Part shown: in pieces, positions 1-64,000 of the stretch
Position numbering within the stretch: the stretch's first letter is position 1
How the letters are laid out: every line of letters starts with the position of its first letter
DNA from: Candidatus Rariloculaceae bacterium
GTDB taxonomy: Bacteria > Pseudomonadota > Gammaproteobacteria > Steroidobacterales > Rariloculaceae
DNA length: 64,000 bases
NCBI GenBank assembly: GCA_965221035.1
Contig: OZ244860.1
Location: 992,687-1,056,686 of the forward strand
Direction: 5' to 3'
Made by a program: the position numbers and the translations under genes
Notes under the pieces: generated by a model
What the model was told of the DNA's origin: nothing
What the model saw: the letters and a program-made list of their open reading frames with translations, nothing else
Databases searched by the model: none

Positions 1-332
1 GGAAAGAAGCACAGCAGTTCAAGCGGTTCCCCGCCCGTGTTGCGCGTATGGTGACGCTCGCCCGGCGGAACCAGCACGGTGTCGCCCGGCTTCAGTGGGC
101 GTTCCTGGTCCTCCGTGCAGAACAGCCCCTTCCCGGAAAGCACGTGGATGCACTCCTCGCAGTCCGGATGCGAGTGATGCGTCCGCACCGGGCCGCTGCC
201 GGTCTCTACGGGAATCTCCACCCTTCGCAAGGTGACGGCGCGGGAACCCCTGGCACCGGAGACGATTTCGCGGGAAATCCTTCCCGGCAGTCCGAGTTCC
301 GTCGCGTCTTCGGCTGAAAAGATCAGAGCCAT
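1..332 (-). CDS. cupin domain-containing protein (3' end cut by window edge)
   Basis: Not in the ORF track because no stop lies in the window. Reverse-strand ATG at 332..330 opens MALIFSAEDATELGLPGRISREIV...RTHHSHPDCEECIHVLSGKG...GDTVLVPPGERHHTRNTG. Both cupin motifs are recognisable (H-x-H...E...G and G-x5-P-x-G-x2-H-x3-N). It starts 13 nt after the creatininase stop. Confidence 0.6.
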   Translation of the reverse strand, partial: MALIFSAEDATELGLPGRISREIVSGARGSRAVTLRRVEIPVETGSGPVRTHHSHPDCEECIHVLSGKGLFCTEDQERPLKPGDTVLVPPGERHHTRNTGGEPLELLCFF

Positions 333-345
333 GGAACGAGCCCGG

Positions 346-1155
346 TCAACCGACCTGCCGCAATTCCCGTACCTCGGCCGTTCCGCCCTGCACGGCGTCA
401 AGCCGGTCGAAGATATCGGCCGCCTCCGTGGCGATGGCGTCGGCGATGCCGGTGAGCATCCGCCGGGCCTTCTCGACCGTGGCATGCTCCGGCGAGCCGT
501 ACCAGCCCGTAGGCGCGATGGAGCGAATGTCCGTCAACACCGGCTGATAGCTGTGGGTGCGCCGCAGCCGGTCCATCTCCCGCCCGCGTTCCGCGTTGGA
601 GGAATAGTCGATGCGCTCCAGGTGGACCAACTCGGGACGGTGGGCCAGCACCGCCAGGACCTCGATCTCGCCGCCGTGCGTCAGGCCGCCGAATTCCCCT
701 CCGAACAGCTCGGCGGCGACGTAACACGCCTGAACGGTGATCACCGAAAGGCCATGGTCCCGATGCAGCGCATCGGCGATGATGGAGAGCGACGGGATGT
801 TGCCCTCGTGCCAGTTGAGGATCAGGCAACGACGCGCGCCGTGATTGGCGGTGGATACGCAGGTCTCCCTGACCACCCGCATGTAGGTTTCCGGCGTCAG
901 CGTGATGGTGCCCTCGAAGGGCGCGTGCATCGGGGTGACCCCCAGCGGACCACCGGGCAGCACCAGGCCGTCCATCCTTTCCGCCACCGCATGTGAAACG
1001 ACGTTGGCGGCGTAAATGTCCGTGCCGGTGGGCAGGTGCGGGCCATGCTGTTCCACGCTGCCGGCCGGAAAGATCACCAGCGGATTGCGCCTCAATTGCG
1101 CCGCGATCTCGGGCTGGGTCAGGTCGATGAAATAACGGGTTGGCAAATCGCTCAT
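346..1155 (-). CDS. creatininase (creatinine amidohydrolase) family protein
   Basis: 269-aa ORF with ATG start. The motif FPAGSVEQHGPHLPTGTDI is typical of the creatininase family metal site. Confidence 0.85.
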   Translation of the reverse strand: MSDLPTRYFIDLTQPEIAAQLRRNPLVIFPAGSVEQHGPHLPTGTDIYAANVVSHAVAERMDGLVLPGGPLGVTPMHAPFEGTITLTPETYMRVVRETCVSTANHGARRCLILNWHEGNIPSLSIIADALHRDHGLSVITVQACYVAAELFGGEFGGLTHGGEIEVLAVLAHRPELVHLERIDYSSNAERGREMDRLRRTHSYQPVLTDIRSIAPTGWYGSPEHATVEKARRMLTGIADAIATEAADIFDRLDAVQGGTAEVRELRQVG

Positions 1156-1204
1156 TTGGGCGCTCCCCGCGGACTCGTCCCGGTCCGCCCGGTCCCCGCA
1201 GGCA

Positions 1205-2281
1205 TCAGGCGGCCGCGAGCCGCGCCCGGGACGCTTCCATGACGTCCTCGAGCCGGATCAGACCGCCGTCCCGTTCGACGGAAACCAGCGCGGCGTTCAC
1301 CACGGCCAGCGCAACGTTGCCACTGCGCGCCGTCAATTCGGCCGGTTCGCCGCTTGCGCAGACGCCGGCGAACATCTCCAGTTCGTCCTGAAACATGTCA
1401 CCCTGGGGCAGCTCGATCACTTCCCGCCGGGCGTATCCATCCTTGCCGCGTTGAATGTACAGCAGGGAGGTTTCGTGGAGCCTTTCGGGCGTATCCCAGG
1501 TTCCGAAATCCAGTTCGTAGTGCATCAGCCCTTTCTGTCCGAACACGCGAACGCAGAAGATTCCCGGCGACGTCCAGCTGGAACCCACGTAACCCAGCTT
1601 TCCGTCCGCGAACCTGAGCACCGTCATGGATTGATCGTCGACCTCGGCCCCCACCGGAGACAGTTTTGAGGCGACGGAGGATACCGACTCGATCTCGCCT
1701 CCGAGAAAATGCAGCGTGTCGAACTGGTGGATGGCCAACTGGGACAGCGGGCCGCCCGGCGCCTTGTCGCGGTACCAGCGCCAGGTGTCCGGGGTGATCT
1801 CGAGGGCGCGCTCGTTGGAGAAATTCGCCTCCATGAAGACCACCCGGCCCAGTTCGCCGGCGTCCATGGCTTCGCGGATCAGGCGAATGCCCTTCAGAAG
1901 CCGAGCGCTGTGCCCGACCATCACCTGCACACCGTGGCGTTGTTGCAGGGCCTCGATGGCGAGACCGGATTCCAGCGTGTTGGCGATGGGTTTTTCGGTG
2001 TAGACGTGCTTGCCCGCCCTGGCAACCCGTTCGGCCACGGGCAGATGCTGTTCGTTGGGAACCGTGAGTATCACGCCGGCGATGTCGGGATCCTGCAGCA
2101 TCAGGTCAAGCTCCGGCACCGCCGAGATGCCGAATTCGCCCTCGTAGGCGCGCCTTTTTTCCGCCGACCGACTGTAACCGGCCACGATCTTCAGGCGGTC
2201 CGACTTGACCGCGGCACGGGTGAGAACCCGGGACCAGCGACCTAGTCCTACGATCCCCACCCTGACCGGAATTACACTCAT
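1205..2281 (-). CDS. Gfo/Idh/MocA family oxidoreductase
   Basis: N-terminal Rossmann motif VRVGIVGLGRWSR and the family pattern EKP (YTEKPIA). Start moved to the internal ATG (MSVIPVRVGIVGLG) because the upstream part of the ORF only translates a tandem DNA repeat. Confidence 0.85.
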   Translation of the reverse strand: MSVIPVRVGIVGLGRWSRVLTRAAVKSDRLKIVAGYSRSAEKRRAYEGEFGISAVPELDLMLQDPDIAGVILTVPNEQHLPVAERVARAGKHVYTEKPIANTLESGLAIEALQQRHGVQVMVGHSARLLKGIRLIREAMDAGELGRVVFMEANFSNERALEITPDTWRWYRDKAPGGPLSQLAIHQFDTLHFLGGEIESVSSVASKLSPVGAEVDDQSMTVLRFADGKLGYVGSSWTSPGIFCVRVFGQKGLMHYELDFGTWDTPERLHETSLLYIQRGKDGYARREVIELPQGDMFQDELEMFAGVCASGEPAELTARSGNVALAVVNAALVSVERDGGLIRLEDVMEASRARLAAA

Positions 2282-2290
2282 TTCACGTCG

Positions 2291-2332
2291 CTCCCGCCGT
2301 TTTCGGCAATTCTCCCGCCGTTTTCGGCAATT
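2291..2332. repeat. perfect 21-bp tandem duplication (ctcccgccgttttcggcaatt x2) in a divergent intergenic region
   Basis: Read directly: 2291..2311 is identical to 2312..2332. On the minus strand each unit carries a small hairpin GCCG-AAAA-CGGC followed by GGGAG. The second copy ends 9 nt before the oxidoreductase ATG. Confidence 0.95.
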
Positions 2333-2386
2333 TGAAAGGCGCAATATCGTAAACTATCGCGCCCGCGTTCGCAGCGGGAATCAGGA

Positions 2387-2698
2387 ATGGATTACCGGGA
2401 GGATCGACACGTGAGCATTCCGCATCTGTTGGTGCATGACCGGCGCGACAATGTCGGTGTGGTCGTGGTTGAAGGCGTGCGGGCGGGCATGGAATTGCTG
2501 GCCGTGGTGACCGAAGATGACAGCGATTTCACGATCACGACCCACCATGACGTGCCCATCGGCCACAAGATCGCCCTCACCGACCTCGCCAGGGGCGATG
2601 CGGCGATCAAGTACGGCGTGGACATCGGCCTGGTGGTCGCCGACACCTGCAAGGGCGAACACGTCCACACACACAATCTGAAGACCAAACGATGGTAG
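2387..2698 (+). CDS. UxaA family hydrolase, small N-terminal (SAF-domain) subunit
   Basis: 103 aa. DNVGVVV...GHKIAL..L..G....KYG..IG...........[13 protein letters not shown] is the typical altronate/galactarate dehydratase N-terminal domain. An alternative GTG start at 2411 has a much better GGGAGGA Shine-Dalgarno 8 nt upstream. Confidence 0.8.
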
Positions 2699-3879
2699 GT
2701 TCCGAAATGACAGCGAATGGCACATTCTTTGGCTACCGGCGCGACAACGGGCGCGTGGGCATACGCAACCACGTGGCGATCCTGCCGGTGGACGACATCT
2801 CCAACGCGGCCTGCGAGGCCGTCGCGAACAATATCCACGGCACCATCGCCCTGCCCCACGCCTACGGCCGGCTGCAGTTCGGCGAGGACCTGGACCTTCA
2901 CTTCCGGACCATGATCGGCACGGGGTCGAACCCGAATGTCGCCGCCTGCGTGGTCATCGGCATCGAGCCGGACTGGACCCGGGAGATCGCCGATGGCATC
3001 GCCGCCACGGGCAAGCCCACGGCGAGCTTTTCCATCGAGCAGCACGGCGACATCAACACCATCGCCGCGGCGTCCCGGCAGGCAAAGGAATTCGTGCACA
3101 TGACGTCCGGGCTGCAACGCGAGCCCTGCAAGGTTTCGGAGTTATGGATCGCGGCCAAGTGCGGCGAGTCCGACACCACCACCGGTCTGGCGTCCTGCCC
3201 GGCGGTGGGCAACCTCTACGACACATGGATTCCGGAGGGAATCTACGGCTGCTTCGGCGAGACCACGGAGATCACCGGCGCCGAGCACATCTGCGCGGCG
3301 CGGGCGGCGACCCCGGAAATCGGCAAGAAGTTCCTCCAGACCTGGCAGGCCTACCAGGACGAGGTGGTGGAGCCCTACAAGACCTCGGATCTGTCCGACA
3401 GCCAGCCCACCAAGGGCAACATTGCCGGCGGGTTGACCACCATCGAAGAGAAGGCACTGGGCAATCTGGAGAAGATCGGCAAGAAGGTCAGCTACATCGA
3501 TGTGCTGGAACCGGCCGAGGCGCCGACCAGCGGACCGGGCCTGTACTTCATGGACACCTCGTCCGCGGCAGCCGAGTGCAACACGATTCAGGCGGCGGCG
3601 GGCTACGTGGTGCATTGTTTCCCCACCGGACAGGGCAATATCGTCGGCAACCCGATCATGCCCGTCATCAAGATCACCGGGAATCCCCGGACCGTGCGCA
3701 CCATGGGCGAACACATCGACGTGGATGTATCCGGTGTCGTGCGCCGGGAGATGACCATTCCCCAGGCCGGACAGGCGCTGATGGACATGGTCATCCGGAC
3801 GGCCAACGGGCGTCTGACGGCGGCAGAGGCCTTGGGACACAATGAATTCGTCATGACCAAGCTGTATCGCAGCGCGTAG
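2692..3879 (+). CDS. UxaA family hydrolase, large C-terminal subunit (altronate dehydratase-like)
   Basis: 395 aa. It starts [21 protein letters not shown] and overlaps the small-subunit stop (ATGGTAG), the split-gene arrangement seen in this family. Confidence 0.85.
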
Positions 3880-3925
3880 GCGCGGCCCCGGAAACCGCCC
3901 GTAGACCGTTCGCCCTGAAGCCCGA

Positions 3926-5449
3926 ATGAAGAGGCTGCGCAAATGGATGGCCCTGCGTACGGCGCTGTCGGCGCTTGCCTGTTTGGCCGGTGCGGGATGG
4001 AGCCCGTTCACGGCAGCGCAGCCACCCAACCTGCTGGTGCTCGTCGCCGACGATCTCGGAACGGAAACCCTGGCCGCCTACGGGTTCGGCCATCCCACCG
4101 CCGTCACGCCGAGCCTGGACGCGCTCGCCCGAGACGGCCTGCTGATCAGGGATTTCTGGGCGCAACCCACCTGCTCGCCCACCAGGGCGGCGGTGATGAC
4201 CGGTCGATACGCCTTCCGAACCGGCGTGCGAACGGTGTTGGGGGCCGACTGGGCCAGCCTGGGCATCAGCGAATTCCCGCAAAAGGCCAGGACCGCGCCA
4301 CGGGAGATCGACTTTTCGCCATTGGGCCCACTACCCGAGGGGCAATTGCTGACCCTGCAGCGGGTGGCCTTCCCCGGCGGCGATGCGACTGCGCCTCCCG
4401 CAGGCCCGAGCCTGGACGAATACATGCTGCCGCGGGCCCTGAAGGACCTCCCGACACCGTACAGCACGGGCGCCTTCGGCAAATGGCACCTGGGCACATC
4501 GGCGAATGGGCTGGCCCGGCACCCGAACCTGGCCGGATTCGACCACTTCTCGGGATATCTCTTCGGCGGACCGGGCAGCCATTTTGCCTGGCACCATGTC
4601 GTGAACGGCGAAATGAGCGAGCGTAGCGGTTACGCGGACCAGGACACGGTGGATGAAGCCGCTGAGTGGATCAACGACCGGCGCGGCGAACCCTGGTTCG
4701 CGTGGGTAGCCTTCGCCAATCCCCATACGCCCATTCACCTGCCGCCGGTCGATCTGCTGGCGAGCGACGCCAGGAACCTGGATCCCGACGCGGTCGCCAT
4801 CCACAACACCCAGCCCTATTTCCTCGCCCAGGTCGAGGCCATGGACACGCTGATCGGTCAACTGCTCGACCGGATTCCACGACAGGTTCTGGATAACACG
4901 TATGTGATCTTTTTTGGCGACAACGGTACCGTCGAGTGGGATGATCCCCCGAGCCCGCGCGACCGCAACAAGGTCAAGGGCACCCCTTACGAAGGTGGAG
5001 TCAACGTGCCGCTGATCGTCCGTGGCCCCGGTATTCGCGCCGGTCGGGAAAAACGGATTCTCGGCCACGCCGTGGACCTGTTCGCAACCATCATCGAACT
5101 GGCCGGAGGGAACGTTTCGGATCTGGTGCCGACGCGGACCCGACTGGACTCGTTCAGCCTTGCACGCACGCTGCTTGATGCCGACGCCACCGGTCCGAGA
5201 ACATGGGTATTCGCGGAACAGTCGCTCGGCCCGAGCAACCACGACCTGATCCGCAACGACGAATACAAGCTGATACTCGACCTGAACTCGGGCGACGAGG
5301 AATTCTATCACCTGGCCGAAGATCCCCACGAGACCGACCCGCTGCCGGTGGACGGGTTGAATGACTCCGGGCGCCGGAACCATGACGAACTGAAGCGCGC
5401 CTATGCAGGGTTGCTGGGCTCCGAAGACGCCGAAGCCGTCACGCGCTGA
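3926..5449 (+). CDS. sulfatase (Cys-type, secreted)
   Basis: Signal peptide, then [10 protein letters not shown] and the sulfatase signature [12 protein letters not shown] (C-x-P-x-R). Confidence 0.85.
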
Positions 5450-6894
5450 CGCACCAGGAGATTCATCAGTTCATCCACCGTGGTGCCTTCGAATCGTTGC
5501 TGATCGGACGCGATCGCGGAGAGCCGCGCCCAGGCCTTCTCCTCAAGACACGGGCGGACGCCGGATTCGAACTTCCGCATCAGCACCGGCAAGGCCTCCT
5601 CGCGTCGCTCGCGGTGCCCGGCGGGGCACGAAACCTCGACCCTGTCGGTGGCCGTCCCATCCCGGAACCTGACCTGCACGGCGTTGCCTATGTAGCGCTT
5701 GTCGGGATCGTAGTAGTCGCTTGTGAACCGGGGGTTCTCCCGCACGTTCATCCTGGAGCGTAGCGCATCGATGCGCGGGTCGCCCGCGACCGCCTCCTCA
5801 TAGTCATCCGCGGTGAGCCTGCCGAATATCAACGCCACGGTGACCATGTATTGAAGGCAGTGGTCCCGGTCCGCCGGATTGTGCAGCGGCCCGGTCTTGT
5901 CGATGATGCGGATGGCTGGTTCCTGGGTTTCGATGATCACTTCGGAAACGTCATCGAGGCGGTCCTTGAGCAGTGGATGTAGCGCCATGGCGGCTTCCAC
6001 GGCCGTTTGCGCATGAAACTCGGCGGGCCAGGAGATCTTGAAGAGGATGTTCTCCATGACATAGGTGCCCAACGGGCGCGCCGAGCGTATCGGCTTGCCG
6101 TCGAACAATACGTCGGAAAACCCCCATTTCGGGGCGCTGAGCGCCGACGGATAGCCCATTTCACCAGCCAGGGTCAGCAGCGCGAGTCGGACCGCCCGGC
6201 TCGTGGCGTCGCCAGCCGCCCAACTCTTGCGGGGGCCGGTATTCGGAGCATGCCGGTAGGTCCTGAGCGCACCGCCGTCGATCCAGGCATTGGAAACGCT
6301 GTCGACGATCTGCTCGCGGCTGCCTCCGAGCAGGCGCGTGGCCACCGCCGTGGATGCGATCCGGACCAGCAGCACATGATCGAGCCCGACGCGGTTGAAG
6401 CTGTTTTCAAGACTCAGCACGCCCTGGATTTCGTAGGCCTTTATCATCGCGGCGAGCACGTCGCGCAGGGTCGTGGGCGAACGCCCACCGGATTCACGCC
6501 GACGGTCCCGGTAGTCCGCCACGGCGAGGATCGCGCCCAGGTTGTCGGACGGGTGGCCCCATTCGGCAGCCAGCCAGGTATCGTTGAAGTCGAGCCAACG
6601 GACCATCGCGCCGATGTTGAAGGCGGCGGTGACCGGATCGAGCTCGTACGAGGTTCCCGGCACACGCGCTCCTCCGCGCACTTCAGCCCCGGGGACCACC
6701 GGTCCGAGCAGTTTGGCGCATGCGGGCACGCGAAGCGCCATGAACGCGCAGGCCAACGCGTCGAGCAGGCAATACCGGGCGGTGGTGTATGCCGCGGAGG
6801 ATTCCGGCAGATCCGCGACCGTGTAATCGGCTATCGCCGCAAGGATCGGGTCGGGGTCCGACCGCGCCGCGGAGCGGAGATCGTAGTTGGACAT
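5401..6894 (-). CDS. MmgE/PrpD family protein (2-methylcitrate dehydratase-like)
   Basis: Family-typical length and sequence (..[12 protein letters not shown].., ..[15 protein letters not shown].., ..[13 protein letters not shown]..). Start set at the internal ATG 6894 (MSNYDLRS...). Confidence 0.85.
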
Positions 6895-7053
6895 GGCGCG
6901 CGATTTTACGCGCCCGCGGTGTGCAGCGACAACCGGGGCCAGCGACAACTGGGGCCAGCGGCAATCAGGCGCAGCGGCAAACAGTTGCAGTGGCAACCAG
7001 TTGCAGCGACCAAGGGGACTGAAACCGACCGCCGGCGTGCCGACGGCGGCGAT

Positions 7054-7854
7054 TCAGTGCGTCATCGAGTAGATCAGGTAATTGACGGCGAACCGATAGG
7101 CCAGCGCGGTCATGGGCTCCGGATACCACGGGTCATCTGCATGCTCCCAGGCATCACCCATGTCCATGTTGAAGTTGATCGCCACCATGAGCCGCCCGTC
7201 ACTGTCGAAAATTCCCCGCCAGTGGGGCACCGTACCCTCCCTGTTGCCTCCCCGACCGGGTATCTGGGTGCGTTGGTCGAGGTCGTAGAGCACGTGCAAC
7301 AGCGGATGGTCTTCCGCAAGCTCGAGTATCGGGCGGTCGGGGAATACCAGCCGCATGGACTCGTTGAAGATGTACCACTCGTATTCCCCCCAAAAATCGT
7401 CGACCATCAGGAATCCGCCCCGGTCGAGATATTCTCGCAGCAGCGTGGCTTCGGAAACGCTGAGTTCCCACTGCCCGACCTCGACCGCGTACAGCCACGG
7501 GTAGTCGAACAGCCGGTCGTCGTCCAGGGTAATGAGCCGGCCACCGTCGCCGTAGTAGTCAACGGGCTGCCCGTCCACGCGGGTCAGGCGATTGACGCCC
7601 TGCATGAGGTGGTATTCCGCGTCCGCGTAGTCCGTGCTCCACGCGCCTCCGCCACCCCAACCCCGGCCGCGGCGGCTGGACGGAGAGTTTCTGTACACGA
7701 GTCGGGCAAAGTGAAATTCAGCGGTGGGGCCTCCCTCCAGTCGGGAATCCCCGCCGCCCTGCCCGGCGGCCGTTCCGACCCACAGGAAAGCCGCCAGCAC
7801 CGCGACGCCCGTACCGAACGCGGCGGAGGATGTGCACCGCCGATTTGTTGCCAC
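7054..7854 (-). CDS. DUF4159 domain-containing protein (secreted)
   Basis: C-terminal 230 aa (FHFARLVY...WSTDYADAEYHL...DYPWLYAVEVGQWELS..EA..LREYL.RGGFLMVDDFWG...) looks like DUF4159. The track ORF runs to 8283, but that part is antisense to the neighbouring sulfatase. I place the start at GTG 7854 before a signal-like segment AAFGTGVAVLAAFLWVGTAAG. Start uncertain. Confidence 0.65.
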   Translation of the reverse strand: MATNRRCTSSAAFGTGVAVLAAFLWVGTAAGQGGGDSRLEGGPTAEFHFARLVYRNSPSSRRGRGWGGGGAWSTDYADAEYHLMQGVNRLTRVDGQPVDYYGDGGRLITLDDDRLFDYPWLYAVEVGQWELSVSEATLLREYLDRGGFLMVDDFWGEYEWYIFNESMRLVFPDRPILELAEDHPLLHVLYDLDQRTQIPGRGGNREGTVPHWRGIFDSDGRLMVAINFNMDMGDAWEHADDPWYPEPMTALAYRFAVNYLIYSMTH

Positions 7855-7942
7855 GTCGTCTCGCCTCCCGATGCCCCCAAGAAACCAGACGATTATGACA
7901 CTCAACCCCTTCCGTGCCAAAGCGCGCAAACCATTGCGTATA

Positions 7943-9397
7943 ATGCGACCCGTGACGTCACCCCGCTCCACCCTTTTCCTTCTGCTCGTACTGGCCACGC
8001 CGGCCGGGTGGCTCCACGCGCAACCGGTCACGTCACCCGACATCCTCTTCATCGCGATCGACGACCTGAACGACTGGGTCGGGCCGCTGGACGGGCATCC
8101 GCAAGCTAAGACGCCCAACATGGACCGCCTCGCCGAGCGGGGCATGGTTTTCGCCAACGCGCACACGACCGCCCCATTGTGCAACCCTGCCCGGACGGCA
8201 CTCATGACCGGCCTGAGCGCCGCGACGACCGGCGTGTATGTGAACCAGCCGGACTGGCGCACGATGGACATCTTTCGGGACATTCGTACGCTACCGGGAC
8301 ACTTCCAGGATGCCGGCTACGCCACCCATGGCGCCGGCAAGCTGTTCCACTCCAGCACGTTCAATGCCTGGGCCTATTACGGCTACAACGACACCACCGC
8401 CTGGGATGGCTACTATCCGTCGCTGGATCGGCAGCTCCCCGACGAAATCAGGCCCCACGATATTCCGGCCAACGGCAACCCCCATGGCGTGAGGTTCGAC
8501 TGGGCGCCGATTTACGCCGACGACCGGGCCATGGGCGACGGTCAGGTCACCGCCTGGTCCACGCAACAGCTCCTGACCGAAATCGACGGTCCCCGATTCG
8601 ATGCCGTGGGCATCTATCGCCCCCACCTGCCCTGGTACCTGCCGCAGAAGTACTTCGACCTGCACCCGCTTGACACCGTGGAACTTCCACCCGTACTGGA
8701 AGACGACCTCGACGACGTCTCCGAGATCGCCAGGATGCAGGGCCACACCACCCCGGGAGGGCCGATGGAAGTCCACCAGTGGGCACTGGAGGCCGGTGTG
8801 TGGAAGGATGGCGTTCAGGCGTATCTCGCCAGCGTCAGTTTCGCCGATGCCATGCTGGGACAGGTGCTAGACGCGCTCGAACAAAGCGGGCGGGGGGACG
8901 ACACCATCATTGTGATGTGGTCCGACCACGGCTGGCATCTGGGTGAGAAGGCGCGCTGGCGCAAGCACTCCCTGTGGCGCGAGTCCACACGCGTTCCGCT
9001 GATCGTGGTGGCCCCGGGCGTGACCCGGCCCGGTAGCCGCTCGAATACGCCCGTGTCGCTGCTGGACCTCTACCCCACGCTCACCGAACTGGCCGGGTTG
9101 CCAACGCCGGACCACGTTGAAGGGCTGAGCCTGTTGCCCCTGCTTCGGGACCCGTCATCGACCCTGGAGCGAATGGGCGTCGTCACCACGTTCGGTTACC
9201 GTAATCACGCCGTCAGCAGCGGGCGCTACCGGTATATCACCTACTCCGATGGCTCCGAAGAACTCTACGATATTGACACCGACCCGCACGAATGGAGCAA
9301 CCGGGCCGCGGACCCCGCGTTGGCGACAGTCAAGGCCGAATTGACGGATTGGCTGCCGCGGCACAATGAACCCGACGCGCGCACGGTGCAACCTTGA
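7943..9397 (+). CDS. sulfatase (Cys-type, secreted)
   Basis: Signal peptide MRPVTSPRSTLFLLLVLATPAGWLHA, then ILFIAIDDLNDW and the signature CNPARTALMTGL. An alternative ATG lies at 7895. Confidence 0.85.
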   Translation: MRPVTSPRSTLFLLLVLATPAGWLHAQPVTSPDILFIAIDDLNDWVGPLDGHPQAKTPNMDRLAERGMVFANAHTTAPLCNPARTALMTGLSAATTGVYVNQPDWRTMDIFRDIRTLPGHFQDAGYATHGAGKLFHSSTFNAWAYYGYNDTTAWDGYYPSLDRQLPDEIRPHDIPANGNPHGVRFDWAPIYADDRAMGDGQVTAWSTQQLLTEIDGPRFDAVGIYRPHLPWYLPQKYFDLHPLDTVELPPVLEDDLDDVSEIARMQGHTTPGGPMEVHQWALEAGVWKDGVQAYLASVSFADAMLGQVLDALEQSGRGDDTIIVMWSDHGWHLGEKARWRKHSLWRESTRVPLIVVAPGVTRPGSRSNTPVSLLDLYPTLTELAGLPTPDHVEGLSLLPLLRDPSSTLERMGVVTTFGYRNHAVSSGRYRYITYSDGSEELYDIDTDPHEWSNRAADPALATVKAELTDWLPRHNEPDARTVQP

Positions 9398-9563
9398 CTC
9401 GGGAAGTTGGCGGAACGGAAGATGGCAGCGCCCTGCCGGATTTCGTGGACGTATCCTTCAGGAGATTTCAGCAGGATTTCGACTGGCGGCGTTTGCGCGT
9501 CATGCGCACGGCGGTTCTTTTTGGCAGAATACCTTTTGATCCCGATGCACCAGGAGATTCGTC

Positions 9564-10205
9564 ATGTTCGCTCTGCGGCTGATCTCACTCGCGACGATTC
9601 TGATCTTCAGCAGTTCGGCGTTCGCCCAGCGGTGGGCGCCCTATACCAGCGAGGACGGCGAATTTCGGATCATGGCGCCCGGCGGGCAGTTCGAGATCGA
9701 AACCGTCGACTTCGAAACGGAATACGGGATCGTAGTGCCCGCACGCGTGCACAGGACGGAAGACAGGCACGGCACCTACACGCTGACCGTCGTTGACTAC
9801 ACCGATTCCATGGCGTTGCACCGGGAGCGAATCGCCGAACTGGATGACATCTATCTTGATGTCTACGGCGAGGTGGACGTTCGCGGGTCCGTGGCGTATT
9901 TCGCGAGAATGATTCGCGAAAGAGCCGAATCCGTGGAGTATGACAACTATCACTACATCGGCCGGGTCGATGGCCACCAGCTGCATACCACCAATCCCGA
10001 CGGCACGCGGACGTTTGCAGGCTTGTATCTGCTCGAAAGCAAGCTGTACGCCATCGACGCGACGATCGCGCCGAGGGCTCCGACCGGCGGGATGTTCCAG
10101 CAGTCGTTCGAGTTTCTCGACGAGAACGGCGACAGGATCATGTTCCCGAGCTTTCACGACGTGCGGAAAGTCAAGCTCGGCAGTGAATGGCGCCCGGGCC
10201 AGTAA
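9564..10205 (+). CDS. hypothetical secreted protein
   Basis: 213-aa ORF with an AGGAG Shine-Dalgarno 7 nt upstream and signal peptide MFALRLISLATILIFSSSAFA. I recognise no family. Confidence 0.5.
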   Translation: MFALRLISLATILIFSSSAFAQRWAPYTSEDGEFRIMAPGGQFEIETVDFETEYGIVVPARVHRTEDRHGTYTLTVVDYTDSMALHRERIAELDDIYLDVYGEVDVRGSVAYFARMIRERAESVEYDNYHYIGRVDGHQLHTTNPDGTRTFAGLYLLESKLYAIDATIAPRAPTGGMFQQSFEFLDENGDRIMFPSFHDVRKVKLGSEWRPGQ

Positions 10206-10257
10206 TGCCCCGGCGGCGCGGATGGAAATTCAGTAATTCAGGAATCGGGAGCCACAC

Positions 10258-10629
10258 ATGCAATTTAAACGACTGGCCCTTGTCTTCATTGCTGCCCAGG
10301 CCGTCTCAACGACCGCCTGGGCGCACCACTCCCACGGCAACTACCAGATGACCGAGTACATCGAGCTCGATGGGACAGTCACGGACCTTTATTTCATCAA
10401 TCCCCACGTCTGGCTGTATATGGATGTGGCAATGGAAGACGGGGAAACCGTGACGTGGGCCATGGAAGCCGCCGGCGCATCAACGCTTTCCAGAGCCGGG
10501 ATCGCCGAGGACGAACTCGAGCCCGGCGATGAGATTCACGTGAAGTGTCACGCGCTGAGGGACGGTTCGCCCGGTTGCCTGCTGGGATTCGTCACCACCC
10601 CTGACGGTGTCGTGAAAGAGTGGGATTGA
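10258..10629 (+). CDS. small secreted HHS/NPH-motif protein (resembles the DUF6152 type)
   Basis: 123 aa with a GGGAG Shine-Dalgarno. The signal peptide ends ..TTAWA and is followed directly by HHSHGNY, with NPHVW 36 residues after the HHS. It is a paralog of 13320..14375 and 21769..22158. Confidence 0.65.
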   Translation: MQFKRLALVFIAAQAVSTTAWAHHSHGNYQMTEYIELDGTVTDLYFINPHVWLYMDVAMEDGETVTWAMEAAGASTLSRAGIAEDELEPGDEIHVKCHALRDGSPGCLLGFVTTPDGVVKEWD

Positions 10630-10667
10630 CGCCCGCCGCAACTCAAGACCGAGTGCGGGCAGCCCCG

Positions 10668-10690
10668 GCCCACATGTTTGGGCGTTTTTT
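10668..10690 (+). terminator. possible rho-independent terminator
   Basis: GCCCA-catgtt-TGGGC stem-loop followed by g-TTTTTT, 39 nt after the stop at 10629. The stem is short (5 bp). A second GC hairpin (GCCCGC...GCGGGC, about 10631..10660) precedes it. Confidence 0.4.
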
Positions 10691-10753
10691 GGGCGTACGA
10701 CAACGCCAAGGGCATCGTTTAGAATAGGGATCGGACCGGACGGAGAATCGCAA

Positions 10754-11095
10754 ATGACCACCAGGGTTGATTGGTACTACCACCGCAACGGGTGAACCGG
10801 TTGTACCCGGGCTTCCAAGTTTCTGGAGGCCAATCACATCGAGATCGGCGAGCGGGTACCCGCAAGCAGGAAGCTGCAGGCGGCGGATGCCTCAGCCATT
10901 TTGGAGAACGCATCGCTTCTGATCGTTTCCATGGGCAGGAAGGTCAGCGAGTTTTCCGGCGACGGCCTGTCATCGGATGAAGCGGTAGCGGCCATGCTCG
11001 GGCGGACGGGCAATCTGCGTGCGCCGACGGCCCGGGTGGGCGAGACGGTGCTGGTGGGATTCAACGAAGACGTTTATTCGAGCGTATTCGCCTGA
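10754..11095 (+). CDS. ArsC/Spx-family glutaredoxin-like protein with in-frame TGA (candidate selenocysteine, U-x-x-C motif)
   Basis: ATG 10754 (GGAG 8 nt upstream) reads MTTRVDWYYHRNG-TGA(10793..10795)-TGCTRASKFLEANHIEIG...GRTGNLRAPTARVGETVLVGFNEDVYSSVFA, ending at stop 11095, all in one frame. The TGA sits exactly where ArsC-family proteins carry the first Cys of CxxC. The track shows only the C-terminal 64 aa (10901..11095). Confidence 0.6.
10811..10830 (+). promoter_or_regulatory. SECIS-like hairpin downstream of the in-frame TGA
   Basis: GCUUCCA-AGUUUC-UGGAGGC gives a 7-bp stem (one G-U pair) and a 6-nt loop containing G and U. The stem starts 15 nt after the UGA, so the loop lies roughly two dozen nt downstream, in the range I recall for bacterial SECIS elements. 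Confidence 0.4.
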
Positions 11096-11284
11096 GGGGC
11101 AAGAGCGAGCCGGCGGAGACGTCGTCCGCAAGACCCCCGGCAAGCCCAAAACCATCAGCCCGCCAATCTGGAACCGCCCGCCTCGCCAGCGCGCAATTCA
11201 TTCGCGCTGGCGCACCGACCGACGACCACATTCTGTCGAAACACGCGACACTCAGGCCGAACATGGTTCAACGTAGGCGTCAGC

Positions 11285-11314
11285 TTGCAGAAAAAAGATA
11301 TAAATCTATATAGT
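11285..11314 (+). promoter_or_regulatory. putative sigma70-type promoter of hipBA in an AT-rich patch
   Basis: TTGCAG (11285..11290), an 18-nt spacer, then TATAGT (11309..11314), within a conspicuously AT-rich stretch about 60 bp long in GC-rich DNA, just upstream of the GTG start at 11349. Confidence 0.3.
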
Positions 11315-11348
11315 ATGCTAGACATTATGTAATAAAAGGTATAGCTCG

Positions 11349-11669
11349 GTGGAGCACCGTAGACAGCTCCCCAAGGAAATCCGCACCGAAATTCGACGGG
11401 CCCGAAGAGCCCAGGGACGGAGTCAAGGCGATGTCGCCCGAGATGTCGGTTTGTCGCAAAAGCACGTTTCCAACATAGAGACGGGAAAGGTTGTTCCGCG
11501 AGTCGACACTCTGCTCGAAGTCGCGTGGGCGCTGAATCTGGAGTTGGTTCTCGTCCCACGCAGCGTCAAGGCAGCGGTCAACTCGCTTGCCCGCGGTCAA
11601 TCCGGTCCCGATTCGCCAAACACCTCGGAAGCACCGTGGTTCGAGGATCTGACCGAGGACAAGGGCTAG
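11349..11669 (+). CDS. hipB: XRE-family helix-turn-helix antitoxin (HipB-like)
   Basis: 106 aa with a GTG start. HTH segment SQGDVARDVGLSQKHVSNIETGK. Its stop is 7 nt before the hipA ATG. Confidence 0.8.
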   Translation: MEHRRQLPKEIRTEIRRARRAQGRSQGDVARDVGLSQKHVSNIETGKVVPRVDTLLEVAWALNLELVLVPRSVKAAVNSLARGQSGPDSPNTSEAPWFEDLTEDKG

Positions 11670-11676
11670 CAGACCC

Positions 11677-12957
11677 ATGGGAGGGGTACTTGAGGTCCTG
11701 CTGGGCGACGTTCGTGTCGGGATACTCGCCCGCGAAGCCGGCGGGAGACTCCGATTCCTGTTTGACGAGCAGTATTCGGAGATGTCGAACCGCCCCATAC
11801 TCAGTCTCTCCTACGAGGCCGCGCCCGGGCAACTGATGGGTATTGCGCCCAGGGCATACGCCGGACGCCTCCCACCCTTCTTCTCGAACCTTCTGCCGGA
11901 GGGCCCGTTGCGCGACTTGTTGATCCAGCGGGCCGGGGTACCGCGTTCGGATGAATTCGCCCTGCTTTGCGCACTCGGAGTGGATCTGCCAGGGGCTGTC
12001 AGGGTTGTCGATCCCGGTGCTAGTGCCGCCACCACCACCGATCATCCCTCCCGTCACCAACAGAACCGGCCGGGCGAGTCCCCGCTGCGCTTTTCGCTGG
12101 CCGGTGTACAGCTCAAGATGTCGGCGGTGCTCAAGGCGGGGGGCGGGCTGACGATCCCGCCGTCGGCAGGCGTCGGCGGCGACTGGATCGTCAAGTTGCC
12201 GGCCATGACAATGGATGCGCTTCCCGAAAACGAATTCGCGATGATGACCCTGGCTTCCGAAACCGGCATCCCCGTACCCGAAGTCGGGCTGATCGCGCTC
12301 GATGACGTGTCAGGCCTGCCGGACGAAATGCGTGATGGGTCGGGACGCGCATTGGCGGTTCGGCGTTTTGATCGACCGGTGGACGGAGCGCGGGTGCATA
12401 TGGAGGACTTCGCGCAAGTATTCGGGAAGTTCCCGGAAAGCAAATACGAGGGTCACAGCTACGCGAACATCGCCGCCGCATTGGCCGCCACAAGCTCCAA
12501 CGGACGGGAAGAAGCAATGGCCATTGTGCGTCGGGCCGTATTTTCCGTTCTGATCGGCAACGGAGACGCGCACTTGAAGAACTGGTCCGTCCTGTACGAA
12601 GACCCGGTCCAGCCCGCGCTCAGCCCCGCCTACGACCTCTTGTCGTCGATCCCTTATATTCCGCACGACCAGCTCGCGTTGGGGTTCGGCGGAAGCAAGG
12701 ATTTTCTTCCCTTCGACGACCGGCGTGTGGCGCGGTTCGCGAGGGCCGCGCGACTGCCCTTCGAAGCCGTTCGAAGGGAATGCTTGGAGACCGCGGAGCG
12801 CACGCTGGCCGCGTGGGCACGGCACGAACAGCGAGACGTGCTGCCCCGGAAGATCGACCAGACGGTTTCAACGCACATGGAGTCGGTGGCGCTTGGCATA
12901 TCGAAGTCGGTGGCTTCGCGAACCCGGCGCCGCAAAAGCAACCCGAAGGGGATATAG
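11677..12957 (+). CDS. hipA: type II toxin-antitoxin system HipA family toxin (Ser/Thr kinase)
   Basis: 426 aa. It has a HipA N-terminal coupling region, FSLAGVQLKMS, ALAVRRFDR and the catalytic loop GNGDAHLKNWSVLY. Confidence 0.9.
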   Translation: MGGVLEVLLGDVRVGILAREAGGRLRFLFDEQYSEMSNRPILSLSYEAAPGQLMGIAPRAYAGRLPPFFSNLLPEGPLRDLLIQRAGVPRSDEFALLCALGVDLPGAVRVVDPGASAATTTDHPSRHQQNRPGESPLRFSLAGVQLKMSAVLKAGGGLTIPPSAGVGGDWIVKLPAMTMDALPENEFAMMTLASETGIPVPEVGLIALDDVSGLPDEMRDGSGRALAVRRFDRPVDGARVHMEDFAQVFGKFPESKYEGHSYANIAAALAATSSNGREEAMAIVRRAVFSVLIGNGDAHLKNWSVLYEDPVQPALSPAYDLLSSIPYIPHDQLALGFGGSKDFLPFDDRRVARFARAARLPFEAVRRECLETAERTLAAWARHEQRDVLPRKIDQTVSTHMESVALGISKSVASRTRRRKSNPKGI

Positions 12958-13050
12958 CTGATGGCCCGGTTTGGGCGGCACCGCGGACGGGCGACGACGG
13001 CATCGACAAGGTCAGGTTGCGGGGTGCGTCGCAAATCCGTCTATGACTAT

Positions 13051-13126
13051 TGGTGGAGCCGAGGAGATTCGAACTCCCGACCTCTGCATTGCGAACGCAG
13101 CGCTCTCCCAACTGAGCTACGGCCCC
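13051..13126 (-). tRNA. tRNA-Ala (anticodon CGC)
   Basis: The reverse complement reads GGGGCCGTAGCTCAGTTGGGAGAGCGCTGCGTTCGCAATGCAGAGGTCGGGAGTTCGAATCTCCTCGGCTCCACCA. It forms a cloverleaf with the G3:U70 Ala identity pair, anticodon loop UUCGCAA and an encoded CCA. Confidence 0.95.
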
Positions 13127-13319
13127 ACCGTGCGGTGCGGGCGGAATTATCCCGCATTTGGCGCGGCGTAGCCATATTTACGCAGTTGATGCGGCGCGCG
13201 CAGGGTCGCATCGAGCATCCCGCATACCTTGATCCGTCGCCCTTGGCAGAGGTAGTGTCTTGTCAGCGCCGACCAATCTGAAATCAAGCCTTGCGGCGCA
13301 CGGCTTCGGGAGGATGATC

Positions 13320-14375
13320 ATGCGCAAGCAGTTGACAACACCGGCGGCCCGGCTGGCGACGGGCCTCGCGGGAACGCTCGCGGTCTCCGCGACGCTCGCG
13401 CATCACTCGGCGCGTATCACCTATGACATGGATTCCGTCATCGAAATCCGGGGCGAAATTACCGAAGTGGTTTGGCGCAACCCCCACGTGCGCTTCACCC
13501 TTGCCGGCGTGGACGAAGGCGGCACGCTCGAGACCTGGAACATCGAGAGCATTCCGGTCACGCGTCTGGATCGCGTCGGCATCACGCAAGGCATGCTTGC
13601 AATCGGCGACACGGTGACGGTGGCCGCATACCCCGCCAGACGCCCGGTACACGACGCCTATGCCATCAACATGCTGTTGGCCGACGGCCGCGAGGCGCTG
13701 CTGGACACCCCCGTCGCCCGCTGGACGGACAACACCGTGGGCACGGGCCTCGACGAGACACCCGGCACCCCCGGCGCCGATGCGTCCCTGGGCATCTTCC
13801 GGGTCTGGAGCACCGATGGTTCCTTCCTGCGCACGGAGACGCGCTTTCTCACCGAAGGCGGAACACTCGACTACCCGCTTACGGAAGCGGCGCTGGCCGC
13901 GCAGGCCGGGTGGGACCCGCTTGCCCCGGACAACCCCTTCCTCACCTGCACGCCCAAGGGAATGCCGACCATCATGCAGCAGCCCAATCCCGTGGAATTC
14001 ATCGACAACGGGGATAAGATTGTCTTCCGGATGGAGGAATTCGACACCCGGCGGATCATCCACATGACCGAGGGTGCCGGAGACCCCGACGCACCGCCAT
14101 CGGCGCTCGGGTACTCCACAGGCCGCTGGGAAGACGGCTCGCTCGTGGTGCGCACGACCCGTATCAATTGGCCCTGGTTCGACCAGAACGGCCTGCCTCA
14201 AAGCGAGGCCATGGAAACCCTGGAACGCTTCACGGTGAACGGGGAAGGCAGCCGCCTGGATTACGAAGTCGTCGTCACCGATCCGTGGCTGTTCACTGAA
14301 CCGGTCACCCTCGCCAAGTCCTGGCGATGGATACCCGGAGACGAGGTGCGGCGTTTCGATTGCACGGACGACTGA
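13320..14375 (+). CDS. secreted protein with N-terminal HHS/NPH (DUF6152-like) module plus about 230-aa C-terminal extension
   Basis: GGGAGGA Shine-Dalgarno before ATG 13320. The signal peptide ends ..SATLA, then HHSARITY...WRNPHVRF, aligning with the two 120-130-aa paralogs. I do not recognise the remainder. Confidence 0.6.
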   Translation: MRKQLTTPAARLATGLAGTLAVSATLAHHSARITYDMDSVIEIRGEITEVVWRNPHVRFTLAGVDEGGTLETWNIESIPVTRLDRVGITQGMLAIGDTVTVAAYPARRPVHDAYAINMLLADGREALLDTPVARWTDNTVGTGLDETPGTPGADASLGIFRVWSTDGSFLRTETRFLTEGGTLDYPLTEAALAAQAGWDPLAPDNPFLTCTPKGMPTIMQQPNPVEFIDNGDKIVFRMEEFDTRRIIHMTEGAGDPDAPPSALGYSTGRWEDGSLVVRTTRINWPWFDQNGLPQSEAMETLERFTVNGEGSRLDYEVVVTDPWLFTEPVTLAKSWRWIPGDEVRRFDCTDD

Positions 14376-14409
14376 GCATTGCGGACCGAAAGTTCAGCCG
14401 ACACTCGAC

Positions 14410-15507
14410 ATGACTGACGATCCTTCCCGCTATCACCGCCAATCGCTGCTTCCGGGCTTCGGCGAGCAGGGACAGCGGCGGCTGGGCAGGTCAAAGGCAT
14501 TCATATTGGGGTGCGGAGCGCTGGGCAGCATGGCCGCCGAACTGCTGGCTCGCGCCGGCGTCGGGCACCTCGTGATCGTCGACCGGGATTTTGTCGAGAT
14601 CACGAACCTTCAGCGGCAGGTGTTGTTCGACGAGCAGGACGTCGACAGCGCGGTGCCCAAGGCGGAGGCCGCCCGAAGCCGGCTCAGGAAGATCAACTCC
14701 GCCGTGCGGATCACGGCGATCGTCGACGACCTCAACCACGGCAACATGGCCCGGTACGCGTCCGGCGCCGACATCCTCGTGGACGGCCTGGACAATTTCG
14801 AAACCCGCTACCTCGCCAACGATTACGCCGTGAGGCACGGCATTCCCTACATGTACGGCGGCGCCGTCGGCACCGTCGGGGCGGCGTTCCCGATTCTGCC
14901 CCACACGCCGCACGGCGATGCGCCCTGGGAAAGGGAAGCCTACGGCGGCCGGCCGACGCCATGCCTGCGCTGTCTGTTCGAGGAAGCGCCACCACCCGGC
15001 GCGACGCCGACCTGCGACACCGTGGGCGTGCTGGGCGCCGCCGTCACGACGATTGCGAGCTTCCAGGCCGCCGAAACGCTCAAGGTGCTCACCGGCAACT
15101 TCAGCCATGTCTGCCCGACCTTGCTCAACATCGACCTGTGGACCAACACTATCACTCAGCTCAAGGCCACCGACGCGTACGACCGCGGAGACTGCCCGTG
15201 CTGCAAGCGGGAAATTTTCGACTACCTGGATGGCAGGGTTGGATCCGGGGCGACCACACTCTGCGGTCGGGAGGCTGTTCAGCTGACCCACAGGCAGAAT
15301 TCGAATGGGCTGGATATCGAGAGGGTCGCATCCCGACTGAGCGAACATGGTAATGTGATCGCCAACCGGTATATGCTCCGCGCCAATATCGTCGACGGTG
15401 GCCACGCGTACCGCCTCAGCCTGTTCCCGGACGGGCGCGCCATCATACATGGCACCTCCGAACCGAACGTTGCTCGAAGCCTGTACGCGAAGTATGTCGG
15501 CATCTGA
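14410..15507 (+). CDS. ThiF/MoeB/HesA family E1-like adenylyltransferase
   Basis: RYHRQ..L..FG..GQ..L....ILGCGALGS, VDRDFVEITNLQRQ, and two Cys pairs (CLRC, CPCC) forming the E1 zinc site. The C-terminal domain ends LFPDGRAIIHGT...ARSLYAKYVGI. Confidence 0.85.
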   Translation: MTDDPSRYHRQSLLPGFGEQGQRRLGRSKAFILGCGALGSMAAELLARAGVGHLVIVDRDFVEITNLQRQVLFDEQDVDSAVPKAEAARSRLRKINSAVRITAIVDDLNHGNMARYASGADILVDGLDNFETRYLANDYAVRHGIPYMYGGAVGTVGAAFPILPHTPHGDAPWEREAYGGRPTPCLRCLFEEAPPPGATPTCDTVGVLGAAVTTIASFQAAETLKVLTGNFSHVCPTLLNIDLWTNTITQLKATDAYDRGDCPCCKREIFDYLDGRVGSGATTLCGREAVQLTHRQNSNGLDIERVASRLSEHGNVIANRYMLRANIVDGGHAYRLSLFPDGRAIIHGTSEPNVARSLYAKYVGI

Positions 15508-15532
15508 ATGAATCCCGCCGAAGGAGATCGAC

Positions 15533-16735
15533 ATGACCGCCATCCGAGTCCTGGCCGGAACCAAGAAAGGAGCGTTCATCCTCACGTCGGACGGCGCCCG
15601 GGAGAACTGGACTGTCCTTGGGCCGCATTTCGCCGGTTGGGAGATCTACCACGTCAAGGGCTCTACCGTCGATCCCGACCGCATCTACGCCTCCCAGACC
15701 AGCGATTGGTTCGGCCAGGTCATTCAGCGCTCAAAAGACGGTGGCGCCACCTGGGAGCAGCCCGGACCGGGTCCGAAATTGCCTGAATCGCCCCCCGGTT
15801 CCGAAGACGGCGAATCAATGCCCCAGGGCAAGAGCAACCTGTTCGCGTATGACACGTCGGAGAGCACCGGCAAGCCGTTGACCACCCACCAGTGGTACGA
15901 CGGTACCCAGCATCCGTGGGAATTCGCCCGAGTCTGGCACCTGGAGCCCTCGTTGACCGATCCCGATGTCGTCTACGCCGGTGTTGAAGACGCGGCGCTG
16001 TTTCGGACCACCGACGGCGGCGAATCCTGGCACGAACTCGCGGGACTGAGGGGGCACAAGACCGGGGCCTCGTGGCAGCCAGGCGCGGGAGGCATGTGCC
16101 TGCACACGATCCTGCTCGACCCCGCAAACTCCGAACGGATCTTCGTTGCGGTCTCGGCGGCGGGATCGTTTCGCACGCTGGACGGCGGCAAGACCTGGAC
16201 GACGATCAACCGCGGGCTCAGCTCCAGTTTCATGCCCGATCCGACCGCCGATATCGGCCATTGCGTGCACAGTCTGGCGATGCACCCGTCCAGTCCGGAC
16301 AGGTTGTTCATGCAGAAACACTGGGATGTCATGCGCAGCGACGACGCCGGAGCCAACTGGTACGAGATCAGCGGTGACCTGCCGAGCGACTTCGGATATC
16401 CCATCGAAGTGCATGCCCACGAGCCGGAAACCATCTACGTCGTCCCCATCAAGAGCGACTCGATACACTTCCCGCCCGAAGGCAGGCTTCGCGTCTACCG
16501 GAGCCGGTCGGGCGGCCATGAATGGGAAGCGCTCACCAACGGGCTGCCCCAGAGCAACTGCTACGTGAACGTGCTGCGGGATGCGATGGCCGTGGATTCG
16601 CTCGATCCCTGCGGAATCTACTTCGGAACCACGGGCGGACAGGTCTACGTGTCGCCGGACGGTGGCGATCACTGGACCCCGATCGTGAGGGATCTGCCCA
16701 GCGTCCTGTCGGTGGAGGTGCAGACTCTGCCGTGA
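15533..16735 (+). CDS. BNR/Asp-box repeat protein (sialidase-fold beta-propeller-like)
   Basis: AAGGAG Shine-Dalgarno. Six S-x-D-x-G-x-(T/S/H)-W type Asp-boxes: [48 protein letters not shown]. No signal peptide seen. Confidence 0.8.
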
Positions 16736-17028
16736 TCCGCGTCGAGCTCCCCTTCCATCTGAAAACGCTGGCCGGTGTCGACGGCGAAGTGGCGCTTACC
16801 GTGCGGGGCGAAGTCACGCGGGCCTCGATCCTGGATGCGCTGGAGGAGCGCTACCCGATGCTCCGGGGCACGATCCGCGACCACACTAGCGGCAGGCGGC
16901 GCCCGCTGGTCCGGTTTTTCGCGTGCCAGGTGGACGTCACCCACGACCCGCCGACCGCGCCGCTGCCGGCAACCGTGGCGACCGGCGCGGAGCCCTTTCT
17001 GATCGTCGGCGCGATCGCGGGAGGTTAG
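16732..17028 (+). CDS. MoaD/ThiS-family ubiquitin-like beta-grasp protein ending in Gly-Gly
   Basis: GTG 16732 overlaps the upstream TGA (GTGA). The 98-aa product [15 protein letters not shown]...[12 protein letters not shown] terminates with the GG tail used for C-terminal adenylation or thiocarboxylation. Confidence 0.7.
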
Positions 17029-17035
17029 TGCCCAG

Positions 17036-17917
17036 CTAACCCGTCAGGTGCTCCGTAAAGAAGTCGATCGTTCGGCTCCACGCCAGATCGGCCGCCGCTT
17101 CGTTGTAACGCGGCGTCGAATTGTTGTGGAAACCGTGATTGGTGCCCTCGTACATGTGCATGCGGTAGTCAACCCCATTTGCCTGCAGCGCCGATTCGTA
17201 CTCCGGCCACATGGCATTGATGCGCTCATCGTTCTCGGCGTACTGGATCATCATCGCCGCGCGAATGTCGGCCACGTCCTCGGAGGCCGGCGCCGCGCCA
17301 TAGAAGGGCACGCCGGCGCTGAGATCTTCGCCCAGCGCCACCGCCAGACGATTTGTCATGCCGCCGCCCCAGCAGAAACCGGTGGCGCCGAGGCGACCGG
17401 TGGAAAGTTCATGGGCCTGAAGGAAGCGGGCGCTGTTGATCATGTCCTGGCCCAGTTCGGCCGGATCAAGGCCTCGCTGCAGCGTGCGGCCATCGTCGTC
17501 GTTTCCGGGATAACCACCGACCGGCGAGAGCCCATCCGGCGCCAGCGCCAGGAAACCCGCGACGGCAGCGCGCCGGGCGACGTCTTCGACGTAGGGGTTG
17601 AGGCCGCGGTTCTCATGGAAGATGACCACCGAGGGAAAGGGTCCCTCGCCGGCGGGCTGGACGAGGTAGCCGCGCATCATGCCCGAGGTGCCGCCCGGCG
17701 ACGGGTATTCCACGTAGAGCCCCCGGATGCGCTCGTCGGTAAAGGAAATCGTCTGCGCCTCGGCATATCTCGGCATCAACGCCTGGGCCATCCAGAGGGC
17801 GGACACGCCGCCGATCGTGATGGCCGCCGCCTTGCTCATGAATTCCCGGCGATCAATGCGCCCATGACAGTACTCGTCGTATAGGTCAAAGATTCGTTGG
17901 TCGATTTCCTGTGCCAT
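17036..17917 (-). CDS. dienelactone hydrolase family protein (Tat-signal)
   Basis: GAGGAGGG Shine-Dalgarno. A twin-Arg-like RREFMSKAAAITIGG signal, then DLH-family core (VVIFHENRGLNPY..., GATGFCWGG nucleophile elbow). Confidence 0.85.
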   Translation of the reverse strand: MAQEIDQRIFDLYDEYCHGRIDRREFMSKAAAITIGGVSALWMAQALMPRYAEAQTISFTDERIRGLYVEYPSPGGTSGMMRGYLVQPAGEGPFPSVVIFHENRGLNPYVEDVARRAAVAGFLALAPDGLSPVGGYPGNDDDGRTLQRGLDPAELGQDMINSARFLQAHELSTGRLGATGFCWGGGMTNRLAVALGEDLSAGVPFYGAAPASEDVADIRAAMMIQYAENDERINAMWPEYESALQANGVDYRMHMYEGTNHGFHNNSTPRYNEAAADLAWSRTIDFFTEHLTG

Positions 17918-18130
17918 GGATTGTCCCTCCTCGATATGCATTTGATTCTTCGCTTGTACTGCGTGGCGCCAAATGGTGCCGGCCCGCGCCGTCTTCCCGG
18001 ATAATACAGCATGTACCGAAGCCGTTAGTGCTTGAACTGCATGACAATTGCGTAACAGGTTGTCACGACGCTGGGATCAGCCGACCCGACAACGCATAAT
18101 GGGAATTCTTGCAACGCAGGAAGCACACGC

Positions 18131-19606
18131 ATGCTGGACTCGAACGCAGGTCGAACGGGTGGACGGCGGTTGAGCGCCACGGCCGTGCTGCTGGCCCCGC
18201 TTGCGGGCATGACCGTCGCCGGGTGCGGCGGTCCGGCGGCGCCCGTTGAAGAACCGGCCATGCGCTGGCTCGCCGGCGACCATCACGTGCACTCGCGCTA
18301 TAGCGTCCTCTGGGACCAGGAATCCGATCCGCCGGAACCCCGCATCGGCGCGCACGGCGTTTACCCCATAGCCCTCAATGCGCTGATGGCGAAGCATTAT
18401 GGGCTGGCCTGGATGGTCACCACGGACCACGGCGGACGCCTGCACAGCAAGCTCTACCTGGAAGAGGCCTACCCCAACCTTCAGGTCGCGCGGGAAGTGG
18501 TTCCGGAAGTGATCCACTTCTACGGACTGGAATTGAACGTCCCCGGCGGAGATCACGGCAGCGTGATCTTCCCCCACACCCACGACGAGGCCCAACGCCT
18601 GTATGAATTCGAATCGACGTTCGACCGGCGCAATGCCGATCCGTCGGACCCCGGTCGTGACTCCGAACCCCGCATGCTGGAGGCGCTGCGATCGCTGGAT
18701 GCGCTTCCGGACAAACCGGTGGTCATCGCCAATCATCCTTCAAGAACGGCCATGGGTGGAGCACCCTACGGGAGGTACACGCCGGAGGAATTTCGGGCGT
18801 GGAACGATACCTCCCCGGAAGTGGCGATCGGGATGGTGGGATCGCCCGGTCACCAGGCGATCTCCATCAACCGTGACGGATCCCTGCGCGAAGGCGGCAC
18901 ACGGGGTCAATATAGCGGCGTGAGGACGCGTGGCGGATTCGACCCGATGACCTCCGTCCTGGGAGGCCTCTGGGATTCCATGCTCGGCGAGGGCCGCCGG
19001 TGGTGGATCACCGCCAATTCGGATTCCCACCGGCACTGGAGCGACGGCGGCCCCGACTTCTGGCCCGGCGAATACTCCAAGACCTACGTCTACTCGCGGG
19101 AGAACAGCACCGATATCCTCGAAGCGCTTCGGTCAGGCCGCATATTTGTCTCCACGGGCGGCCTGGTAACCGAACTGTACGTGAACGCTGCAACCACGGG
19201 CGGCGCCGTGGCGGACATCGGCGGAACGCTTCGGTTCGAGCCTGGCGAAAGCATTGTCGTGATGATTCGCCTGCGCGACCCGGAAGGGCAAAACGCCCAC
19301 GGCGCGACGCCGAGCGTGCGTCGCGTGGACTTGATCGCCGGCGACATCGCCGGCCCCGTGGTTGACAGAAGCCGGGACACCAATCCCACTACGCGGATCA
19401 TCCGGCGATTCGAAGAGGGCGACTGGAGCCGCGACGGCGAATTCATCTCCATGACGGAGCGGTTGGAAGACGTCGGCGACAGCCTGTACCTTCGAATCAG
19501 AGGCACCAATACCACCGAACTGGAACCGGCGGAGGATACGCGCGGCGAAGACCCGTGGACCGATCTCTGGTTCTATTCCAATCCCATCTTTGCTGAAGCC
19601 AATTGA
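18131..19606 (+). CDS. PHP-domain-like metallohydrolase lipoprotein (CehA/McbA-like)
   Basis: Lipobox LAGMTVAGC. GDHHVHSRYS and TDHGG are PHP-type metal-binding motifs. 491 aa. Confidence 0.55.
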   Translation: MLDSNAGRTGGRRLSATAVLLAPLAGMTVAGCGGPAAPVEEPAMRWLAGDHHVHSRYSVLWDQESDPPEPRIGAHGVYPIALNALMAKHYGLAWMVTTDHGGRLHSKLYLEEAYPNLQVAREVVPEVIHFYGLELNVPGGDHGSVIFPHTHDEAQRLYEFESTFDRRNADPSDPGRDSEPRMLEALRSLDALPDKPVVIANHPSRTAMGGAPYGRYTPEEFRAWNDTSPEVAIGMVGSPGHQAISINRDGSLREGGTRGQYSGVRTRGGFDPMTSVLGGLWDSMLGEGRRWWITANSDSHRHWSDGGPDFWPGEYSKTYVYSRENSTDILEALRSGRIFVSTGGLVTELYVNAATTGGAVADIGGTLRFEPGESIVVMIRLRDPEGQNAHGATPSVRRVDLIAGDIAGPVVDRSRDTNPTTRIIRRFEEGDWSRDGEFISMTERLEDVGDSLYLRIRGTNTTELEPAEDTRGEDPWTDLWFYSNPIFAEAN

Positions 19607-19718
19607 AGGCAACCGATATCGGGCAAACCAGGGGCCTCGATCCGTCCATGGCCGAATCGTCGCGAAGGGCTTGCTATATAATCCGCGGCGTATTTTGACC
19701 GATTAGCGAGGGGATGGC

Positions 19719-20276
19719 ATGGCATCGCATCACAACTGGTTCATTCCGGGTCTGATTTTCTGCGGGCAAGTGGTTTCCGCCGCGGAATGGACGACAGTCG
19801 ATTCGGCCAGCTCCGTGAGCTTCCTGGCCATTCAGCAGGGATCGCCGTTCGAAGGGGAATTCGGCTCCTTCACTGCTGAAATAGACTTCGACCGCGACAA
19901 CCCTGCCGACGGCAGCATTGTCGGCGTCGTTGAGATGGACTCGGTTCGTACCGGAGACAGCGAACGCGACCGGACGTTGCTGGACCGCGAGTGGTTCGAT
20001 CCGAGCAATCACCCGGAGTCACGTTTCGAGTCCGATAGTATCGAAGCCACCGGGACGGGATTTCGCGCCAACGGTCAACTCACGCTCAAGGGCGTCACGC
20101 AGCCCGTGGCAATGGACTTCACTTTCGAGGATACCGGCAGCGGCACCGCCGCACGATTTTCCGGCAGCTTTGATCTGGAGAGGCTCCAGTTCGGCGTGGG
20201 CGAAGGATTCTGGAGCGACACCAGCTGGACCAGCAATGAGGTCACGGTAACCGTTGAACTTGACCTGGAGCAATAG
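19719..20276 (+). CDS. YceI family protein (polyisoprenoid-binding)
   Basis: SSVSFLA...F.G.F..F.AEIDFD...P..S...V.V...SV.TG...RD..L....WFD....P...F.S.....G....A.G.LTLKGVT.PV is the YceI pattern. Confidence 0.85.
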   Translation: MASHHNWFIPGLIFCGQVVSAAEWTTVDSASSVSFLAIQQGSPFEGEFGSFTAEIDFDRDNPADGSIVGVVEMDSVRTGDSERDRTLLDREWFDPSNHPESRFESDSIEATGTGFRANGQLTLKGVTQPVAMDFTFEDTGSGTAARFSGSFDLERLQFGVGEGFWSDTSWTSNEVTVTVELDLEQ

Positions 20277-20357
20277 GCATTCCCGCAGGATTCAGGCGAG
20301 ATCACCGTATCGTCGACCTGCTCTCATCGCCAGCCGCTCAGGCCTGCCGGCGGGACT

Positions 20358-21620
20358 CTACGTCAATCTGAAGTAGAGGTAGATCGGGAATATCACGGCC
20401 AGCGTCGCCGTTCCCGCAACGCTCCACCGGCGAACCCATTCCGGCGGCTGACGGTCTGGGGGGATATCCCCGTGGAACATGATGCGGTGATTCATGAAGG
20501 CGACCACCGGCCCAGTAAGGAATCCCAGGGCCGTAATGAAATCGATAAATGCCCCGAAGCTTCTCGGCAAGGCATAGAGCACCACGCCCGACGCCACGAT
20601 CTGAAACCAGAGGAATCCGCGATAGATACGCTCCTCCGAAGGAACGCCCGCGCCCTTGACCAGCTTCTTCGCCACATTGGCGTACACGCGGGGGAAGCCG
20701 TCAACCACGGCCAGCACGGTTGACAACATGACCGTAATCGCCGCCACGCTCACCAGAATCTCCGTCCACTGACCGATCACCGACGCAAAGATCCCGACGA
20801 ATTGCGCGGCGAACCCGACCGACGAGCCGGCCAATTCGACGTCCCGCCCGAGGAGCACAATCGTGCCCATGACCAGGAAACAGAACGCCAGCACAACACT
20901 CGTCACATAGCCGACATGAAAGTCGAACAGCGAGACACGGGCGGATGCGGCCTGCCCCGACGTCCTGGCGCGGGCGACCACCCAGGCGGAAAGAAAGATT
21001 GCGCCGCCCATGCCGATGGGCATCCAGCCGGCGACCGAAACGGCGAAAAACAGGTTTGCCTCGTTGAATACGAACGGCACCGCGACACGATGACCCGGGT
21101 CCATGCCGGCGATGGCGGCCAGCGTGGCCAGCACGGTCAATATCGCGAAAAGCGCCACAAAGACCCGGGTGATGTTCTCCAGCACGCTGTAGCGGCCTAG
21201 CAGGAGCACGATGCTTGCCGCGAAAACCGTCGCCATGGTGGCGACGGTCGCGTCCACCTGCATCCCCAACAGGTTCATGCCGAGTCCGACGGTTACCAAC
21301 GTCACCGCCGGGACCACGCCGACGCCCTCGATCAACGTCGCCAGGAAAATGAGCGCAAGCAGCCAGCGACCTTGCCGCTCGTAGCCGCTGAGTACCGTCC
21401 TGCCGGTGATGGCAGCATATTCGGCGCCAAACCGGAAGGCGGGATACTTGATGGCGCACGCGGCGAAGATCAGGACAACGAGCGTAAGTCCGAATTCAGC
21501 GCCGGCGCGGGTCGACTGCACCAGGTGTGAAACGCCCACCGCCGTGGCGGCGAACAACAGCCCGGGTCCAAGCCTCTTCAGCCGCGAGACGACCAGACCG
21601 GCTCCCCCCGAATTCTTCAT
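20358..21620 (-). CDS. Nramp-family divalent metal cation transporter
   Basis: Polytopic membrane protein. N-terminus LGPGLLFAATAVGVSHLVQSTRAGAEFG is Nramp-like. Start set at ATG 21620 (MKNSGG...). Confidence 0.75.
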   Translation of the reverse strand: MKNSGGAGLVVSRLKRLGPGLLFAATAVGVSHLVQSTRAGAEFGLTLVVLIFAACAIKYPAFRFGAEYAAITGRTVLSGYERQGRWLLALIFLATLIEGVGVVPAVTLVTVGLGMNLLGMQVDATVATMATVFAASIVLLLGRYSVLENITRVFVALFAILTVLATLAAIAGMDPGHRVAVPFVFNEANLFFAVSVAGWMPIGMGGAIFLSAWVVARARTSGQAASARVSLFDFHVGYVTSVVLAFCFLVMGTIVLLGRDVELAGSSVGFAAQFVGIFASVIGQWTEILVSVAAITVMLSTVLAVVDGFPRVYANVAKKLVKGAGVPSEERIYRGFLWFQIVASGVVLYALPRSFGAFIDFITALGFLTGPVVAFMNHRIMFHGDIPPDRQPPEWVRRWSVAGTATLAVIFPIYLYFRLT

Positions 21621-21626
21621 AGCCGA

Positions 21627-21665
21627 CTCCCTGCGCGCGTCTCCCTGCGCGCGTCTCCCTGCGCA
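21627..21665. repeat. 14-bp tandem repeat (ctccctgcgcgcgt, 2.8 copies) in the Nramp leader
   Basis: 21627..21640 is identical to 21641..21654, with a partial third copy to 21665. On the mRNA strand each unit is GCGCAGGGAGACGC, a Shine-Dalgarno-like GGGAG flanked by self-complementary GCGCGC. Confidence 0.9.
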
Positions 21666-21768
21666 CGGCGTACCACCCATTCCGATCTGTTATTATAGTT
21701 TCGCGGTCATCGAAATCGCTCCTCGCCGCTTGTGGCGGGAACTCAAAACGCGAATTTGGAGCGCCCCC

Positions 21769-22158
21769 ATGAGGAAGTACGCTGCCAGCGGCCTTGCTGC
21801 CGCAATTCTTGTGATCGGTTCGGCAAGCTGGGGACACCACTCCGCGTTCATGTTCGATTTCGAAACGGAGGTCACTCTGGATGGCGTCGTCAAGGAGTTC
21901 CAGTACACCAATCCGCATTCCTGGTTGCTGGTCGACGTCACCGGTCAAGACGGCACCGTTACGACCTGGGGGTTTGAAGCCGAGGGTCCGAGCACACTGA
22001 TGCGGGCCGGCATACGTAGAAGTGATCTCTCTCCCGGCACCCGGCTGAGCATTACCGGCAATCCAATGAAGGACGGTCGACCGGCGGCCGCCTGGATCAC
22101 CGCAACAAGGGCGGATGGCGCTGTATTCAATCCCCGCGCCGGATTCGCGATTCAGTAA
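21769..22158 (+). CDS. small secreted HHS/NPH-motif protein (DUF6152-like), third paralog
   Basis: Start set at ATG 21769 (MRKYAASGLAAAILVIGSASWG). The mature end begins HHSAFMF, and NPHSW follows 24 residues after the HHS. The longer track ORF (21406..) is antisense to the Nramp gene. Confidence 0.65.
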   Translation: MRKYAASGLAAAILVIGSASWGHHSAFMFDFETEVTLDGVVKEFQYTNPHSWLLVDVTGQDGTVTTWGFEAEGPSTLMRAGIRRSDLSPGTRLSITGNPMKDGRPAAAWITATRADGAVFNPRAGFAIQ

Positions 22159-22196
22159 TCGAGTCCGGCGACGCCCGAATCGGAACAGGTCCATTC

Positions 22197-22457
22197 ATGA
22201 GTAGCGACACACCCGTACTTGAGGACCCTTACGTGGTCGTATCCGTGCGCCGGTCCGAAGCTCCCCCGGGAGCCGAAGGAACGGGCTGGCACCGGTACGA
22301 GATCGTCCAGGGCAAAAACACGATCAAGGGCTACCGGCAGGGCAGCCGCGAGGACGTGACCGAAGCGGTGTCCGAGATCGCAGCACGCCTCAACGAGCGC
22401 CGCGCCGGCAAACGCGGACGAGTCAAGCTGACGGCGCCACAAAAGAAGAAGAACTAA
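22197..22457 (+). CDS. hypothetical small basic-tailed protein
   Basis: 86-aa ORF with ATG start and GC3-rich codon usage like its neighbours. No family recognised. Confidence 0.4.
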   Translation: MSSDTPVLEDPYVVVSVRRSEAPPGAEGTGWHRYEIVQGKNTIKGYRQGSREDVTEAVSEIAARLNERRAGKRGRVKLTAPQKKKN

Positions 22458-22839
22458 GGCCAGCCAACACGGCCCAAGATGGCTCTGCCGGGGCCACACT
22501 TCTGTCCGGCAGTGCCGCCTGCCGTTCCTCCGGAATCAATTGCTCTTCCAGGTTCGGCGACGCTTCTTCCGGCAGTTCCCAGGGTGGGAGTTCGCCGCCG
22601 GGCTGTTCTTCGTCTTCCGGGTACTCCGCCTCGGGCCGTTGGGGCGCCGTTTCGGGCACGACCGGGATGTCGGGCAGTTGGCGGCCGCGGTCGGGCGCGG
22701 GAATATAGTCCGTGATTCTGAAGTAGCTGGTGGGATCCCTCAACAAGTACCGGCTGGTCACGTCATCCATCAGCAGCAGCAGGCCGATGGTGATCACCAC
22801 GGCTCCGAGAACGGCAAGCAACACCCGGGAAAACATCAT
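22423..22839 (-). CDS. hypothetical membrane-anchored Pro/Glu-rich protein
   Basis: N-terminal TM helix VLLAVLGAVVITIGLLLL followed by a P/E-rich low-complexity tail. Its 3' end overlaps 22197..22457 by 35 nt. Weak call. Confidence 0.3.
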   Translation of the reverse strand: MMFSRVLLAVLGAVVITIGLLLLMDDVTSRYLLRDPTSYFRITDYIPAPDRGRQLPDIPVVPETAPQRPEAEYPEDEEQPGGELPPWELPEEASPNLEEQLIPEERQAALPDRSVAPAEPSWAVLAGLSSSSFVAPSA

Positions 22840-22916
22840 AACGTCTCAGCGACGCCCAGGAACACGGCGCCACGCTTGAACGCCTTCTTGCCGCAAATAT
22901 CCATGGGCCCTTTCCG

Positions 22917-25235
22917 TCATCCGGCGTCTATCGCCCCCTTGGGGCGCAACACCGGAAAGTTCACTACCGTATCCGGCACCACTCTGTCCAGGTCCAGATC
23001 AGGATTGTATTGGCGCACAAGCCACACCGGCACCCGAAAGTCCCGCAGCGCGAGTTCCCACAACGACTCTCCGCGCTCGACCACGTGATGCTCGACTCCG
23101 GTGACGTCGTAGGCCTGGAAAAACTCCTCCTGGGTTTCCCGTTGATAGGCGACCCGCCTGACCTCGAACTCAGCTGCGGACACAACGGAAAAATCCAGGC
23201 TCAATCTCCGCCCGATCACCACGGGTTCCCGGAAGGGCATGCCGTTGATATCCCTCAGCCGTTGCGTTCGTATCTCCAACCAGTCCGCGTAATGGCCCAG
23301 GGTTTCCAGAGCCTGGACCTCAATGGTCCCATCCGCCCGCACGAGGTAGTCGCTGGGGTCCGCTGCCATCTCCGCCTGGTCACTGGCCAGCACATTGATG
23401 TCACCCCCCATTTCCGTGTTGCCCTCGGCAGTGCCCTGCAAGGGCACTTCGGCAACGGCTTGCAACTCCGGTTCCAGGTCTACCGCCGATGCCGCTTCCG
23501 ACTCCACCACCGTTGCCGACTCAGACGGCGTGCCGGCAGCCATCGCCCGAGCCGGCTCCGCTTCGGGCTCCGGCTCCGGCCGCCGCGCCGCGTCAACCGT
23601 GGCCGCCGCCGCGCTCAGCGCCAACTCCTGCCCGACGTAAATCCGGTCGGCATCCACGATCGCATTCCTGGCCAGCAGGTCTTCCATGCTGACGCCGAAC
23701 ATGCGAGCGATTCGATCAATGCTGTCGCCGGGACGGACGATGTAGGTTCCGCCGTCGCCGGACGGCAGACCGTCCCGCTGGGCCAGCGTGATGGGGAGGG
23801 CGCCATTGCCGCCCGGAAGTCTCAGTACCTGACCCACGCGAATCAGGTTTCGGCTTCGGAGATTGTTCAGGTCGACCAGCGCACTCTGCCTGACCCGGTA
23901 GCGCTCCGCGATGCCGGACAGAGTCTCCCCACGCTGCACGCGATGCAGCACGTCCGGACGCTGCGCCGTGTAGCGCAACGAGGCGGGTATCGCGGCCATC
24001 CGCTGATCCGCGTTCGGAACGGCGTCCGTGGGCACTCGAAACCTGAAACCGCTTGGCACGAACTTGTCTTCGCTCCAGACGGCCGACGTCAGCGCTGGAT
24101 TCCAGTCGCGAAGCAAGTCATGATCGACATCGAATGCATCCGCGAGCGTGGAAACGGTGACGAAGTCGGGAACGTTGACCACCCGCGTGTCGGCTTCGGA
24201 ATCGGGATCGAGGGGACCGAAATACGCCTCCGCTTCGGCATCGACATCCACGGCCGCCAGGAACGCCACGTAGAAGTTCCGTGATGCGAATCCGAACAAT
24301 CGACCGTCGTATTCCCGCAAGATGACTTCAATGCGGTCGGTTCCCGTACTGCGCACCGCATTGCGCATGCCGGCCTGGCCGTGGTTGTACGCGGTAATGG
24401 CCAGCGCCCAGTCCTGCAATACCTCGTAATTGTCGCGCAGCAGCCGCGCCGCGGCCACCGTCGAGAAGAACGGGTCGCGCCGGTCGTCGACGACGTGGTC
24501 GATTCTCATGTAGCGCAAGCCGGTCGAACGGGTGAATTGCCACATGCCCGCGGCTCCCGCCCTGGAGTAGGCCGTTGGATCGAAGGAAGATTCCACGTGG
24601 GGCAGCGCGGCCAATTCGATGGGCACCCCCTCCTGGCGAAGCACTTCGTGGATGTACGGCTTCCACCGGCCGGAACGGATGAGGCCGGCGCGGAACCGGT
24701 CCGACTGCCCGCGCTGAAAGCGCAGACGGTCCACGGCCGATGCAAGCATCCGGTTGCTGACATCCTCGGGCCAGAGCGACAAGACGCGTTGTTCCTCCTG
24801 GCTCAGGTTGTCCCGCTTCCCGCCGGCGAGCGTTCCGAGCGTCCCGCGAAGGGACTCGAAGGCGGCGTTGATCTGGTTCTGCCGGGTCCTTTGGCTGGCA
24901 TCCTCGTCGAACCGCACGGTCCGATACACAACATCCAGATGACGGTTGTCGTGGATGAAGCCGGCGTCGGTGCTGATCTCGGTATAGACACGCGTCCAGA
25001 AACGGACATCGGGCTCGATTTCCGGAGGTCTCGGCAATTGTTGGGCGACTGCATCGCCCGCCAGGCACGCTAAAGCCAAGCACGCCAGCCCCGCCAACAA
25101 GCCCGCGCGACCGGTGCCATGAGGCGCAAGGGGTGATGAATTTCGAATGGGTCCCTTCGCACACCCCACCCCAGGAAGCGTACGCGATCGAAACAAGAGA
25201 TTCAGGCATGCGTCCATAGTTCGTGCTCCCTTCAA
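22917..25235 (-). CDS. mltD: membrane-bound lytic murein transglycosylase D-like protein with three LysM domains
   Basis: SLT catalytic segment LPHVESSFDPTAYSRAGAAGMWQF. LysM repeats HRVQRGETLSGIAERY, YIVRPGDSIDRIARMF and HVVERGESLWELAL. Start uncertain (possible lipobox LALAC further in). Confidence 0.85.
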   Translation of the reverse strand: MKGARTMDACLNLLFRSRTLPGVGCAKGPIRNSSPLAPHGTGRAGLLAGLACLALACLAGDAVAQQLPRPPEIEPDVRFWTRVYTEISTDAGFIHDNRHLDVVYRTVRFDEDASQRTRQNQINAAFESLRGTLGTLAGGKRDNLSQEEQRVLSLWPEDVSNRMLASAVDRLRFQRGQSDRFRAGLIRSGRWKPYIHEVLRQEGVPIELAALPHVESSFDPTAYSRAGAAGMWQFTRSTGLRYMRIDHVVDDRRDPFFSTVAAARLLRDNYEVLQDWALAITAYNHGQAGMRNAVRSTGTDRIEVILREYDGRLFGFASRNFYVAFLAAVDVDAEAEAYFGPLDPDSEADTRVVNVPDFVTVSTLADAFDVDHDLLRDWNPALTSAVWSEDKFVPSGFRFRVPTDAVPNADQRMAAIPASLRYTAQRPDVLHRVQRGETLSGIAERYRVRQSALVDLNNLRSRNLIRVGQVLRLPGGNGALPITLAQRDGLPSGDGGTYIVRPGDSIDRIARMFGVSMEDLLARNAIVDADRIYVGQELALSAAAATVDAARRPEPEPEAEPARAMAAGTPSESATVVESEAASAVDLEPELQAVAEVPLQGTAEGNTEMGGDINVLASDQAEMAADPSDYLVRADGTIEVQALETLGHYADWLEIRTQRLRDINGMPFREPVVIGRRLSLDFSVVSAAEFEVRRVAYQRETQEEFFQAYDVTGVEHHVVERGESLWELALRDFRVPVWLVRQYNPDLDLDRVVPDTVVNFPVLRPKGAIDAG

Positions 25236-25254
25236 CCTTGCCCAGCCTGTTTGT

Positions 25255-27449
<2,195 letters not shown>

Positions 27450-27641
27450 CTATCCTCGGACGAAATTGAGCATGACCAGGCCTGTGATGGCCAGCGCGAA
27501 CCCGAGAATACGCAATTGCCGGTCGCTCATCTGGCCGATGGCGGCCACCCCCCGGCGCCACGCGCGAGGCGCCGCGAAGGGGAACAGACCCTCGAGGATC
27601 AGCAGGAACGCAATGCCGGCAAGTAGGTCCGACCAGGCCAC
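27450..27641 (-). CDS. DUF2065 domain-containing small membrane protein
   Basis: 63 aa, LLILEGLFPFAAP motif. It sits between hflC and purA, the usual position for this family. GTG start. Confidence 0.7.
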   Translation of the reverse strand: MAWSDLLAGIAFLLILEGLFPFAAPRAWRRGVAAIGQMSDRQLRILGFALAITGLVMLNFVRG

Positions 27642-27669
27642 AAGGTCACGCGGTGTCCGTCTGTGCGAA

Positions 27670-28545
27670 TCAGGGCGTGGTGCCCATCTGCTCCTGCAGG
27701 AACTGGAAGAACTCGCTGTCGGGGCTCAACACCAGCACGTCCTGCTCCTTTCCGATGGCCTCGCGGTAGGCCGACATGCTGCGATAGAACGAATAGAACT
27801 CCGGATTCTGCGTGTAGGCGTTGGCGTAGACTTCGGCTGCCCTGGCGTCGCCCTCGCCGCGGATGCGCTCGGCGTCCCGATATGCCTCCGCCAGGATCAC
27901 CGTGCTCTGGCGGTCCGCATCAGCCCGTATCCGCTCGGACTCCTCGGCGCCCTCGGCGCGGAGCTGTGCCGCGACGCGGCCTCGTTCCTGCTGCATCCGC
28001 GCGAACACGGACCCGCTGACCTCATCCGAAAGCTCGATTCTCATGACCCGCACGTCGACGACCTCAAGACCCAGCTCCGGCGCCTGCCGGGCAGCTTGCA
28101 CCAGCATCTGCTCCATCAGTTCCGAGCGTTCGGCCGCGACCACTTCCTGCACGGTGCGGCGCGAAAACTCCGCCTTGATGCCCTCGCGAATGATGGCGGA
28201 CAGGCGTTCCGCCGCGGTCACCTCAAGGCCGCCCGCAGCACGGTAGTACTGCGCCGGATCCGCGATGCGCCAGGTAATGAAATAATCGACGATCAGGTTC
28301 TTCTTTTCGCCGGTCAGGAAACGTTCCTGGGACTCTTCATAGGTCAGGACCCGATCCGGAAACCGCCGAATGTTGTTCACGAACGGAATCTTGAAGTGAA
28401 GTCCGGGCTCGTAATCCGACTTGACGATCTCGCCGAACCGGAACTTGACGACGTGTTCACGTTCATCCACGGTGAATACGGTCAGCCATATCGTCACCGT
28501 GGCGATCAACGCCAGCGCAAACACCAGATTGAATCTCGAACTCAT
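27670..28545 (-). CDS. hflC: protease modulator HflC
   Basis: SPFH/band-7 protein with an N-terminal TM helix, directly downstream of hflK. Confidence 0.9.
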   Translation of the reverse strand: MSSRFNLVFALALIATVTIWLTVFTVDEREHVVKFRFGEIVKSDYEPGLHFKIPFVNNIRRFPDRVLTYEESQERFLTGEKKNLIVDYFITWRIADPAQYYRAAGGLEVTAAERLSAIIREGIKAEFSRRTVQEVVAAERSELMEQMLVQAARQAPELGLEVVDVRVMRIELSDEVSGSVFARMQQERGRVAAQLRAEGAEESERIRADADRQSTVILAEAYRDAERIRGEGDARAAEVYANAYTQNPEFYSFYRSMSAYREAIGKEQDVLVLSPDSEFFQFLQEQMGTTP

Positions 28546-28560
28546 CGTTCGCCCCCCGCC

Positions 28561-29679
28561 CTATCGGCTTTCGCGCACGCGCGCGCTTGAACTCAGTCCC
28601 CCGGATAGCGGCGTCATTGCCGGCGGCAGGACTTCCTGCGAACTTTCCGAACGCCTCTCCACCAGTCGGTCCAGCGGCAGGTAGATCAGATTGCCGCCGC
28701 CATCGGCATCCAGAAGCACCTTGGTTGAATCCGCCAGAACCTGTTCGAGCGTCTCCAGGTACAGTCTCTGGCGAGTCACTGCCGGCGCCTTTTCGTATTC
28801 GCGCAGGATCTGGACGAAACGGTCGGCCTCGCCCTCGGCATCGGCAATGACGCGTGCCCTGTAGGCCTCCGCGTCCTGAAGCTCGCGAGCCGCGGCGCCC
28901 CGGGCCCTGGGCAGGATATCGTTGGCGTAGGCCTCGGCCTCCAGCCCCATCCTCTCCCTGTCTTCGCGGGCACGGATGGCGTCCTGCACACTCTCTTCCA
29001 CGTCGGCCGGGAAGTTGGCGTCCTGGAGGTTGACCTCGTACACGGTGATACCGGTTCCATAGGAATCGAGCGTGGCCTGGATGAGCGCCTGGGTCTCCAC
29101 CGCCACCTCGGCACGACCTTCGGTGAGGATGAAGTCAAGCAGATTCTTGCCGATCACTTCACGGATGGCGCTGCTGGTCACATCCTGCATCGTATTGATG
29201 GGATTGCGGACGTTGAAGAGATAGGCCTGCGGGTCCGTCCTGCGGTACTGCACCACGAGATCCACGACCACGATATTCTCGTCCTCGGTGAGCATGCTGC
29301 CCCGGTAAGAGTAGCGTTCGGTCGCGTTGGTATTGATCTTCTCGATGCGGTCCACCAGCGGTATGCGCCAACGCAGCCCCGGCAGGGCAATCGCGTGAAA
29401 CTCGCCGAAACGAAGCACGACACCCCGTTCCGCGTCGTCCACCATGTAGAGCCCGCGCAACGCAAACGCAGCGACGACCAGCAGAATCACAGTCGTCGCG
29501 ATTCCCTTGCCGCCGTCGCGCGGCCTGCCGGTGCCGTTTCCGCGGCTTCCACGACCGCCGCCGCCGAACAACCCGGCCAGCTTGCGCTGCAAGTCCCGCA
29601 CCATCGCGTCCAGATCACCCGGCGCCCGGTTGCGGTCACTCTGCCAGGGATTACTGTTGTTGTCGTCATTCCAACTCAT
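28561..29679 (-). CDS. hflK: FtsH protease activity modulator HflK
   Basis: MSWNDDNNSNPW... Gly-rich N-terminus, a TM helix and an SPFH domain. Start set at ATG 29679, 4 nt after the hflX stop. Confidence 0.9.
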   Translation of the reverse strand: MSWNDDNNSNPWQSDRNRAPGDLDAMVRDLQRKLAGLFGGGGRGSRGNGTGRPRDGGKGIATTVILLVVAAFALRGLYMVDDAERGVVLRFGEFHAIALPGLRWRIPLVDRIEKINTNATERYSYRGSMLTEDENIVVVDLVVQYRRTDPQAYLFNVRNPINTMQDVTSSAIREVIGKNLLDFILTEGRAEVAVETQALIQATLDSYGTGITVYEVNLQDANFPADVEESVQDAIRAREDRERMGLEAEAYANDILPRARGAAARELQDAEAYRARVIADAEGEADRFVQILREYEKAPAVTRQRLYLETLEQVLADSTKVLLDADGGGNLIYLPLDRLVERRSESSQEVLPPAMTPLSGGLSSSARVRESR

Positions 29680-29683
29680 AGCT

Positions 29684-30970
29684 TCACACCTGCTCGAATC
29701 GCTCGCCGGAAAATCCCTCCCGGTGACACAATTCACGCCAACGTTTCGAGGTCAGCGAAATATCCAACGTCCAGCCACCCGCCTCGCGAAGGCGTTCTCC
29801 GCGGACGGCCCGAAGCTCAAACAACCTGGCGCGCAGCCGGCTGTCGCCTGGACCGAGCTTGAGCCGGCCGGTCATCGGCTCGCCCACAGCCCGCTCCCGA
29901 ATCAGATTTCCCAATTCCCCCACTCCGCTGCCGGTGACCGCCGACACCCATACCTTGGGCGATCTCCCGGCGCCGGTCGAGCCATTGAATTCCTGAAATG
30001 GCGGTGCCGACAATCGATCCACCTTATTGTACACCTGAATGCAGGGAACGTCGGCCACCCCAAGCTCGTCCAGCACGGCTTCAACCTGGCGCCTTCGGTC
30101 GACGTGGTGGGGGTCACTGACGTCGATGACGTGAATGAGCAGATCCGCCTGCCGCGTCTCCGTCAGGGTGGCCCGAAAGGCCGCGATCAGTTCGTGAGGC
30201 AGGTCCCGCACGAAGCCCACCGTGTCCACCAGCAGAACCTCGTCCAGTTCGCCCGGCGACAAGCGCCTGATGGTCGGGTCGAGCGTGGCGAAGAGGGTAT
30301 TGCGCGCCCGAACGCTCGCACCGCACAGCGCATTGAAGAGCGAGGTCTTTCCCGCGTTCGTGTAGCCGACCAGGGCCGCTGTCGGCACCCCCGCCCGGCG
30401 GCGGCCCCGGCGACCGAGATTTCTTTGCCTGTCGACCCTGTCGAGACGACCCTTGAGGTGCTTGATTCGCTGGCCGAGCAGCCGGCGGTCGGTCTCAAGC
30501 TGAGTCTCGCCGGGGCCTCTCAGGCCGATGCCGCCCTTCTGACGTTCCAGGTGGGTCCAGCCGCGAACCAGACGCGTCGACAGGTGTTCGAGCTGGGCCA
30601 GTTCGACCTGGATCTTGCCTTCATGGGTAGCGGCGCGCTGGGCAAAGATATCAAGAATCAGGCCGTTTCGGTCCAGAACACGCGCGTTGAGCAATGCTTC
30701 CAGGTTTCGTTCCTGGCTGGCGGACAGGGGCTGATTGATCAGAACCAGGTTCGCCTGGTTGGCACGGACCGCGACGGCGAGTTCATCCGCCTTCCCCTGG
30801 CCGATGAACAACCGGGCGTTCGGAAATCGGCGCCGCGCCTTCAGTTCGTCGACGACATCGGCGCCGGCCGATATCGCCAATGCGCGAAACTCCTGGATTT
30901 CGTCGCTGGAACAGGCCCTCTCAAGACCGACATGCAACAGAACGCAACGCTCCCCCGACCCCGCCGCCAT
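29684..30970 (-). CDS. hflX: GTPase HflX
   Basis: HflX N-domain plus G motifs (GYTNAGKTSLFN, DTVGF, NKVD). Located downstream of hfq. Confidence 0.9.
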   Translation of the reverse strand: MAAGSGERCVLLHVGLERACSSDEIQEFRALAISAGADVVDELKARRRFPNARLFIGQGKADELAVAVRANQANLVLINQPLSASQERNLEALLNARVLDRNGLILDIFAQRAATHEGKIQVELAQLEHLSTRLVRGWTHLERQKGGIGLRGPGETQLETDRRLLGQRIKHLKGRLDRVDRQRNLGRRGRRRAGVPTAALVGYTNAGKTSLFNALCGASVRARNTLFATLDPTIRRLSPGELDEVLLVDTVGFVRDLPHELIAAFRATLTETRQADLLIHVIDVSDPHHVDRRRQVEAVLDELGVADVPCIQVYNKVDRLSAPPFQEFNGSTGAGRSPKVWVSAVTGSGVGELGNLIRERAVGEPMTGRLKLGPGDSRLRARLFELRAVRGERLREAGGWTLDISLTSKRWRELCHREGFSGERFEQV

Positions 30971-31022
30971 CTGTCAGAAACCTGCGGGACCGGCCGCCGA
31001 ACGGCCCGTCAGGGCGACGGCG

Positions 31023-31262
31023 TCACTCATTCTGTTCCGGGTCGTCCGACGTAACCCGCACCACGCGTCCCGGCACCACCGTGGAAATCGCGTGCTTGTA
31101 GACCATTTGACTGACGCTGTTGCGCAGCAAGACCACAAACTGGTCAAACGACTCGATCTGACCCTGCAGCTTGATCCCGTTCACGAGATAGATCGAGACT
31201 GGCACCTTCTCCCGGCGCAACGTGTTCAGGAACGGGTCCTGAAGCGATTGTCCCTTGGGCAT
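31023..31262 (-). CDS. hfq: RNA chaperone Hfq
   Basis: [46 protein letters not shown]...[12 protein letters not shown] is near-canonical Hfq. Confidence 0.97.
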
Positions 31263-31372
31263 GCTTTTGTCCTTGAAATTGGCGACCGCCGCAACGCGAA
31301 CTCCGATTGACCACGCTGCTCGACGGCTTCATTGATCCCACAGCTTCGAGATAGTAGCACAGGCGCCAGATT

Positions 31373-32311
31373 TCAACCCCCGGAAAATTTCTCCAGAAGC
31401 CGTGCCACAAGACTCCTCGCCGTCTCCGGATCCGCGGGTATCTGCCGGGTCGCCGAGTCCGAGCGCAACCACGTCAGTTGCCGTTTCGCCAGCTGGCGGG
31501 TAGCCGCGATGGCCTGCCGGCGGGCCTCCGGCCAGTCGCATTCACCGTCCAGGTGCGACCAGATCTGCCGATACCCGATGGTACGCACCGACGGCATGGC
31601 CGGGTCGAGGTCACCGCGGCCCCTCAGCGCCTCGACTTCGGCGACAAGCCCGGCATCCACCATCGCATCAAAGCGTCGCTCGATCCGCTGCACCAACCGC
31701 TTTCGGTCGGCTTCAACCAACGCCACCGCCGTGACGGGCCAACCCGGCTCGACTTCCTGACGGGATTGCAGGACCGAGATGGGCTTTCCCGTCAGCTCAT
31801 GGACCTCAAGCGCCCGTTGTATGCGATGCCTGTCCCCCGGAGATATACGGCCGGCCGCGGCCGGGTCCACCTGCTTCAGGCGGTCATGAAGGGACGCCCA
31901 TCCAGACCGTTCCGCCTCGCGGTCCAGGCGTTCGCGAATTGCGGGGTTGGCTGCCGGCAGCTCCGCCAGGCCGTCCCGAAACGCCCGCAGGTACAACAGC
32001 GTCCCGCCGACCAGCAGCGGCAGGCGCCCGCGGGATCCGGCACGAGCAACGGCCTCCCGCGCGTCAGCGGCAAATCGCCCGGCCGAATAGGTCTCGGTCG
32101 GTTCCAGGATGTCCACCAGGTGGTGCGGTACCTCGGCCATGACCTCCGGAGAGGGTTTGGCCGTGCCGATATCCATCCCGCGATAGACCATGGCGGAGTC
32201 CATGCTGATGACTTCCACCGGGAATTCAGCCGCCAGCGACAGCACCAACCCTGTCTTGCCGCTCGCGGTGGGACCGGTGACGCACAGGCAGGCGGGCAGT
32301 CCGTCGTTCAC
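31373..32311 (-). CDS. miaA: tRNA dimethylallyltransferase MiaA
   Basis: P-loop GPTASGKT, DSAMVYRGMDIGTAKP and HHL.D. GTG start. Confidence 0.9.
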   Translation of the reverse strand: MNDGLPACLCVTGPTASGKTGLVLSLAAEFPVEVISMDSAMVYRGMDIGTAKPSPEVMAEVPHHLVDILEPTETYSAGRFAADAREAVARAGSRGRLPLLVGGTLLYLRAFRDGLAELPAANPAIRERLDREAERSGWASLHDRLKQVDPAAAGRISPGDRHRIQRALEVHELTGKPISVLQSRQEVEPGWPVTAVALVEADRKRLVQRIERRFDAMVDAGLVAEVEALRGRGDLDPAMPSVRTIGYRQIWSHLDGECDWPEARRQAIAATRQLAKRQLTWLRSDSATRQIPADPETARSLVARLLEKFSGG

Positions 32312-32322
32312 GGGTGTTGCGT

Positions 32323-34107
32323 TTACTGACCGCGCAAGAACAATCGATCCAGTTCCGCCACGGAGACCTGAGTCCAGGTGGGCCGTCCATGGTTGCAGTG
32401 ATCTGCGCGCTCGGTGGCCTCCATTTCGCGCAGCAGCGCGTTCATTTCATCAAGTTCCAGCTGCCGGTTGGCGCGCACGGCGCCGTGGCACGCCATGGTG
32501 GCCAGAATTTCGTCGACCACCGATTCGACCCGGTGGGCGCCCGCATCGTTCAGCAGGTCCGCGGCCACATCGCGAAACAGCGGTTCGACCGAGGTGCCCT
32601 CCAGCAACAGCGGGATCGATTCGATGCGAATCTCGCCAGGCCCCCGGCGGGTCACCTCGAAGCCGAGCCGGCTCAGGTCCTGCCGCGAGGCTTCCACCGC
32701 CTCCGCCTCGCTTTCGGAAACGTTCAGGGAAACCGGGATCAACAACGGTTGCGATGCAAGCCCGCTGGCCTTGAACTGCCGCTTGAACCGTTCATAGGTG
32801 ATGCGTTCGTGAGCCGCATGCATGTCGACGATCACCAGCCCGTCGGCGTTCTGAGCGAGAATGTAGATGCCCAGCAGTTGTCCGACGGCGAAACCCAGCG
32901 GGGGCGTGCCGTCGCCCGTGGGTGGCATCCGGGCCTGCGAGTGAAGCATTTCGTACAGCCGCGCGCCGTCGCGGATTTCGAGTTGCCGGGAGTCATGCCG
33001 CACACCGCCCGACCGTGGCAATTGCCGGTGTGGCGTACCGCCTTGCGGGCGTTGCACCGGGGTGCCCGGCAGGCGCGCCGGCGGTTGCGGGGGCTCTCGT
33101 TTTTCCGCGTCCAGGCGGCTGCCCAGCGCGGACTCCACCGTATGGTGAACGAAGCCGTGCACATGGCCCGAATCCCTGAACCGGATCTCCAGCTTGGATG
33201 GATGCGCATTGACGTCGACCCGACCGGGGTCGAGTCGCAGGAAGATGACGTAGGCGGGCTGGCGACCGTGGAACAGCACGTCTTCGTACCCCAATCGCAC
33301 GGCATGGCGCAGGACCTTGTCCCGCACGAAACGTCCGTTCACATAGGTGTATTGCATGTCCGCACGGCTGCGGGTAAATGTCGGTTCCGCCAGCCACCCC
33401 ATGATCTTGAGGTCATCGGCGGTGTGCTCGAAGTACCGAGCCTGCTCCACGAATCGTTCTCCGCAGACCCGCGCCAATCGCGCCTCCTGCTGCTCGCGGT
33501 CCGTCGCGGGCGGGAGCGACAGCGTGGCGCGGCCATTGTTGACCAGGCGCCATTCCACATCGAACCGGCCAAGCGAAAGACTGCGCAGCACCGAATCCAC
33601 GTGGGAGGACTCGGTACGCTCGGATTTCAGGAACTTCCGACGCGCCGGCGTGTTGAAGAACAGGTCGCGCACTTCCACCGTGGTACCGGGCGGATGCGCC
33701 GCCGGTCGAGGCCCAACCGCAGCCGCGCCATCGCACTCAAGGCTCCACGCCGAAGTGGCCCCGCGTGCACAGGACACCAGGCGAAACCTGGAGACCGAGG
33801 CGATGCTCGGCAAGGCCTCGCCGCGAAACCCCAGGCTGGCGACACGTTCCAGTTCATCCAGGTTGGATATCTTGCTCGTGGCGTGTCGCGACAACGCCAA
33901 CCCAAGCTGATCCTTCGGGATACCGGCGCCGTCGTCGCGCACTCGAATCAGCCGTGTGCCTCCTCCCCGGATCTCCAGTTCGACACTCCGTGCGCCGGCA
34001 TCCAGGCTGTTTTCCACAAGTTCCTTGACGGCGGATGCCGGTCGCTCGACGATTTCCCCGGCGGCTATCTGGTCAATGAGTTCCGTCGGCAGGACGCGAA
34101 TGGCCAT
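32323..34107 (-). CDS. mutL: DNA mismatch repair endonuclease MutL
   Basis: IRVLP..L.DQIAAGEIVERPASAVKELVENSLDAGA GHKL N-terminus and a MutL C-terminal dimerisation domain. Confidence 0.95.
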   Translation of the reverse strand: MAIRVLPTELIDQIAAGEIVERPASAVKELVENSLDAGARSVELEIRGGGTRLIRVRDDGAGIPKDQLGLALSRHATSKISNLDELERVASLGFRGEALPSIASVSRFRLVSCARGATSAWSLECDGAAAVGPRPAAHPPGTTVEVRDLFFNTPARRKFLKSERTESSHVDSVLRSLSLGRFDVEWRLVNNGRATLSLPPATDREQQEARLARVCGERFVEQARYFEHTADDLKIMGWLAEPTFTRSRADMQYTYVNGRFVRDKVLRHAVRLGYEDVLFHGRQPAYVIFLRLDPGRVDVNAHPSKLEIRFRDSGHVHGFVHHTVESALGSRLDAEKREPPQPPARLPGTPVQRPQGGTPHRQLPRSGGVRHDSRQLEIRDGARLYEMLHSQARMPPTGDGTPPLGFAVGQLLGIYILAQNADGLVIVDMHAAHERITYERFKRQFKASGLASQPLLIPVSLNVSESEAEAVEASRQDLSRLGFEVTRRGPGEIRIESIPLLLEGTSVEPLFRDVAADLLNDAGAHRVESVVDEILATMACHGAVRANRQLELDEMNALLREMEATERADHCNHGRPTWTQVSVAELDRLFLRGQ

Positions 34108-34128
34108 GGACGTATTCTAGTCCGCCAA

Positions 34129-35457
34129 TCAGCCCACCGGAATGGTCAGCACCTGGCCGATGAGGATGGTGTCGCCCGAAAGCCTGTTGAAGCGCTTTAG
34201 CGAGGCAAGGCTGACTCTGTATCGCTGGGCAATCTCCGAAAGGGTCTCGCCGCGGGAGATGACGTGCCGAACGGCGCTCTCGCGCCTGGGCGGCGGGTTG
34301 GCCGCCAGATAGCTGCCGGGCGGAGGATTGTCGCGGAAATAGTCGACGATGCCATCGTGTATGGCCCGCGCCATCGCACGCTGGTATTCCGAACTCTTCA
34401 GCGCGGTCTCCTCGCGAGGATTGGAGATATACGCGGTCTCGATCAGTACGGAGGGTATGTCCGGCGACTTGAGAACCAGGAACGGCGCGTATTGCACCTC
34501 CTGCTTGCGGATCTTCGCGACCGAACCCATCCGGCTGATGATGCTTTGGCCCACCTGCGCGCTGGCGCTGATGGCGGCGCTCTGGGACAGGTCGAGGAGC
34601 ACGCTGGCCAGCACGTCGTCCTTGTCCGCCAGCGATACCCCGCCGATCATGTCGGAGGCGTTCTCGCGCTCGGCAAGCCGCTTTGCGGCCTCGTCGCTGG
34701 CGCCCTTGTCGGACAGGATATACACGGTTGACCCGCCCACTCGGGAGTCCCGGAACGCGTCGGCGTGAATGGATATGAACAGGTCCGCGCCGCCCTGTCT
34801 GGCGCGCTCCGTGCGCGTGCGATGCGCAACGTAATAGTCGCCGTCCCGAACCATGACCGGTTCCATCCCGGGCTGAGCGCGAACCTCGTCGGCAAGATAC
34901 CGCGCGATGGCCAGCACGACATGCTTTTCACGCGTTCCGCCGGGTCCGGTCGCCCCGGGATCTTCGCCGCCATGACCGGCGTCGATGGCGATGATCACCG
35001 GCCGCTCGCCGGATGCGTCCACCTGGGGTGCGCGCCCTGCGACGGCGGGTGGCGCCGGCGAGTTGGAGGTCAGGTCCACGACCAGCCGATAGCCATACAA
35101 TTCGTTGGGTTCGAGCACGAAGCTGTCCGCCCGCGATGGCTGGCTCAGGTCGAGCACCACGCGCAAGACGCCGCCGGTACGATTCCCGGTGCGGACATTG
35201 GCAACCAGTCCGCGCGCTTCGGCGATGTCTGCTGAAGCGGACATGCGGCTGTCGTCGAGATCTATGACCAGCCGACTGGGGTTTTCCAGACCGAAGATGC
35301 GGTGGACCGTGGGCCGGTCCAGGTCCAGAACCACTCGCGTCGACTCCGGGCTCGCCCAGAGCCTCACACCTTCAACTTCGTTGGCCCAGGATGGGGATGC
35401 CAGACAGCTTCCCCCGAGCAACATGACCGCCGCCAATCGTAATGCCCATCCAAGCAT
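34129..35457 (-). CDS. amiB: N-acetylmuramoyl-L-alanine amidase (AmiB/AmiC type) with C-terminal LysM
   Basis: AMIN-like N-domain, amidase_3 core (IIAIDAGHGGEDPGA, LFISIHAD) and a LysM tail HVISRGETLSEIAQRY. Start set at ATG 35457 (GGGAGAGG upstream). The track ORF starts at GTG 35487. Confidence 0.9.
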   Translation of the reverse strand: MLGWALRLAAVMLLGGSCLASPSWANEVEGVRLWASPESTRVVLDLDRPTVHRIFGLENPSRLVIDLDDSRMSASADIAEARGLVANVRTGNRTGGVLRVVLDLSQPSRADSFVLEPNELYGYRLVVDLTSNSPAPPAVAGRAPQVDASGERPVIIAIDAGHGGEDPGATGPGGTREKHVVLAIARYLADEVRAQPGMEPVMVRDGDYYVAHRTRTERARQGGADLFISIHADAFRDSRVGGSTVYILSDKGASDEAAKRLAERENASDMIGGVSLADKDDVLASVLLDLSQSAAISASAQVGQSIISRMGSVAKIRKQEVQYAPFLVLKSPDIPSVLIETAYISNPREETALKSSEYQRAMARAIHDGIVDYFRDNPPPGSYLAANPPPRRESAVRHVISRGETLSEIAQRYRVSLASLKRFNRLSGDTILIGQVLTIPVG

Positions 35458-35610
35458 TGGTGCACGCCTCTCCCACAGACTGCCCACCTATATTTGCAAA
35501 TCGATCGGGTAAATTCAACATTTTTGTTAAAAGAAATAGCGTATTAGATACCAAACCTAGAGCACTGGGCAGAAAATGCCCGTAGGTGCATACGGCGGGC
35601 GATGCGCTTG

Positions 35611-36105
35611 TTACCCGGCGTCCGAATCGGCCAATATCGCAGTACCGGTCGGCGAGTTCGGCGTGACGGTGATTCGCCGGGTGGCGGTGCCGGTGATTTC
35701 GAATTCAACGAGAACATCGCACCGTGCGGCCAGCTTCGTCGATCGCCCCGGCCACTCCACCAGCAGCCATGCATCCGGACGGGAAAGCCAGTCGTTTACA
35801 CCGATGGCCTCGAGTTCGAGCGCCTGACGCCCGGAGGCATCATCCTCCGGCAACCGGTAGAGATCGATGTGGACCAACGTCACATCGCCCAGGTCGTAGT
35901 CTTCCAGAAGTGTGTACGTGGGCGAGGGAACGCGGCCGAGGTGGCCGAGCCCCTGCAGCATTCCGCGAACCCAGGTCGTCTTTCCGGCTCCGAGGGGGCC
36001 TTCGAGTCCCACCAGCAACCGGCACGGCGCGTGGCTGCGCCACTGGCGCGCAAGGCGCGACGCCATTCCCCTGAAGTGCGCCTCAGACTCCACCAAGGAG
36101 GCCAC
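35611..36105 (-). CDS. tsaE: tRNA threonylcarbamoyladenosine biosynthesis ATPase TsaE
   Basis: LVGLEGPLGAGKTTWVRG...VPSPTYTL...HIDLYRL motifs. No convincing ATG. Start tentatively GTG 36105. The upstream part of the track ORF overlaps the neighbouring gene. Confidence 0.8.
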   Translation of the reverse strand: MASLVESEAHFRGMASRLARQWRSHAPCRLLVGLEGPLGAGKTTWVRGMLQGLGHLGRVPSPTYTLLEDYDLGDVTLVHIDLYRLPEDDASGRQALELEAIGVNDWLSRPDAWLLVEWPGRSTKLAARCDVLVEFEITGTATRRITVTPNSPTGTAILADSDAG

Positions 36106-36140
36106 GGCAGACCCCCGCCCGTTGCCGCCGGTCAAAGGAG

Positions 36141-36971
36141 TCAGTCGATGGGGGAGAGAAGCTCCGGGGCGGTTACCAGCTGACGCACGCCGTGCGAACC
36201 CGACTCGTTGAACACGTTCCCCTGCTCGGCCCAGCGATGCAGCGAGTTGATGTCGAGCTTCGCGCACTGCGGCCGCACGCTCCAGGTGACCTGGGCTGCC
36301 GAACACGTGGTCTGGTCGTAAGACGGACCGGTGGTGGAGCCTCGAAACAGCACCGGCTCGCCGGTATTCGCCGGAATCATTCTGGCCTGATGCAGGCCGT
36401 CGATCTGGTTTCCGCCGTACGCCATCTCAGTGAAATCGAGTGCTTCCGGGTCATTGACGACGAGAAACACCTGCGCCTCGACACGCAGCAGGGGGTCGGC
36501 GCAGGCTTCCGGAACGCAGCCACCGAGTCCCTCCCCCGGCGTGGCGGGACAACTGGTATGAACCCAGTGCACTTCGATCGTTTCGCCGGGCTCCACTCCC
36601 TCGTACGCACCCTCCGCCGGAGCGAGTTCGGCGGCGCTGAGGTCGGACGTGGCGTTGCAGGCATATCCGCCGTCGTCGGCATCACTCACAAAGACGCTGA
36701 AGTCCGGACCCTTGTGTTCGGCGTTGGTATGGGTGTGAATGTTGCAAAGGTTCATTTCGCTGGCCGGAGGCGCCAACGGAAAGCTGACCGTGTTCAGACC
36801 TTCCCGCGCGGTGATGTCGCGTGGAGTCTGCGGTCCCATGTCCAGGCAAAGCGCCTCGCCGGCCTGCTCCGGAGCGGCGTTGGCGGCCAGGTCGGCTTCC
36901 GGTGCGCTTTCGCGTCCGCAACCGGTCATCGACAAAATGAACGCAATGCCCAATCCGCATGTAATTCTCAT
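36141..36971 (-). CDS. lipoprotein with His-rich H-x-H ... H-W-V-H motifs, possibly a carbonic-anhydrase-like (alpha/delta-type) metalloprotein
   Basis: Lipobox ILSMTGC. GPQTPRDI, CNIHTHTNAEHKG and IEVHWVHTSC resemble in spacing the alpha-CA QSPIDI / FHFHWG..SEH / ELHLVH zinc-site pattern. This rests on motif resemblance only. Confidence 0.4.
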   Translation of the reverse strand: MRITCGLGIAFILSMTGCGRESAPEADLAANAAPEQAGEALCLDMGPQTPRDITAREGLNTVSFPLAPPASEMNLCNIHTHTNAEHKGPDFSVFVSDADDGGYACNATSDLSAAELAPAEGAYEGVEPGETIEVHWVHTSCPATPGEGLGGCVPEACADPLLRVEAQVFLVVNDPEALDFTEMAYGGNQIDGLHQARMIPANTGEPVLFRGSTTGPSYDQTTCSAAQVTWSVRPQCAKLDINSLHRWAEQGNVFNESGSHGVRQLVTAPELLSPID

Positions 36972-37188
36972 CTGTATGTCTCCTGCTGCTGTATGGCACC
37001 TGCTGCGAGGTCCGGTCTCTTGCGCCCGCCGATCCCTCCATGATTTGCCGCGCGCGCCCAACTGGCCCGCTCCCGTCATGCTCGGTTCGCCCACTGTCCT
37101 GGTCGAACCGGAGCGACAGCCATTGGCGATGATACTATGAGAGAGGTGGTACGTCGTCAAAGCCCACCGCGTTTAATAACGGACTGAT

Positions 37189-38742
37189 ATGAGTAAGCAG
37201 AAGACACCATATCCTGTCGTCGATGTATTTGCGGGGCCGGGAGGGCTGGGTGAAGGTTTCGCATCACTTATCAGTGAAAAGGAAAATCCCCTGTTCCACA
37301 GCGTTGCCTCTATCGAGAGAGACGAACACTCACATAAGACGCTACTACTCCGGCATTTCTATCGTAGCTTCCCTAACGGTGAAGCCCCTGATGAGTATTA
37401 CAACTATCTTGCGGGGAAAATTGAAGCTGAAGAACTTTTCAGCAAATTCAAGAAACAATACAGTGAAGCCAGGAAGAGCGCCCTGTGTATTTCCTTGGGG
37501 CCGGAAAACCATGATCGTGTAAGGAGAATAATAGGAAGCCGTATTTCGGGGAAAAGGAAGTGGGCGTTGGTCGGAGGCCCGCCCTGCCAGGCATACTCCC
37601 TGGTTGGAAGGTCTCGGATGATGGGAAATCCCGATTTTGAAAGTGACGAGCGGCATTTCCTGTACCTTGAATACCTGAAGATCATTATTGATCATCAGCC
37701 GCCGGTTTTTGTCATGGAGAATGTGAAGGGGCTGCTTTCAGCCCAGGTCAAGGGCGAGCCGATAATAAACAGGATTGTTTCTGACCTTGGTAAGCTCAAA
37801 GTCGCCCTGGGAAAGAAAACAAATGGGCTCGGTTACAATCTCTATTCCCTGTCTGAAGAGAATGCGGTAGAAGGCGAGATTGACCCGCGTCAGTTCCTTG
37901 TCCGGGCTGAAAATTATGGTGTACCTCAAGCCCGACATCGGATGTTTATTGTTGGAATACGCAGTGACCTAAAGATTGAGCCAAGAACCCTCCGACCCCT
38001 GAAATCACCGACTGTCGCGCAGACTATCGGCAACCTTCCTTCCATACGTAGTGGTGTTTCTCGTGGTCGGGATAACCTGGAGCGATGGCACCAGGAAATT
38101 GCGGCGCTTGCTGACAGCAGCCTCATAAAACAACTTAATGGAGTCGAGTATGCCCGGGAGATAGTCTCCAGCATCAAGTGGCAGGCCCGGGATGAAATTC
38201 ATCCTGAAGTACGCTCTTCAAAAAGATATCCCGGTCGTCCGAAATCCAAGCATGACAGTCTGGTCAGCATCTACGATCCGCGACTGAACGTCCTGACAGG
38301 TCACGAGGCGAGAGCCCATATGCCTTCCGATTTACGGCGGTATATGTTCGCTGCAGTGTTTGCAGAGGAAACCGGAAGGAGTCCTAAGCTGGCAGATTTC
38401 CCGAAATTTTTGCTGCCTGATCATAGAAATGTAGAGAAAGGTCGATCAGGGGGAATGTTCTCAGACAGATTCAGAGTTCAGTTGCCGGGGCAGGTTTCAA
38501 CCACAGTTACTTCTCACATCTCGAAGGATGGTCACTATTTCATCCACTATGATCCATCGCAGTGTCGCAGCCTGACCGTGAGAGAGGCCGCGCGATTGCA
38601 GACCTTTCCGGATAACTACAAGTTCGAAGGGCCCCGCACCTCACAATACCATCAGATCGGCAACGCCGTTCCGGTGTACCTAGCCAGAAAAATTGCAGAG
38701 ATTATCGCCGATGTTCTGGATTCCATGAAGGGGAAATCCTGA
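37189..38742 (+). CDS. dcm: DNA (cytosine-5)-methyltransferase
   Basis: All m5C motifs are present: I DVFAGPGGLGEGF, IV GGPPCQAYS, VI VMENVKGL, VIII QARHRMFIVG, IX LTVREAARLQTFPD, X QIGNAVPV. A long variable (TRD) region lies between VIII and IX. Confidence 0.95.
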   Translation: MSKQKTPYPVVDVFAGPGGLGEGFASLISEKENPLFHSVASIERDEHSHKTLLLRHFYRSFPNGEAPDEYYNYLAGKIEAEELFSKFKKQYSEARKSALCISLGPENHDRVRRIIGSRISGKRKWALVGGPPCQAYSLVGRSRMMGNPDFESDERHFLYLEYLKIIIDHQPPVFVMENVKGLLSAQVKGEPIINRIVSDLGKLKVALGKKTNGLGYNLYSLSEENAVEGEIDPRQFLVRAENYGVPQARHRMFIVGIRSDLKIEPRTLRPLKSPTVAQTIGNLPSIRSGVSRGRDNLERWHQEIAALADSSLIKQLNGVEYAREIVSSIKWQARDEIHPEVRSSKRYPGRPKSKHDSLVSIYDPRLNVLTGHEARAHMPSDLRRYMFAAVFAEETGRSPKLADFPKFLLPDHRNVEKGRSGGMFSDRFRVQLPGQVSTTVTSHISKDGHYFIHYDPSQCRSLTVREAARLQTFPDNYKFEGPRTSQYHQIGNAVPVYLARKIAEIIADVLDSMKGKS

Positions 38743-39170
38743 TGGCGGATAGAATCTCGAAGGAGCATCGAAGCTGGAATATGTCGCGCATCAAGGGCAA
38801 AGACACCGGCCCTGAAAGGCAGTTGCGATCAATGCTGCATCGAGCGGGATACCGCTATCGGCTCCACCATTGGGAATTGCCAGGCCGTCCTGACATCGTG
38901 CTACCGAAATACCATGCAGCCGTTTTCGTTCACGGATGTTACTGGCATCGTCACAAGGGCTGCTCCAATGCGACAACGCCAAAAACACGGAAAGAATTCT
39001 GGCAGAAGAAATTCGGTGACACAGTGAGGAGAGATAAGCTTAAGGCGGACCAACTGGAGAAACTTGGATGGCACGTTATCACTGTCTGGGAATGTGAACT
39101 GAAGAAGAACCCCCAAGCGGTTCTTGAAAATGTCGCAGACCAGCTTAAGGATGTTTCTGATGCCTCGTGA
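38742..39170 (+). CDS. vsr: very short patch repair endonuclease Vsr
   Basis: SWNMSRIKGKDTGPE..LR..L...G.RYR.....LPGRPDIVL......VFVHGC.WH.H..C.....PKTR.EFW..K...N..RD is canonical Vsr. Its ATG shares 1 nt with the dcm stop. Confidence 0.95.
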   Translation: MADRISKEHRSWNMSRIKGKDTGPERQLRSMLHRAGYRYRLHHWELPGRPDIVLPKYHAAVFVHGCYWHRHKGCSNATTPKTRKEFWQKKFGDTVRRDKLKADQLEKLGWHVITVWECELKKNPQAVLENVADQLKDVSDAS

Positions 39171-40638
39171 ACAACGGCTTCCTCCAAGTGCAGCATCGCT
39201 GTCAGCTTCGATGCGTGACATTGGCTATTCTCTGGAAACCGCGATTGCGGATCTGATCGATAACAGTATTTCCGCCAAGGCCACAACGGTGGAAATCTAC
39301 TGCGATCTGACCCACTCCGAACCGACGCTGGCAATACTGGATAACGGCGAGGGGATGACACAGGACGGAGTGGTAGCAGCAATGCGTCACGGTGCAACCA
39401 ATCCCAAAGAAGAGAGAAGCCAGGATGATCTGGGGCGTTTTGGGCTGGGATTGAAAACAGCATCATTCTCACAGTGCAGAAGGCTGACCGTGGTGAGTAC
39501 TCAAGATGGCATCGTATCGGGGGCAGAGTGGGATCTGGACCTCGTTGACGAAAAAGACGACTGGATTGTGACGATCCCTGAAGAGGGTGAGATTTCAGAA
39601 ATCCCATTCATAGATCAACTCGGCGACAACGGAACTGTCGTCATATGGCGTTCTCTGGATCGCTTGTTCGAAGACGAAATCGGGAAAAAACGAGATGAAA
39701 TTGTGAACGAGAAACTGGATGTTGTTGAAAAACATCTGGCGCTCGTATTCCACAGATTTCTCTCTGGAGAGGTAAAACGCAGAAAGAAATTATCGATAAC
39801 AATCAATGGCCACAATGTTGAGCCTTTCGATCCGTTCTGCCGAAAAAATTCCGCTACTCAGATGATGCCAGAGGAGATTTTCCGTATCGGCGATGCAACA
39901 GTACGGATGCAGCCTTATATTCTCCCCCATCACAGTAAACTTTCGGCGTCAGAATATGATTTCTACCAAAGCCGCAGCGATTTTATTTCAAATCAAGGCG
40001 CCTATATCTATCGGAATGGCCGTCTTATGGCCTGGGGTGACTGGTTCCGATTGGTGTCCAAAGGGGAAGCCACAAAGCTTGCTCGTGTTCAGATCGACTT
40101 TCCAAGCAGTCATGATGACTTGTGGACAATTGATATCAAGAAATCCCGTGCAAGACCGCCGCACGCAGTCCGAGAGAGATTGCGCCAGGTAATCACGCGG
40201 ATCACCGGAAGGAGCACATCTGTCCACCGGGGGCGCGGGAAAAAGCTGTTTGAAGAGGTTGAAGCGCCGGTTTGGGAACGGTATGCGGATCCGGGCAGTA
40301 TCCGCTACGCTCTCAACGAAGAGCACCCTTTGATCGAAGCGCTTAATAATAATCTGGATGCTTCTGAACGCCGAAAGCTGGAGTTGCTGCTTCGGGCTGT
40401 GTCGACAGCCCTGCCGGTAGAAATGATCTACTCGGACTTCTCAACGCACCCCAGAGATGTGAAGCAGTCAGAGACCGACAAAGATGCGGTTATGGAAAAC
40501 CTCCGAGAACTGAGAGACAGCCTTTTCAAAGGTTCGGAAGGCGGTGCGGAAAGTTTCCGACAGGTGATGCGATCAACGAGATTGTTTGAGAAACATCTGG
40601 ATGTCGCGGAAGATTTTATACGTGAGGAGTTTGAATGA
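39160..40638 (+). CDS. GHKL (MutL/MORC-like, HATPase_c_3-type) ATPase
   Basis: Bergerat-fold motifs: N-box ETAIADLIDNSISA, G1 ILDNGEGMT, G2 LGRFGLGLKTASF. It overlaps the vsr stop by 11 nt (other in-frame ATGs at 39124 and 39151). Confidence 0.85.
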   Translation: MPREQRLPPSAASLSASMRDIGYSLETAIADLIDNSISAKATTVEIYCDLTHSEPTLAILDNGEGMTQDGVVAAMRHGATNPKEERSQDDLGRFGLGLKTASFSQCRRLTVVSTQDGIVSGAEWDLDLVDEKDDWIVTIPEEGEISEIPFIDQLGDNGTVVIWRSLDRLFEDEIGKKRDEIVNEKLDVVEKHLALVFHRFLSGEVKRRKKLSITINGHNVEPFDPFCRKNSATQMMPEEIFRIGDATVRMQPYILPHHSKLSASEYDFYQSRSDFISNQGAYIYRNGRLMAWGDWFRLVSKGEATKLARVQIDFPSSHDDLWTIDIKKSRARPPHAVRERLRQVITRITGRSTSVHRGRGKKLFEEVEAPVWERYADPGSIRYALNEEHPLIEALNNNLDASERRKLELLLRAVSTALPVEMIYSDFSTHPRDVKQSETDKDAVMENLRELRDSLFKGSEGGAESFRQVMRSTRLFEKHLDVAEDFIREEFE

Positions 40639-43283
40639 GCACCAACCACGTGGAAAACGAGAAGAACTTTGCAAGTGCACTGATCTCCGCTCTTTCAATC
40701 TACCAGGAAGCTCCGACACGAGCCGAGGTGGAAGAAAAGGCGGAAGGTCTGGCAAAAATATTCGGGTATGCCGGAAGCCTCGACACGATTATAGAAGAAG
40801 CGATGATTGCCGTTGATACAAGAATGGGGACTGGTGTTTCTCTTGTCGATGTGGAAGCGGAGCACGACGAAGAATGGGTGCGTAAGCGTGATGATATTTC
40901 CTGGACATACTCAGACGCTTACGAGGCATTTCTCAAACAGGAGCGGTGGCATCCGAACGTAGTACAGTCATTAAGCGACGTTGGCGCTCGAATTCTCGGA
41001 CATCTGCAAGACCCGTTGAGTGAAGGTGAATGGGATCGGAGAGGCCTTGTTATTGGTCATGTCCAGTCAGGCAAAACCGCCAATTATATGGGGCTAATCG
41101 CCAAGGCGGCAGATGCCGGTTATAAATTCATCATTGTGATCGCAGGTATTCACAATAATCTTCGAAAACAGACCCAGGAGCGCATTGATGAGGGGTTCGT
41201 TGGTCGTTTAAGCGATCCTGAAAACCGTGCGCCTGTAGGTGTGGGCCTGGCCAAAGGTTATCCTCATCCAGCGACGCTCACCAATATCTATGATGATTTC
41301 AACAAGAAGACCGCAGCTCAAAGTGGTTGGAAACTGAATGATTTCAGTAAGCCTATCATTCTGGTGATCAAGAAGAACGTAAGAACGCTAAATGCACTAC
41401 ATACTTGGCTGAGCGAAATGAATGTACAGGGTGGTAGAATTGCAGACGTACCCATGTTGATGATTGATGATGAGGCCGACAGTGCGTCAATCAACACCAA
41501 TAAAGAAGACCTGGACCCGACCAAAACAAACGCGATGATAAGAAAGGTTTTGGGCCTATTCATGAAGTCCTGTTATGTCGGCTACACAGCTACACCGTTT
41601 GCAAACATCTTCATCAATCCTGACTCATATGATGAAGATGTACGGGAGGAGTTGTTTCCTCGTGATTTCATCTATTGCCTGGATGCCCCCAATACGTACT
41701 TCGGTCCGGAAAAGGTTTTTCTGGACGACACTACAAGTGCCACGATCCTGGAGCCGATTGGAGATTGTGAAGAGTATCTGCCATTCACGCACAAAAAGGA
41801 TCATGATCTTTTTGAACTGCCGCCATCTCTATATCGGGCAATAAATCAGTTTGTTCTCGTCAGAGCTATTCGCAACCTTCGCGACCAAGCGAACAAGCAT
41901 TGCTCCATGATGGTCAATGTATCCCGCTTCGTGGACATTCAAATGGCTATAAGAAGTTTCGTAAGCGTCTATGAAAAGAGGCTGCGTGAGGCCGTAAAAG
42001 CCAACTATGCAATGCCAGACGATATTGCTGACAAAAACGAATATATGCGCGCCTTAAAGGACGTATATCTTGAAGACTTTTCCGGTTGTGGATTTCAGTG
42101 GCCTGAGATCAAAGCAGCGCTTTACGAAGCATGTGAAAGCGTTCGTTTGTTTGTTGTGAACAGCAAGTCAGACGAAGTGCTTGATTACAGGAAGTATGAG
42201 CGCGATGGTCAGAGTCTGACTGCCATAGCTATAGGTGGTTTGAGCTTGTCTCGTGGTCTGACAATAGAAGGCCTGAGTGTCAGCTACATGTATAGGAATA
42301 CACGCATGTACGACACTCTCATGCAGATGGGGCGCTGGTTTGGCTATAGGCCCGGTTTCGAGGACATCTGCAGGGTACACCTGTCTCTGGACTCCATAGA
42401 CTGGTATTCTCACATTGCAGAAGCATCAGAAGAATTAAGACAGCAGATAAAAAGGATGCGTCGAGACCGGTTGAGCCCAAAGCAGTTTGGGCTTTATGTG
42501 CGCGCACATCCTGATCGTCTGCTTATCACTGCGACAAACAAGATGCGTTCCGGTGAGAAAATCAAAGTAAAACAAAACTTTAGCGGGCGTTTGAGGGAAA
42601 GCTACATAATCCCCTCAAACAACAGAATAAATGAAGCAAACGAAGGTCTCATTGCGGAATTCTGGCGTGATGGATTTGGTGGAGCACTCAGGGAAACAGG
42701 TAAGGGGTGGATTGCCGATAACGTACCTGTTGAGGCTATTCAGAGTTTCCTGAACCGTTTTCAGACTCACCCTGATTTCGTAGAGCAAAAATATGCCGTT
42801 GTCGCTTATCTTCAGAAGATTGCCGATAAGTATCCCGAGGGGGATGTGTTGCTCATTTCAGTAAAAAAGAATGGTGAGGATGCATCAGGTTTTCGTTTGG
42901 GTTCTCAGGAACGCGCCAGTGCCAAACAGGTAGGTGATGCCTGGCGAACAAGTAAGGACCGCGTTGCAAGCCGGGGAGATGAGAAGCTCGGGCTTACAGA
43001 GGGGCAGAAATCAGAGGCTGAAGCAATCGCTCACGAATCCGGTGCTTATAAACCCTCGGATTTCCATTATCGTAGTGTCCGTAAAAAGCCTCTTCTTATG
43101 ATCCATATTCTCGGTCCGGTTGGCTCAAAGAAAGGAACAAATAGAATTCCAGCATTCGGTGTCAGCTTTCCGCCCGGTGACTACGAAACTGAAATTAAAG
43201 TGGTTGCAAACATCGTTTGGATAGAGCGGATGCTCGGCGCTTCTGTGGACAGCCCTGACGAAGAGGATGACTATGACGAATAG
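40635..43283 (+). CDS. Z1 domain-containing P-loop (SF2-like) NTPase
   Basis: ATGA overlap with the upstream gene. Walker A GHVQSGKTANYMG, Walker B MLMIDDEADSAS, TATP motif. The C-terminal segment GGLSLSRGLTIEGLSVSYMYRNTRMYDTLMQMGRWFGYRPGFEDICRV is typical of the Z1 domain. Confidence 0.85.
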   Translation: MSTNHVENEKNFASALISALSIYQEAPTRAEVEEKAEGLAKIFGYAGSLDTIIEEAMIAVDTRMGTGVSLVDVEAEHDEEWVRKRDDISWTYSDAYEAFLKQERWHPNVVQSLSDVGARILGHLQDPLSEGEWDRRGLVIGHVQSGKTANYMGLIAKAADAGYKFIIVIAGIHNNLRKQTQERIDEGFVGRLSDPENRAPVGVGLAKGYPHPATLTNIYDDFNKKTAAQSGWKLNDFSKPIILVIKKNVRTLNALHTWLSEMNVQGGRIADVPMLMIDDEADSASINTNKEDLDPTKTNAMIRKVLGLFMKSCYVGYTATPFANIFINPDSYDEDVREELFPRDFIYCLDAPNTYFGPEKVFLDDTTSATILEPIGDCEEYLPFTHKKDHDLFELPPSLYRAINQFVLVRAIRNLRDQANKHCSMMVNVSRFVDIQMAIRSFVSVYEKRLREAVKANYAMPDDIADKNEYMRALKDVYLEDFSGCGFQWPEIKAALYEACESVRLFVVNSKSDEVLDYRKYERDGQSLTAIAIGGLSLSRGLTIEGLSVSYMYRNTRMYDTLMQMGRWFGYRPGFEDICRVHLSLDSIDWYSHIAEASEELRQQIKRMRRDRLSPKQFGLYVRAHPDRLLITATNKMRSGEKIKVKQNFSGRLRESYIIPSNNRINEANEGLIAEFWRDGFGGALRETGKGWIADNVPVEAIQSFLNRFQTHPDFVEQKYAVVAYLQKIADKYPEGDVLLISVKKNGEDASGFRLGSQERASAKQVGDAWRTSKDRVASRGDEKLGLTEGQKSEAEAIAHESGAYKPSDFHYRSVRKKPLLMIHILGPVGSKKGTNRIPAFGVSFPPGDYETEIKVVANIVWIERMLGASVDSPDEEDDYDE

Positions 43284-44247
43284 ATCGACTCCTTGGGATG
43301 AGATTAAGTCTCCCAGCGCGGATTACAATGTCCGCCTGATCAAAAGCACAAAGGTCGTGCCCCTGTTCTGGGGAAAGGATACTGACGGACACTGTCTGTT
43401 CATTGTCGAACTCAAAGGCGATCACAGCGAGCTGTTTCAAAAGATCCGTGTCAGTATTCGGGGTGTGAAGGTTGATCTGAGACAGATGTCCTCATCAGAA
43501 AACCAGAGGCTTGTCCTGGCGCTGGAACAACACATTGATCGCGATCTGTTCTTTGGACTTTGCGAAACGCTTGCTGACAGCCTTCAGAAGGTTCCGGATT
43601 CAGCAACGGCGATGTCGGTTACTCTTGTACATCTACAGCGATGGAAGGCCTTTCTATCAGGAAGGAACGCCCGGCTCCTATCACCAGAGGAGATTCGCGG
43701 CCTTTTTGCAGAGCTGTATTTTTTGCGTGGCTTGTATAATGATCACCTGACTGAAGAAGCGGCATTATCCGCCTGGTGCGGCCCGGAAGGTGGACATCAG
43801 GACTTTTTCTTTGGAAATACGGCAGTTGAAATAAAGGCGCTCTCCGGGAAAGAGCGCAGCACGGTAAACATATCTTCGGAAGATCAGCTCGAAGCCGTTT
43901 GTGACAATCTGTTTTTAAAGGTTGTCCGGCTGGTCGATCTCCCCGAATCGTCAGGCTCGGCATCGCTCAATGAGGTTGTTCAACTCGTAGAACGTGAGCT
44001 TACTGATCCCGCTGCTCTTGAGCTGTTTGCCGAAAGACTGGCCGCGTACGGCTACGTGGAGATGCTTGATTATGATGAACCCAGGCTGGCAGTTACGGGT
44101 CAGCAGGCGTATCGGGTGGAAAACGAGTTTCCAAGGCTGATCCGTTCGCAGGTTCCACAGGGGCTGACCCGCATAAGTTATGAAATAGAACTTGAAATGA
44201 TCACGCCATTTAAATGTGATGAAGCGGACATCTGGAAGGAGGACTGA
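43267..44247 (+). CDS. PD-(D/E)XK motif protein (putative nuclease)
   Basis: 326 aa, overlapping the Z1 gene by 17 nt. Candidate catalytic core GGHQD-x9-EIK (HQDFFFGNTAVEIKAL). Confidence 0.7.
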   Translation: MTMTNRSTPWDEIKSPSADYNVRLIKSTKVVPLFWGKDTDGHCLFIVELKGDHSELFQKIRVSIRGVKVDLRQMSSSENQRLVLALEQHIDRDLFFGLCETLADSLQKVPDSATAMSVTLVHLQRWKAFLSGRNARLLSPEEIRGLFAELYFLRGLYNDHLTEEAALSAWCGPEGGHQDFFFGNTAVEIKALSGKERSTVNISSEDQLEAVCDNLFLKVVRLVDLPESSGSASLNEVVQLVERELTDPAALELFAERLAAYGYVEMLDYDEPRLAVTGQQAYRVENEFPRLIRSQVPQGLTRISYEIELEMITPFKCDEADIWKED

Positions 44248-46314
44248 GTGGAGCTCACTGCAGAGGAATTTTTCCACGATTTCAGACAGGAATTAATGGC
44301 TGGGGCAGAAGCGAACAGCGCTTTTCAGCTCGCCGAGTTCATGGAAGCCATTTCAGATGAACTGACCGAAACTGGTTTTATCGAGGGGTTCGAGTTCTGT
44401 CACTATCGAGCGCAACGAGGTATGCGCGTTGATGGTTATTGGTTCTCGGAAGAAGACACCCTTGACCTGTTTGTGGCTGATTTTGAAAGCAGAGATGAAC
44501 TCTCATCCCTGACGCAGACTGATACAACCTCTACTTTTAAGCGCCTGACGAGCTTCTTTGATGCGAGCCGTAACAAAGAACTTTTCCGGGAGCTTGAGGA
44601 AACCTCACCGGAGTACGGGCTTGCCCGTCAGATTTCCGACCGGAAAAATCTGATACGCCGCGTGAACTACTACCTTGTCTCCGAACGCATACTTAGCGAC
44701 CGACTTCAGACGATCGAAGATAATGAAATCGGCGGTTCGCCCGCAACTTATCACATCTGGGATATTTCAAGGCTCCAACGGCAAAGAAGTTCTCGCGGTC
44801 GCAAGGAGGCTCTTGATCTCAACCTTGTTGAGATGTTCGGAGAAGGAATTCCCTGTCTTCGTGCACACCTTGGTTCAGACGCATACCCCTCGTATCTGGT
44901 GGTAATGCCAGGGCAAGTGCTTTCCGAACTGTACGGAAAATATGGGGCGCGGCTGCTAGAGCAGAATGTACGATCATTTCTTCAGGCGCGCGGAAAGGTG
45001 AACAAGGGCATTCGGACCACTATTCTGACCGAGCCAAATATGTTTTTTCCCTTTAACAACGGGATCACAGCTACGGCTCAGGAGATAGAAGTAGAGCCTA
45101 CGCAGGAAGGATTGCAGATAAACCGCATCAGGGATTTGCAGATCGTTAACGGTGGACAAACAACGGCATCACTCTTTCATACTGCACGTCGGGATAAGGC
45201 TCCAATGGACGGTATTTTTGTGCAGATGAAGTTGTCAGTCGTTGACAGCGAGGATAGCGAGACCATCGTTCCGCGTATATCAGAATACGCGAACACACAG
45301 AACAGGGTTAATGCAGCGGACTTCTACTCGAATCATCCATTCCATATCAGGATAGAGAAATTCTCCAGGCGTATATGGGCACCGGCACAACAGGGTGCAC
45401 AGCGAGAGACAAAGTGGTTCTACGAGCGCGCGCGCGGGCAATATGCAGATTCGCAATCCAAGCTTACGCAGGCCGAGACACGAAGATTCAGGGCGGAATA
45501 TCCAAAACCGCAGATGTTTACGAAGACGGATTTGGCAAAATTCGAAAATGTCTGGGATGAGCACCCGAGATGGGTAAACCTGGGTGCACAGAAGAACTTT
45601 GCACGATACGCAGCCAGGATCGGTAAGGAGTGGGTCAAATCAACGGAGAGTTTCAATGAGTTCTATTATCGAAGAGCAATTGCGCGGGCAATTGTATTTC
45701 GAAGAACCGAGAAACTGGTGTCAGACCAGCCCTGGTACAACGGGGGCTACCGAGCGAACATAGTCGCGTATACCATAGCGGTGTTAAGCGAATGCTCTAG
45801 ACAGCGTAAGAAGTCTATCGACTACAGCAGAATCTGGAGCAATCAAAAACTGCCGGAGTCTCTTGTTGACGCCCTAGCGATAGCCGCAAGGTTCGTGAAC
45901 GGCGATATCGCGAATCCCCCTTTAGGAATATCCAACATATCTGAGTGGTGTAAGAAAGAAGGTTGTTGGCAGAGGATTCTGAATAATATATCTCAGTTGG
46001 AAGATGATTTGCCGGAAAGGTTCTGGAAGGAGCTTGTTTCTATAGAAGAAGAAATGGAAAGGGCAAAAGCAGCCAAGAAGACGCAAAAAATTGATGACGG
46101 CATTGAAGCGCAGAAACAGATTTTTGAAGTGGACTCTAAGATCTGGGCCAAAATTTTGACCGAGGGCAATGAGAAACAACTTTTTTCGGCTAAAGACGTT
46201 GGAATCCTGAATATTGCAAAGAGTATTCCATCGAAAATACCTACCGAGAAACAGAGCTTCATACTGCTTGAAATTCTTGAGAAGGCAAGGTCAGAAGGGA
46301 TTCAGGTTGACTGA
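44248..46314 (+). CDS. AIPR (abortive-infection phage resistance-type) family protein
   Basis: The GTG start abuts the upstream TGA. 688 aa. The N-terminal FF.DFRQE.....E......LAEFME..SDEL.E.G and the central IVNGGQTT motif match what I recall of AIPR proteins. Confidence 0.7.
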   Translation: MELTAEEFFHDFRQELMAGAEANSAFQLAEFMEAISDELTETGFIEGFEFCHYRAQRGMRVDGYWFSEEDTLDLFVADFESRDELSSLTQTDTTSTFKRLTSFFDASRNKELFRELEETSPEYGLARQISDRKNLIRRVNYYLVSERILSDRLQTIEDNEIGGSPATYHIWDISRLQRQRSSRGRKEALDLNLVEMFGEGIPCLRAHLGSDAYPSYLVVMPGQVLSELYGKYGARLLEQNVRSFLQARGKVNKGIRTTILTEPNMFFPFNNGITATAQEIEVEPTQEGLQINRIRDLQIVNGGQTTASLFHTARRDKAPMDGIFVQMKLSVVDSEDSETIVPRISEYANTQNRVNAADFYSNHPFHIRIEKFSRRIWAPAQQGAQRETKWFYERARGQYADSQSKLTQAETRRFRAEYPKPQMFTKTDLAKFENVWDEHPRWVNLGAQKNFARYAARIGKEWVKSTESFNEFYYRRAIARAIVFRRTEKLVSDQPWYNGGYRANIVAYTIAVLSECSRQRKKSIDYSRIWSNQKLPESLVDALAIAARFVNGDIANPPLGISNISEWCKKEGCWQRILNNISQLEDDLPERFWKELVSIEEEMERAKAAKKTQKIDDGIEAQKQIFEVDSKIWAKILTEGNEKQLFSAKDVGILNIAKSIPSKIPTEKQSFILLEILEKARSEGIQVD

Positions 46315-46333
46315 AGAAATATGAAGTTTTGAG

Positions 46334-47215
46334 ATGCTGTATAAATTCGCGCCACCCAATGAATATACGTTGAAAAATCTGAAAGAACGAAAATTTATAT
46401 GCCGACATTTTTCTGAGTTTAATGATCCATTTGAATTCTGGGGAAATCTGAAGAGAAAAATCCCATCTGCTGAAAATGAAGAAGCGCGATTTAAAGATGC
46501 TCTTAAAACATGGGGGTTCACACCTGAGAGCCTTAATGACTTGAATTTGGAACACGAGGAGTATTTTGAATCTCTGGCGGATGGCGCACCTGATTTCGGC
46601 GCGATGTATGACTATACACGTATTGCCTGTTTTGGATCTGACATAGGTAATCTGTTGATGTGGTCTCACTACGCTGATGGCCTTCGAGGTTTGTGTCTGG
46701 AACTGGACTTTGACCTGGATGTGATAGGCGGGCTCAACAAGAGCCGCGTTTATATGACATCAGTTCGATACACCAACACACCTCCTGTTGTCGATGCGTT
46801 CAATTTTGCTGTGGCGGAGGATCAGATTGATTATCACGTAATGGCGATTGAAGAGGCAAAACAACTCGGAGATACGCGATGGGTGGACCAGTACAAGGAA
46901 GTATTGGAGGAGGAGTCCCGGAAGATACGAGACTCCATCTGGGATGATGCTTTCGCCACAAAACCTGTGGAGTGGGAATATGAGCAGGAAAAGAGACTGC
47001 TAGTTTACATGGACAGTGACAACGGCAAACCAGAATTTATGGAGTACCCGAAAGGGGCTCTAAAAAGAATCGTCCTTGGTGAGAAGATGCCTGAAGAGTT
47101 CAGAGAAGCTGTTATGGAGCTTGTAAAAAAATATTGTTCTGATGTTCCTGTCTGGGTTGCAACCAGATCATCAAAATGCTTCCAGATCAAGCTAGAACAG
47201 TTTGATCCTCAGTAA
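46334..47215 (+). CDS. DUF2971 domain-containing protein
   Basis: 293 aa. LYKF....EYTL.NL......C.HFSEFNDPFE and LMWSHYADGLRGLCLE are the hallmark DUF2971 segments. It lies 19 nt after the AIPR stop. Confidence 0.7.
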   Translation: MLYKFAPPNEYTLKNLKERKFICRHFSEFNDPFEFWGNLKRKIPSAENEEARFKDALKTWGFTPESLNDLNLEHEEYFESLADGAPDFGAMYDYTRIACFGSDIGNLLMWSHYADGLRGLCLELDFDLDVIGGLNKSRVYMTSVRYTNTPPVVDAFNFAVAEDQIDYHVMAIEEAKQLGDTRWVDQYKEVLEEESRKIRDSIWDDAFATKPVEWEYEQEKRLLVYMDSDNGKPEFMEYPKGALKRIVLGEKMPEEFREAVMELVKKYCSDVPVWVATRSSKCFQIKLEQFDPQ

Positions 47216-47318
47216 TTTCATATCTTACCCCTCGGCACATTTTCGCTACAAGGAGGAACCCGCCGCGCTTATTTACTTATGAAGTATCATGCTGGTGAGC
47301 AACTCTAGGTTGCTTGCG

Positions 47319-47713
47319 TGAGGTGGTCCCACATCTTTGTACAGTCCGTTAAGGTGTACTCCAATGTCGACAGGAGGCACTGGGATGGCGAAGAAGAGGC
47401 GTCGTTTCACTGCGCGTTTCAAGAAGCGGGTGGCGTTGGAGGCGTTGCGTGAACGTGAGAAGATTCAGGAGATTGCGGCGCGTCACCAAGTGCAACCGAG
47501 CCAGGTGACCGCTTGGAAGCGCAAGGGGCTGGAGGACGTGTTCTCTGGCTCGGGATCGAAGCGCGCGGCGGACCATGAGGCGACGATCCGGGAGCTTCAC
47601 GCGAAGATTGGCGAGTTGACGGTGGAGCGGGATTTTTTCTTCGCGGGTTGGAGCACTGAGGCGTTCGCAGCGGGCGGCGATGATCGAGCGCACCGGTCCG
47701 TTGTCGTTGTCGC
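47319..47713 (+). mobile_element. IS3-family element fragment (left end only), truncated by IS21 insertion
   Basis: Candidate left inverted repeat (IRL) TGAGGTGGTCCCAC at 47319, followed by the orfA-type transposase gene. The element stops abruptly at the IS21 terminus (47714). Confidence 0.6.
47385..47713 (+). pseudogene. IS3-family transposase OrfA remnant (frameshifted and truncated)
   Basis: AGGAGG Shine-Dalgarno. MAKKRRRFTARFKKRVALEALRE..IQEIAARHQV.PSQV..WKR.....F...........E..I.ELHAKIGELTVERDF is a typical IS3 OrfA. After the T-run at 47633..47638 the homologous reading (SRVGALRRSQRAAMIERTGPLSLSLS) continues in another frame. No OrfB is present. Confidence 0.75.
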
Positions 47714-47719
47714 TGTCAA

Positions 47720-47763
47720 TGCTGAAGTAATTTTCCCCAGTAGTGCTGAAGTAAATTTCCCCA
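47720..47763. repeat. IS21 subterminal direct repeats (tgctgaagtaattttcccca / tgctgaagtaaatttcccca)
   Basis: 47720..47739 and 47744..47763 differ at one position. Multiple subterminal repeats are a known property of IS21-family ends. Confidence 0.8.
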
Positions 47764-47778
47764 TCTTTTCTTATTTGG

Positions 47779-48624
47779 TTATTTTATTTCGATGTTTTTT
47801 CGAGGCCGGCCACGGCGTCGTTTGGGCTTGGTCATGGCCGAGACGGGGGGCAGCCGCAGGCTGTCGGGAACGAGCTTGGCGTGTTCTCTGAGCCGGTAGC
47901 TGTTGCCGGCGATTTCGATCACGATGGCATGGTGCAGCAGCCGGTCCAGGAGCGCGGCGGCCACCACGGTGTCGCCGAACACCTCGCCCCACTCGCTGAA
48001 GCCGCGGTTGGAGGTCAGGATGACGGCGCCGCGCTCGTAGCGGGCGTTGACGAGTTGGAAGAACAGGTTCGCGCCGCCTTTTTGCACGGGCAGATACCCG
48101 ACTTCGTCGATGATGAGTAGCGCCGGGCGGGTGATGAAGGCGATGCGCTGGGTGAGTTTGCCTTCGCGTTCGGCCTTGGTGAGGGTATCGATGATTTCTG
48201 CCAAGGTGGCGAAGTACACGATTTTGCCGGCCTTGACGGCTTCCACGCCCAGGGCGACGGCCAGATGGCTCTTGCCGGTGCCGGGCGGACCCAGCAGATG
48301 GATGACCTCGCCGCGCTCGATGAAGCTCAGTTCGGCCAGGGCCAGGATGCGGTTCTTGTCCAGCGAGGGCTGGAAGCTGAAGTCGAAGCCTTCCAGCGTC
48401 TTGATGCGGGTCAGCCGGGCGGTCATCAGGCAGGACTTGATGCGGCGGGTCTCGCGCGTGGCCCGTTCCTCGCCGAGCAGCTCGTCGAGGAACTCCAGCG
48501 CCGAGAGTTGACCGTCCTCGACCCGGCGCACGCAGTCGTCGAGCACTTCCAGGGCCCGGCTCATCTTCATGCCCACCAGGTGCGCGCGCAGGCGCTCCAG
48601 CGGTGTCTGCGGCAGCGCGTTCAT
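47779..48624 (-). CDS. istB: IS21-family helper ATPase IstB
   Basis: 281 aa. Walker A LLGPPGTGKSHLAVALG, Walker B LLIIDEVGY, IstB-type N-terminus. Confidence 0.9.
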   Translation of the reverse strand: MNALPQTPLERLRAHLVGMKMSRALEVLDDCVRRVEDGQLSALEFLDELLGEERATRETRRIKSCLMTARLTRIKTLEGFDFSFQPSLDKNRILALAELSFIERGEVIHLLGPPGTGKSHLAVALGVEAVKAGKIVYFATLAEIIDTLTKAEREGKLTQRIAFITRPALLIIDEVGYLPVQKGGANLFFQLVNARYERGAVILTSNRGFSEWGEVFGDTVVAAALLDRLLHHAIVIEIAGNSYRLREHAKLVPDSLRLPPVSAMTKPKRRRGRPRKNIEIK

Positions 48625-48717
48625 GAGCGTGCGCCGCCGGCCAGGGCGTGGCCGATGTGCTCGTAGACGCTCAGATCCCGGCGCCGCACGGTGTGCCCGG
48701 GAGGCATCAGCACGACT

Positions 48718-49614
48718 TCATCCGCCTGCCGGGGGGGCACCGGAGCCCGGCGGCGGCCAGCGCCGGTGACCGGGTGCCAGTCGGCGCAGGCCGCGACCGT
48801 GCAGCAACGGGTGCACCGCCACCAGGCGGCGGCCTTCGTAGATGCGCACTTCATCGGCCAGGGTGTGCACCTCCACCACCCGCCGACGGGTGCGGTCCGG
48901 CACACTGTAGAGGTTGCCGTTGACGCTGACCATGCCGTCGTGGCTGACCCGGCGCTGCAGGCTCAACACCGCCTTGAACGGCGTGACGGGCAACGGCAGA
49001 AGCTGCGGCCGCTCCTCGGCAAAGGCCTCGCCGACGACCCGCCGCGTGGTGCCGTGGCAACGCACGTTGGCCACACCAGCCCGCCACTCGGCGAACTGCG
49101 CGTTCAGATCCTCAAGGTTGGCGAAACAACCGCCGAGGAAGAAGTCGTCGCGGATGTAACTGAACGGGCGTTCCACCTTGCCCTTGGTCTTGGCCCGGTA
49201 CGGGGCGCAGGCACGGGGACGGAACCCGTAGTGTTCGGCCAACTCCAGCAGTCGCGGATGGTAGACCACGTGGCGGGCCTCGTCCTCGCCCAGCACCGCG
49301 GTCTTCATCCGGTCGTAGAGGATCTGCCGGGGCACCCCGCCGAGCTCCTCGAATGCCCGCATGTGGCAGCGCAGCACACTGGCCAGGTGCTGCCCGAACA
49401 CGAACTGACCGGTCAGCAAACGGCAGTATCCGAGCACGAGGGAGAACAACCACACCACGCGGATCCGGCCCGGCTGCTCGGTGAAGTCGGTCTTGAACTG
49501 CGCAAAATCCACCTGCGCCTGTTCGCCCGGAGCGGTCTCGAAGCGGTGCTCGAAGCCCCGCTCCGGAGCTGGACGGACTTCCCGCAGGTACGCCGTCAGT
49601 TGCGAGTAACAGCC
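48718..49614 (-). pseudogene. istA: IS21-family transposase IstA, N-terminally truncated
   Basis: Recognisable from about GCYSQLTAYLREVRP...RFETAPGEQAQVDFAQF (start of the DDE integrase core) to the C-terminus. The first roughly 90 codons of the track ORF (to 49884) only read through the 3' end of nnr in another frame. Confidence 0.8.
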
Positions 49615-49658
49615 CGGACATCGAGCACAGCAAGGCGCGGCGTGCGGTGCCCCGCCGT

Positions 49659-51158
49659 CTACGAGGACGGATTCACGGCATGTCGGATGTGCGCCATCAG
49701 ATCCCCCGCCAGCAATCCCCGTTCGCCGCCGTTGGCGGCGGCGTCGCCGCACATGGCGTGGATTCGCACGCCGGCTCTGGCGACACCCGCAAGGTCGCCG
49801 GATTGCACCAGCAGCCCTCCCAGCAGCCCGGCCAACACGTCGCCCATGCCGGCCGTCGCCATGCCGGGATTGCCCAGGTCGCATAGCCCGATGGAGGCAT
49901 CATCCGACACCGCTACGAGCGTGCCCGCCCCCTTGAGAACCGCCACTCCGCGATATCGGTCCACAATCTCCGCCGCGGCGCGCAGCCGGTTCACCTGAAT
50001 TTCCCTCGCGGTCGTTCCCAGCAATCGGGCCGCCTCGCCTGGATGGGGCGTGAGTATCCACCGTCCCCTTGCCCGGCCATCCGCGACCAGCAGGTTCAGG
50101 CCGTCCGCATCCAGGACAACGGGCAATTCACTGGCCAACACCTGGTCCCAGACCGCGCGCGCCCAGGCCGACTGGCCAAGCCCGGGACCAAGCACGACGC
50201 CATCGGCCTCCCGCAGCCAGGATCTCAGCTGCGAGGCATCGTCGATGGCCACGCACATGGCCTCGGCACGACCGGCCATGACCGACGCCACGGACTCCGG
50301 ATGGGTGGCCACGCGCACCAGTCCGGCCCCGGACCGAAGCGCCGCCTCCGCGGCAAGCCGTATGGCGCCGGACATGCCCGGACAGCCGCCCACCAGCAAG
50401 AGGCGACCCGCATCGCCCTTGTGCGCGGTCCGTTGTCGAGGCGGCAGGACGGCTCGCACATCGGCATGGGTCAGCCTGCGCAATGGCGGCTCGAACCGGG
50501 CGTGGACGGCGCGCGGAATGCCCAGACCGGCGAACTCCAGGGTTCCCCGGAAGTCCGGGCCCTGACCTACGAACAGGCCCTGCTTGAGCCCAACGAAAGT
50601 CACGGTGAGATCGGCGCGGACGGCGGCCCCCAATGGCAAGCCGGAATCGGCGTGAATCCCGGTGGGAATGTCCAGCGCCAAGACCGGTCGCCGGGCGGCC
50701 TCGATGGCCGACACGGCGGCAAGAAAGTCACCGCCCAACTCCCGGTCCAGACCGCTCCCCAGGAGCCCGTCGACCAGGACATCCTCTTCGGGATCCCGGC
50801 CCGCGCCGAACGCCTCGATTTGCCCGCCTTGTTGCCGATATTCGTGCCACGCGCTCGCCGCATCCCCGCTCAGCCGGTCCGGCGGCACGACGGCGATGAC
50901 CCTGACGCCAAGCCCCAGGGCCATGGCCAGGCGAGCCACCACATACCCGTCGCCGGCGTTGTTGCCCGCCCCGCAGTACACCGCCACGGACCGGGCCCCG
51001 GGCCAGCGCCGGCGCAGCGCCGCCAGCGCCGCCTCACCGGCACGGCACATCAGGGCATATCCGCCGATCCCCATCTCCTCGATGGCGATTCTGTCCAGGG
51101 CGCGAACCTGGTCGGCAGTGTAGATAGCCGTCGGAAGTCGGGAACGGGCCGCATCCAT
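49659..51158 (-). CDS. nnr: bifunctional NAD(P)H-hydrate repair enzyme Nnr (epimerase + ADP-dependent dehydratase)
   Basis: 499 aa. YjeF-N (VAVYCGAGNNAGDGYV) and YjeF-C (KGDAGRLLLVGG...GNPGMATAGMGDVLAG) domains. The C-terminus appears intact. Confidence 0.9.
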   Translation of the reverse strand: MDAARSRLPTAIYTADQVRALDRIAIEEMGIGGYALMCRAGEAALAALRRRWPGARSVAVYCGAGNNAGDGYVVARLAMALGLGVRVIAVVPPDRLSGDAASAWHEYRQQGGQIEAFGAGRDPEEDVLVDGLLGSGLDRELGGDFLAAVSAIEAARRPVLALDIPTGIHADSGLPLGAAVRADLTVTFVGLKQGLFVGQGPDFRGTLEFAGLGIPRAVHARFEPPLRRLTHADVRAVLPPRQRTAHKGDAGRLLLVGGCPGMSGAIRLAAEAALRSGAGLVRVATHPESVASVMAGRAEAMCVAIDDASQLRSWLREADGVVLGPGLGQSAWARAVWDQVLASELPVVLDADGLNLLVADGRARGRWILTPHPGEAARLLGTTAREIQVNRLRAAAEIVDRYRGVAVLKGAGTLVAVSDDASIGLCDLGNPGMATAGMGDVLAGLLGGLLVQSGDLAGVARAGVRIHAMCGDAAANGGERGLLAGDLMAHIRHAVNPSS

Positions 51159-51246
51159 GGCGCGATATACTAACGCGTATCCTTGGACCCGCCGCCAAGG
51201 CCCCCGCCCAAGCGCCCGAGGAGATGGTCCGGGTACCGGCTACGCG

Positions 51247-52407
51247 ATGCAAACACCGCAACTCCACGATCTGGCCCGCGAAAGCGCCGGCCCGGCCGGC
51301 CTGGACGAGGCACAGCTTGCCGACCTGTCGACCGCAATCAAGCGTCAGGGCCAGGAGCTGGGCTTCCAGCAGGTCGGCGTCGCCGGCGTGGAGCTGGGCG
51401 AGGCCGAGTCCCGCTTCAGGTCATGGCTGGCACGCGGATTTCACGGCGAGATGGGCTATCTCGCACGGCACGGCAGCAAACGCACCCGACCGGCGGAGTT
51501 GGTTCCCGGAACCGTTCGGGTCGTCTCGGCACGGATGGACTACTGGCCGGAGGACAGCGCCGACGCGGAGGGAATGCTCGACAATCCCCCCCACGCCTAC
51601 GTGTCGCGCTACGCCCTGGGGAGGGATTACCACAAGGTGCTGCGGGCCCGCCTGAAGCGGCTGGCGAGCTACATCCGCCGGCAGGTCGGAGGCACAGGCT
51701 ACCGGGTGTTCGTGGACAGCGCCCCGGTAATGGAAAAGCCCCTGGCGCAACAGGCCGGCCTGGGCTGGATCGGCAAGCATACCAACCTGTTGAACTCGAA
51801 CGCCGGCTCGTGGTTCTTCCTCGGCGAACTCTTTACCGACATTCCCCTCCCCGTGGACGCGCCGGCCAGCGACCATTGCGGCAGTTGCGCGGCCTGCATC
51901 GACGTCTGCCCCACCGGCGCCATCGTCGAACCCTACCTGCTGGATGCCCGCCGGTGCATTTCCTATCTGACGATCGAATTGCGCGGCAGCATTCCCCTGG
52001 AATTTCGAAAGGCCATCGGCAATCGGGTCTTCGGCTGCGACGATTGCCAGTTGGTCTGCCCCTGGAACAAGTTCGCAAGGCCCAGCGACGAACCGGATTT
52101 TTCCGCCCGAAACGGCCTTGACGCCGCGCGGTTGGTTGACCTGTTCCGATGGAGCGAAGCCGACTGGGATGCGGGAACTCGGGGCAGCGCCCTGCGCCGC
52201 GCGGGCTACGAAGGCTGGTTGAGAAACCTGGCGGTCGCGCTTGGCAACGCGCCGCCTTCCCCCGAAATCGTGGCGGCATTGCGCGAACGGATCGATCATC
52301 CCTCGGACGTGGTTCGCGAGCACGTATCATGGGCCATGGAGCAGCATCAATCGGCGGCCGGCGGAACCCAGGCCTGTCAACAGGCTCCAGAATCCGCTGG
52401 CAACTGA
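51247..52407 (+). CDS. queG: tRNA epoxyqueuosine(34) reductase QueG
   Basis: Two 4Fe-4S ferredoxin motifs (CGSCAACIDVCP, CDDCQLVCPWN) and HEAT-like C-terminal repeats. It is divergent from nnr as in E. coli. Start set at ATG 51247. Confidence 0.9.
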   Translation: MQTPQLHDLARESAGPAGLDEAQLADLSTAIKRQGQELGFQQVGVAGVELGEAESRFRSWLARGFHGEMGYLARHGSKRTRPAELVPGTVRVVSARMDYWPEDSADAEGMLDNPPHAYVSRYALGRDYHKVLRARLKRLASYIRRQVGGTGYRVFVDSAPVMEKPLAQQAGLGWIGKHTNLLNSNAGSWFFLGELFTDIPLPVDAPASDHCGSCAACIDVCPTGAIVEPYLLDARRCISYLTIELRGSIPLEFRKAIGNRVFGCDDCQLVCPWNKFARPSDEPDFSARNGLDAARLVDLFRWSEADWDAGTRGSALRRAGYEGWLRNLAVALGNAPPSPEIVAALRERIDHPSDVVREHVSWAMEQHQSAAGGTQACQQAPESAGN

Positions 52408-52423
52408 CAGGCCCGAGCCTGGG

Positions 52424-53332
52424 CTAGACTCTCAAATTGTCGATCAACCGCGCCTTGCCCAACCACGCCGCCGCGAGAACGATCAGCTCGCCGCCGCCGG
52501 ACTGAAGACCATTGGGCCTCGTAAGGTCGCCGGCGCGGCGCACTTCGACATAGTCGGGATCGAATCCGGCCGCCCGCAACGCCCGCGCGGCCCTTGCTTC
52601 CAGGGCGGCGATATCGCCGTCGCCCCGGCGCAATGCCTTTTGGACCCGCTGCAGCTCGGAATGCAGCCTGGGGGCGATGCTGCGCTCGGAGGCGCTGAGA
52701 TAGCGGTTTCTGGAACTCATCGCAAGCCCGTCACGCTCCCGCCGGATGGGTCCGGCGACCACCTTCACGGCCAGCTGCAGGTCCCGGACCATCCGCCGAA
52801 GCAACACCAGTTGCTGGTAGTCCTTTTCACCCAGCACAAGGATGTCCGGAGCCACAATGCCGAGAAAACGCAGCACCACGGAAGCCACGCCATCGAAATG
52901 CCCGGGACGGCACGCCCCGCAAAGATCGTCGTTCAGTCGGGGAACGGAGACCCTCACCGCCGACTCCACGCCATGAGGGTAAATGTCCTTTTCTTCCGGT
53001 GCGAATACCAGGTCGACCAAGCCCTGTTCGGCCAGTCGCGACTCGTCCTCCGCAAGCGATCTCGGATAAGCGTCAAAGTCTTCGTTGGGGCCGAACTGGG
53101 TGGGATTGACGAAGATGCTGCAGACCACTCGATCGGCATGCTCTCGCGCCACCTCCATCAGGCTCAGGTGCCCCTGGTGCAATTGCCCCATGGTGGGGAC
53201 CAGGGCCACGGTCTGATGCGTCAGCCGCCAATTGCCGACCAGCTCGCGAACCGCAGCCGCAGTGTAGGCGCCTTGCAAGGGCACGTGCCGCCCATCCACG
53301 TCGAAGCACTCCCGCCGCCAAAACGGGCGCAA
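52424..53332 (-). CDS. panC: pantoate--beta-alanine ligase
   Basis: VALVPTMGQLHQGHLSLM, FVNPTQFGPNEDFDAYPR. The only candidates upstream of the conserved core are TTG/GTG codons (track start is TTG 53332), so the start is uncertain. Confidence 0.9.
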   Translation of the reverse strand: MRPFWRRECFDVDGRHVPLQGAYTAAAVRELVGNWRLTHQTVALVPTMGQLHQGHLSLMEVAREHADRVVCSIFVNPTQFGPNEDFDAYPRSLAEDESRLAEQGLVDLVFAPEEKDIYPHGVESAVRVSVPRLNDDLCGACRPGHFDGVASVVLRFLGIVAPDILVLGEKDYQQLVLLRRMVRDLQLAVKVVAGPIRRERDGLAMSSRNRYLSASERSIAPRLHSELQRVQKALRRGDGDIAALEARAARALRAAGFDPDYVEVRRAGDLTRPNGLQSGGGELIVLAAAWLGKARLIDNLRV

Positions 53333-53362
53333 TTCTAGCAGGAGCCCGGCAGTGCCGGCATG

Positions 53363-54193
53363 TCAGGAGAAACAGTGCTCGCTGGACGGATAGTCACGAT
53401 TGCGCACCGCGCTTACATACGCTTCGATGGCCTTGAGCGGCGATTCCGCGCCGTCCATGAAGTTCTTCACGAAACGTGGGGTACGGCCCTGGGTGATGCC
53501 CAGCATGTCGTAGAGAACGAGTATCTGGCCATCCACGAACGGACCCGCGCCGATGCCGATAATGGGCAGCCGGATCGACCCGGAAATCATTTCGCCGACT
53601 TCGTTGGGGACGCACTCCAGGAGCAGAACGTCGGCACCGGCGCCCTCCAGCGCCTTGGCGTCCTCCACCATCCGTCGCACGGCCGAGGGTTCCCGCCCCT
53701 GGACCCTGAAGCCGCCGATCTTGTGCACCGACTGCGGCTTGAGTCCCACGTGCGCGCAAACGGGAATATCGTGCTTCGCCAGGCACGAAACGACATCGAC
53801 CTGGCTCTGTCCACCCTCCAGCTTGACCATCATCGCCCCACCCTCCTGCATGAGCCGGACGGCGTTGTCCAACGCCTGGACGGGCGAGGCATAGCTCATG
53901 AACGGCAGGTCGGAGACCAGGAACGCCCGGCTGATGCCCCGCGCCACGATCCGGGTGTGATAGACCACATCGTCCACCGTGACCGGCACGGTCGTCTCAT
54001 GCCCTTGCACGACCATGCCCAGGGAGTCGCCCACCAGAATGAGGTCGACTCCGGCCATGTCCACAAGCTGCGAAAAACTGGCGTCGTAGGCGGTCAAGCA
54101 GGCGACGGGAACGCCCTCCTCCTTCATCCGCCTCAGGGAGGAAACGTTGACCGGCGGCGACGGCATGCCTCGCTGTTGCAGCTGCTTGTACAT
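53363..54193 (-). CDS. panB: 3-methyl-2-oxobutanoate hydroxymethyltransferase
   Basis: CLTAYDASFS...VDLILVGDSLGMVVQGH..T.PVT. Start set at ATG 54193 (MYKQLQ...). Confidence 0.9.
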   Translation of the reverse strand: MYKQLQQRGMPSPPVNVSSLRRMKEEGVPVACLTAYDASFSQLVDMAGVDLILVGDSLGMVVQGHETTVPVTVDDVVYHTRIVARGISRAFLVSDLPFMSYASPVQALDNAVRLMQEGGAMMVKLEGGQSQVDVVSCLAKHDIPVCAHVGLKPQSVHKIGGFRVQGREPSAVRRMVEDAKALEGAGADVLLLECVPNEVGEMISGSIRLPIIGIGAGPFVDGQILVLYDMLGITQGRTPRFVKNFMDGAESPLKAIEAYVSAVRNRDYPSSEHCFS

Positions 54194-54215
54194 GGTAAAC
54201 CCCGGAGCAGACGCG

Positions 54216-54884
54216 TCAGGCCAGCGTCGTTGCGGCCGGATTGAAGAATTGGCGTCCGCGCCCAGCGCCACTGATCGCCCCCAGCAATTCCTGGTAGTCC
54301 GGCTCTCGCTGGACCGGATCGATTTGCGCCGCATTCACGATAAGCAACGGTGCCTCGACGTATTGGTGGAAGAAATCCGCATAAGCTTCGCACAATCGCG
54401 CCAGCAAGGGCAGATTGACTGCCTTTTCCCATTCGAAACCGCGTTCGGTGATCCGCCGCATCAGAACATCCGGCGGCGCCTGCAGGTAGACCACCAGGTC
54501 CGGCGACGGAGGGTTCAGATCCAGTGTCTGGTACACCTGCCGATACAGCTCGAATTCGCTGGCATCCAGAACACGTTCGGCGAACGCCCATTCCTTGTCC
54601 ATCAGGAAGTCGGTGACGTGAACGCTGCGGAACAAGTCGCTCTGACGCATGCGGTCTAGTACCCGCGCACGTTGAAAGAGGATGAACAGCTGGGCCGGGA
54701 GCGCGGCCTGACGATGGTTTTCGTAGAAGCGCGGCAGGAACGGATTGTCCCTGGGGTCTTCGACCATCAGTTCGCCGTCGAGGCTCTCGGCCAGCCGGCC
54801 GGCGAGCCCGGCCTTGCCTGCCCCGGGCGGTCCTTCAATGACGAAATGTCGCGGTGCATGCGGAGAGGCCACCACTTGCCTCAC
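54216..54884 (-). CDS. deoxynucleoside kinase family protein
   Basis: P-loop FVIEGPPGAGK, and dNK-like segments NPFLPRFY, FILFQR, DFLMDKEWAFA, LVVYLQAPPDVLMRRI. I place the start at GTG 54884, which overlaps the pcnB stop (GTGA). Confidence 0.75.
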   Translation of the reverse strand: MRQVVASPHAPRHFVIEGPPGAGKAGLAGRLAESLDGELMVEDPRDNPFLPRFYENHRQAALPAQLFILFQRARVLDRMRQSDLFRSVHVTDFLMDKEWAFAERVLDASEFELYRQVYQTLDLNPPSPDLVVYLQAPPDVLMRRITERGFEWEKAVNLPLLARLCEAYADFFHQYVEAPLLIVNAAQIDPVQREPDYQELLGAISGAGRGRQFFNPAATTLA

Positions 54885-56218
54885 CCGGATTTGCCGCGGC
54901 CCGGCTCCGCCGCAGTACCGCGCCGTGATGCCCGTCGACGCCGGCGCGGAGACCGGCGGCGCCCGGCTGCAAAGGCCCGGTGCTGGTCCTCCTCGGAGAG
55001 CGTCTGGATCTCCGTCCACCACTGTGCGAGTTCCCGATCGGCATCCCCGCACTCGGCCCGCAACACCAGGAAGTCGTAGGCGGCGCGAAACTGCCTGTGC
55101 TGCAGGAGCCTGCGGGCGCGGGCACCGCGACGGTTGTGAAAGCGTCGCTGCATGAGCAGCATTTCCTTCATGGGCGAACTGAATCGCCGCGGCATGGCGG
55201 TGAAATTCCGCTGCTCCCCGAGCACTTCGTCGCAGGCGTCCAGAAACGCCTCGATCTCGGTGCCGCCGTCTTCCCTGCGGATCCGTTCCGCGGCTTCCCG
55301 AATCGGGAACCAGAGCAGCACTGCGAACAGGAACATCGGTGTGACCGGTTTGCTCGCCCTGACCCGCCTGTCGGTATTCTCAAGGCCCGATCCCACAAAC
55401 TCGAGGACCGCCTCGCCGTTATCCGACCGAATCAAGCGGTCCGTGTGCGGAAAGAGGTATTCGAACAGGCCGAGTTGCCGCAAGCGCTCGAGGCTGGATG
55501 CGGCGTGCCCCGCATGGAACAGCTTGAGGGTTTCCTCGTAGAGTCTCGCAGCGGGAACTTCCCGCAACAACGCCGCCAAATCCCCGATGGGCCCCACTGT
55601 TCGCTTCGCGATACCGAAGCCCAGCTTCGCCGACAGACGCGCTGCCCGGAGCATCCGTACCGGATCCTCGCGGTATCGGGCCGCCGGGTCACCGATCAGC
55701 CGAAGGGTGCGGCCGACGATGTCATCCATCCCCGTGGTGTAATCCCGGATAGTGAAATCGGCGATGTTGTAGTAGAGCGCGTTGACCGTGAAATCGCGGC
55801 GCCAGACATCCTCGTCGATGGTCCCGTAGACGTTGTCCCGGAGAATGCGTCCGCTGTCGGCGTGCTCCCGGTCGTCATCGACGCCACTCTGTGAGGACCT
55901 GAAGGTGACCACTTCGATCACCTCCCTTCCGAAGCGGACATGTGCCAGGCGGAAGCGCCTTCCGATCAGGCGGCAATTGCGAAACAGCGCCCTGACCTGT
56001 TCGGGCCGCGCGTCGGTGGCCACATCGAAATCCTTCGGACTGAGGCCGAGCAGAAGGTCGCGCACGCCACCACCGACCAGGAACGCCTGGTGCCCGCAAC
56101 TCTTGAGCCGGTACAGGACCTTGAGCGCGTTGCCGGAAATATTGGATCGGCTGAGCGTATGCTGCGGCCTGCCGATGACCACGGGGCCGTTCAGGACTTG
56201 ATCTTCCGCAGTGTTCAA
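54881..56218 (-). CDS. pcnB: polynucleotide adenylyltransferase (poly(A) polymerase I) PcnB
   Basis: AFLVGGGVRDLLLG..PKDFDV.T nucleotidyltransferase motif and an Arg-rich C-terminal tail. There is no ATG in the first 100 codons. The track start is TTG 56218. Confidence 0.9.
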   Translation of the reverse strand: MNTAEDQVLNGPVVIGRPQHTLSRSNISGNALKVLYRLKSCGHQAFLVGGGVRDLLLGLSPKDFDVATDARPEQVRALFRNCRLIGRRFRLAHVRFGREVIEVVTFRSSQSGVDDDREHADSGRILRDNVYGTIDEDVWRRDFTVNALYYNIADFTIRDYTTGMDDIVGRTLRLIGDPAARYREDPVRMLRAARLSAKLGFGIAKRTVGPIGDLAALLREVPAARLYEETLKLFHAGHAASSLERLRQLGLFEYLFPHTDRLIRSDNGEAVLEFVGSGLENTDRRVRASKPVTPMFLFAVLLWFPIREAAERIRREDGGTEIEAFLDACDEVLGEQRNFTAMPRRFSSPMKEMLLMQRRFHNRRGARARRLLQHRQFRAAYDFLVLRAECGDADRELAQWWTEIQTLSEEDQHRAFAAGRRRSPRRRRRASRRGTAAEPGRGKSG

Positions 56219-56372
56219 GGCAATTCAGGGTTTAAACCGCACGGCAAGACGTTCGCCCGGCAAGGCGACCGCAGCGGTGAATTCGGAGACAACCGAATGA
56301 TTTCGAGCAGGCCAAGTTTCACCGTTCCCGAAAGACCGTTATGATACCAGCCCGTCTACGCCGGAGCACGGC

Positions 56373-56447
56373 GCTCCCTTCGTCTAGCGGTCAGGACGCG
56401 GCCCTCTCAAGGCTGAAACAGGGGTTCGATTCCCCTAGGGAGCGCCA
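56373..56447 (+). tRNA. tRNA-Glu (anticodon CUC)
   Basis: GCTCCCTTCGTCTAGCGGTCAGGACGCGGCCCTCTCAAGGCTGAAACAGGGGTTCGATTCCCCTAGGGAGCGCCA folds as a cloverleaf and aligns with E. coli tRNA-Glu. Anticodon loop CUCUCAA. CCA encoded. Confidence 0.95.
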
Positions 56448-56489
56448 CCGGCGCGGTGCCATCCTGCCCGGTTGCGGAACGGTGCCGGA

Positions 56490-56885
56490 CTATCCGGAGA
56501 ATCCCCGCCAGATTCCCCACAGCGACGCCAACAACAGGACGAGCACCGGCAGGACCGTGATGGCCACGCCGGGCTGGCGCGCGGCGGGATCCCTGGTGTA
56601 CGCCCGGGCGTAGACCACGCGACCGACCACCCAGACCGCACCCATCAGGCCCGTCACCGCGTCGCCCAGCACGTTCAGGGCAAGCCACAGCAGCGGCAGA
56701 AACAGCACCAGCTGCTCGATGGTGTTCTGGTGGATGCGGTTGGCGCGCTCAAACTCCGGATGGCCCTGCATCGCCGGCGCCTTGATGCCATGTTTCTGAC
56801 GCATCCTGCCAACCTGAAGACTCAGCACGAACGTCACCACCAGGGCGGCGACAGTTGCCAACGCGGTATATTTCATCGCGATCAT
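56490..56885 (-). CDS. MAPEG family membrane protein
   Basis: 131 aa with four hydrophobic segments. ERA..IHQNT.EQL..FLP and VGR..YA..Y are MAPEG-like. Start set at ATG 56885. The longer track ORF overlaps the next gene. Confidence 0.7.
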   Translation of the reverse strand: MIAMKYTALATVAALVVTFVLSLQVGRMRQKHGIKAPAMQGHPEFERANRIHQNTIEQLVLFLPLLWLALNVLGDAVTGLMGAVWVVGRVVYARAYTRDPAARQPGVAITVLPVLVLLLASLWGIWRGFSG

Positions 56886-56895
56886 TTGTCGCTCC

Positions 56896-58161
56896 TCATG
56901 CGGTGGCCCCGAGCTGCCTGGCTGCCCAGTCCTGGTCCGTGGGCAGGCGCAAGTCCCTCGGCCCGCCCGACTTTTCGTCATGATGCGGATGGCCGGCGCC
57001 CGACCACATCTGGCGGTCCGAATTGACCGCGGCCTGATACAGCCTGAAGGCGCCTTCCGGGTCCATGATCCTGTCGGTGGGTCCGTAACCGATGAGCATC
57101 GGGCATTCGATCTTGTGGGCCACATCCTCCACGGTGTAGTCGACGAGTTTGCGGCGCGCGTCGGCGAGATCCTCGGCGCCGATGATCCAGCGCACGCGGT
57201 CCTGGATGGGCGGGTAGAACTCGAACAGGTCCCTGAGAATGTCATGGGAACCGGCGGACATCCACACCGCCTTGATGCGGCTGTCCCCGCTGGCTGCGCG
57301 GGGTGCGGAATACCCGCCCATGCTCTGCCCCCTGAGGCCGATCCTGTCCGGGTCGACATCGGGCCGCGACTGCAGGTAATCCACCAGAGGGGTGACCAGC
57401 CGTTCGGTGTCGGGCGGCATGTACAGATTCCTGAGCCGCTTGGGCGCACCCTGGCCGGGAAGGTCGAGCACCAGGAACGCCATGCCGCGAGCGACATAGG
57501 CGGCTGCGCCGTTGAGGGTGTTCTCCGCCAGTGAATCGGCGCCCTGATAGGCGATGACCGCCGGGTACCGGGTCCCCTCCGGGCCGCTGGGCTTGCGGAA
57601 GTAGCCGTCGAGATCGTTGCCGTCCACGTTGATCGTCACGCGCTCGAAGGGCGGGTCGCGCAGTTCCCACGCCTTGTCGAAGAATTCCAGGTATTTCATG
57701 TATCCCGGCATCATCGTCTCGTCGGTGTCCTCCTGGTAGACGATGGACAGCCGATGGAAGCGGCTCGCACGAAGGTAGAACTGATGGGCCGACGCGTTCA
57801 ATCCCTGCTCTTCGTATCCGACGGCGATTTCCTCGTTGATCTGCGCCACCCGGTTCCACTCGGTGTACCAGGAAAGCGGATCGAACGGACGCATGCGGCG
57901 AGCGACTTCCAGTTCGTGGGGATCGCTGGTGTGGATCGCCTGGTTGAGACGAATCTCCATCTGACCGCCGCCGACGATCGGTTCGCCGGTATAGAGCCGT
58001 TCCGGGTCCCGTCCGCCCACGTCGCCCACGTACGCGTTGCCCGGACCCAGGTCCTGAGAATAGGCCGGAGCGCGCAGCGCGCAGGCCATGGCTGACGCGC
58101 TTGCCGACAACATGCTCCATTGCATCATGGCGCGCCTGGACAGTCTCGATTTCCCGATCAT
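56896..58161 (-). CDS. alpha/beta hydrolase (Tat-signal, secreted)
   Basis: Twin-Arg-type signal SRLSRRAMMQWSMLSASASAMA. Nucleophile elbow GQSMGG and an alpha/beta-fold pattern. Start set at ATG 58161. Confidence 0.7.
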   Translation of the reverse strand: MIGKSRLSRRAMMQWSMLSASASAMACALRAPAYSQDLGPGNAYVGDVGGRDPERLYTGEPIVGGGQMEIRLNQAIHTSDPHELEVARRMRPFDPLSWYTEWNRVAQINEEIAVGYEEQGLNASAHQFYLRASRFHRLSIVYQEDTDETMMPGYMKYLEFFDKAWELRDPPFERVTINVDGNDLDGYFRKPSGPEGTRYPAVIAYQGADSLAENTLNGAAAYVARGMAFLVLDLPGQGAPKRLRNLYMPPDTERLVTPLVDYLQSRPDVDPDRIGLRGQSMGGYSAPRAASGDSRIKAVWMSAGSHDILRDLFEFYPPIQDRVRWIIGAEDLADARRKLVDYTVEDVAHKIECPMLIGYGPTDRIMDPEGAFRLYQAAVNSDRQMWSGAGHPHHDEKSGGPRDLRLPTDQDWAARQLGATA

Positions 58162-58339
58162 GACCACTTCTCCCTTGTTTTGCTTGTTCAACCGCGACCG
58201 TCCCGTTTCGGTAGGGACGGCGAAAACGAAGCCGCTGCAGGCACCCGGTCCGTGACAGGAGCCCCGCGTCAATCGCCTCTGGCGGCTAGAGTATCATGCG
58301 ATATTCCGTCGGTAAGATTACGGCGAATTCAGCCAGATC

Positions 58340-58771
58340 ATGTCTCGCAACGAAGCGCCTTCCGCAAGCCTTCTGCTCCGCGCCGCCGCAATCTTCTACG
58401 ACTTGCTGCTGTTCGCGGGACTGGCCATGGTATTGACGCTATTGCTGATCATGGCGCGCGGCGGCGAGGCCATTCCACCGGAGTCGTGGTGGTACAGGAC
58501 CTTGCTCCTGGGCGCGAATTTCGCCTACTTCGGCTCGTCCTGGACCCGCGGCGGTCAATCCCCCGGCGCCCGGGCCTGGAGATTGCGTGTTGCCGACCGG
58601 GGCGGCGACAACTTGAGCTGGCGCCAGGCGGCGCTTCGGTATGGTTCCGCCTGGCTGCTGCTGCTGCCGCCGGGATTGGGATTCCTGTGGGCCTGGTGGG
58701 ACCGTGACGGTCTGTGCTGGCATGACAGGCTCTCCGGTTCCCGGGTGATCCGCTTGCCGCCGCACCGCTAA
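58340..58771 (+). CDS. RDD family membrane protein
   Basis: 143 aa. R..A...D.LL... TM segments, GQSPGARAWRLRV and WHDRLSG are typical of the RDD family. Confidence 0.7.
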   Translation: MSRNEAPSASLLLRAAAIFYDLLLFAGLAMVLTLLLIMARGGEAIPPESWWYRTLLLGANFAYFGSSWTRGGQSPGARAWRLRVADRGGDNLSWRQAALRYGSAWLLLLPPGLGFLWAWWDRDGLCWHDRLSGSRVIRLPPHR

Positions 58772-58804
58772 CCGGGTCCCCTCCGGACCGTACGGGCGAA
58801 GTTC

Positions 58805-59878
58805 CTATCGAACCCTTGAAAGCGCCAGCACGTTGACCAGCGCCAGGGCGGCCGCAGGCAACCAGGCGACGACACGCGGGTCCAGATCGAACACCTGGCC
58901 GCTGTTGGCGAAGACCTGCGCCGTGACGTAGTAGGCCAGCCCGATCAACAGGCCGATGAGGACCCGTACCCCCGTCCCCGACGATCCCATGGCGCCGAGA
59001 ACGAACGGCAGCGCCAACAGCGTCATCAGCGGCACCGACACGATGTCCGCCATGCGCGACCAGAAGGCGATCAGATAGGCGGTCGCGTCCAGGTCGTTCG
59101 CCCGCAGATAGGCGACATAGCGCATCAGTCCGTTGGTATCCAGTAGATCGTGCCGAATGACCGAGAACTCCAGCAGGTCCTGGTTGAGGCCATAGTCCTT
59201 GACGATCTGGCGCGCCGCGTTGGCGGTCACGCCGGCTGGACCCTCAAAAACCGTCTCCGCGTAATTCTCGAGAATCCAGCGGTTGCTTTCGTCGATGGCG
59301 GTGGTATCGGCGTGCGCGACGTGAGTCAACCCGCGATCACCACCCAGTTCGAACAGGTACACACCGCCGTAGCCGAAACCGTCCGCTTCCCGATGCAGGT
59401 TGACAATCCTGTCGCCGCTCTTCAGCCAGGTCGAGGAACTGCCCGACGCCACCTCGTCCGTATTCAAAAGTGCCCGAGCCCGCATGTCCCGGGCGTAGAC
59501 GCTCATGGACGGGGCCAACGATTCGCCCAGCAGGGCCGTGACGACCATCAATACCGCACCGGCCGCCGCGACCGACGCCATGAGGCGTGCGCGGGAAACG
59601 CCGCTGGTGCGCATCACCACCAGTTCGCGCTGCACTGCGAGATTGCCCAGGCCAAGCAAGGCGCCGATCAGGGCGGCGGCCGGCATCAACCGCACCAACA
59701 GGCGGGGTATGCGCAGCGCCACGAAGGCCAATGCGTCGCCGACCGAGTACTGTGCGGTCCCGACGTCGGGCAACTGGCCCATGAATTCGAATACCGTGCC
59801 CACGGAGATCAGCACGGCGAGCACCAGAAAAACACCCTTGAGCACGGCCACGGCGACGTAGCGATCCAGTACGTTCAT
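58805..59878 (-). CDS. lptG: LPS export ABC transporter permease LptG
   Basis: MNVLDRYVAVAVLKGVFLVLAVL... YjgP/YjgQ family, directly downstream of lptF with an ATGA overlap. Start set at ATG 59878. Confidence 0.9.
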   Translation of the reverse strand: MNVLDRYVAVAVLKGVFLVLAVLISVGTVFEFMGQLPDVGTAQYSVGDALAFVALRIPRLLVRLMPAAALIGALLGLGNLAVQRELVVMRTSGVSRARLMASVAAAGAVLMVVTALLGESLAPSMSVYARDMRARALLNTDEVASGSSSTWLKSGDRIVNLHREADGFGYGGVYLFELGGDRGLTHVAHADTTAIDESNRWILENYAETVFEGPAGVTANAARQIVKDYGLNQDLLEFSVIRHDLLDTNGLMRYVAYLRANDLDATAYLIAFWSRMADIVSVPLMTLLALPFVLGAMGSSGTGVRVLIGLLIGLAYYVTAQVFANSGQVFDLDPRVVAWLPAAALALVNVLALSRVR

Positions 59879-60972
59879 GCCGGAGCGGCTCCCGCCGACG
59901 TCACGGCGCCGCCCCGCTTGAACCATCCCGACTGGCGGCCCAGCAGCACGATTCCCAGCGCACCGAGCAGCAGGTGCACCCACCAGACGCCCAGCCAATA
60001 CGGAACCTGTTCGCGCTCGACCCAGGCCCGTGCGATGGACAGCAGGTTGAGATAGGTGATGTATACGAGGATACCCGCGCCGAGGCGCGCGTAGCGGCCG
60101 TCCCTGGGACGCGACCGACTCAGAGGCACGGCGAGCAGAGCCAGCACGAACAGCGACACCGGGGACGAGATCCGCCACTGTAGTTCCGCGCGATCGGCGG
60201 AATCGGAGGAACTCGCCAGGGCCGCCAGCGACTTCGTCGCCACCGGCTGCTCCCCGTCGCCGCGCTCGAGTTGACGGACGGGCATTCCATGTTCGGCAAA
60301 TTCCACGATTCTGAAATTTCGCTCCCCGGGCACGCCCTCATAGCGGCGTCCGTCGTAGAGCACAAAGGACAACTGGCCGTCCGCTTCAAGCCGCCGTTCT
60401 CCCCGGTCCGCCAGGATGACCACCACGCGGCCGCCGTCGTTCCGCTGGATGAAGACATCGTGAATCTCGTTGCCGGTCACTTCCTGAGCGTAAACGATCG
60501 TCCTGCCGGAGTCCGGACTGTTGAAAGCCCCGGCTTCCAGCACCCCGATCTCCAGCGATTCCCGGGCCTGCAGACGAATCTGCTCCACCTGGCGGGACGC
60601 CTCCGGCGTACCGACCAGGGACAACCACGCCACCAGCGCCGAGAGAACCACGGTCAGCAGTCCTATCGGTACCAGGAGGCGGGCGGGCCCCACTCCGCAG
60701 GATTCAAGCGCCACCATTTCCGAATCCCGGTTCATGCGGGCCAGGGACAGCAGTATGCCCAGAAACAGGCCGATCGGCGCGAGCCAGGTGATGTACTGAA
60801 GGGACGTGAGGCCCAGGACCGCGAACACGGCGCTGCTCGGCAGTTCGTTGCCGGCGGCGTCGTCAAGCGTCTCGGCGAGCTGATTGCTCATGAAGATCAC
60901 GATGAGGACGGTGGTCACGATCAACCACGAGGAGAACGTTTCTCGGAGGACGTAGCGGGAAATCAGGTGCAC
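59875..60972 (-). CDS. lptF: LPS export ABC transporter permease LptF
   Basis: HLISRYVLRETFSSWLIVT... YjgP/YjgQ family, divergent from pepA as in E. coli. GTG start. Confidence 0.9.
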   Translation of the reverse strand: MHLISRYVLRETFSSWLIVTTVLIVIFMSNQLAETLDDAAGNELPSSAVFAVLGLTSLQYITWLAPIGLFLGILLSLARMNRDSEMVALESCGVGPARLLVPIGLLTVVLSALVAWLSLVGTPEASRQVEQIRLQARESLEIGVLEAGAFNSPDSGRTIVYAQEVTGNEIHDVFIQRNDGGRVVVILADRGERRLEADGQLSFVLYDGRRYEGVPGERNFRIVEFAEHGMPVRQLERGDGEQPVATKSLAALASSSDSADRAELQWRISSPVSLFVLALLAVPLSRSRPRDGRYARLGAGILVYITYLNLLSIARAWVEREQVPYWLGVWWVHLLLGALGIVLLGRQSGWFKRGGAVTSAGAAPA

Positions 60973-61128
60973 GGCGGAACGGGTTCAAAGTGACTGGGGC
61001 AACGAGTACACTTAGCGCGCCTTCGGGCGGCCTTTCAAAACGATAGCATAACCCCGCGTCAGGGCGGCGGGCAGATCGCGTTCATTGTGCGTCCGTTCCC
61101 CTGCCCCCGACGCTCTGGAGAAGTTGAC

Positions 61129-62613
61129 ATGCGGTATTCCGTCACGACAGTTTCGCCAACCGTTGAAAAGACCGGTTGCGCGATCCTGCCCCTGTTCGAG
61201 AACGACATGCCGGCGGCCACCCGGGCCGTGGACGACAGCTCCGGCGGTGCGCTGAGCCGTCTGCTGGAAACCGGCGACGCGTCCGCGAAGCCGGGGCGGA
61301 CGCTTCTGTTGCCGGGGCTTGACGGAACCAGTGCGGAACGGGTGCTGCTGGTGGGCTGCGGCGAGCAAGACGGGTTCGACGCGAAGGCGCTGAATCGGGC
61401 CGTTGCCTCCGCGACAGCCACGTTGAATCGAACCGGCGTCAAGGATGCCGTGAGCTACCTCTGCCATGGCGGCGCGCGCGGCGTGGACGCCTACCACGCC
61501 GCGCGAATCTCCGTCGCGGCCGCTGACAGCGCCCTGTATCGTTTCGACGAACTCAAGAGCGATGCGCCGAAACCCGGGGTTCTGGCCCAGTTCACGGTCG
61601 CGGTGGCCTCACCCGAAGAAGCGGCCGAGGCCGAACGGGGAGCAAGGGATGCCCAGGCCATCGCCGCGGGTGTCAGGTTGGCCCGGGACCTGGGCAATCG
61701 ACCGCCGAACGTCTGCACTCCCTCCCACCTGGCCGATGAAGCCCGTGCGCTGGCCGACCGGTACGAGCAAGTGGAAACCGAGGTCATGGACGAGGACGAC
61801 ATGCGGCGGCTGGGCATGGGCGCGCTGCTCTCGGTGACGCACGGGGCCGAGGAACCGGCCCGCCTGATCGTCATGCACTATCGGGGCACGGGCGACGATG
61901 TCGCGCCGGTGGCGATCTGCGGCAAGGGCATCACCTTCGACACCGGAGGAATCTCCCTGAAACCGTCCGCCAAGATGGACGAAATGAAGTTCGACATGTG
62001 CGGCGCCGCCAGCGTGATCGGTACCATGGCCGCGCTTGGCGAACTGCAGCCGCGGATCAACGTCGTCGGCATCGTGCCCGCCTGCGAGAACATGCCGGGC
62101 GGGCGGGCCACCCGGCCCGGGGATATCGTCACCAGCATGTCGGGTAAGACCGTGGAAGTCCTCAACACCGACGCCGAGGGCCGATTGATCCTCTGCGACG
62201 CGCTGACCTACGCCTCCCGATACGAACCCCGCTGCCTGCTGGACGTGGCGACCCTGACGGGCGCCTGCGTCGTCGCCCTCGGCCATCTGTACACGGGCCT
62301 GTTTTCCAACGACGAGGAACTTGCCGCGAACCTGCTGGACGCCGGCAAGCGATCCCTGGATCCCGCGTGGCGCCTGCCCGCGGATGACGAATACGGCGAA
62401 GGGATGCGAAGCAATTTTGCGGATTTCGCCAATATCGGAGGCCGTTACGCCGGCGCCAGCATCGCTGCGCAATTCCTGTCCCGGTTCGTCGACGGCAAGC
62501 CATGGGCGCACCTGGACATTGCCGGCGCCGCCTGGCATTCGTCCGGAAAACGCAAGGGCGCGACGGGCCGGCCGGTGCCACTGCTGGTGGACTTCCTGCT
62601 CAACCTGCAATGA
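61129..62613 (+). CDS. pepA: leucyl aminopeptidase
   Basis: M17 signature NTDAEGRLILCDALTY and KGITFDTGGISLKP. Start set at ATG 61129 (GGAG Shine-Dalgarno). Confidence 0.9.
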   Translation: MRYSVTTVSPTVEKTGCAILPLFENDMPAATRAVDDSSGGALSRLLETGDASAKPGRTLLLPGLDGTSAERVLLVGCGEQDGFDAKALNRAVASATATLNRTGVKDAVSYLCHGGARGVDAYHAARISVAAADSALYRFDELKSDAPKPGVLAQFTVAVASPEEAAEAERGARDAQAIAAGVRLARDLGNRPPNVCTPSHLADEARALADRYEQVETEVMDEDDMRRLGMGALLSVTHGAEEPARLIVMHYRGTGDDVAPVAICGKGITFDTGGISLKPSAKMDEMKFDMCGAASVIGTMAALGELQPRINVVGIVPACENMPGGRATRPGDIVTSMSGKTVEVLNTDAEGRLILCDALTYASRYEPRCLLDVATLTGACVVALGHLYTGLFSNDEELAANLLDAGKRSLDPAWRLPADDEYGEGMRSNFADFANIGGRYAGASIAAQFLSRFVDGKPWAHLDIAGAAWHSSGKRKGATGRPVPLLVDFLLNLQ

Positions 62614-62662
62614 CGGGGCGCCAGGACCGCAGCCAGCGCACCACCGCCCGGACCAGCACATC

Positions 62663-63121
62663 GTGACCCGGATCGATTTCTACATCCTGACGACCGACGG
62701 CCTCGACTCAAGGCTGCGGATCGCCTGCCGAATCGCGCAGAAGGCCGTGCAACGCCGGCATCATGTGTTCGTCAACGCGGCCGGCGAAGCCGACGCCGAC
62801 AGGCTGGACGACCTGCTCTGGACGTTCTCGCAAGGCAGCTTTATTCCCCACCTGGTCGCCGGACGGGGGTTGCCGGCGGACGGCGACGAACCGGTGGTGA
62901 TCGGCACGTTCGATCCGGACGCCGCCGATGATCCGCCCGCCGAGGCGGGCGAACAGTGGGACGTCCTGATCAACCTGGCCGGAGATGTGCCGGGATTCTT
63001 CAGCCGTTACGCCCGGGTCGCCGAAATCGTCGATGCCGATCCGGACCGCAGGAAACAGGGACGCCGGCGCTACCGCTACTACCAGGACCGCGGCTACGAA
63101 CTTGAGACGCATCGCCTCTGA
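62663..63121 (+). CDS. holC: DNA polymerase III subunit chi
   Basis: IDFYIL......RL..ACR.A.KA......V.V.......A..LDDLLWTF....FIPH. Positioned between pepA and valS as in E. coli. GTG start 62663 is tentative. Confidence 0.8.
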
Positions 63122-63128
63122 CACCGTC

Positions 63129-64000
63129 ATGAACGACTCCCGAAAAGGCTATCAGCCCGACGAAATCGAGCGACGTCATTACCGGCGCTGGGAGCAATCG
63201 GGTTACTTCCGCCCCGGCGGGAAGGGCGAGAGCTACTGCATCGTGATCCCTCCGCCCAACGTGACCGGCACCGTCCACATGGGCCACGCGTTCCAGTACA
63301 CCATCATGGACGCCCTGATCCGCTATCACCGCATGTGCGGCGCCAATACGCTCTGGCAAATGGGAACCGACCATGCGGGCATCGCGACCCAGATGGTGGT
63401 CGAACGGCTGCTGGATGCCGAAGGCCGGTCGCGGCGCGAACTCGGACGGGAAGCCTTCTTGCGCCGGGTATGGGACTGGAAGGCGCAGTCCGGAGACACC
63501 ATCAGCAGGCAGATCCGGCGCCTGGGCGCCTCTGTGGACTGGTCCCGCGATCGATTCACGATGGACCCGGAGCTGTGCGAAGCGGTCACGGAGGTCTTCG
63601 TTCGTCTCCACGAGGAGGGGCTGATTTACCGGGGCAAGCGACTGGTCAACTGGGACCCTGTGCTGCATACGGCGATATCCGACCTGGAGGTGCTGGCCTC
63701 GGAGGAGGCGGGGAAGATCTGGCGCTTCCGGTACCCGCTGGCGGAAAGTGGCGCTCACCTGACCGTGGCTACCACCCGGCCCGAGACGATGCTGGGCGAT
63801 ACCGCTGTCGCGGTCCATCCCGATGACGAGCGCTATCGACGCTTCGTGGGCCAGGAAGTGCTCCTGCCCCTGGTCGGTCGCAGGATTCCGATCGTCGCCG
63901 ACGACTACGTGGACCCCGAGTTCGGCACCGGGTGCGTGAAGATCACTCCGGCTCACGACTTCAAAGACTTCCAGGTGGGGCAGCGCCACGGCCTTGCGGC
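63129..64000 (+). CDS. valS: valine--tRNA ligase (5' part; continues beyond window)
   Basis: [27 protein letters not shown]...[15 protein letters not shown]...[13 protein letters not shown] shows the class I HIGH region and ValS N-terminus. Confidence 0.95.

Follow-up and report, generated by a model that had tools for sequence, protein, structure and literature searches.

Organization of the locus and reading frame

The window analysed here, a stretch of 64,000 nucleotides from a Candidatus Rariloculaceae bacterium, contains on its forward strand a predicted full coding sequence for an ArsC-family selenoprotein at positions 10754..11095. The frame runs from ATG 10754 to a TGA stop codon at 11093-11095, and its sole interruption is a further TGA triplet at 10793..10795 (+), which represents codon 14. 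Reading this triplet as selenocysteine (U) yields the product MTTRVDWYYHRNG-U-TGC-TRASKFLE...VYSSVFA, which consists of 113 residues and reproduces as written the 113-codon frame through TGA 10793..10795 proposed in the original prediction. The in-frame TGA supplies the U of a UxxC motif (U14-T-G-C17), whose resolving Cys17 is encoded by a TGT codon at 10802..10804 (+). The GGAG sequence that had been announced upstream of the start codon was located as a Shine-Dalgarno sequence at 10742..10745 (+), leaving an 8-nt spacer to ATG 10754, and GGAG or AGGAG is present at the equivalent site in 11 of the 12 orthologues described below. All that a mechanical list of open reading frames reports of this gene is a TTG-started fragment at 10901..11095 (+), corresponding to the 64-amino-acid piece mentioned in the original prediction, and position 10901 is the nearest start downstream of the TGA in the window.

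Upstream of the gene are a sulfatase gene (7724-9397) and a gene for a DUF6152-domain protein with a signal-peptide-like N-terminus (10258-10629, +). A hairpin resembling a terminator, followed by a T-run, ends the latter gene at 10668..10693 (+), which suggests that the selenoprotein gene forms its own transcription unit; the consensus scan that identified it is weak, with one terminator found versus 1.3 expected in shuffled sequences. An equally tentative sigma-70-like promoter candidate with only 9 of 12 consensus matches (ACGACA-17-TAGAAT) is present at 10697..10725 (+). Immediately downstream of the selenoprotein gene follow a HipB-like helix-turn-helix gene (11349-11669, +), a gene for a HipA-like kinase toxin (11677-12957, +), a tRNA-Ala(cgc) gene on the opposite strand (13051-13126, -) and a gene for another DUF6152-domain protein with a signal-peptide-like N-terminus (13260-14375, +). 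The HipB/HipA pair may represent a small insertion next to the tRNA gene.

The gene order upstream of the selenoprotein locus is conserved within the genus (11 loci). No ars genes (arsR, arsB or acr3) are found beside the selenoprotein gene within the window, and comparing the neighbourhoods of 93 loci did not reveal any broadly conserved partner gene. After setting aside the top clusters, which are antisense artefacts of the gene itself, the largest real neighbour clusters consist of a putative CstA-like gene (20 loci) and a putative nitroreductase-like gene (13 loci), both labels being our reading of the sequences. Because no widely conserved partner occurs in the 93 loci, the genomic context is uninformative on the function of the protein. 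Three forms of the gene with a Cys codon in place of the TGA adjoin a DedA-type (VTT_dom) gene; since the three contigs appear closely related, this neighbour was set aside as a functional lead.

Conservation of the in-frame TGA and its flanking codons

A search of 40 related genomes retrieved an orthologue in 11 of them besides the genome of the window itself, giving 12 in all. Each of these 12 full-length orthologues contains exactly one in-frame TGA, which is invariably codon 14 and is embedded in the motif G-*-T-[GS]-C. One of the related genomes additionally carries a second, partial copy (L031; G011:C1:2756953-2757063, -), which covers residues 1-37 including the TGA, lies about 1.5 kb from the full-length gene of the same genome and may be the remnant of a duplication. 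Scanning named genomes yielded 597 confirmed loci, the best 80 of which were examined at the TGA column, and all 80 contain TGA in the column of codon 14. The record titles of these best 80 loci span at least five phylum-level groups and include Gammaproteobacteria (Pseudomonadales, the K189A clade, Azotimanducaceae, Rariloculaceae), Myxococcota, Acidobacteria (Vicinamibacterales), Binatia, Gemmatimonadota and Spirochaetaceae. Altogether, TGA is thus present in 92 of the 92 loci examined. Because the same TGA recurs in the related (12/12) and the named genomes (80/80), it is neither a sequencing error nor a strain-specific nonsense mutation, and both explanations were ruled out.

Among the ten codons 5' of the TGA, those for W, Y, R and G always specify the same amino acid but vary synonymously at the nucleotide level (GGC/GGT/GGA/GGG for Gly, CGC/CGT/CGG/CGA/AGA for Arg, TAC/TAT for Tyr). 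Judging from this pattern, the codons before the TGA are clearly translated in the same frame and under selection at the protein level. On the other side of the TGA, the resolving Cys17 is invariant across the loci, being encoded by either TGC (48 loci) or TGT (32 loci).

Among the 120 best database homologues, six full-length proteins carry Cys in the column of the TGA, and about 95% of these nearest 120 homologues represent Sec forms. In Spx, the U14 column corresponds to the first Cys of the CxxC motif. These alignments bear out the earlier proposal that the TGA falls on the position of a redox-active cysteine, as the homologues show either TGA (92/92) or, in rare cases, Cys exactly there. 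When 400 genomes were sampled evenly across the same class, only one further carrier and no Cys forms turned up, indicating a patchy distribution of the ArsC-family selenoprotein.

The protein databases reflect this conservation poorly. Out of the same 120 homologues, 104 were deposited in truncated form, starting downstream of the TGA, and ten as full-length proteins with W at this position, in addition to the six with Cys mentioned above. Even one homologue that is already named for the corresponding protein family model NF041106 (P0051) is truncated to 90 residues. With 104 of 120 entries truncated and ten read with Trp, the databases misrepresent the family systematically.

A covarying hairpin downstream of the TGA

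The original prediction described a 7-bp hairpin with a G/U-containing 6-nt loop at 10811..10830 (+), which is indeed present and whose SECIS-like role is backed by covariation. Its arms are formed by GCUUCCA (10811-10817) and UGGAGGC (10824-10830), which enclose the loop AGUUUC (10818-10823), and the stem is extended by an eighth pair in the genome of the window (G10810-C10831). The hairpin starts 15 nt after the UGA and contains the dinucleotide G-U in its apical loop. When folded as a single sequence, it represents the minimum-free-energy structure, but its z-scores of -1.3 to -1.7 relative to shuffled sequences are not significant; therefore, we judged it by covariation instead. Scanning the whole window against Rfam at gathering thresholds identified two tRNAs and no SECIS family, a result which does not exclude a bacterial SECIS element.

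For the covariation analysis, 80 distinct sequences were aligned without gaps, beginning at the TGA. The seven stem pairs are formed in 92% of the cells of this alignment, compared to 25-41% after shifting the 3' partners by 1-3 columns. Changes on both sides were observed at three stem pairs. At one of them, C-G is replaced by U-A in two sequences, accompanied by an exchange of Leu for Ile or Val, and at another one U-A is replaced by G-U in two sequences, accompanied by the exchanges Ser to Ala and Glu to Val. The remaining pair, which consists of two third-codon positions, occurs as C-G (16 sequences), G-C (15 sequences), U-G, G-U, U-A or A-U. None of 500 shuffles reached the observed covariation score or the observed percentage of paired positions. 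At this pair of third-codon positions, which is the third pair of the stem, 37 sequences have an A-A or A-G mismatch, indicating that the stem tolerates an internal mismatch there, and the loop nucleotides G10819, U10820 and U10821 are invariant in all 80 sequences. Because the hairpin is located inside the sequence coding for the conserved peptide ASKFLEA, part of its conservation could be driven by the protein, and the case for selection acting on the RNA itself is made only by the covariation at the third-codon positions and the two double amino acid changes.

The DNA of five Cys-form homologues served as a control. In four of the five, only 4-6 of the seven pairs can be formed and the local folding energy lies between -2.4 and -8.6 kcal/mol, compared to a mean of -10.0 kcal/mol for the 80 Sec forms, none of which is weaker than -5.8 kcal/mol. 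The fifth Cys form (L113:154-492) has all seven pairs, but its loop reads GAU rather than GUU, and it may have arisen by a recent conversion from Sec to Cys. We regard this control as supporting rather than decisive, because it comprises only five sequences whose peptides are more diverged and one of which keeps the hairpin.

Selenocysteine machinery and a second selenoprotein gene

The genome from which the window was taken consists of one contig of 3.82 Mb and is 98.7% complete. It contains all four components for Sec insertion for which a search had been recommended, each of them scoring above the respective curated cut-off. The selA gene (107488-108849, +; 552 bits) is directly followed by selB (108889-110766, +; 328 bits), and a tRNA-Sec gene (selC) with the anticodon tca (UCA) is located about 90 nt after the end of the selB match (110857-110945, +; 82 bits). 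The selD gene (ca. 277.8-280.1 kb, -; 278 bits) makes up the C-terminal half of a fusion of 758 residues and is preceded by a pyridine-nucleotide-disulphide oxidoreductase domain (Pyr_redox_2), which forms the N-terminal half. Fusions of this kind are known for SelD. The active-site motif of this SelD, CGGCGAK, contains Cys rather than Sec.

Outside the locus described here, a SelW-like gene of the Rdx family (PF10262) is present at genome positions 2395666-2395875 (+), which contains one in-frame TGA giving the motif CGQU (CxxU). It is equipped with a hairpin of the sequence GCCUCC-GGUCU-GGAGGC, which begins 17-18 nt downstream of the first nucleotide of the UGA and likewise contains G-U in the loop. 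This hairpin is nearly identical in sequence, geometry and offset to that of the ArsC-like gene (GCUUCCA-AGUUUC-UGGAGGC), as expected if one SelB reads both, and we give this similarity more weight than the control with the Cys forms. Checking two molybdopterin oxidoreductases and two CMD-domain proteins of the same genome did not reveal any in-frame stop codon. On these grounds, selenocysteine appears to be used in at least two genes of the organism.

Decoding of the internal TGA

If the TGA were a true stop, the gene would either be a pseudogene or give rise only to a shorter downstream frame of 64-79 amino acids, which is what the 64-amino-acid piece of the mechanical list and the 104 truncated entries among the 120 best homologues seem to imply. 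This reading is so improbable as to be negligible, because the TGA occurs in the same column of all 92 loci from several phyla, the 13 codons upstream of it are under in-frame selection at the protein level, and a start codon with a Shine-Dalgarno sequence is conserved at the full-length start. Moreover, translation from a downstream start would leave a thioredoxin fold without its first strand, its first helix and its redox motif, and the nearest such start is available in the window only at 10901. Decoding of the TGA as Trp, Gly or Cys, either via a variant genetic code or by near-cognate read-through, would agree with the ten homologues deposited with W at this position, yet is extremely improbable. 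The one W form that was compared (P0002) matches a locus (L105) whose DNA contains TGA, and the W entries look like gene calls in the style of genetic code 4, which provide no evidence for Trp. Reassignment of TGA throughout the genome would be at odds with the gene's own terminator at 11093, which is likewise a TGA, so that this codon serves as a stop here. In addition, only the internal TGA is followed by the conserved and covarying hairpin, the genome contains a complete Sec machinery, and the homologues carry a redox-active Cys at this position, whereas Trp or Gly would destroy the motif.

Taken together, the comparative data make us highly confident that the gene at this locus truly encodes Sec and belongs to the known family of ArsC-like UxxC proteins. 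We infer that selenocysteine is actually inserted during translation: a complex of SelB, GTP and Sec-tRNA(Sec) would bind the hairpin at 10811-10830 as a bacterial SECIS element and deliver selenocysteine to the UGA at codon 14, instead of termination by release factor 2 at this codon. The second TGA at 11093, which is not followed by such a hairpin, would then act as the real stop codon.

Family assignment, fold and potential function

The translated product matches the NCBIfam model NF041106 "ArsC family (seleno)protein" with 104.6 bits (cut-off 85, E = 4e-30), and residues 5-108 align with positions 1-107 of the 107 model positions. Other models score lower: the match to Pfam PF03960 (ArsC) stays below the gathering threshold (16.2 bits vs. 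24, E = 0.014), that to the Spx/MgsR model TIGR01617 reaches 23.8 bits relative to a cut-off of 75.05, and the NCBIfam models for nitrogenase-associated proteins and glutaredoxins match weakly. An arsenate-reductase model is absent from the NCBIfam matches at E-values up to 1.

Searching the PDB with a profile of the family retrieved a putative arsenate reductase (2M46; 2.4e-7) and several Spx structures (about 2e-6), and further matches included YffB and an ArsC-related protein; the E-values for Spx- and ArsC-related PDB chains range from 2e-7 to 4e-5. In these alignments, U/C14-x-x-C17 falls on the CxxC motif of the matched chains, and the C-terminal motif L-R-x-P...G-[FY]-N-E is common to the family and the matched proteins. 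A confident AlphaFold model (m20968310a007) based on 35 family sequences was obtained, with a pLDDT of 91.5 and a pTM of 0.82. It places the Sec position directly before helix 1 (residues 15-26), as in CxxC proteins with a thioredoxin fold, and shows the invariant Pro91 preceding a pair of strands (92-95 and 98-101), where it probably represents the usual cis-Pro of this fold. The insert of the model (residues 43-81) consists of one helix, a β-hairpin (55-60, 63-68) and two short helices; in Spx and ArsC, an all-helical domain occupies this position. Foldseek ranked Spx first, followed by ArsC-related proteins and glutaredoxins, with TM-scores of 0.5-0.58. The profile and the top fold matches support a distant kinship with the ArsC/Spx superfamily despite the sub-threshold Pfam score, in agreement with the ArsC/Spx-type thioredoxin-fold layout proposed initially, and the low TM-scores to solved structures allow only a loose assignment of function.

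Provided that Sec is inserted, the redox centre U14-x-x-C17 would be located at the N-terminus of helix 1, at the position of the CxxC motif of Spx, and the protein would cycle between the selenol/thiol and the selenenylsulfide forms as a small oxidoreductase. No signal peptide is recognizable by eye. The product is most likely a stand-alone cytoplasmic selenol/thiol oxidoreductase.

Two other roles were considered for a Sec-containing product. The catalytic Cys of R773 ArsC resides at the equivalent N-terminal position, and together with the weak Pfam match this could be taken to point to a genuine glutaredoxin-coupled arsenate reductase. Members of the group have also been labelled "arsenate reductase 2" or "arsenate reductase-like" in the literature (PMC2398784, PMC9312934). 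Nevertheless, we consider a function as true ArsC very unlikely, since the NCBIfam search returned Spx-type and related models and none for arsenate reductase, ars genes are not adjacent in the window, the 93 loci do not share a conserved neighbour, and the UxxC motif is of the dithiol type known from Spx rather than a single-Cys site as in ArsC. That the protein acts instead as a Spx-like redox-sensing regulator, which binds RNA polymerase and has no enzymatic activity, would be in line with Spx as the best match to solved structures by both profile and fold and with the position of UxxC on its CxxC switch. This role is very unlikely as well, because the TIGR01617 score is far below its cut-off and the TM-score is about 0.55, a β-hairpin instead of an all-helical domain is predicted for the insert that separates strands 2 and 3, and the chain falls short of Spx by about 18 residues and has no equivalent of its C-terminal tail. 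By these criteria, the protein of the window, though ArsC/Spx-like, appears to be neither a true arsenate reductase nor Spx, and a small oxidoreductase remains the preferred interpretation.

A more far-reaching proposal starts from the high proportion of Sec forms (about 95% of the nearest 120 homologues) and from the predicted insert with a β-hairpin, found where Spx and ArsC have their helical domain. According to this proposal, the family would represent a branch of its own within the ArsC/Spx superfamily, one that depends almost obligately on Sec and serves as a selenium-based redox sensor or regulator and not as a housekeeping oxidoreductase. We give it very little credence; if true, it would describe the first Sec-dependent Spx-like switch.

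Implications for annotation

The immediate consequence of the analysis is a correction to the annotation of the genome, in which a selenoprotein of 113 residues replaces the fragment of 64 amino acids. Beyond this, three points are worth keeping: the clean covariation behind the SECIS element of the family, the matching element of the SelW-like gene, and the extent to which public databases store truncated proteins. The wider point is limited to the truncated calls, as 104 of the 120 best homologues have been cut in the same way by gene callers.

Comparison with known systems

The SECIS element of Escherichia coli fdhF has the loop AGGUCU, the G-U of which is required for SelB binding and occupies positions +23/+24 if numbering starts with the U of UGA (+1). 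The hairpin of the ArsC-like gene resembles it in being placed directly 3' of the UGA within the coding sequence and in having a 6-nt loop with G-U, which is found at +27/+28 and therefore a few nucleotides farther from the UGA than in fdhF. Unlike the fdhF element, it does not contain a conserved bulged U, and many members of the family are mismatched at the third pair.

Spx of Bacillus subtilis (1Z3E, 6GHO) belongs to the same superfamily and provides the best fold match; its CxxC motif (CTSC) corresponds to UxxC, and both proteins share the motif R-x-P...G-[FY]-N-E. The protein of the window differs from Spx by being about 18 residues shorter and devoid of the Spx C-terminal tail, by the replacement of Cys by Sec and by the predicted middle insert. 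The phylogenetic distribution is also different, as the family occurs in Proteobacteria, Myxococcota and Acidobacteria, whereas Spx is found in Firmicutes.

ArsC-like selenoproteins from bacterial genomes were reported as early as 2006 (PMC1794560), the marine selenoproteome from the GOS data of 2008 includes an "Arsenate reductase 2" with UxxC (PMC2398784), and a review from 2022 includes an "Arsenate reductase-like protein, COG1393, UxxC" (PMC9312934). Our searches did not find an experimentally studied member of the ArsC-like UxxC family in the literature, and a search of the literature from 2015 onward for an ArsC family selenoprotein with UxxC did not return any match. The entries of 2008 and 2022 share the ArsC/Spx-type thioredoxin fold and the UxxC motif with the protein of the window and derive mainly from uncultured marine or environmental bacteria; they can be likened to the NF041106 subfamily by their domain labels, with one accession being given. 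The assumption of the original prediction that the gene belongs to a known family and had been missed in annotation agrees with these reports and with the NF041106 score above the cut-off. Because ArsC-like UxxC selenoproteins and their decoding mechanism are already known, the result is an annotation repair and not a discovery. Compared to the model NF041106 (ArsC_rel_Se_1) itself, the protein has the same length and carries Sec/Cys as the first residue of the U/CxxC motif, and it appears as an ordinary member of this family without any substantive difference.

What the first reader, a model, noticed from the sequence alone, without database searches (positions are those of the whole stretch)
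36106..49658. About 13.5 kb of foreign DNA splits the conserved nnr|tsaE junction
The backbone order queG / nnr - tsaE - amiB - mutL - miaA - hfq - hflXKC - purA matches E. coli, where nnr (yjeF) and tsaE (yjeE) are adjacent and co-oriented. Here they are separated by a carbonic-anhydrase-like lipoprotein gene, a seven-gene operon on the opposite strand, and two IS remnants. From about 37.19 to 47.3 kb the base composition drops visibly (A/T-ending codons, A/T runs) relative to the strongly GC-rich flanks, which indicates horizontal acquisition. The insertion also detaches tsaE-amiB-mutL from any promoter upstream of nnr.
Basis: partly seen in the sequence, partly recalled or inferred. Interest (0 to 1): 0.6.

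Follow-up and report, generated by a model that had tools for sequence, protein, structure and literature searches.

The report
Defence island in nnr–tsaE hotspot
About 12.4 kb of foreign, low-GC DNA carrying a methylase-linked anti-phage gene cassette and two broken insertion sequences sits between two housekeeping genes, at a spot where sister species carry nothing, a different defence island or an IS: a well-documented but ordinary defence island.

Summary
Between nnr (49659-51158, -) and tsaE (~35611-36126, -) lie a delta-carbonic-anhydrase-like lipoprotein gene, seven tightly packed + strand genes, and nested IS3 and IS21 remnants. The segment 37165-47318 has 48.6% GC. It is the lowest 10-kb window of the 3.82-Mb genome (mean 62.8%, z = -5.1).

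The seven genes are Dcm, Vsr, distant homologues of MzaB/C/D/E (GHKL ATPase, Z1 NTPase, DUF4420 PD-(D/E)XK, AIPR), and a DUF2971 gene. The six-gene cassette recurs as a unit across many phyla. It matches the putative "type II" system of Miller et al. 2022.

Three corrections apply.
- The CA-like gene is not part of the recent insertion. It has backbone codon usage, and five sister species carry nnr–CA-like–tsaE with no island. The real insertion is about 12.4 kb (37161/88-49614).
- A promoter-like site (TTGACG-17-TAGTAT, 37160→37132) precedes the CA-like gene. Its hexamers are invariant in eight genomes of the genus, and the site survives here. tsaE-amiB were therefore probably not orphaned by the island.
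- The site has been hit repeatedly. One species holds an Hma/methylase/ATPase island at the same place. Another has an IS-like insertion there.

No integrase, tRNA, att site or target duplication was found. Verdict: new member of a known kind, modest interest.

The parts
35611..36126 (-). tsaE (backbone); exact start codon not fixed
   Evidence: Pfam TsaE 5.7e-26. 67-83% aa identity to relatives' tsaE. GC3 0.77.
36141..36971 (-). Delta-carbonic-anhydrase-like lipoprotein gene. It is native to the subclade and not part of the recent island.
   Evidence: Pfam CA_like 1.1e-63. Start ATG 36971 followed by a lipobox (LSMTGC). Orthologues of 72-83% identity lie between nnr and tsaE in G011, G012, G013, G015 and G016. 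GC3 0.75.
37132..37160 (-). Conserved sigma-70-like promoter of the CA-like-tsaE(-amiB) unit: TTGACG, 17 nt, TAGTAT
   Evidence: It is the only promoter-like site found in 35400-37400. Both hexamers are invariant and the spacer variable in G000, G001, G006, G011, G012, G013, G015 and G016.
37161..37188 (.). Junction zone on the CA-like side. Island DNA begins somewhere in these 28 bp, at most 28 bp upstream of the dcm ATG.
   Evidence: Alignment with empty-site relatives. No + strand promoter-like site upstream of dcm.
37189..38742 (+). C5 cytosine DNA methyltransferase (Dcm-type), 517 aa, catalytic motifs intact
   Evidence: Pfam DNA_methylase 1.4e-47 and TIGR00675. Motifs FAGPGG, PPCQ, ENV and GNAVP are present.
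38742..39170 (+). Vsr very-short-patch-repair endonuclease; overlaps the dcm stop by 1 nt
   Evidence: Pfam Vsr 8.6e-28; TIGR00632 137.9 bits against a cut-off of 97.85.
39124..40638 (+). GHKL (MutL/MORC-like) ATPase, distant MzaB homologue
   Evidence: HATPase_c_3 2.2e-34. PADLOC MzaB 2.4e-83. NCBIfam MzaB 327.6 bits, below the 850 cut-off.
40635..43283 (+). Z1-domain P-loop NTPase, distant MzaC homologue
   Evidence: Z1 9.1e-74. PADLOC MzaC 4.6e-127. NCBIfam MzaC 497 bits against a 1500 cut-off. Walker A GHVQSGKT and an IDDEAD motif.
43267..44247 (+). DUF4420 PD-(D/E)XK protein, distant MzaD homologue
   Evidence: DUF4420 1.7e-62. NCBIfam MzaD 129 bits against a 420 cut-off.
44248..46314 (+). 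AIPR (abortive-infection) family protein, distant MzaE homologue
   Evidence: AIPR 4.7e-103 and AIPR_N 1.6e-45. NCBIfam MzaE 366.5 bits against a 1050 cut-off.
46334..47215 (+). DUF2971 protein (PADLOC candidate PDC-S31). It is an extra cargo gene, not part of the conserved cassette.
   Evidence: DUF2971 4.6e-06; PDC-S31 1.4e-36. No homologue in the 80 other cassette loci at 1e-8. Lowest GC of the island, 0.44.
47319..47713 (+). IS3-family left end with a 5' orfA fragment (ATG 47385), cut off by the IS21 insertion
   Evidence: HTH_Tnp_1 4.1e-10 and a transpos_IS3 N-terminal match only. Sequence read. No full copy in the genome.
47714..49614 (-). IS21-family remnant. It keeps the terminal TGTCAATG... 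end with two 20-bp subterminal repeats, an intact istB (47779-48624) and an istA lacking its first 82 codons. The other terminus is missing.
   Evidence: IstB_IS21 7.2e-79; transpos_IS21 profile positions 84-293 only. Repeats D2. A 407-aa ISBcen28-like IstA aligns at residues 83-366 to 49614->48760. The first 77 residues of the long ORF are nnr's 3' end read in another frame.
49615..49658 (.). Backbone spacer retained downstream of the nnr stop codon
   Evidence: Aligns with the nnr-proximal spacer of G012 and G016.
49659..51158 (-). nnr (bifunctional NAD(P)H-hydrate repair enzyme), intact
   Evidence: YjeF_N and Carb_kinase domains, full length. 72-81% identity to genus relatives.

Best explanation
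This is a horizontally acquired defence island of about 12.4 kb (37161/88-49614). It lies in the short spacer between the nnr stop codon and the promoter of a lineage-specific CA-like-tsaE-amiB unit.

Cargo. The main cargo is an intact, translationally coupled operon on the strand opposite to the backbone. It encodes Dcm, Vsr, a GHKL ATPase, a Z1 NTPase, a DUF4420 PD-(D/E)XK nuclease and an AIPR protein. This is a methyltransferase-linked relative of the MzaBCDE anti-phage system. A separate DUF2971 candidate defence gene follows it.

Inferred mode of action. Dcm marks the host's own DNA with 5-methylcytosine. Vsr repairs the T:G mismatches that 5mC deamination causes. The ATPase, NTPase, nuclease and AIPR proteins attack or abort on unmarked invading DNA.

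Inferred history. Beyond the cassette, an IS3-family element was hit by an IS21 element. A later deletion removed the IS21 left end and everything up to 44 bp from the nnr stop.

The site. It is a permissive, repeatedly used landing site. Once the CA-like gene had arrived earlier in the subclade with its own promoter, the spacer upstream of that promoter could take insertions without polar effects on tsaE-amiB-mutL.

What is shown: foreignness, gene content, boundaries, empty sites, alternative occupants, and conservation of the promoter hexamers. What is inferred: the mode of defence, the order of IS events, how the DNA entered, and actual transcription.
For: Composition: lowest-GC 10-kb window of the genome, z = -5.1, and GC3 0.45-0.56 against 0.75-0.80.

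Empty sites: G011, G012, G013, G015 and G016 have nnr-spacer-CA-like-tsaE. Twenty-two more distant genomes have nnr abutting tsaE.

Relatives' Z1 genes are at most 42-44% identical and lie at other loci.

The cassette dcm-vsr-mzaB-C-D-E is kept as a unit in loci from Pseudomonadota, Desulfobacterota, Bacteroidota, Chloroflexota, Planctomycetota and others. The best DNA match is 85% over 4.2 kb.

Catalytic motifs are intact and the ORFs are full length relative to homologues.

Hotspot: G001 carries HmaA, a C5-MTase, HmaB, two AAA_21 ATPases and HmaC between nnr and the same promoter, also antisense to the backbone. In G006 the assembly breaks in this spacer at IS-like inverted ends.

Promoter. 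IS anatomy.

Literature: Miller et al. 2022 (PMC9523054) describe the Z1 + PD-(D/E)XK + C5-MTase (+AIPR, MORC-like) putative system and its likeness to mzaABCDE of Gao et al. 2020. Johnson et al. 2023 (PMC10250203) describe core-gene-flanked, low-GC defence hotspots with IS3-family transposases at their borders.
Against: No integrase, tRNA, att site or target-site duplication marks the island. The entry mechanism is therefore unknown.

The hotspot claim rests on only three occupied genomes of one genus. One of these is inferred from contig ends.

The Mza-like proteins score far below NCBIfam equivalog cut-offs and MzaA is missing. This cassette type has not been tested experimentally in any paper I found. 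Anti-phage activity is therefore an inference.

No sigma-70-like promoter is predicted upstream of dcm, and at most 28 bp of island DNA precede its ATG. The operon could be poorly expressed.

No same-species genome was available to date the insertion.
Confidence: 0.85

Rival explanations
1. The block is the remnant of a site-specific integrative element (integrase/att type). Its recombinase end was deleted with the IS21 left end, and the spacer upstream of the CA-like promoter is a specific attachment site.
For: Two different islands (G000 and G001) end within about 15-30 bp of the same -35 hexamer and have the same antisense orientation. The nnr-proximal end has clearly suffered a deletion.
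Against: No integrase, excisionase or direct repeat is present in G000. The 11-bp near-repeat lies inside istA coding sequence and does not exceed chance. The two islands share no sequence outside the backbone. The Pfam and PADLOC scans of the nine large ORFs of the G001 island returned no integrase family.
Confidence: 0.1
2. The island was delivered by IS-mediated (composite or one-ended) transposition of an IS3- or IS21-bounded segment.
For: IS3 and IS21 remnants sit at one border. Transposases at hotspot borders are common (PMC10250203).
Against: Only one border carries IS DNA, and neither IS has both ends. There is no IS end next to dcm; the 10-bp inverted match CAGTCCGTTA is at the 95th percentile of the null. 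No target duplication was found. The IS DNA has 65% GC against 49% for the cargo, so the two have different histories.
Confidence: 0.1
3. The low-GC genes are old residents of the lineage with unusual composition, lost from the relatives.
For: None beyond the lack of recognisable mobility scars on the dcm side.
Against: It would need independent precise losses in at least five sister species that keep an intact 75-380 bp spacer. The GC3 gap of 25-30 points is not ameliorated. The nearest relatives of the cassette are in other phyla.
Confidence: 0.02
4. Assembly chimera: a foreign contig was joined into the chromosome.
For: The composition changes abruptly.
Against: The genome is a single 3.82-Mb contig, 98.7% complete. 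Both flanks continue the same intergenic spacer seen in relatives, with little or no loss. GC-rich IS remnants bridge the cargo and the backbone.
Confidence: 0.02

Closest known systems
Core-gene-flanked defence hotspots (cDHS1/cDHS2 of Pseudomonas aeruginosa; Johnson et al. 2023, PMC10250203)
   Same: The chromosomal site is fixed between conserved core genes. It is empty or holds different defence cargo in different genomes. GC is lower than the genome's. IS3-family transposases sit at the borders, and no single mobile-element type or integrase is involved.
   Different: The flanking genes differ (nnr and a CA-like/tsaE unit). I found no paper linking nnr or tsaE to a hotspot. Only three occupied genomes are known, compared across species of one genus and not across strains of one species.
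Putative 'type II' Z1 / PD-(D/E)XK / cytosine-methyltransferase system of Miller, Stern & Burstein 2022 (PMC9523054)
   Same: The core is the same: a ~900-aa Z1 protein, a PD-(D/E)XK DUF protein and a C5 methyltransferase, plus AIPR and a MORC/GHKL-type ATPase. The taxonomic spread is also very wide.
   Different: The associated transcriptional regulator mentioned there is absent here. Vsr is part of the unit here. That system is a prediction without experimental test.
MzaABCDE anti-phage system (Gao et al. 2020, as cited in PMC9523054; NCBIfam NF041932-35; PADLOC MzaB-E)
   Same: Same four-protein architecture and gene order: GHKL ATPase, Z1, PD-(D/E)XK, AIPR. All four are best hits in both libraries.
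   Different: Scores are 30-40% of the equivalog cut-offs. MzaA is absent, and Dcm plus Vsr stand upstream in its place.
E. coli dcm-vsr pair (my own knowledge of that locus)
   Same: A C5 methyltransferase gene overlaps a downstream vsr gene, which limits 5mC-to-T mutation.
   Different: Here the pair heads a six-gene defence-type operon. The Dcm protein is only distantly related to E. coli Dcm (NF007772 56 bits against a 710 cut-off).

Membership tests
Genomic (defence) island | Absent from the same site in related genomes | tested here: met
   Five sister species have nnr-CA-like-tsaE without it, and 22 further genomes have nnr-tsaE adjacent.
Genomic (defence) island | Composition and codon usage deviate from the host genome | tested here: met
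   48.6% against 62.8% GC, z = -5.1, the lowest window of the genome. GC3 0.45-0.56 against 0.75-0.80.
Genomic (defence) island | Mobility genes or their remnants are present | tested here: met
   IS3 orfA fragment and an IS21 remnant (istB plus truncated istA) at one border.
Genomic (defence) island | Integration scars: tRNA target, att or direct repeats, integrase | tested here: not met
   No tRNA or Rfam hit. No integrase among the ORFs. Candidate repeats do not exceed chance. These scars are typical of islands but not obligatory.
Core defence hotspot | Same core-gene flanks hold different defence cargo in different genomes | tested here: met
   G000 holds the Dcm-Vsr-Mza-like cassette plus DUF2971. 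G001 holds HmaABC, a C5-MTase and two AAA_21 ATPases at the same spacer. G006 has an IS-like insertion. The sample is small.
MzaABCDE system | All five components, including MzaA | tested here: not met
   No MzaA match among the seven proteins. Dcm and Vsr occupy the upstream positions.
MzaABCDE system | MzaB-E reach the NCBIfam equivalog cut-offs | tested here: not met
   Scores against cut-offs: 327.6/850, 497.2/1500, 129.2/420, 366.5/1050. They are homologous but not equivalogs.
Miller et al. 2022 type II putative system | Z1 protein + PD-(D/E)XK DUF protein + cytosine methyltransferase core, with AIPR and a MORC-like ATPase | tested here: met
   All five domains lie in one operon. The description was read. 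The paper writes DUF4220; the Pfam hit here is DUF4420.
Anti-phage defence system (functional) | Protects against phage or foreign DNA when expressed | not testable with these tools
   Needs cloning and a phage challenge. No experimental paper on this cassette type was found.
C5 DNA methyltransferase | Catalytic motifs I (FxGxG), IV (PCQ), VI (ENV) and X (GNAVP) | tested here: met
   FAGPGG at residue 14, PPCQ at 131, ENV at 177, and GNAVP near the C-terminus. Pfam 1.4e-47.

The most novel reading that the evidence does not exclude
The roughly 30 bp just upstream of the CA-like promoter's -35 hexamer may be a specific, integrase-independent docking point. Defence cargo would be inserted there promoterless and always antisense to the backbone, so that its expression is taken from the shared divergent promoter region. 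Here at most 28 bp of island DNA precede the dcm ATG, and no promoter-like site is predicted for the operon. That would be a new way of targeting and wiring defence islands, as opposed to a merely permissive gap filled by recombination.
Probability: 0.08. Interest if true: 0.55.

Novelty: new member of a known kind. Interest (0 to 1): 0.3.

Why it matters
The locus is a clean, well-bounded example of how a conserved housekeeping gene string (nnr-tsaE-amiB-mutL-miaA-hfq) becomes able to take insertions. An earlier gene arrival, with its own promoter, opened a spacer that has since been occupied by defence cargo or an IS in three species of the genus.

It also supplies an intact, compact copy of the Dcm-Vsr-GHKL-Z1-PD-(D/E)XK-AIPR cassette. 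That cassette is very widespread across bacteria but has no published mechanism, so this copy could serve as a test article.

Neither point changes current concepts. Defence islands in core-gene-flanked hotspots, and this cassette type, have both been described.

Tried and rejected
1. An 11-bp near-repeat (TGACGGCGTAC at 49598-49588 and TGACGACGTAC at about 37159-37149) looked like a target duplication. The nnr-side copy lies inside istA coding sequence (…YSQLTAYLREV…). A 10/11 match scores below the 95th percentile of random window pairs. Rejected.

2. A 10-bp inverted match, CAGTCCGTTA, occurs next to dcm and inside the IS3 left end. It suggested an IS3-bounded transposon, but it is at the 95th percentile of the null. 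Rejected.

4. Exact-protein look-ups for strain-level relatives with or without the island returned nothing on record.

5. A near-identity search of the island against plasmids gave no match. Z1 relatives on plasmids and viral contigs are at most 47% identical.

6. Full copies of the two IS elements in the genome itself were sought, and only short diverged fragments were found.

7. Literature linking nnr, yjeF or tsaE to defence hotspots: none found. Experimental work on this cassette type: none found.

8. A Vibrio MAG locus (L075) has the cassette about 1.5 kb from a split nnr gene. A GMP-reductase gene lies between them and the far side is off the contig. I treat this as coincidence.

9. The organism's name was not recovered. 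Genomes are shown unnamed.
Full report
**What is there**

The window is G000:C1:992687-1056686 of a single-contig 3.82-Mb genome. On the - strand the backbone reads nnr (49659-51158), then tsaE (about 35611-36126), amiB (34129-35487), mutL and miaA.

Between the nnr stop and tsaE lie, in + strand coordinates:
- A 276-aa lipoprotein gene of the delta-carbonic-anhydrase-like family (36141-36971, - strand). Pfam CA_like scores 1.1e-63, and the true start is the ATG at 36971, followed by a lipobox.
- Seven + strand ORFs from 37189 to 47215 that overlap or abut.
- An IS3-family left end with the first about 110 codons of orfA (47319-47713).
- An IS21-family fragment (47714-49614). It has the terminal TGTCAATG… end, two 20-bp subterminal repeats, an intact istB and a truncated istA.

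A 407-aa ISBcen28-like IstA aligns only from residue 83, to 49614→48760. The HTH region and the other terminus are therefore gone. The first 77 residues of the long "istA" ORF are nnr's 3' end read in another frame. No tRNA and no Rfam family is present in 34-52 kb.

**Is the composition signal real?**

Yes. GC is 0.46-0.52 from 37.0 to 47.3 kb and about 0.65 on both sides. The segment 37165-47318 has 48.6% GC. Among all 10-kb windows of the genome (mean 62.8%, sd 2.8%) it is the minimum, with z = -5.1.

GC3 is 0.45-0.56 for the seven genes. It is 0.75-0.80 for miaA, mutL, amiB, tsaE, the CA-like gene and nnr. The IS remnants are GC-rich (65%; GC3 0.85 for istA and istB), so they have a different history from the cargo.

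**What the seven genes are**

- A Dcm-type C5 methyltransferase, with motifs FAGPGG, PPCQ, ENV and GNAVP present.
- Vsr, whose gene overlaps the dcm stop by 1 nt.
- A GHKL (MutL/MORC-like) ATPase.
- A Z1-domain NTPase with Walker A GHVQSGKT and an IDDEAD motif.
- A DUF4420 PD-(D/E)XK protein.
- An AIPR protein.
- A DUF2971 protein.

PADLOC and NCBIfam both name proteins 3-6 as MzaB, MzaC, MzaD and MzaE. The NCBIfam scores are only 30-40% of the equivalog cut-offs, and no MzaA is present. The DUF2971 protein matches the PADLOC candidate PDC-S31.

Miller et al. 2022 (PMC9523054) described this architecture as a putative "type II" defence system reminiscent of mzaABCDE of Gao et al. 2020: a Z1 protein, a PD-(D/E)XK DUF protein and a cytosine methyltransferase, plus AIPR and a MORC-type ATPase. 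I found no experimental paper on it.

**The cassette elsewhere**

A scan of one genome per species returned 552 relatives of the Z1 protein. In the 80 best loci, dcm, vsr and mzaB-C-D-E are nearly always together and in the same order. The hosts include Alpha-, Beta- and Gammaproteobacteria, Desulfobacterota, Rhodothermales, Chloroflexota, Planctomycetota, Armatimonadota and Nitrospira.

The DUF2971 gene has no homologue in any of these loci, so it is a separate piece of cargo.

The nearest copy is a 5.6-kb contig labelled as a Desulfocapsa MAG. It is 85% identical in DNA over 4.2 kb (window 38470-42636). The identity stops inside dcm, whose first about 430 codons are only about 44% identical in protein. 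The methyltransferase has therefore been exchanged independently of the rest.

No plasmid carries near-identical DNA. Z1 relatives on plasmids and viral contigs are at most 47% identical.

**Empty sites and true boundaries**

The nnr locus was recovered from 29 relatives.
- Twenty-two of them, from the more distant members of the genus out to other families of the order, have tsaE abutting or overlapping nnr, followed by amiB.
- Five of the closest species (G011, G012, G013, G015, G016; nnr 76-81% identical) have nnr, a 75-380 bp spacer, the CA-like gene (72-83% identical), and then tsaE.

The CA-like gene therefore belongs to the subclade's backbone. It may itself be an old arrival. Of 52 metagenomic homologues (50-83% identical) with at least 1.5 kb of upstream sequence, only one lies next to nnr and tsaE.

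Relatives' Z1 genes are at most 42-44% identical and lie elsewhere in their genomes.

Alignment of the spacers places the junctions as follows:
- Backbone sequence runs for 44 bp after the nnr stop (49658-49615), and IstA homology starts at 49614.
- On the other side, backbone homology is clear from the -35 hexamer at 37160 and probably extends a further 10-25 bp.
- The island therefore begins at most 28 bp upstream of the dcm ATG (37189).

The insertion is thus about 12.4 kb. The reconstructed spacer, about 65-75 bp from the stop to the -35, matches G012 and G016 (73-75 bp). Little or no backbone was lost, although a few bp cannot be excluded.

**Promoter**

The only sigma-70-like site in 35400-37400 is TTGACG-17 nt-TAGTAT at 37160→37132 on the - strand. 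The same two hexamers, with a variable 17-nt spacer, are present upstream of the CA-like gene in G001, G006, G011, G012, G013, G015 and G016. This pattern fits selection on a working promoter.

tsaE-amiB-mutL therefore had an nnr-independent promoter before the island arrived, and they keep it. It is probably without consequence.

Conversely, no promoter-like site is predicted upstream of dcm. How the island operon is transcribed is open.

**A recurrent site**

In G001 the 16.7 kb between nnr and the same promoter hold a different set of genes, again antisense to the backbone:
- HmaA (SNF2 helicase with an HTH and a NOV_C domain);
- a C5 methyltransferase;
- HmaB (DUF1156 methylase);
- two AAA_21 ATPases (HEC-01 and PDC-M07 types);
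- HmaC.

The conserved promoter is retained right at that island's edge. The CA-like gene there is a pseudogene with an internal deletion. The two islands share nothing except backbone.

In G006 both contigs end inside this spacer. The two ends carry inverted copies of ATGGACGCCTCCC between the promoter and the CA-like ATG, as expected for a multicopy IS.

Three of the eight CA-like-bearing genomes of the genus (G000 included) thus have something inserted here. This matches the "core defence hotspot" pattern of Johnson et al. 2023: fixed core flanks, low GC, varied defence cargo, IS3-family transposases at the borders, and no single mobile-element type. Those authors proposed exchange by homologous recombination of the flanks (PMC10250203). 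I found no paper naming nnr or tsaE as hotspot flanks.

**How it most likely works**

Shown:
- The DNA is foreign and intact.
- It carries defence-type genes.
- It lies in a spacer that tolerates insertions.

Inferred, from what is established about these families:
- Dcm marks the host's DNA with 5-methylcytosine.
- Vsr repairs the T:G mismatches caused by 5mC deamination.
- The GHKL ATPase, Z1 NTPase, PD-(D/E)XK nuclease and AIPR protein act on DNA that lacks the mark, or trigger abortive infection.

The independent exchange of the methyltransferase in the nearest relative argues against sequence recognition being hard-wired in the MzaB- or MzaC-like proteins.

Order of events (inferred):
1. 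The CA-like gene and its promoter arrived in the subclade ancestor.
2. The low-GC cargo arrived with, or was followed by, an IS3-family element.
3. An IS21 element inserted into the IS3 orfA.
4. A deletion ran from istA codon 83 to 44 bp from the nnr stop.

How the cargo entered is unknown. There is no integrase, att site or target duplication. Two candidate repeats were tested and do not exceed chance.

**Verdict**

This is a new member of known kinds: a defence island in a core-gene-flanked hotspot, carrying a described but untested cassette type. Earlier first-stage notes of this scan on the same window had already named the module, the Dcm-Vsr pair, the DUF2971 gene, the lipoprotein and the nested IS elements. 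I re-derived each of these here.

Noticed in passing
L130 (G001:C1:4490000-4508300), 1400-18180: A sister species carries a different island of about 16.7 kb at the same nnr|CA-like spacer: HmaA, a C5 methyltransferase, HmaB (DUF1156), two AAA_21 ATPases (HEC-01 and PDC-M07 types), HmaC and small unknown ORFs. All are antisense to the backbone. The CA-like gene there is a pseudogene with an internal deletion.
   Followed up: partly
L002 1-205 and L213 2365-2427 (G006 contigs C22 and C321): Both contigs end inside the nnr|CA-like spacer. The ends carry inverted copies of ATGGACGCCTCCC between the conserved promoter and the CA-like ATG. This looks like a multicopy IS inserted in the leader.
   Followed up: partly
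L052 versus window 37189-42636: The nearest cassette copy (85% DNA identity from 38470 onward; Vsr 86%, MzaB 91%, MzaC 95% in protein) has a Dcm only 44% identical over its first ~430 codons. Among the 80 loci there are two Dcm classes (about 60-69% and about 44% identity) paired with equally similar MzaB-E. The methyltransferase is therefore swapped independently of the effector genes, which constrains how self and non-self could be read.
   Followed up: partly
window 37161-37188 and + strand upstream of 37189: At most 28 bp of island DNA precede the dcm ATG, and no sigma-70-like site is predicted for the operon. Its promoter must lie in backbone DNA that overlaps the divergent CA-like promoter, be non-canonical, or be missing.
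   Followed up: partly
window 36141-36971; loci L131-L210: Homologues of the delta-CA-like lipoprotein (50-83% identical) are common in marine and sediment metagenomes. Only 1 of 52 informative contigs has it next to nnr and tsaE, so the gene itself is probably an older insertion at this junction.
   Followed up: partly
window 46334-47215: The DUF2971/PDC-S31 gene is absent from all 80 other cassette loci and has the lowest GC of the island (0.44). It is a separate hitch-hiking gene, not a seventh component of the system.
   Followed up: partly
L075 3548-8081 (Vibrio sp. MAG contig): The same cassette lies about 1.5 kb from an nnr gene split into two ORFs, with a GMP-reductase gene between them. 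The far side of the cassette runs off the contig. Probably coincidence.
   Followed up: partly
window 48718-48905: The 3' end of the IS21 istA does not align with the last about 40 residues of a reference IstA. A second ORF (48621-48905) overlaps it after a run of C, which suggests a frameshift in addition to the 5' truncation.
   Followed up: no
window 32323-34107 versus 38742-40638: The island brings a Vsr and a MutL-like GHKL ATPase to within 5 kb of the housekeeping mutL. By my own knowledge, Vsr repair in E. coli is stimulated by MutL. The proximity is probably accidental.
   Followed up: no
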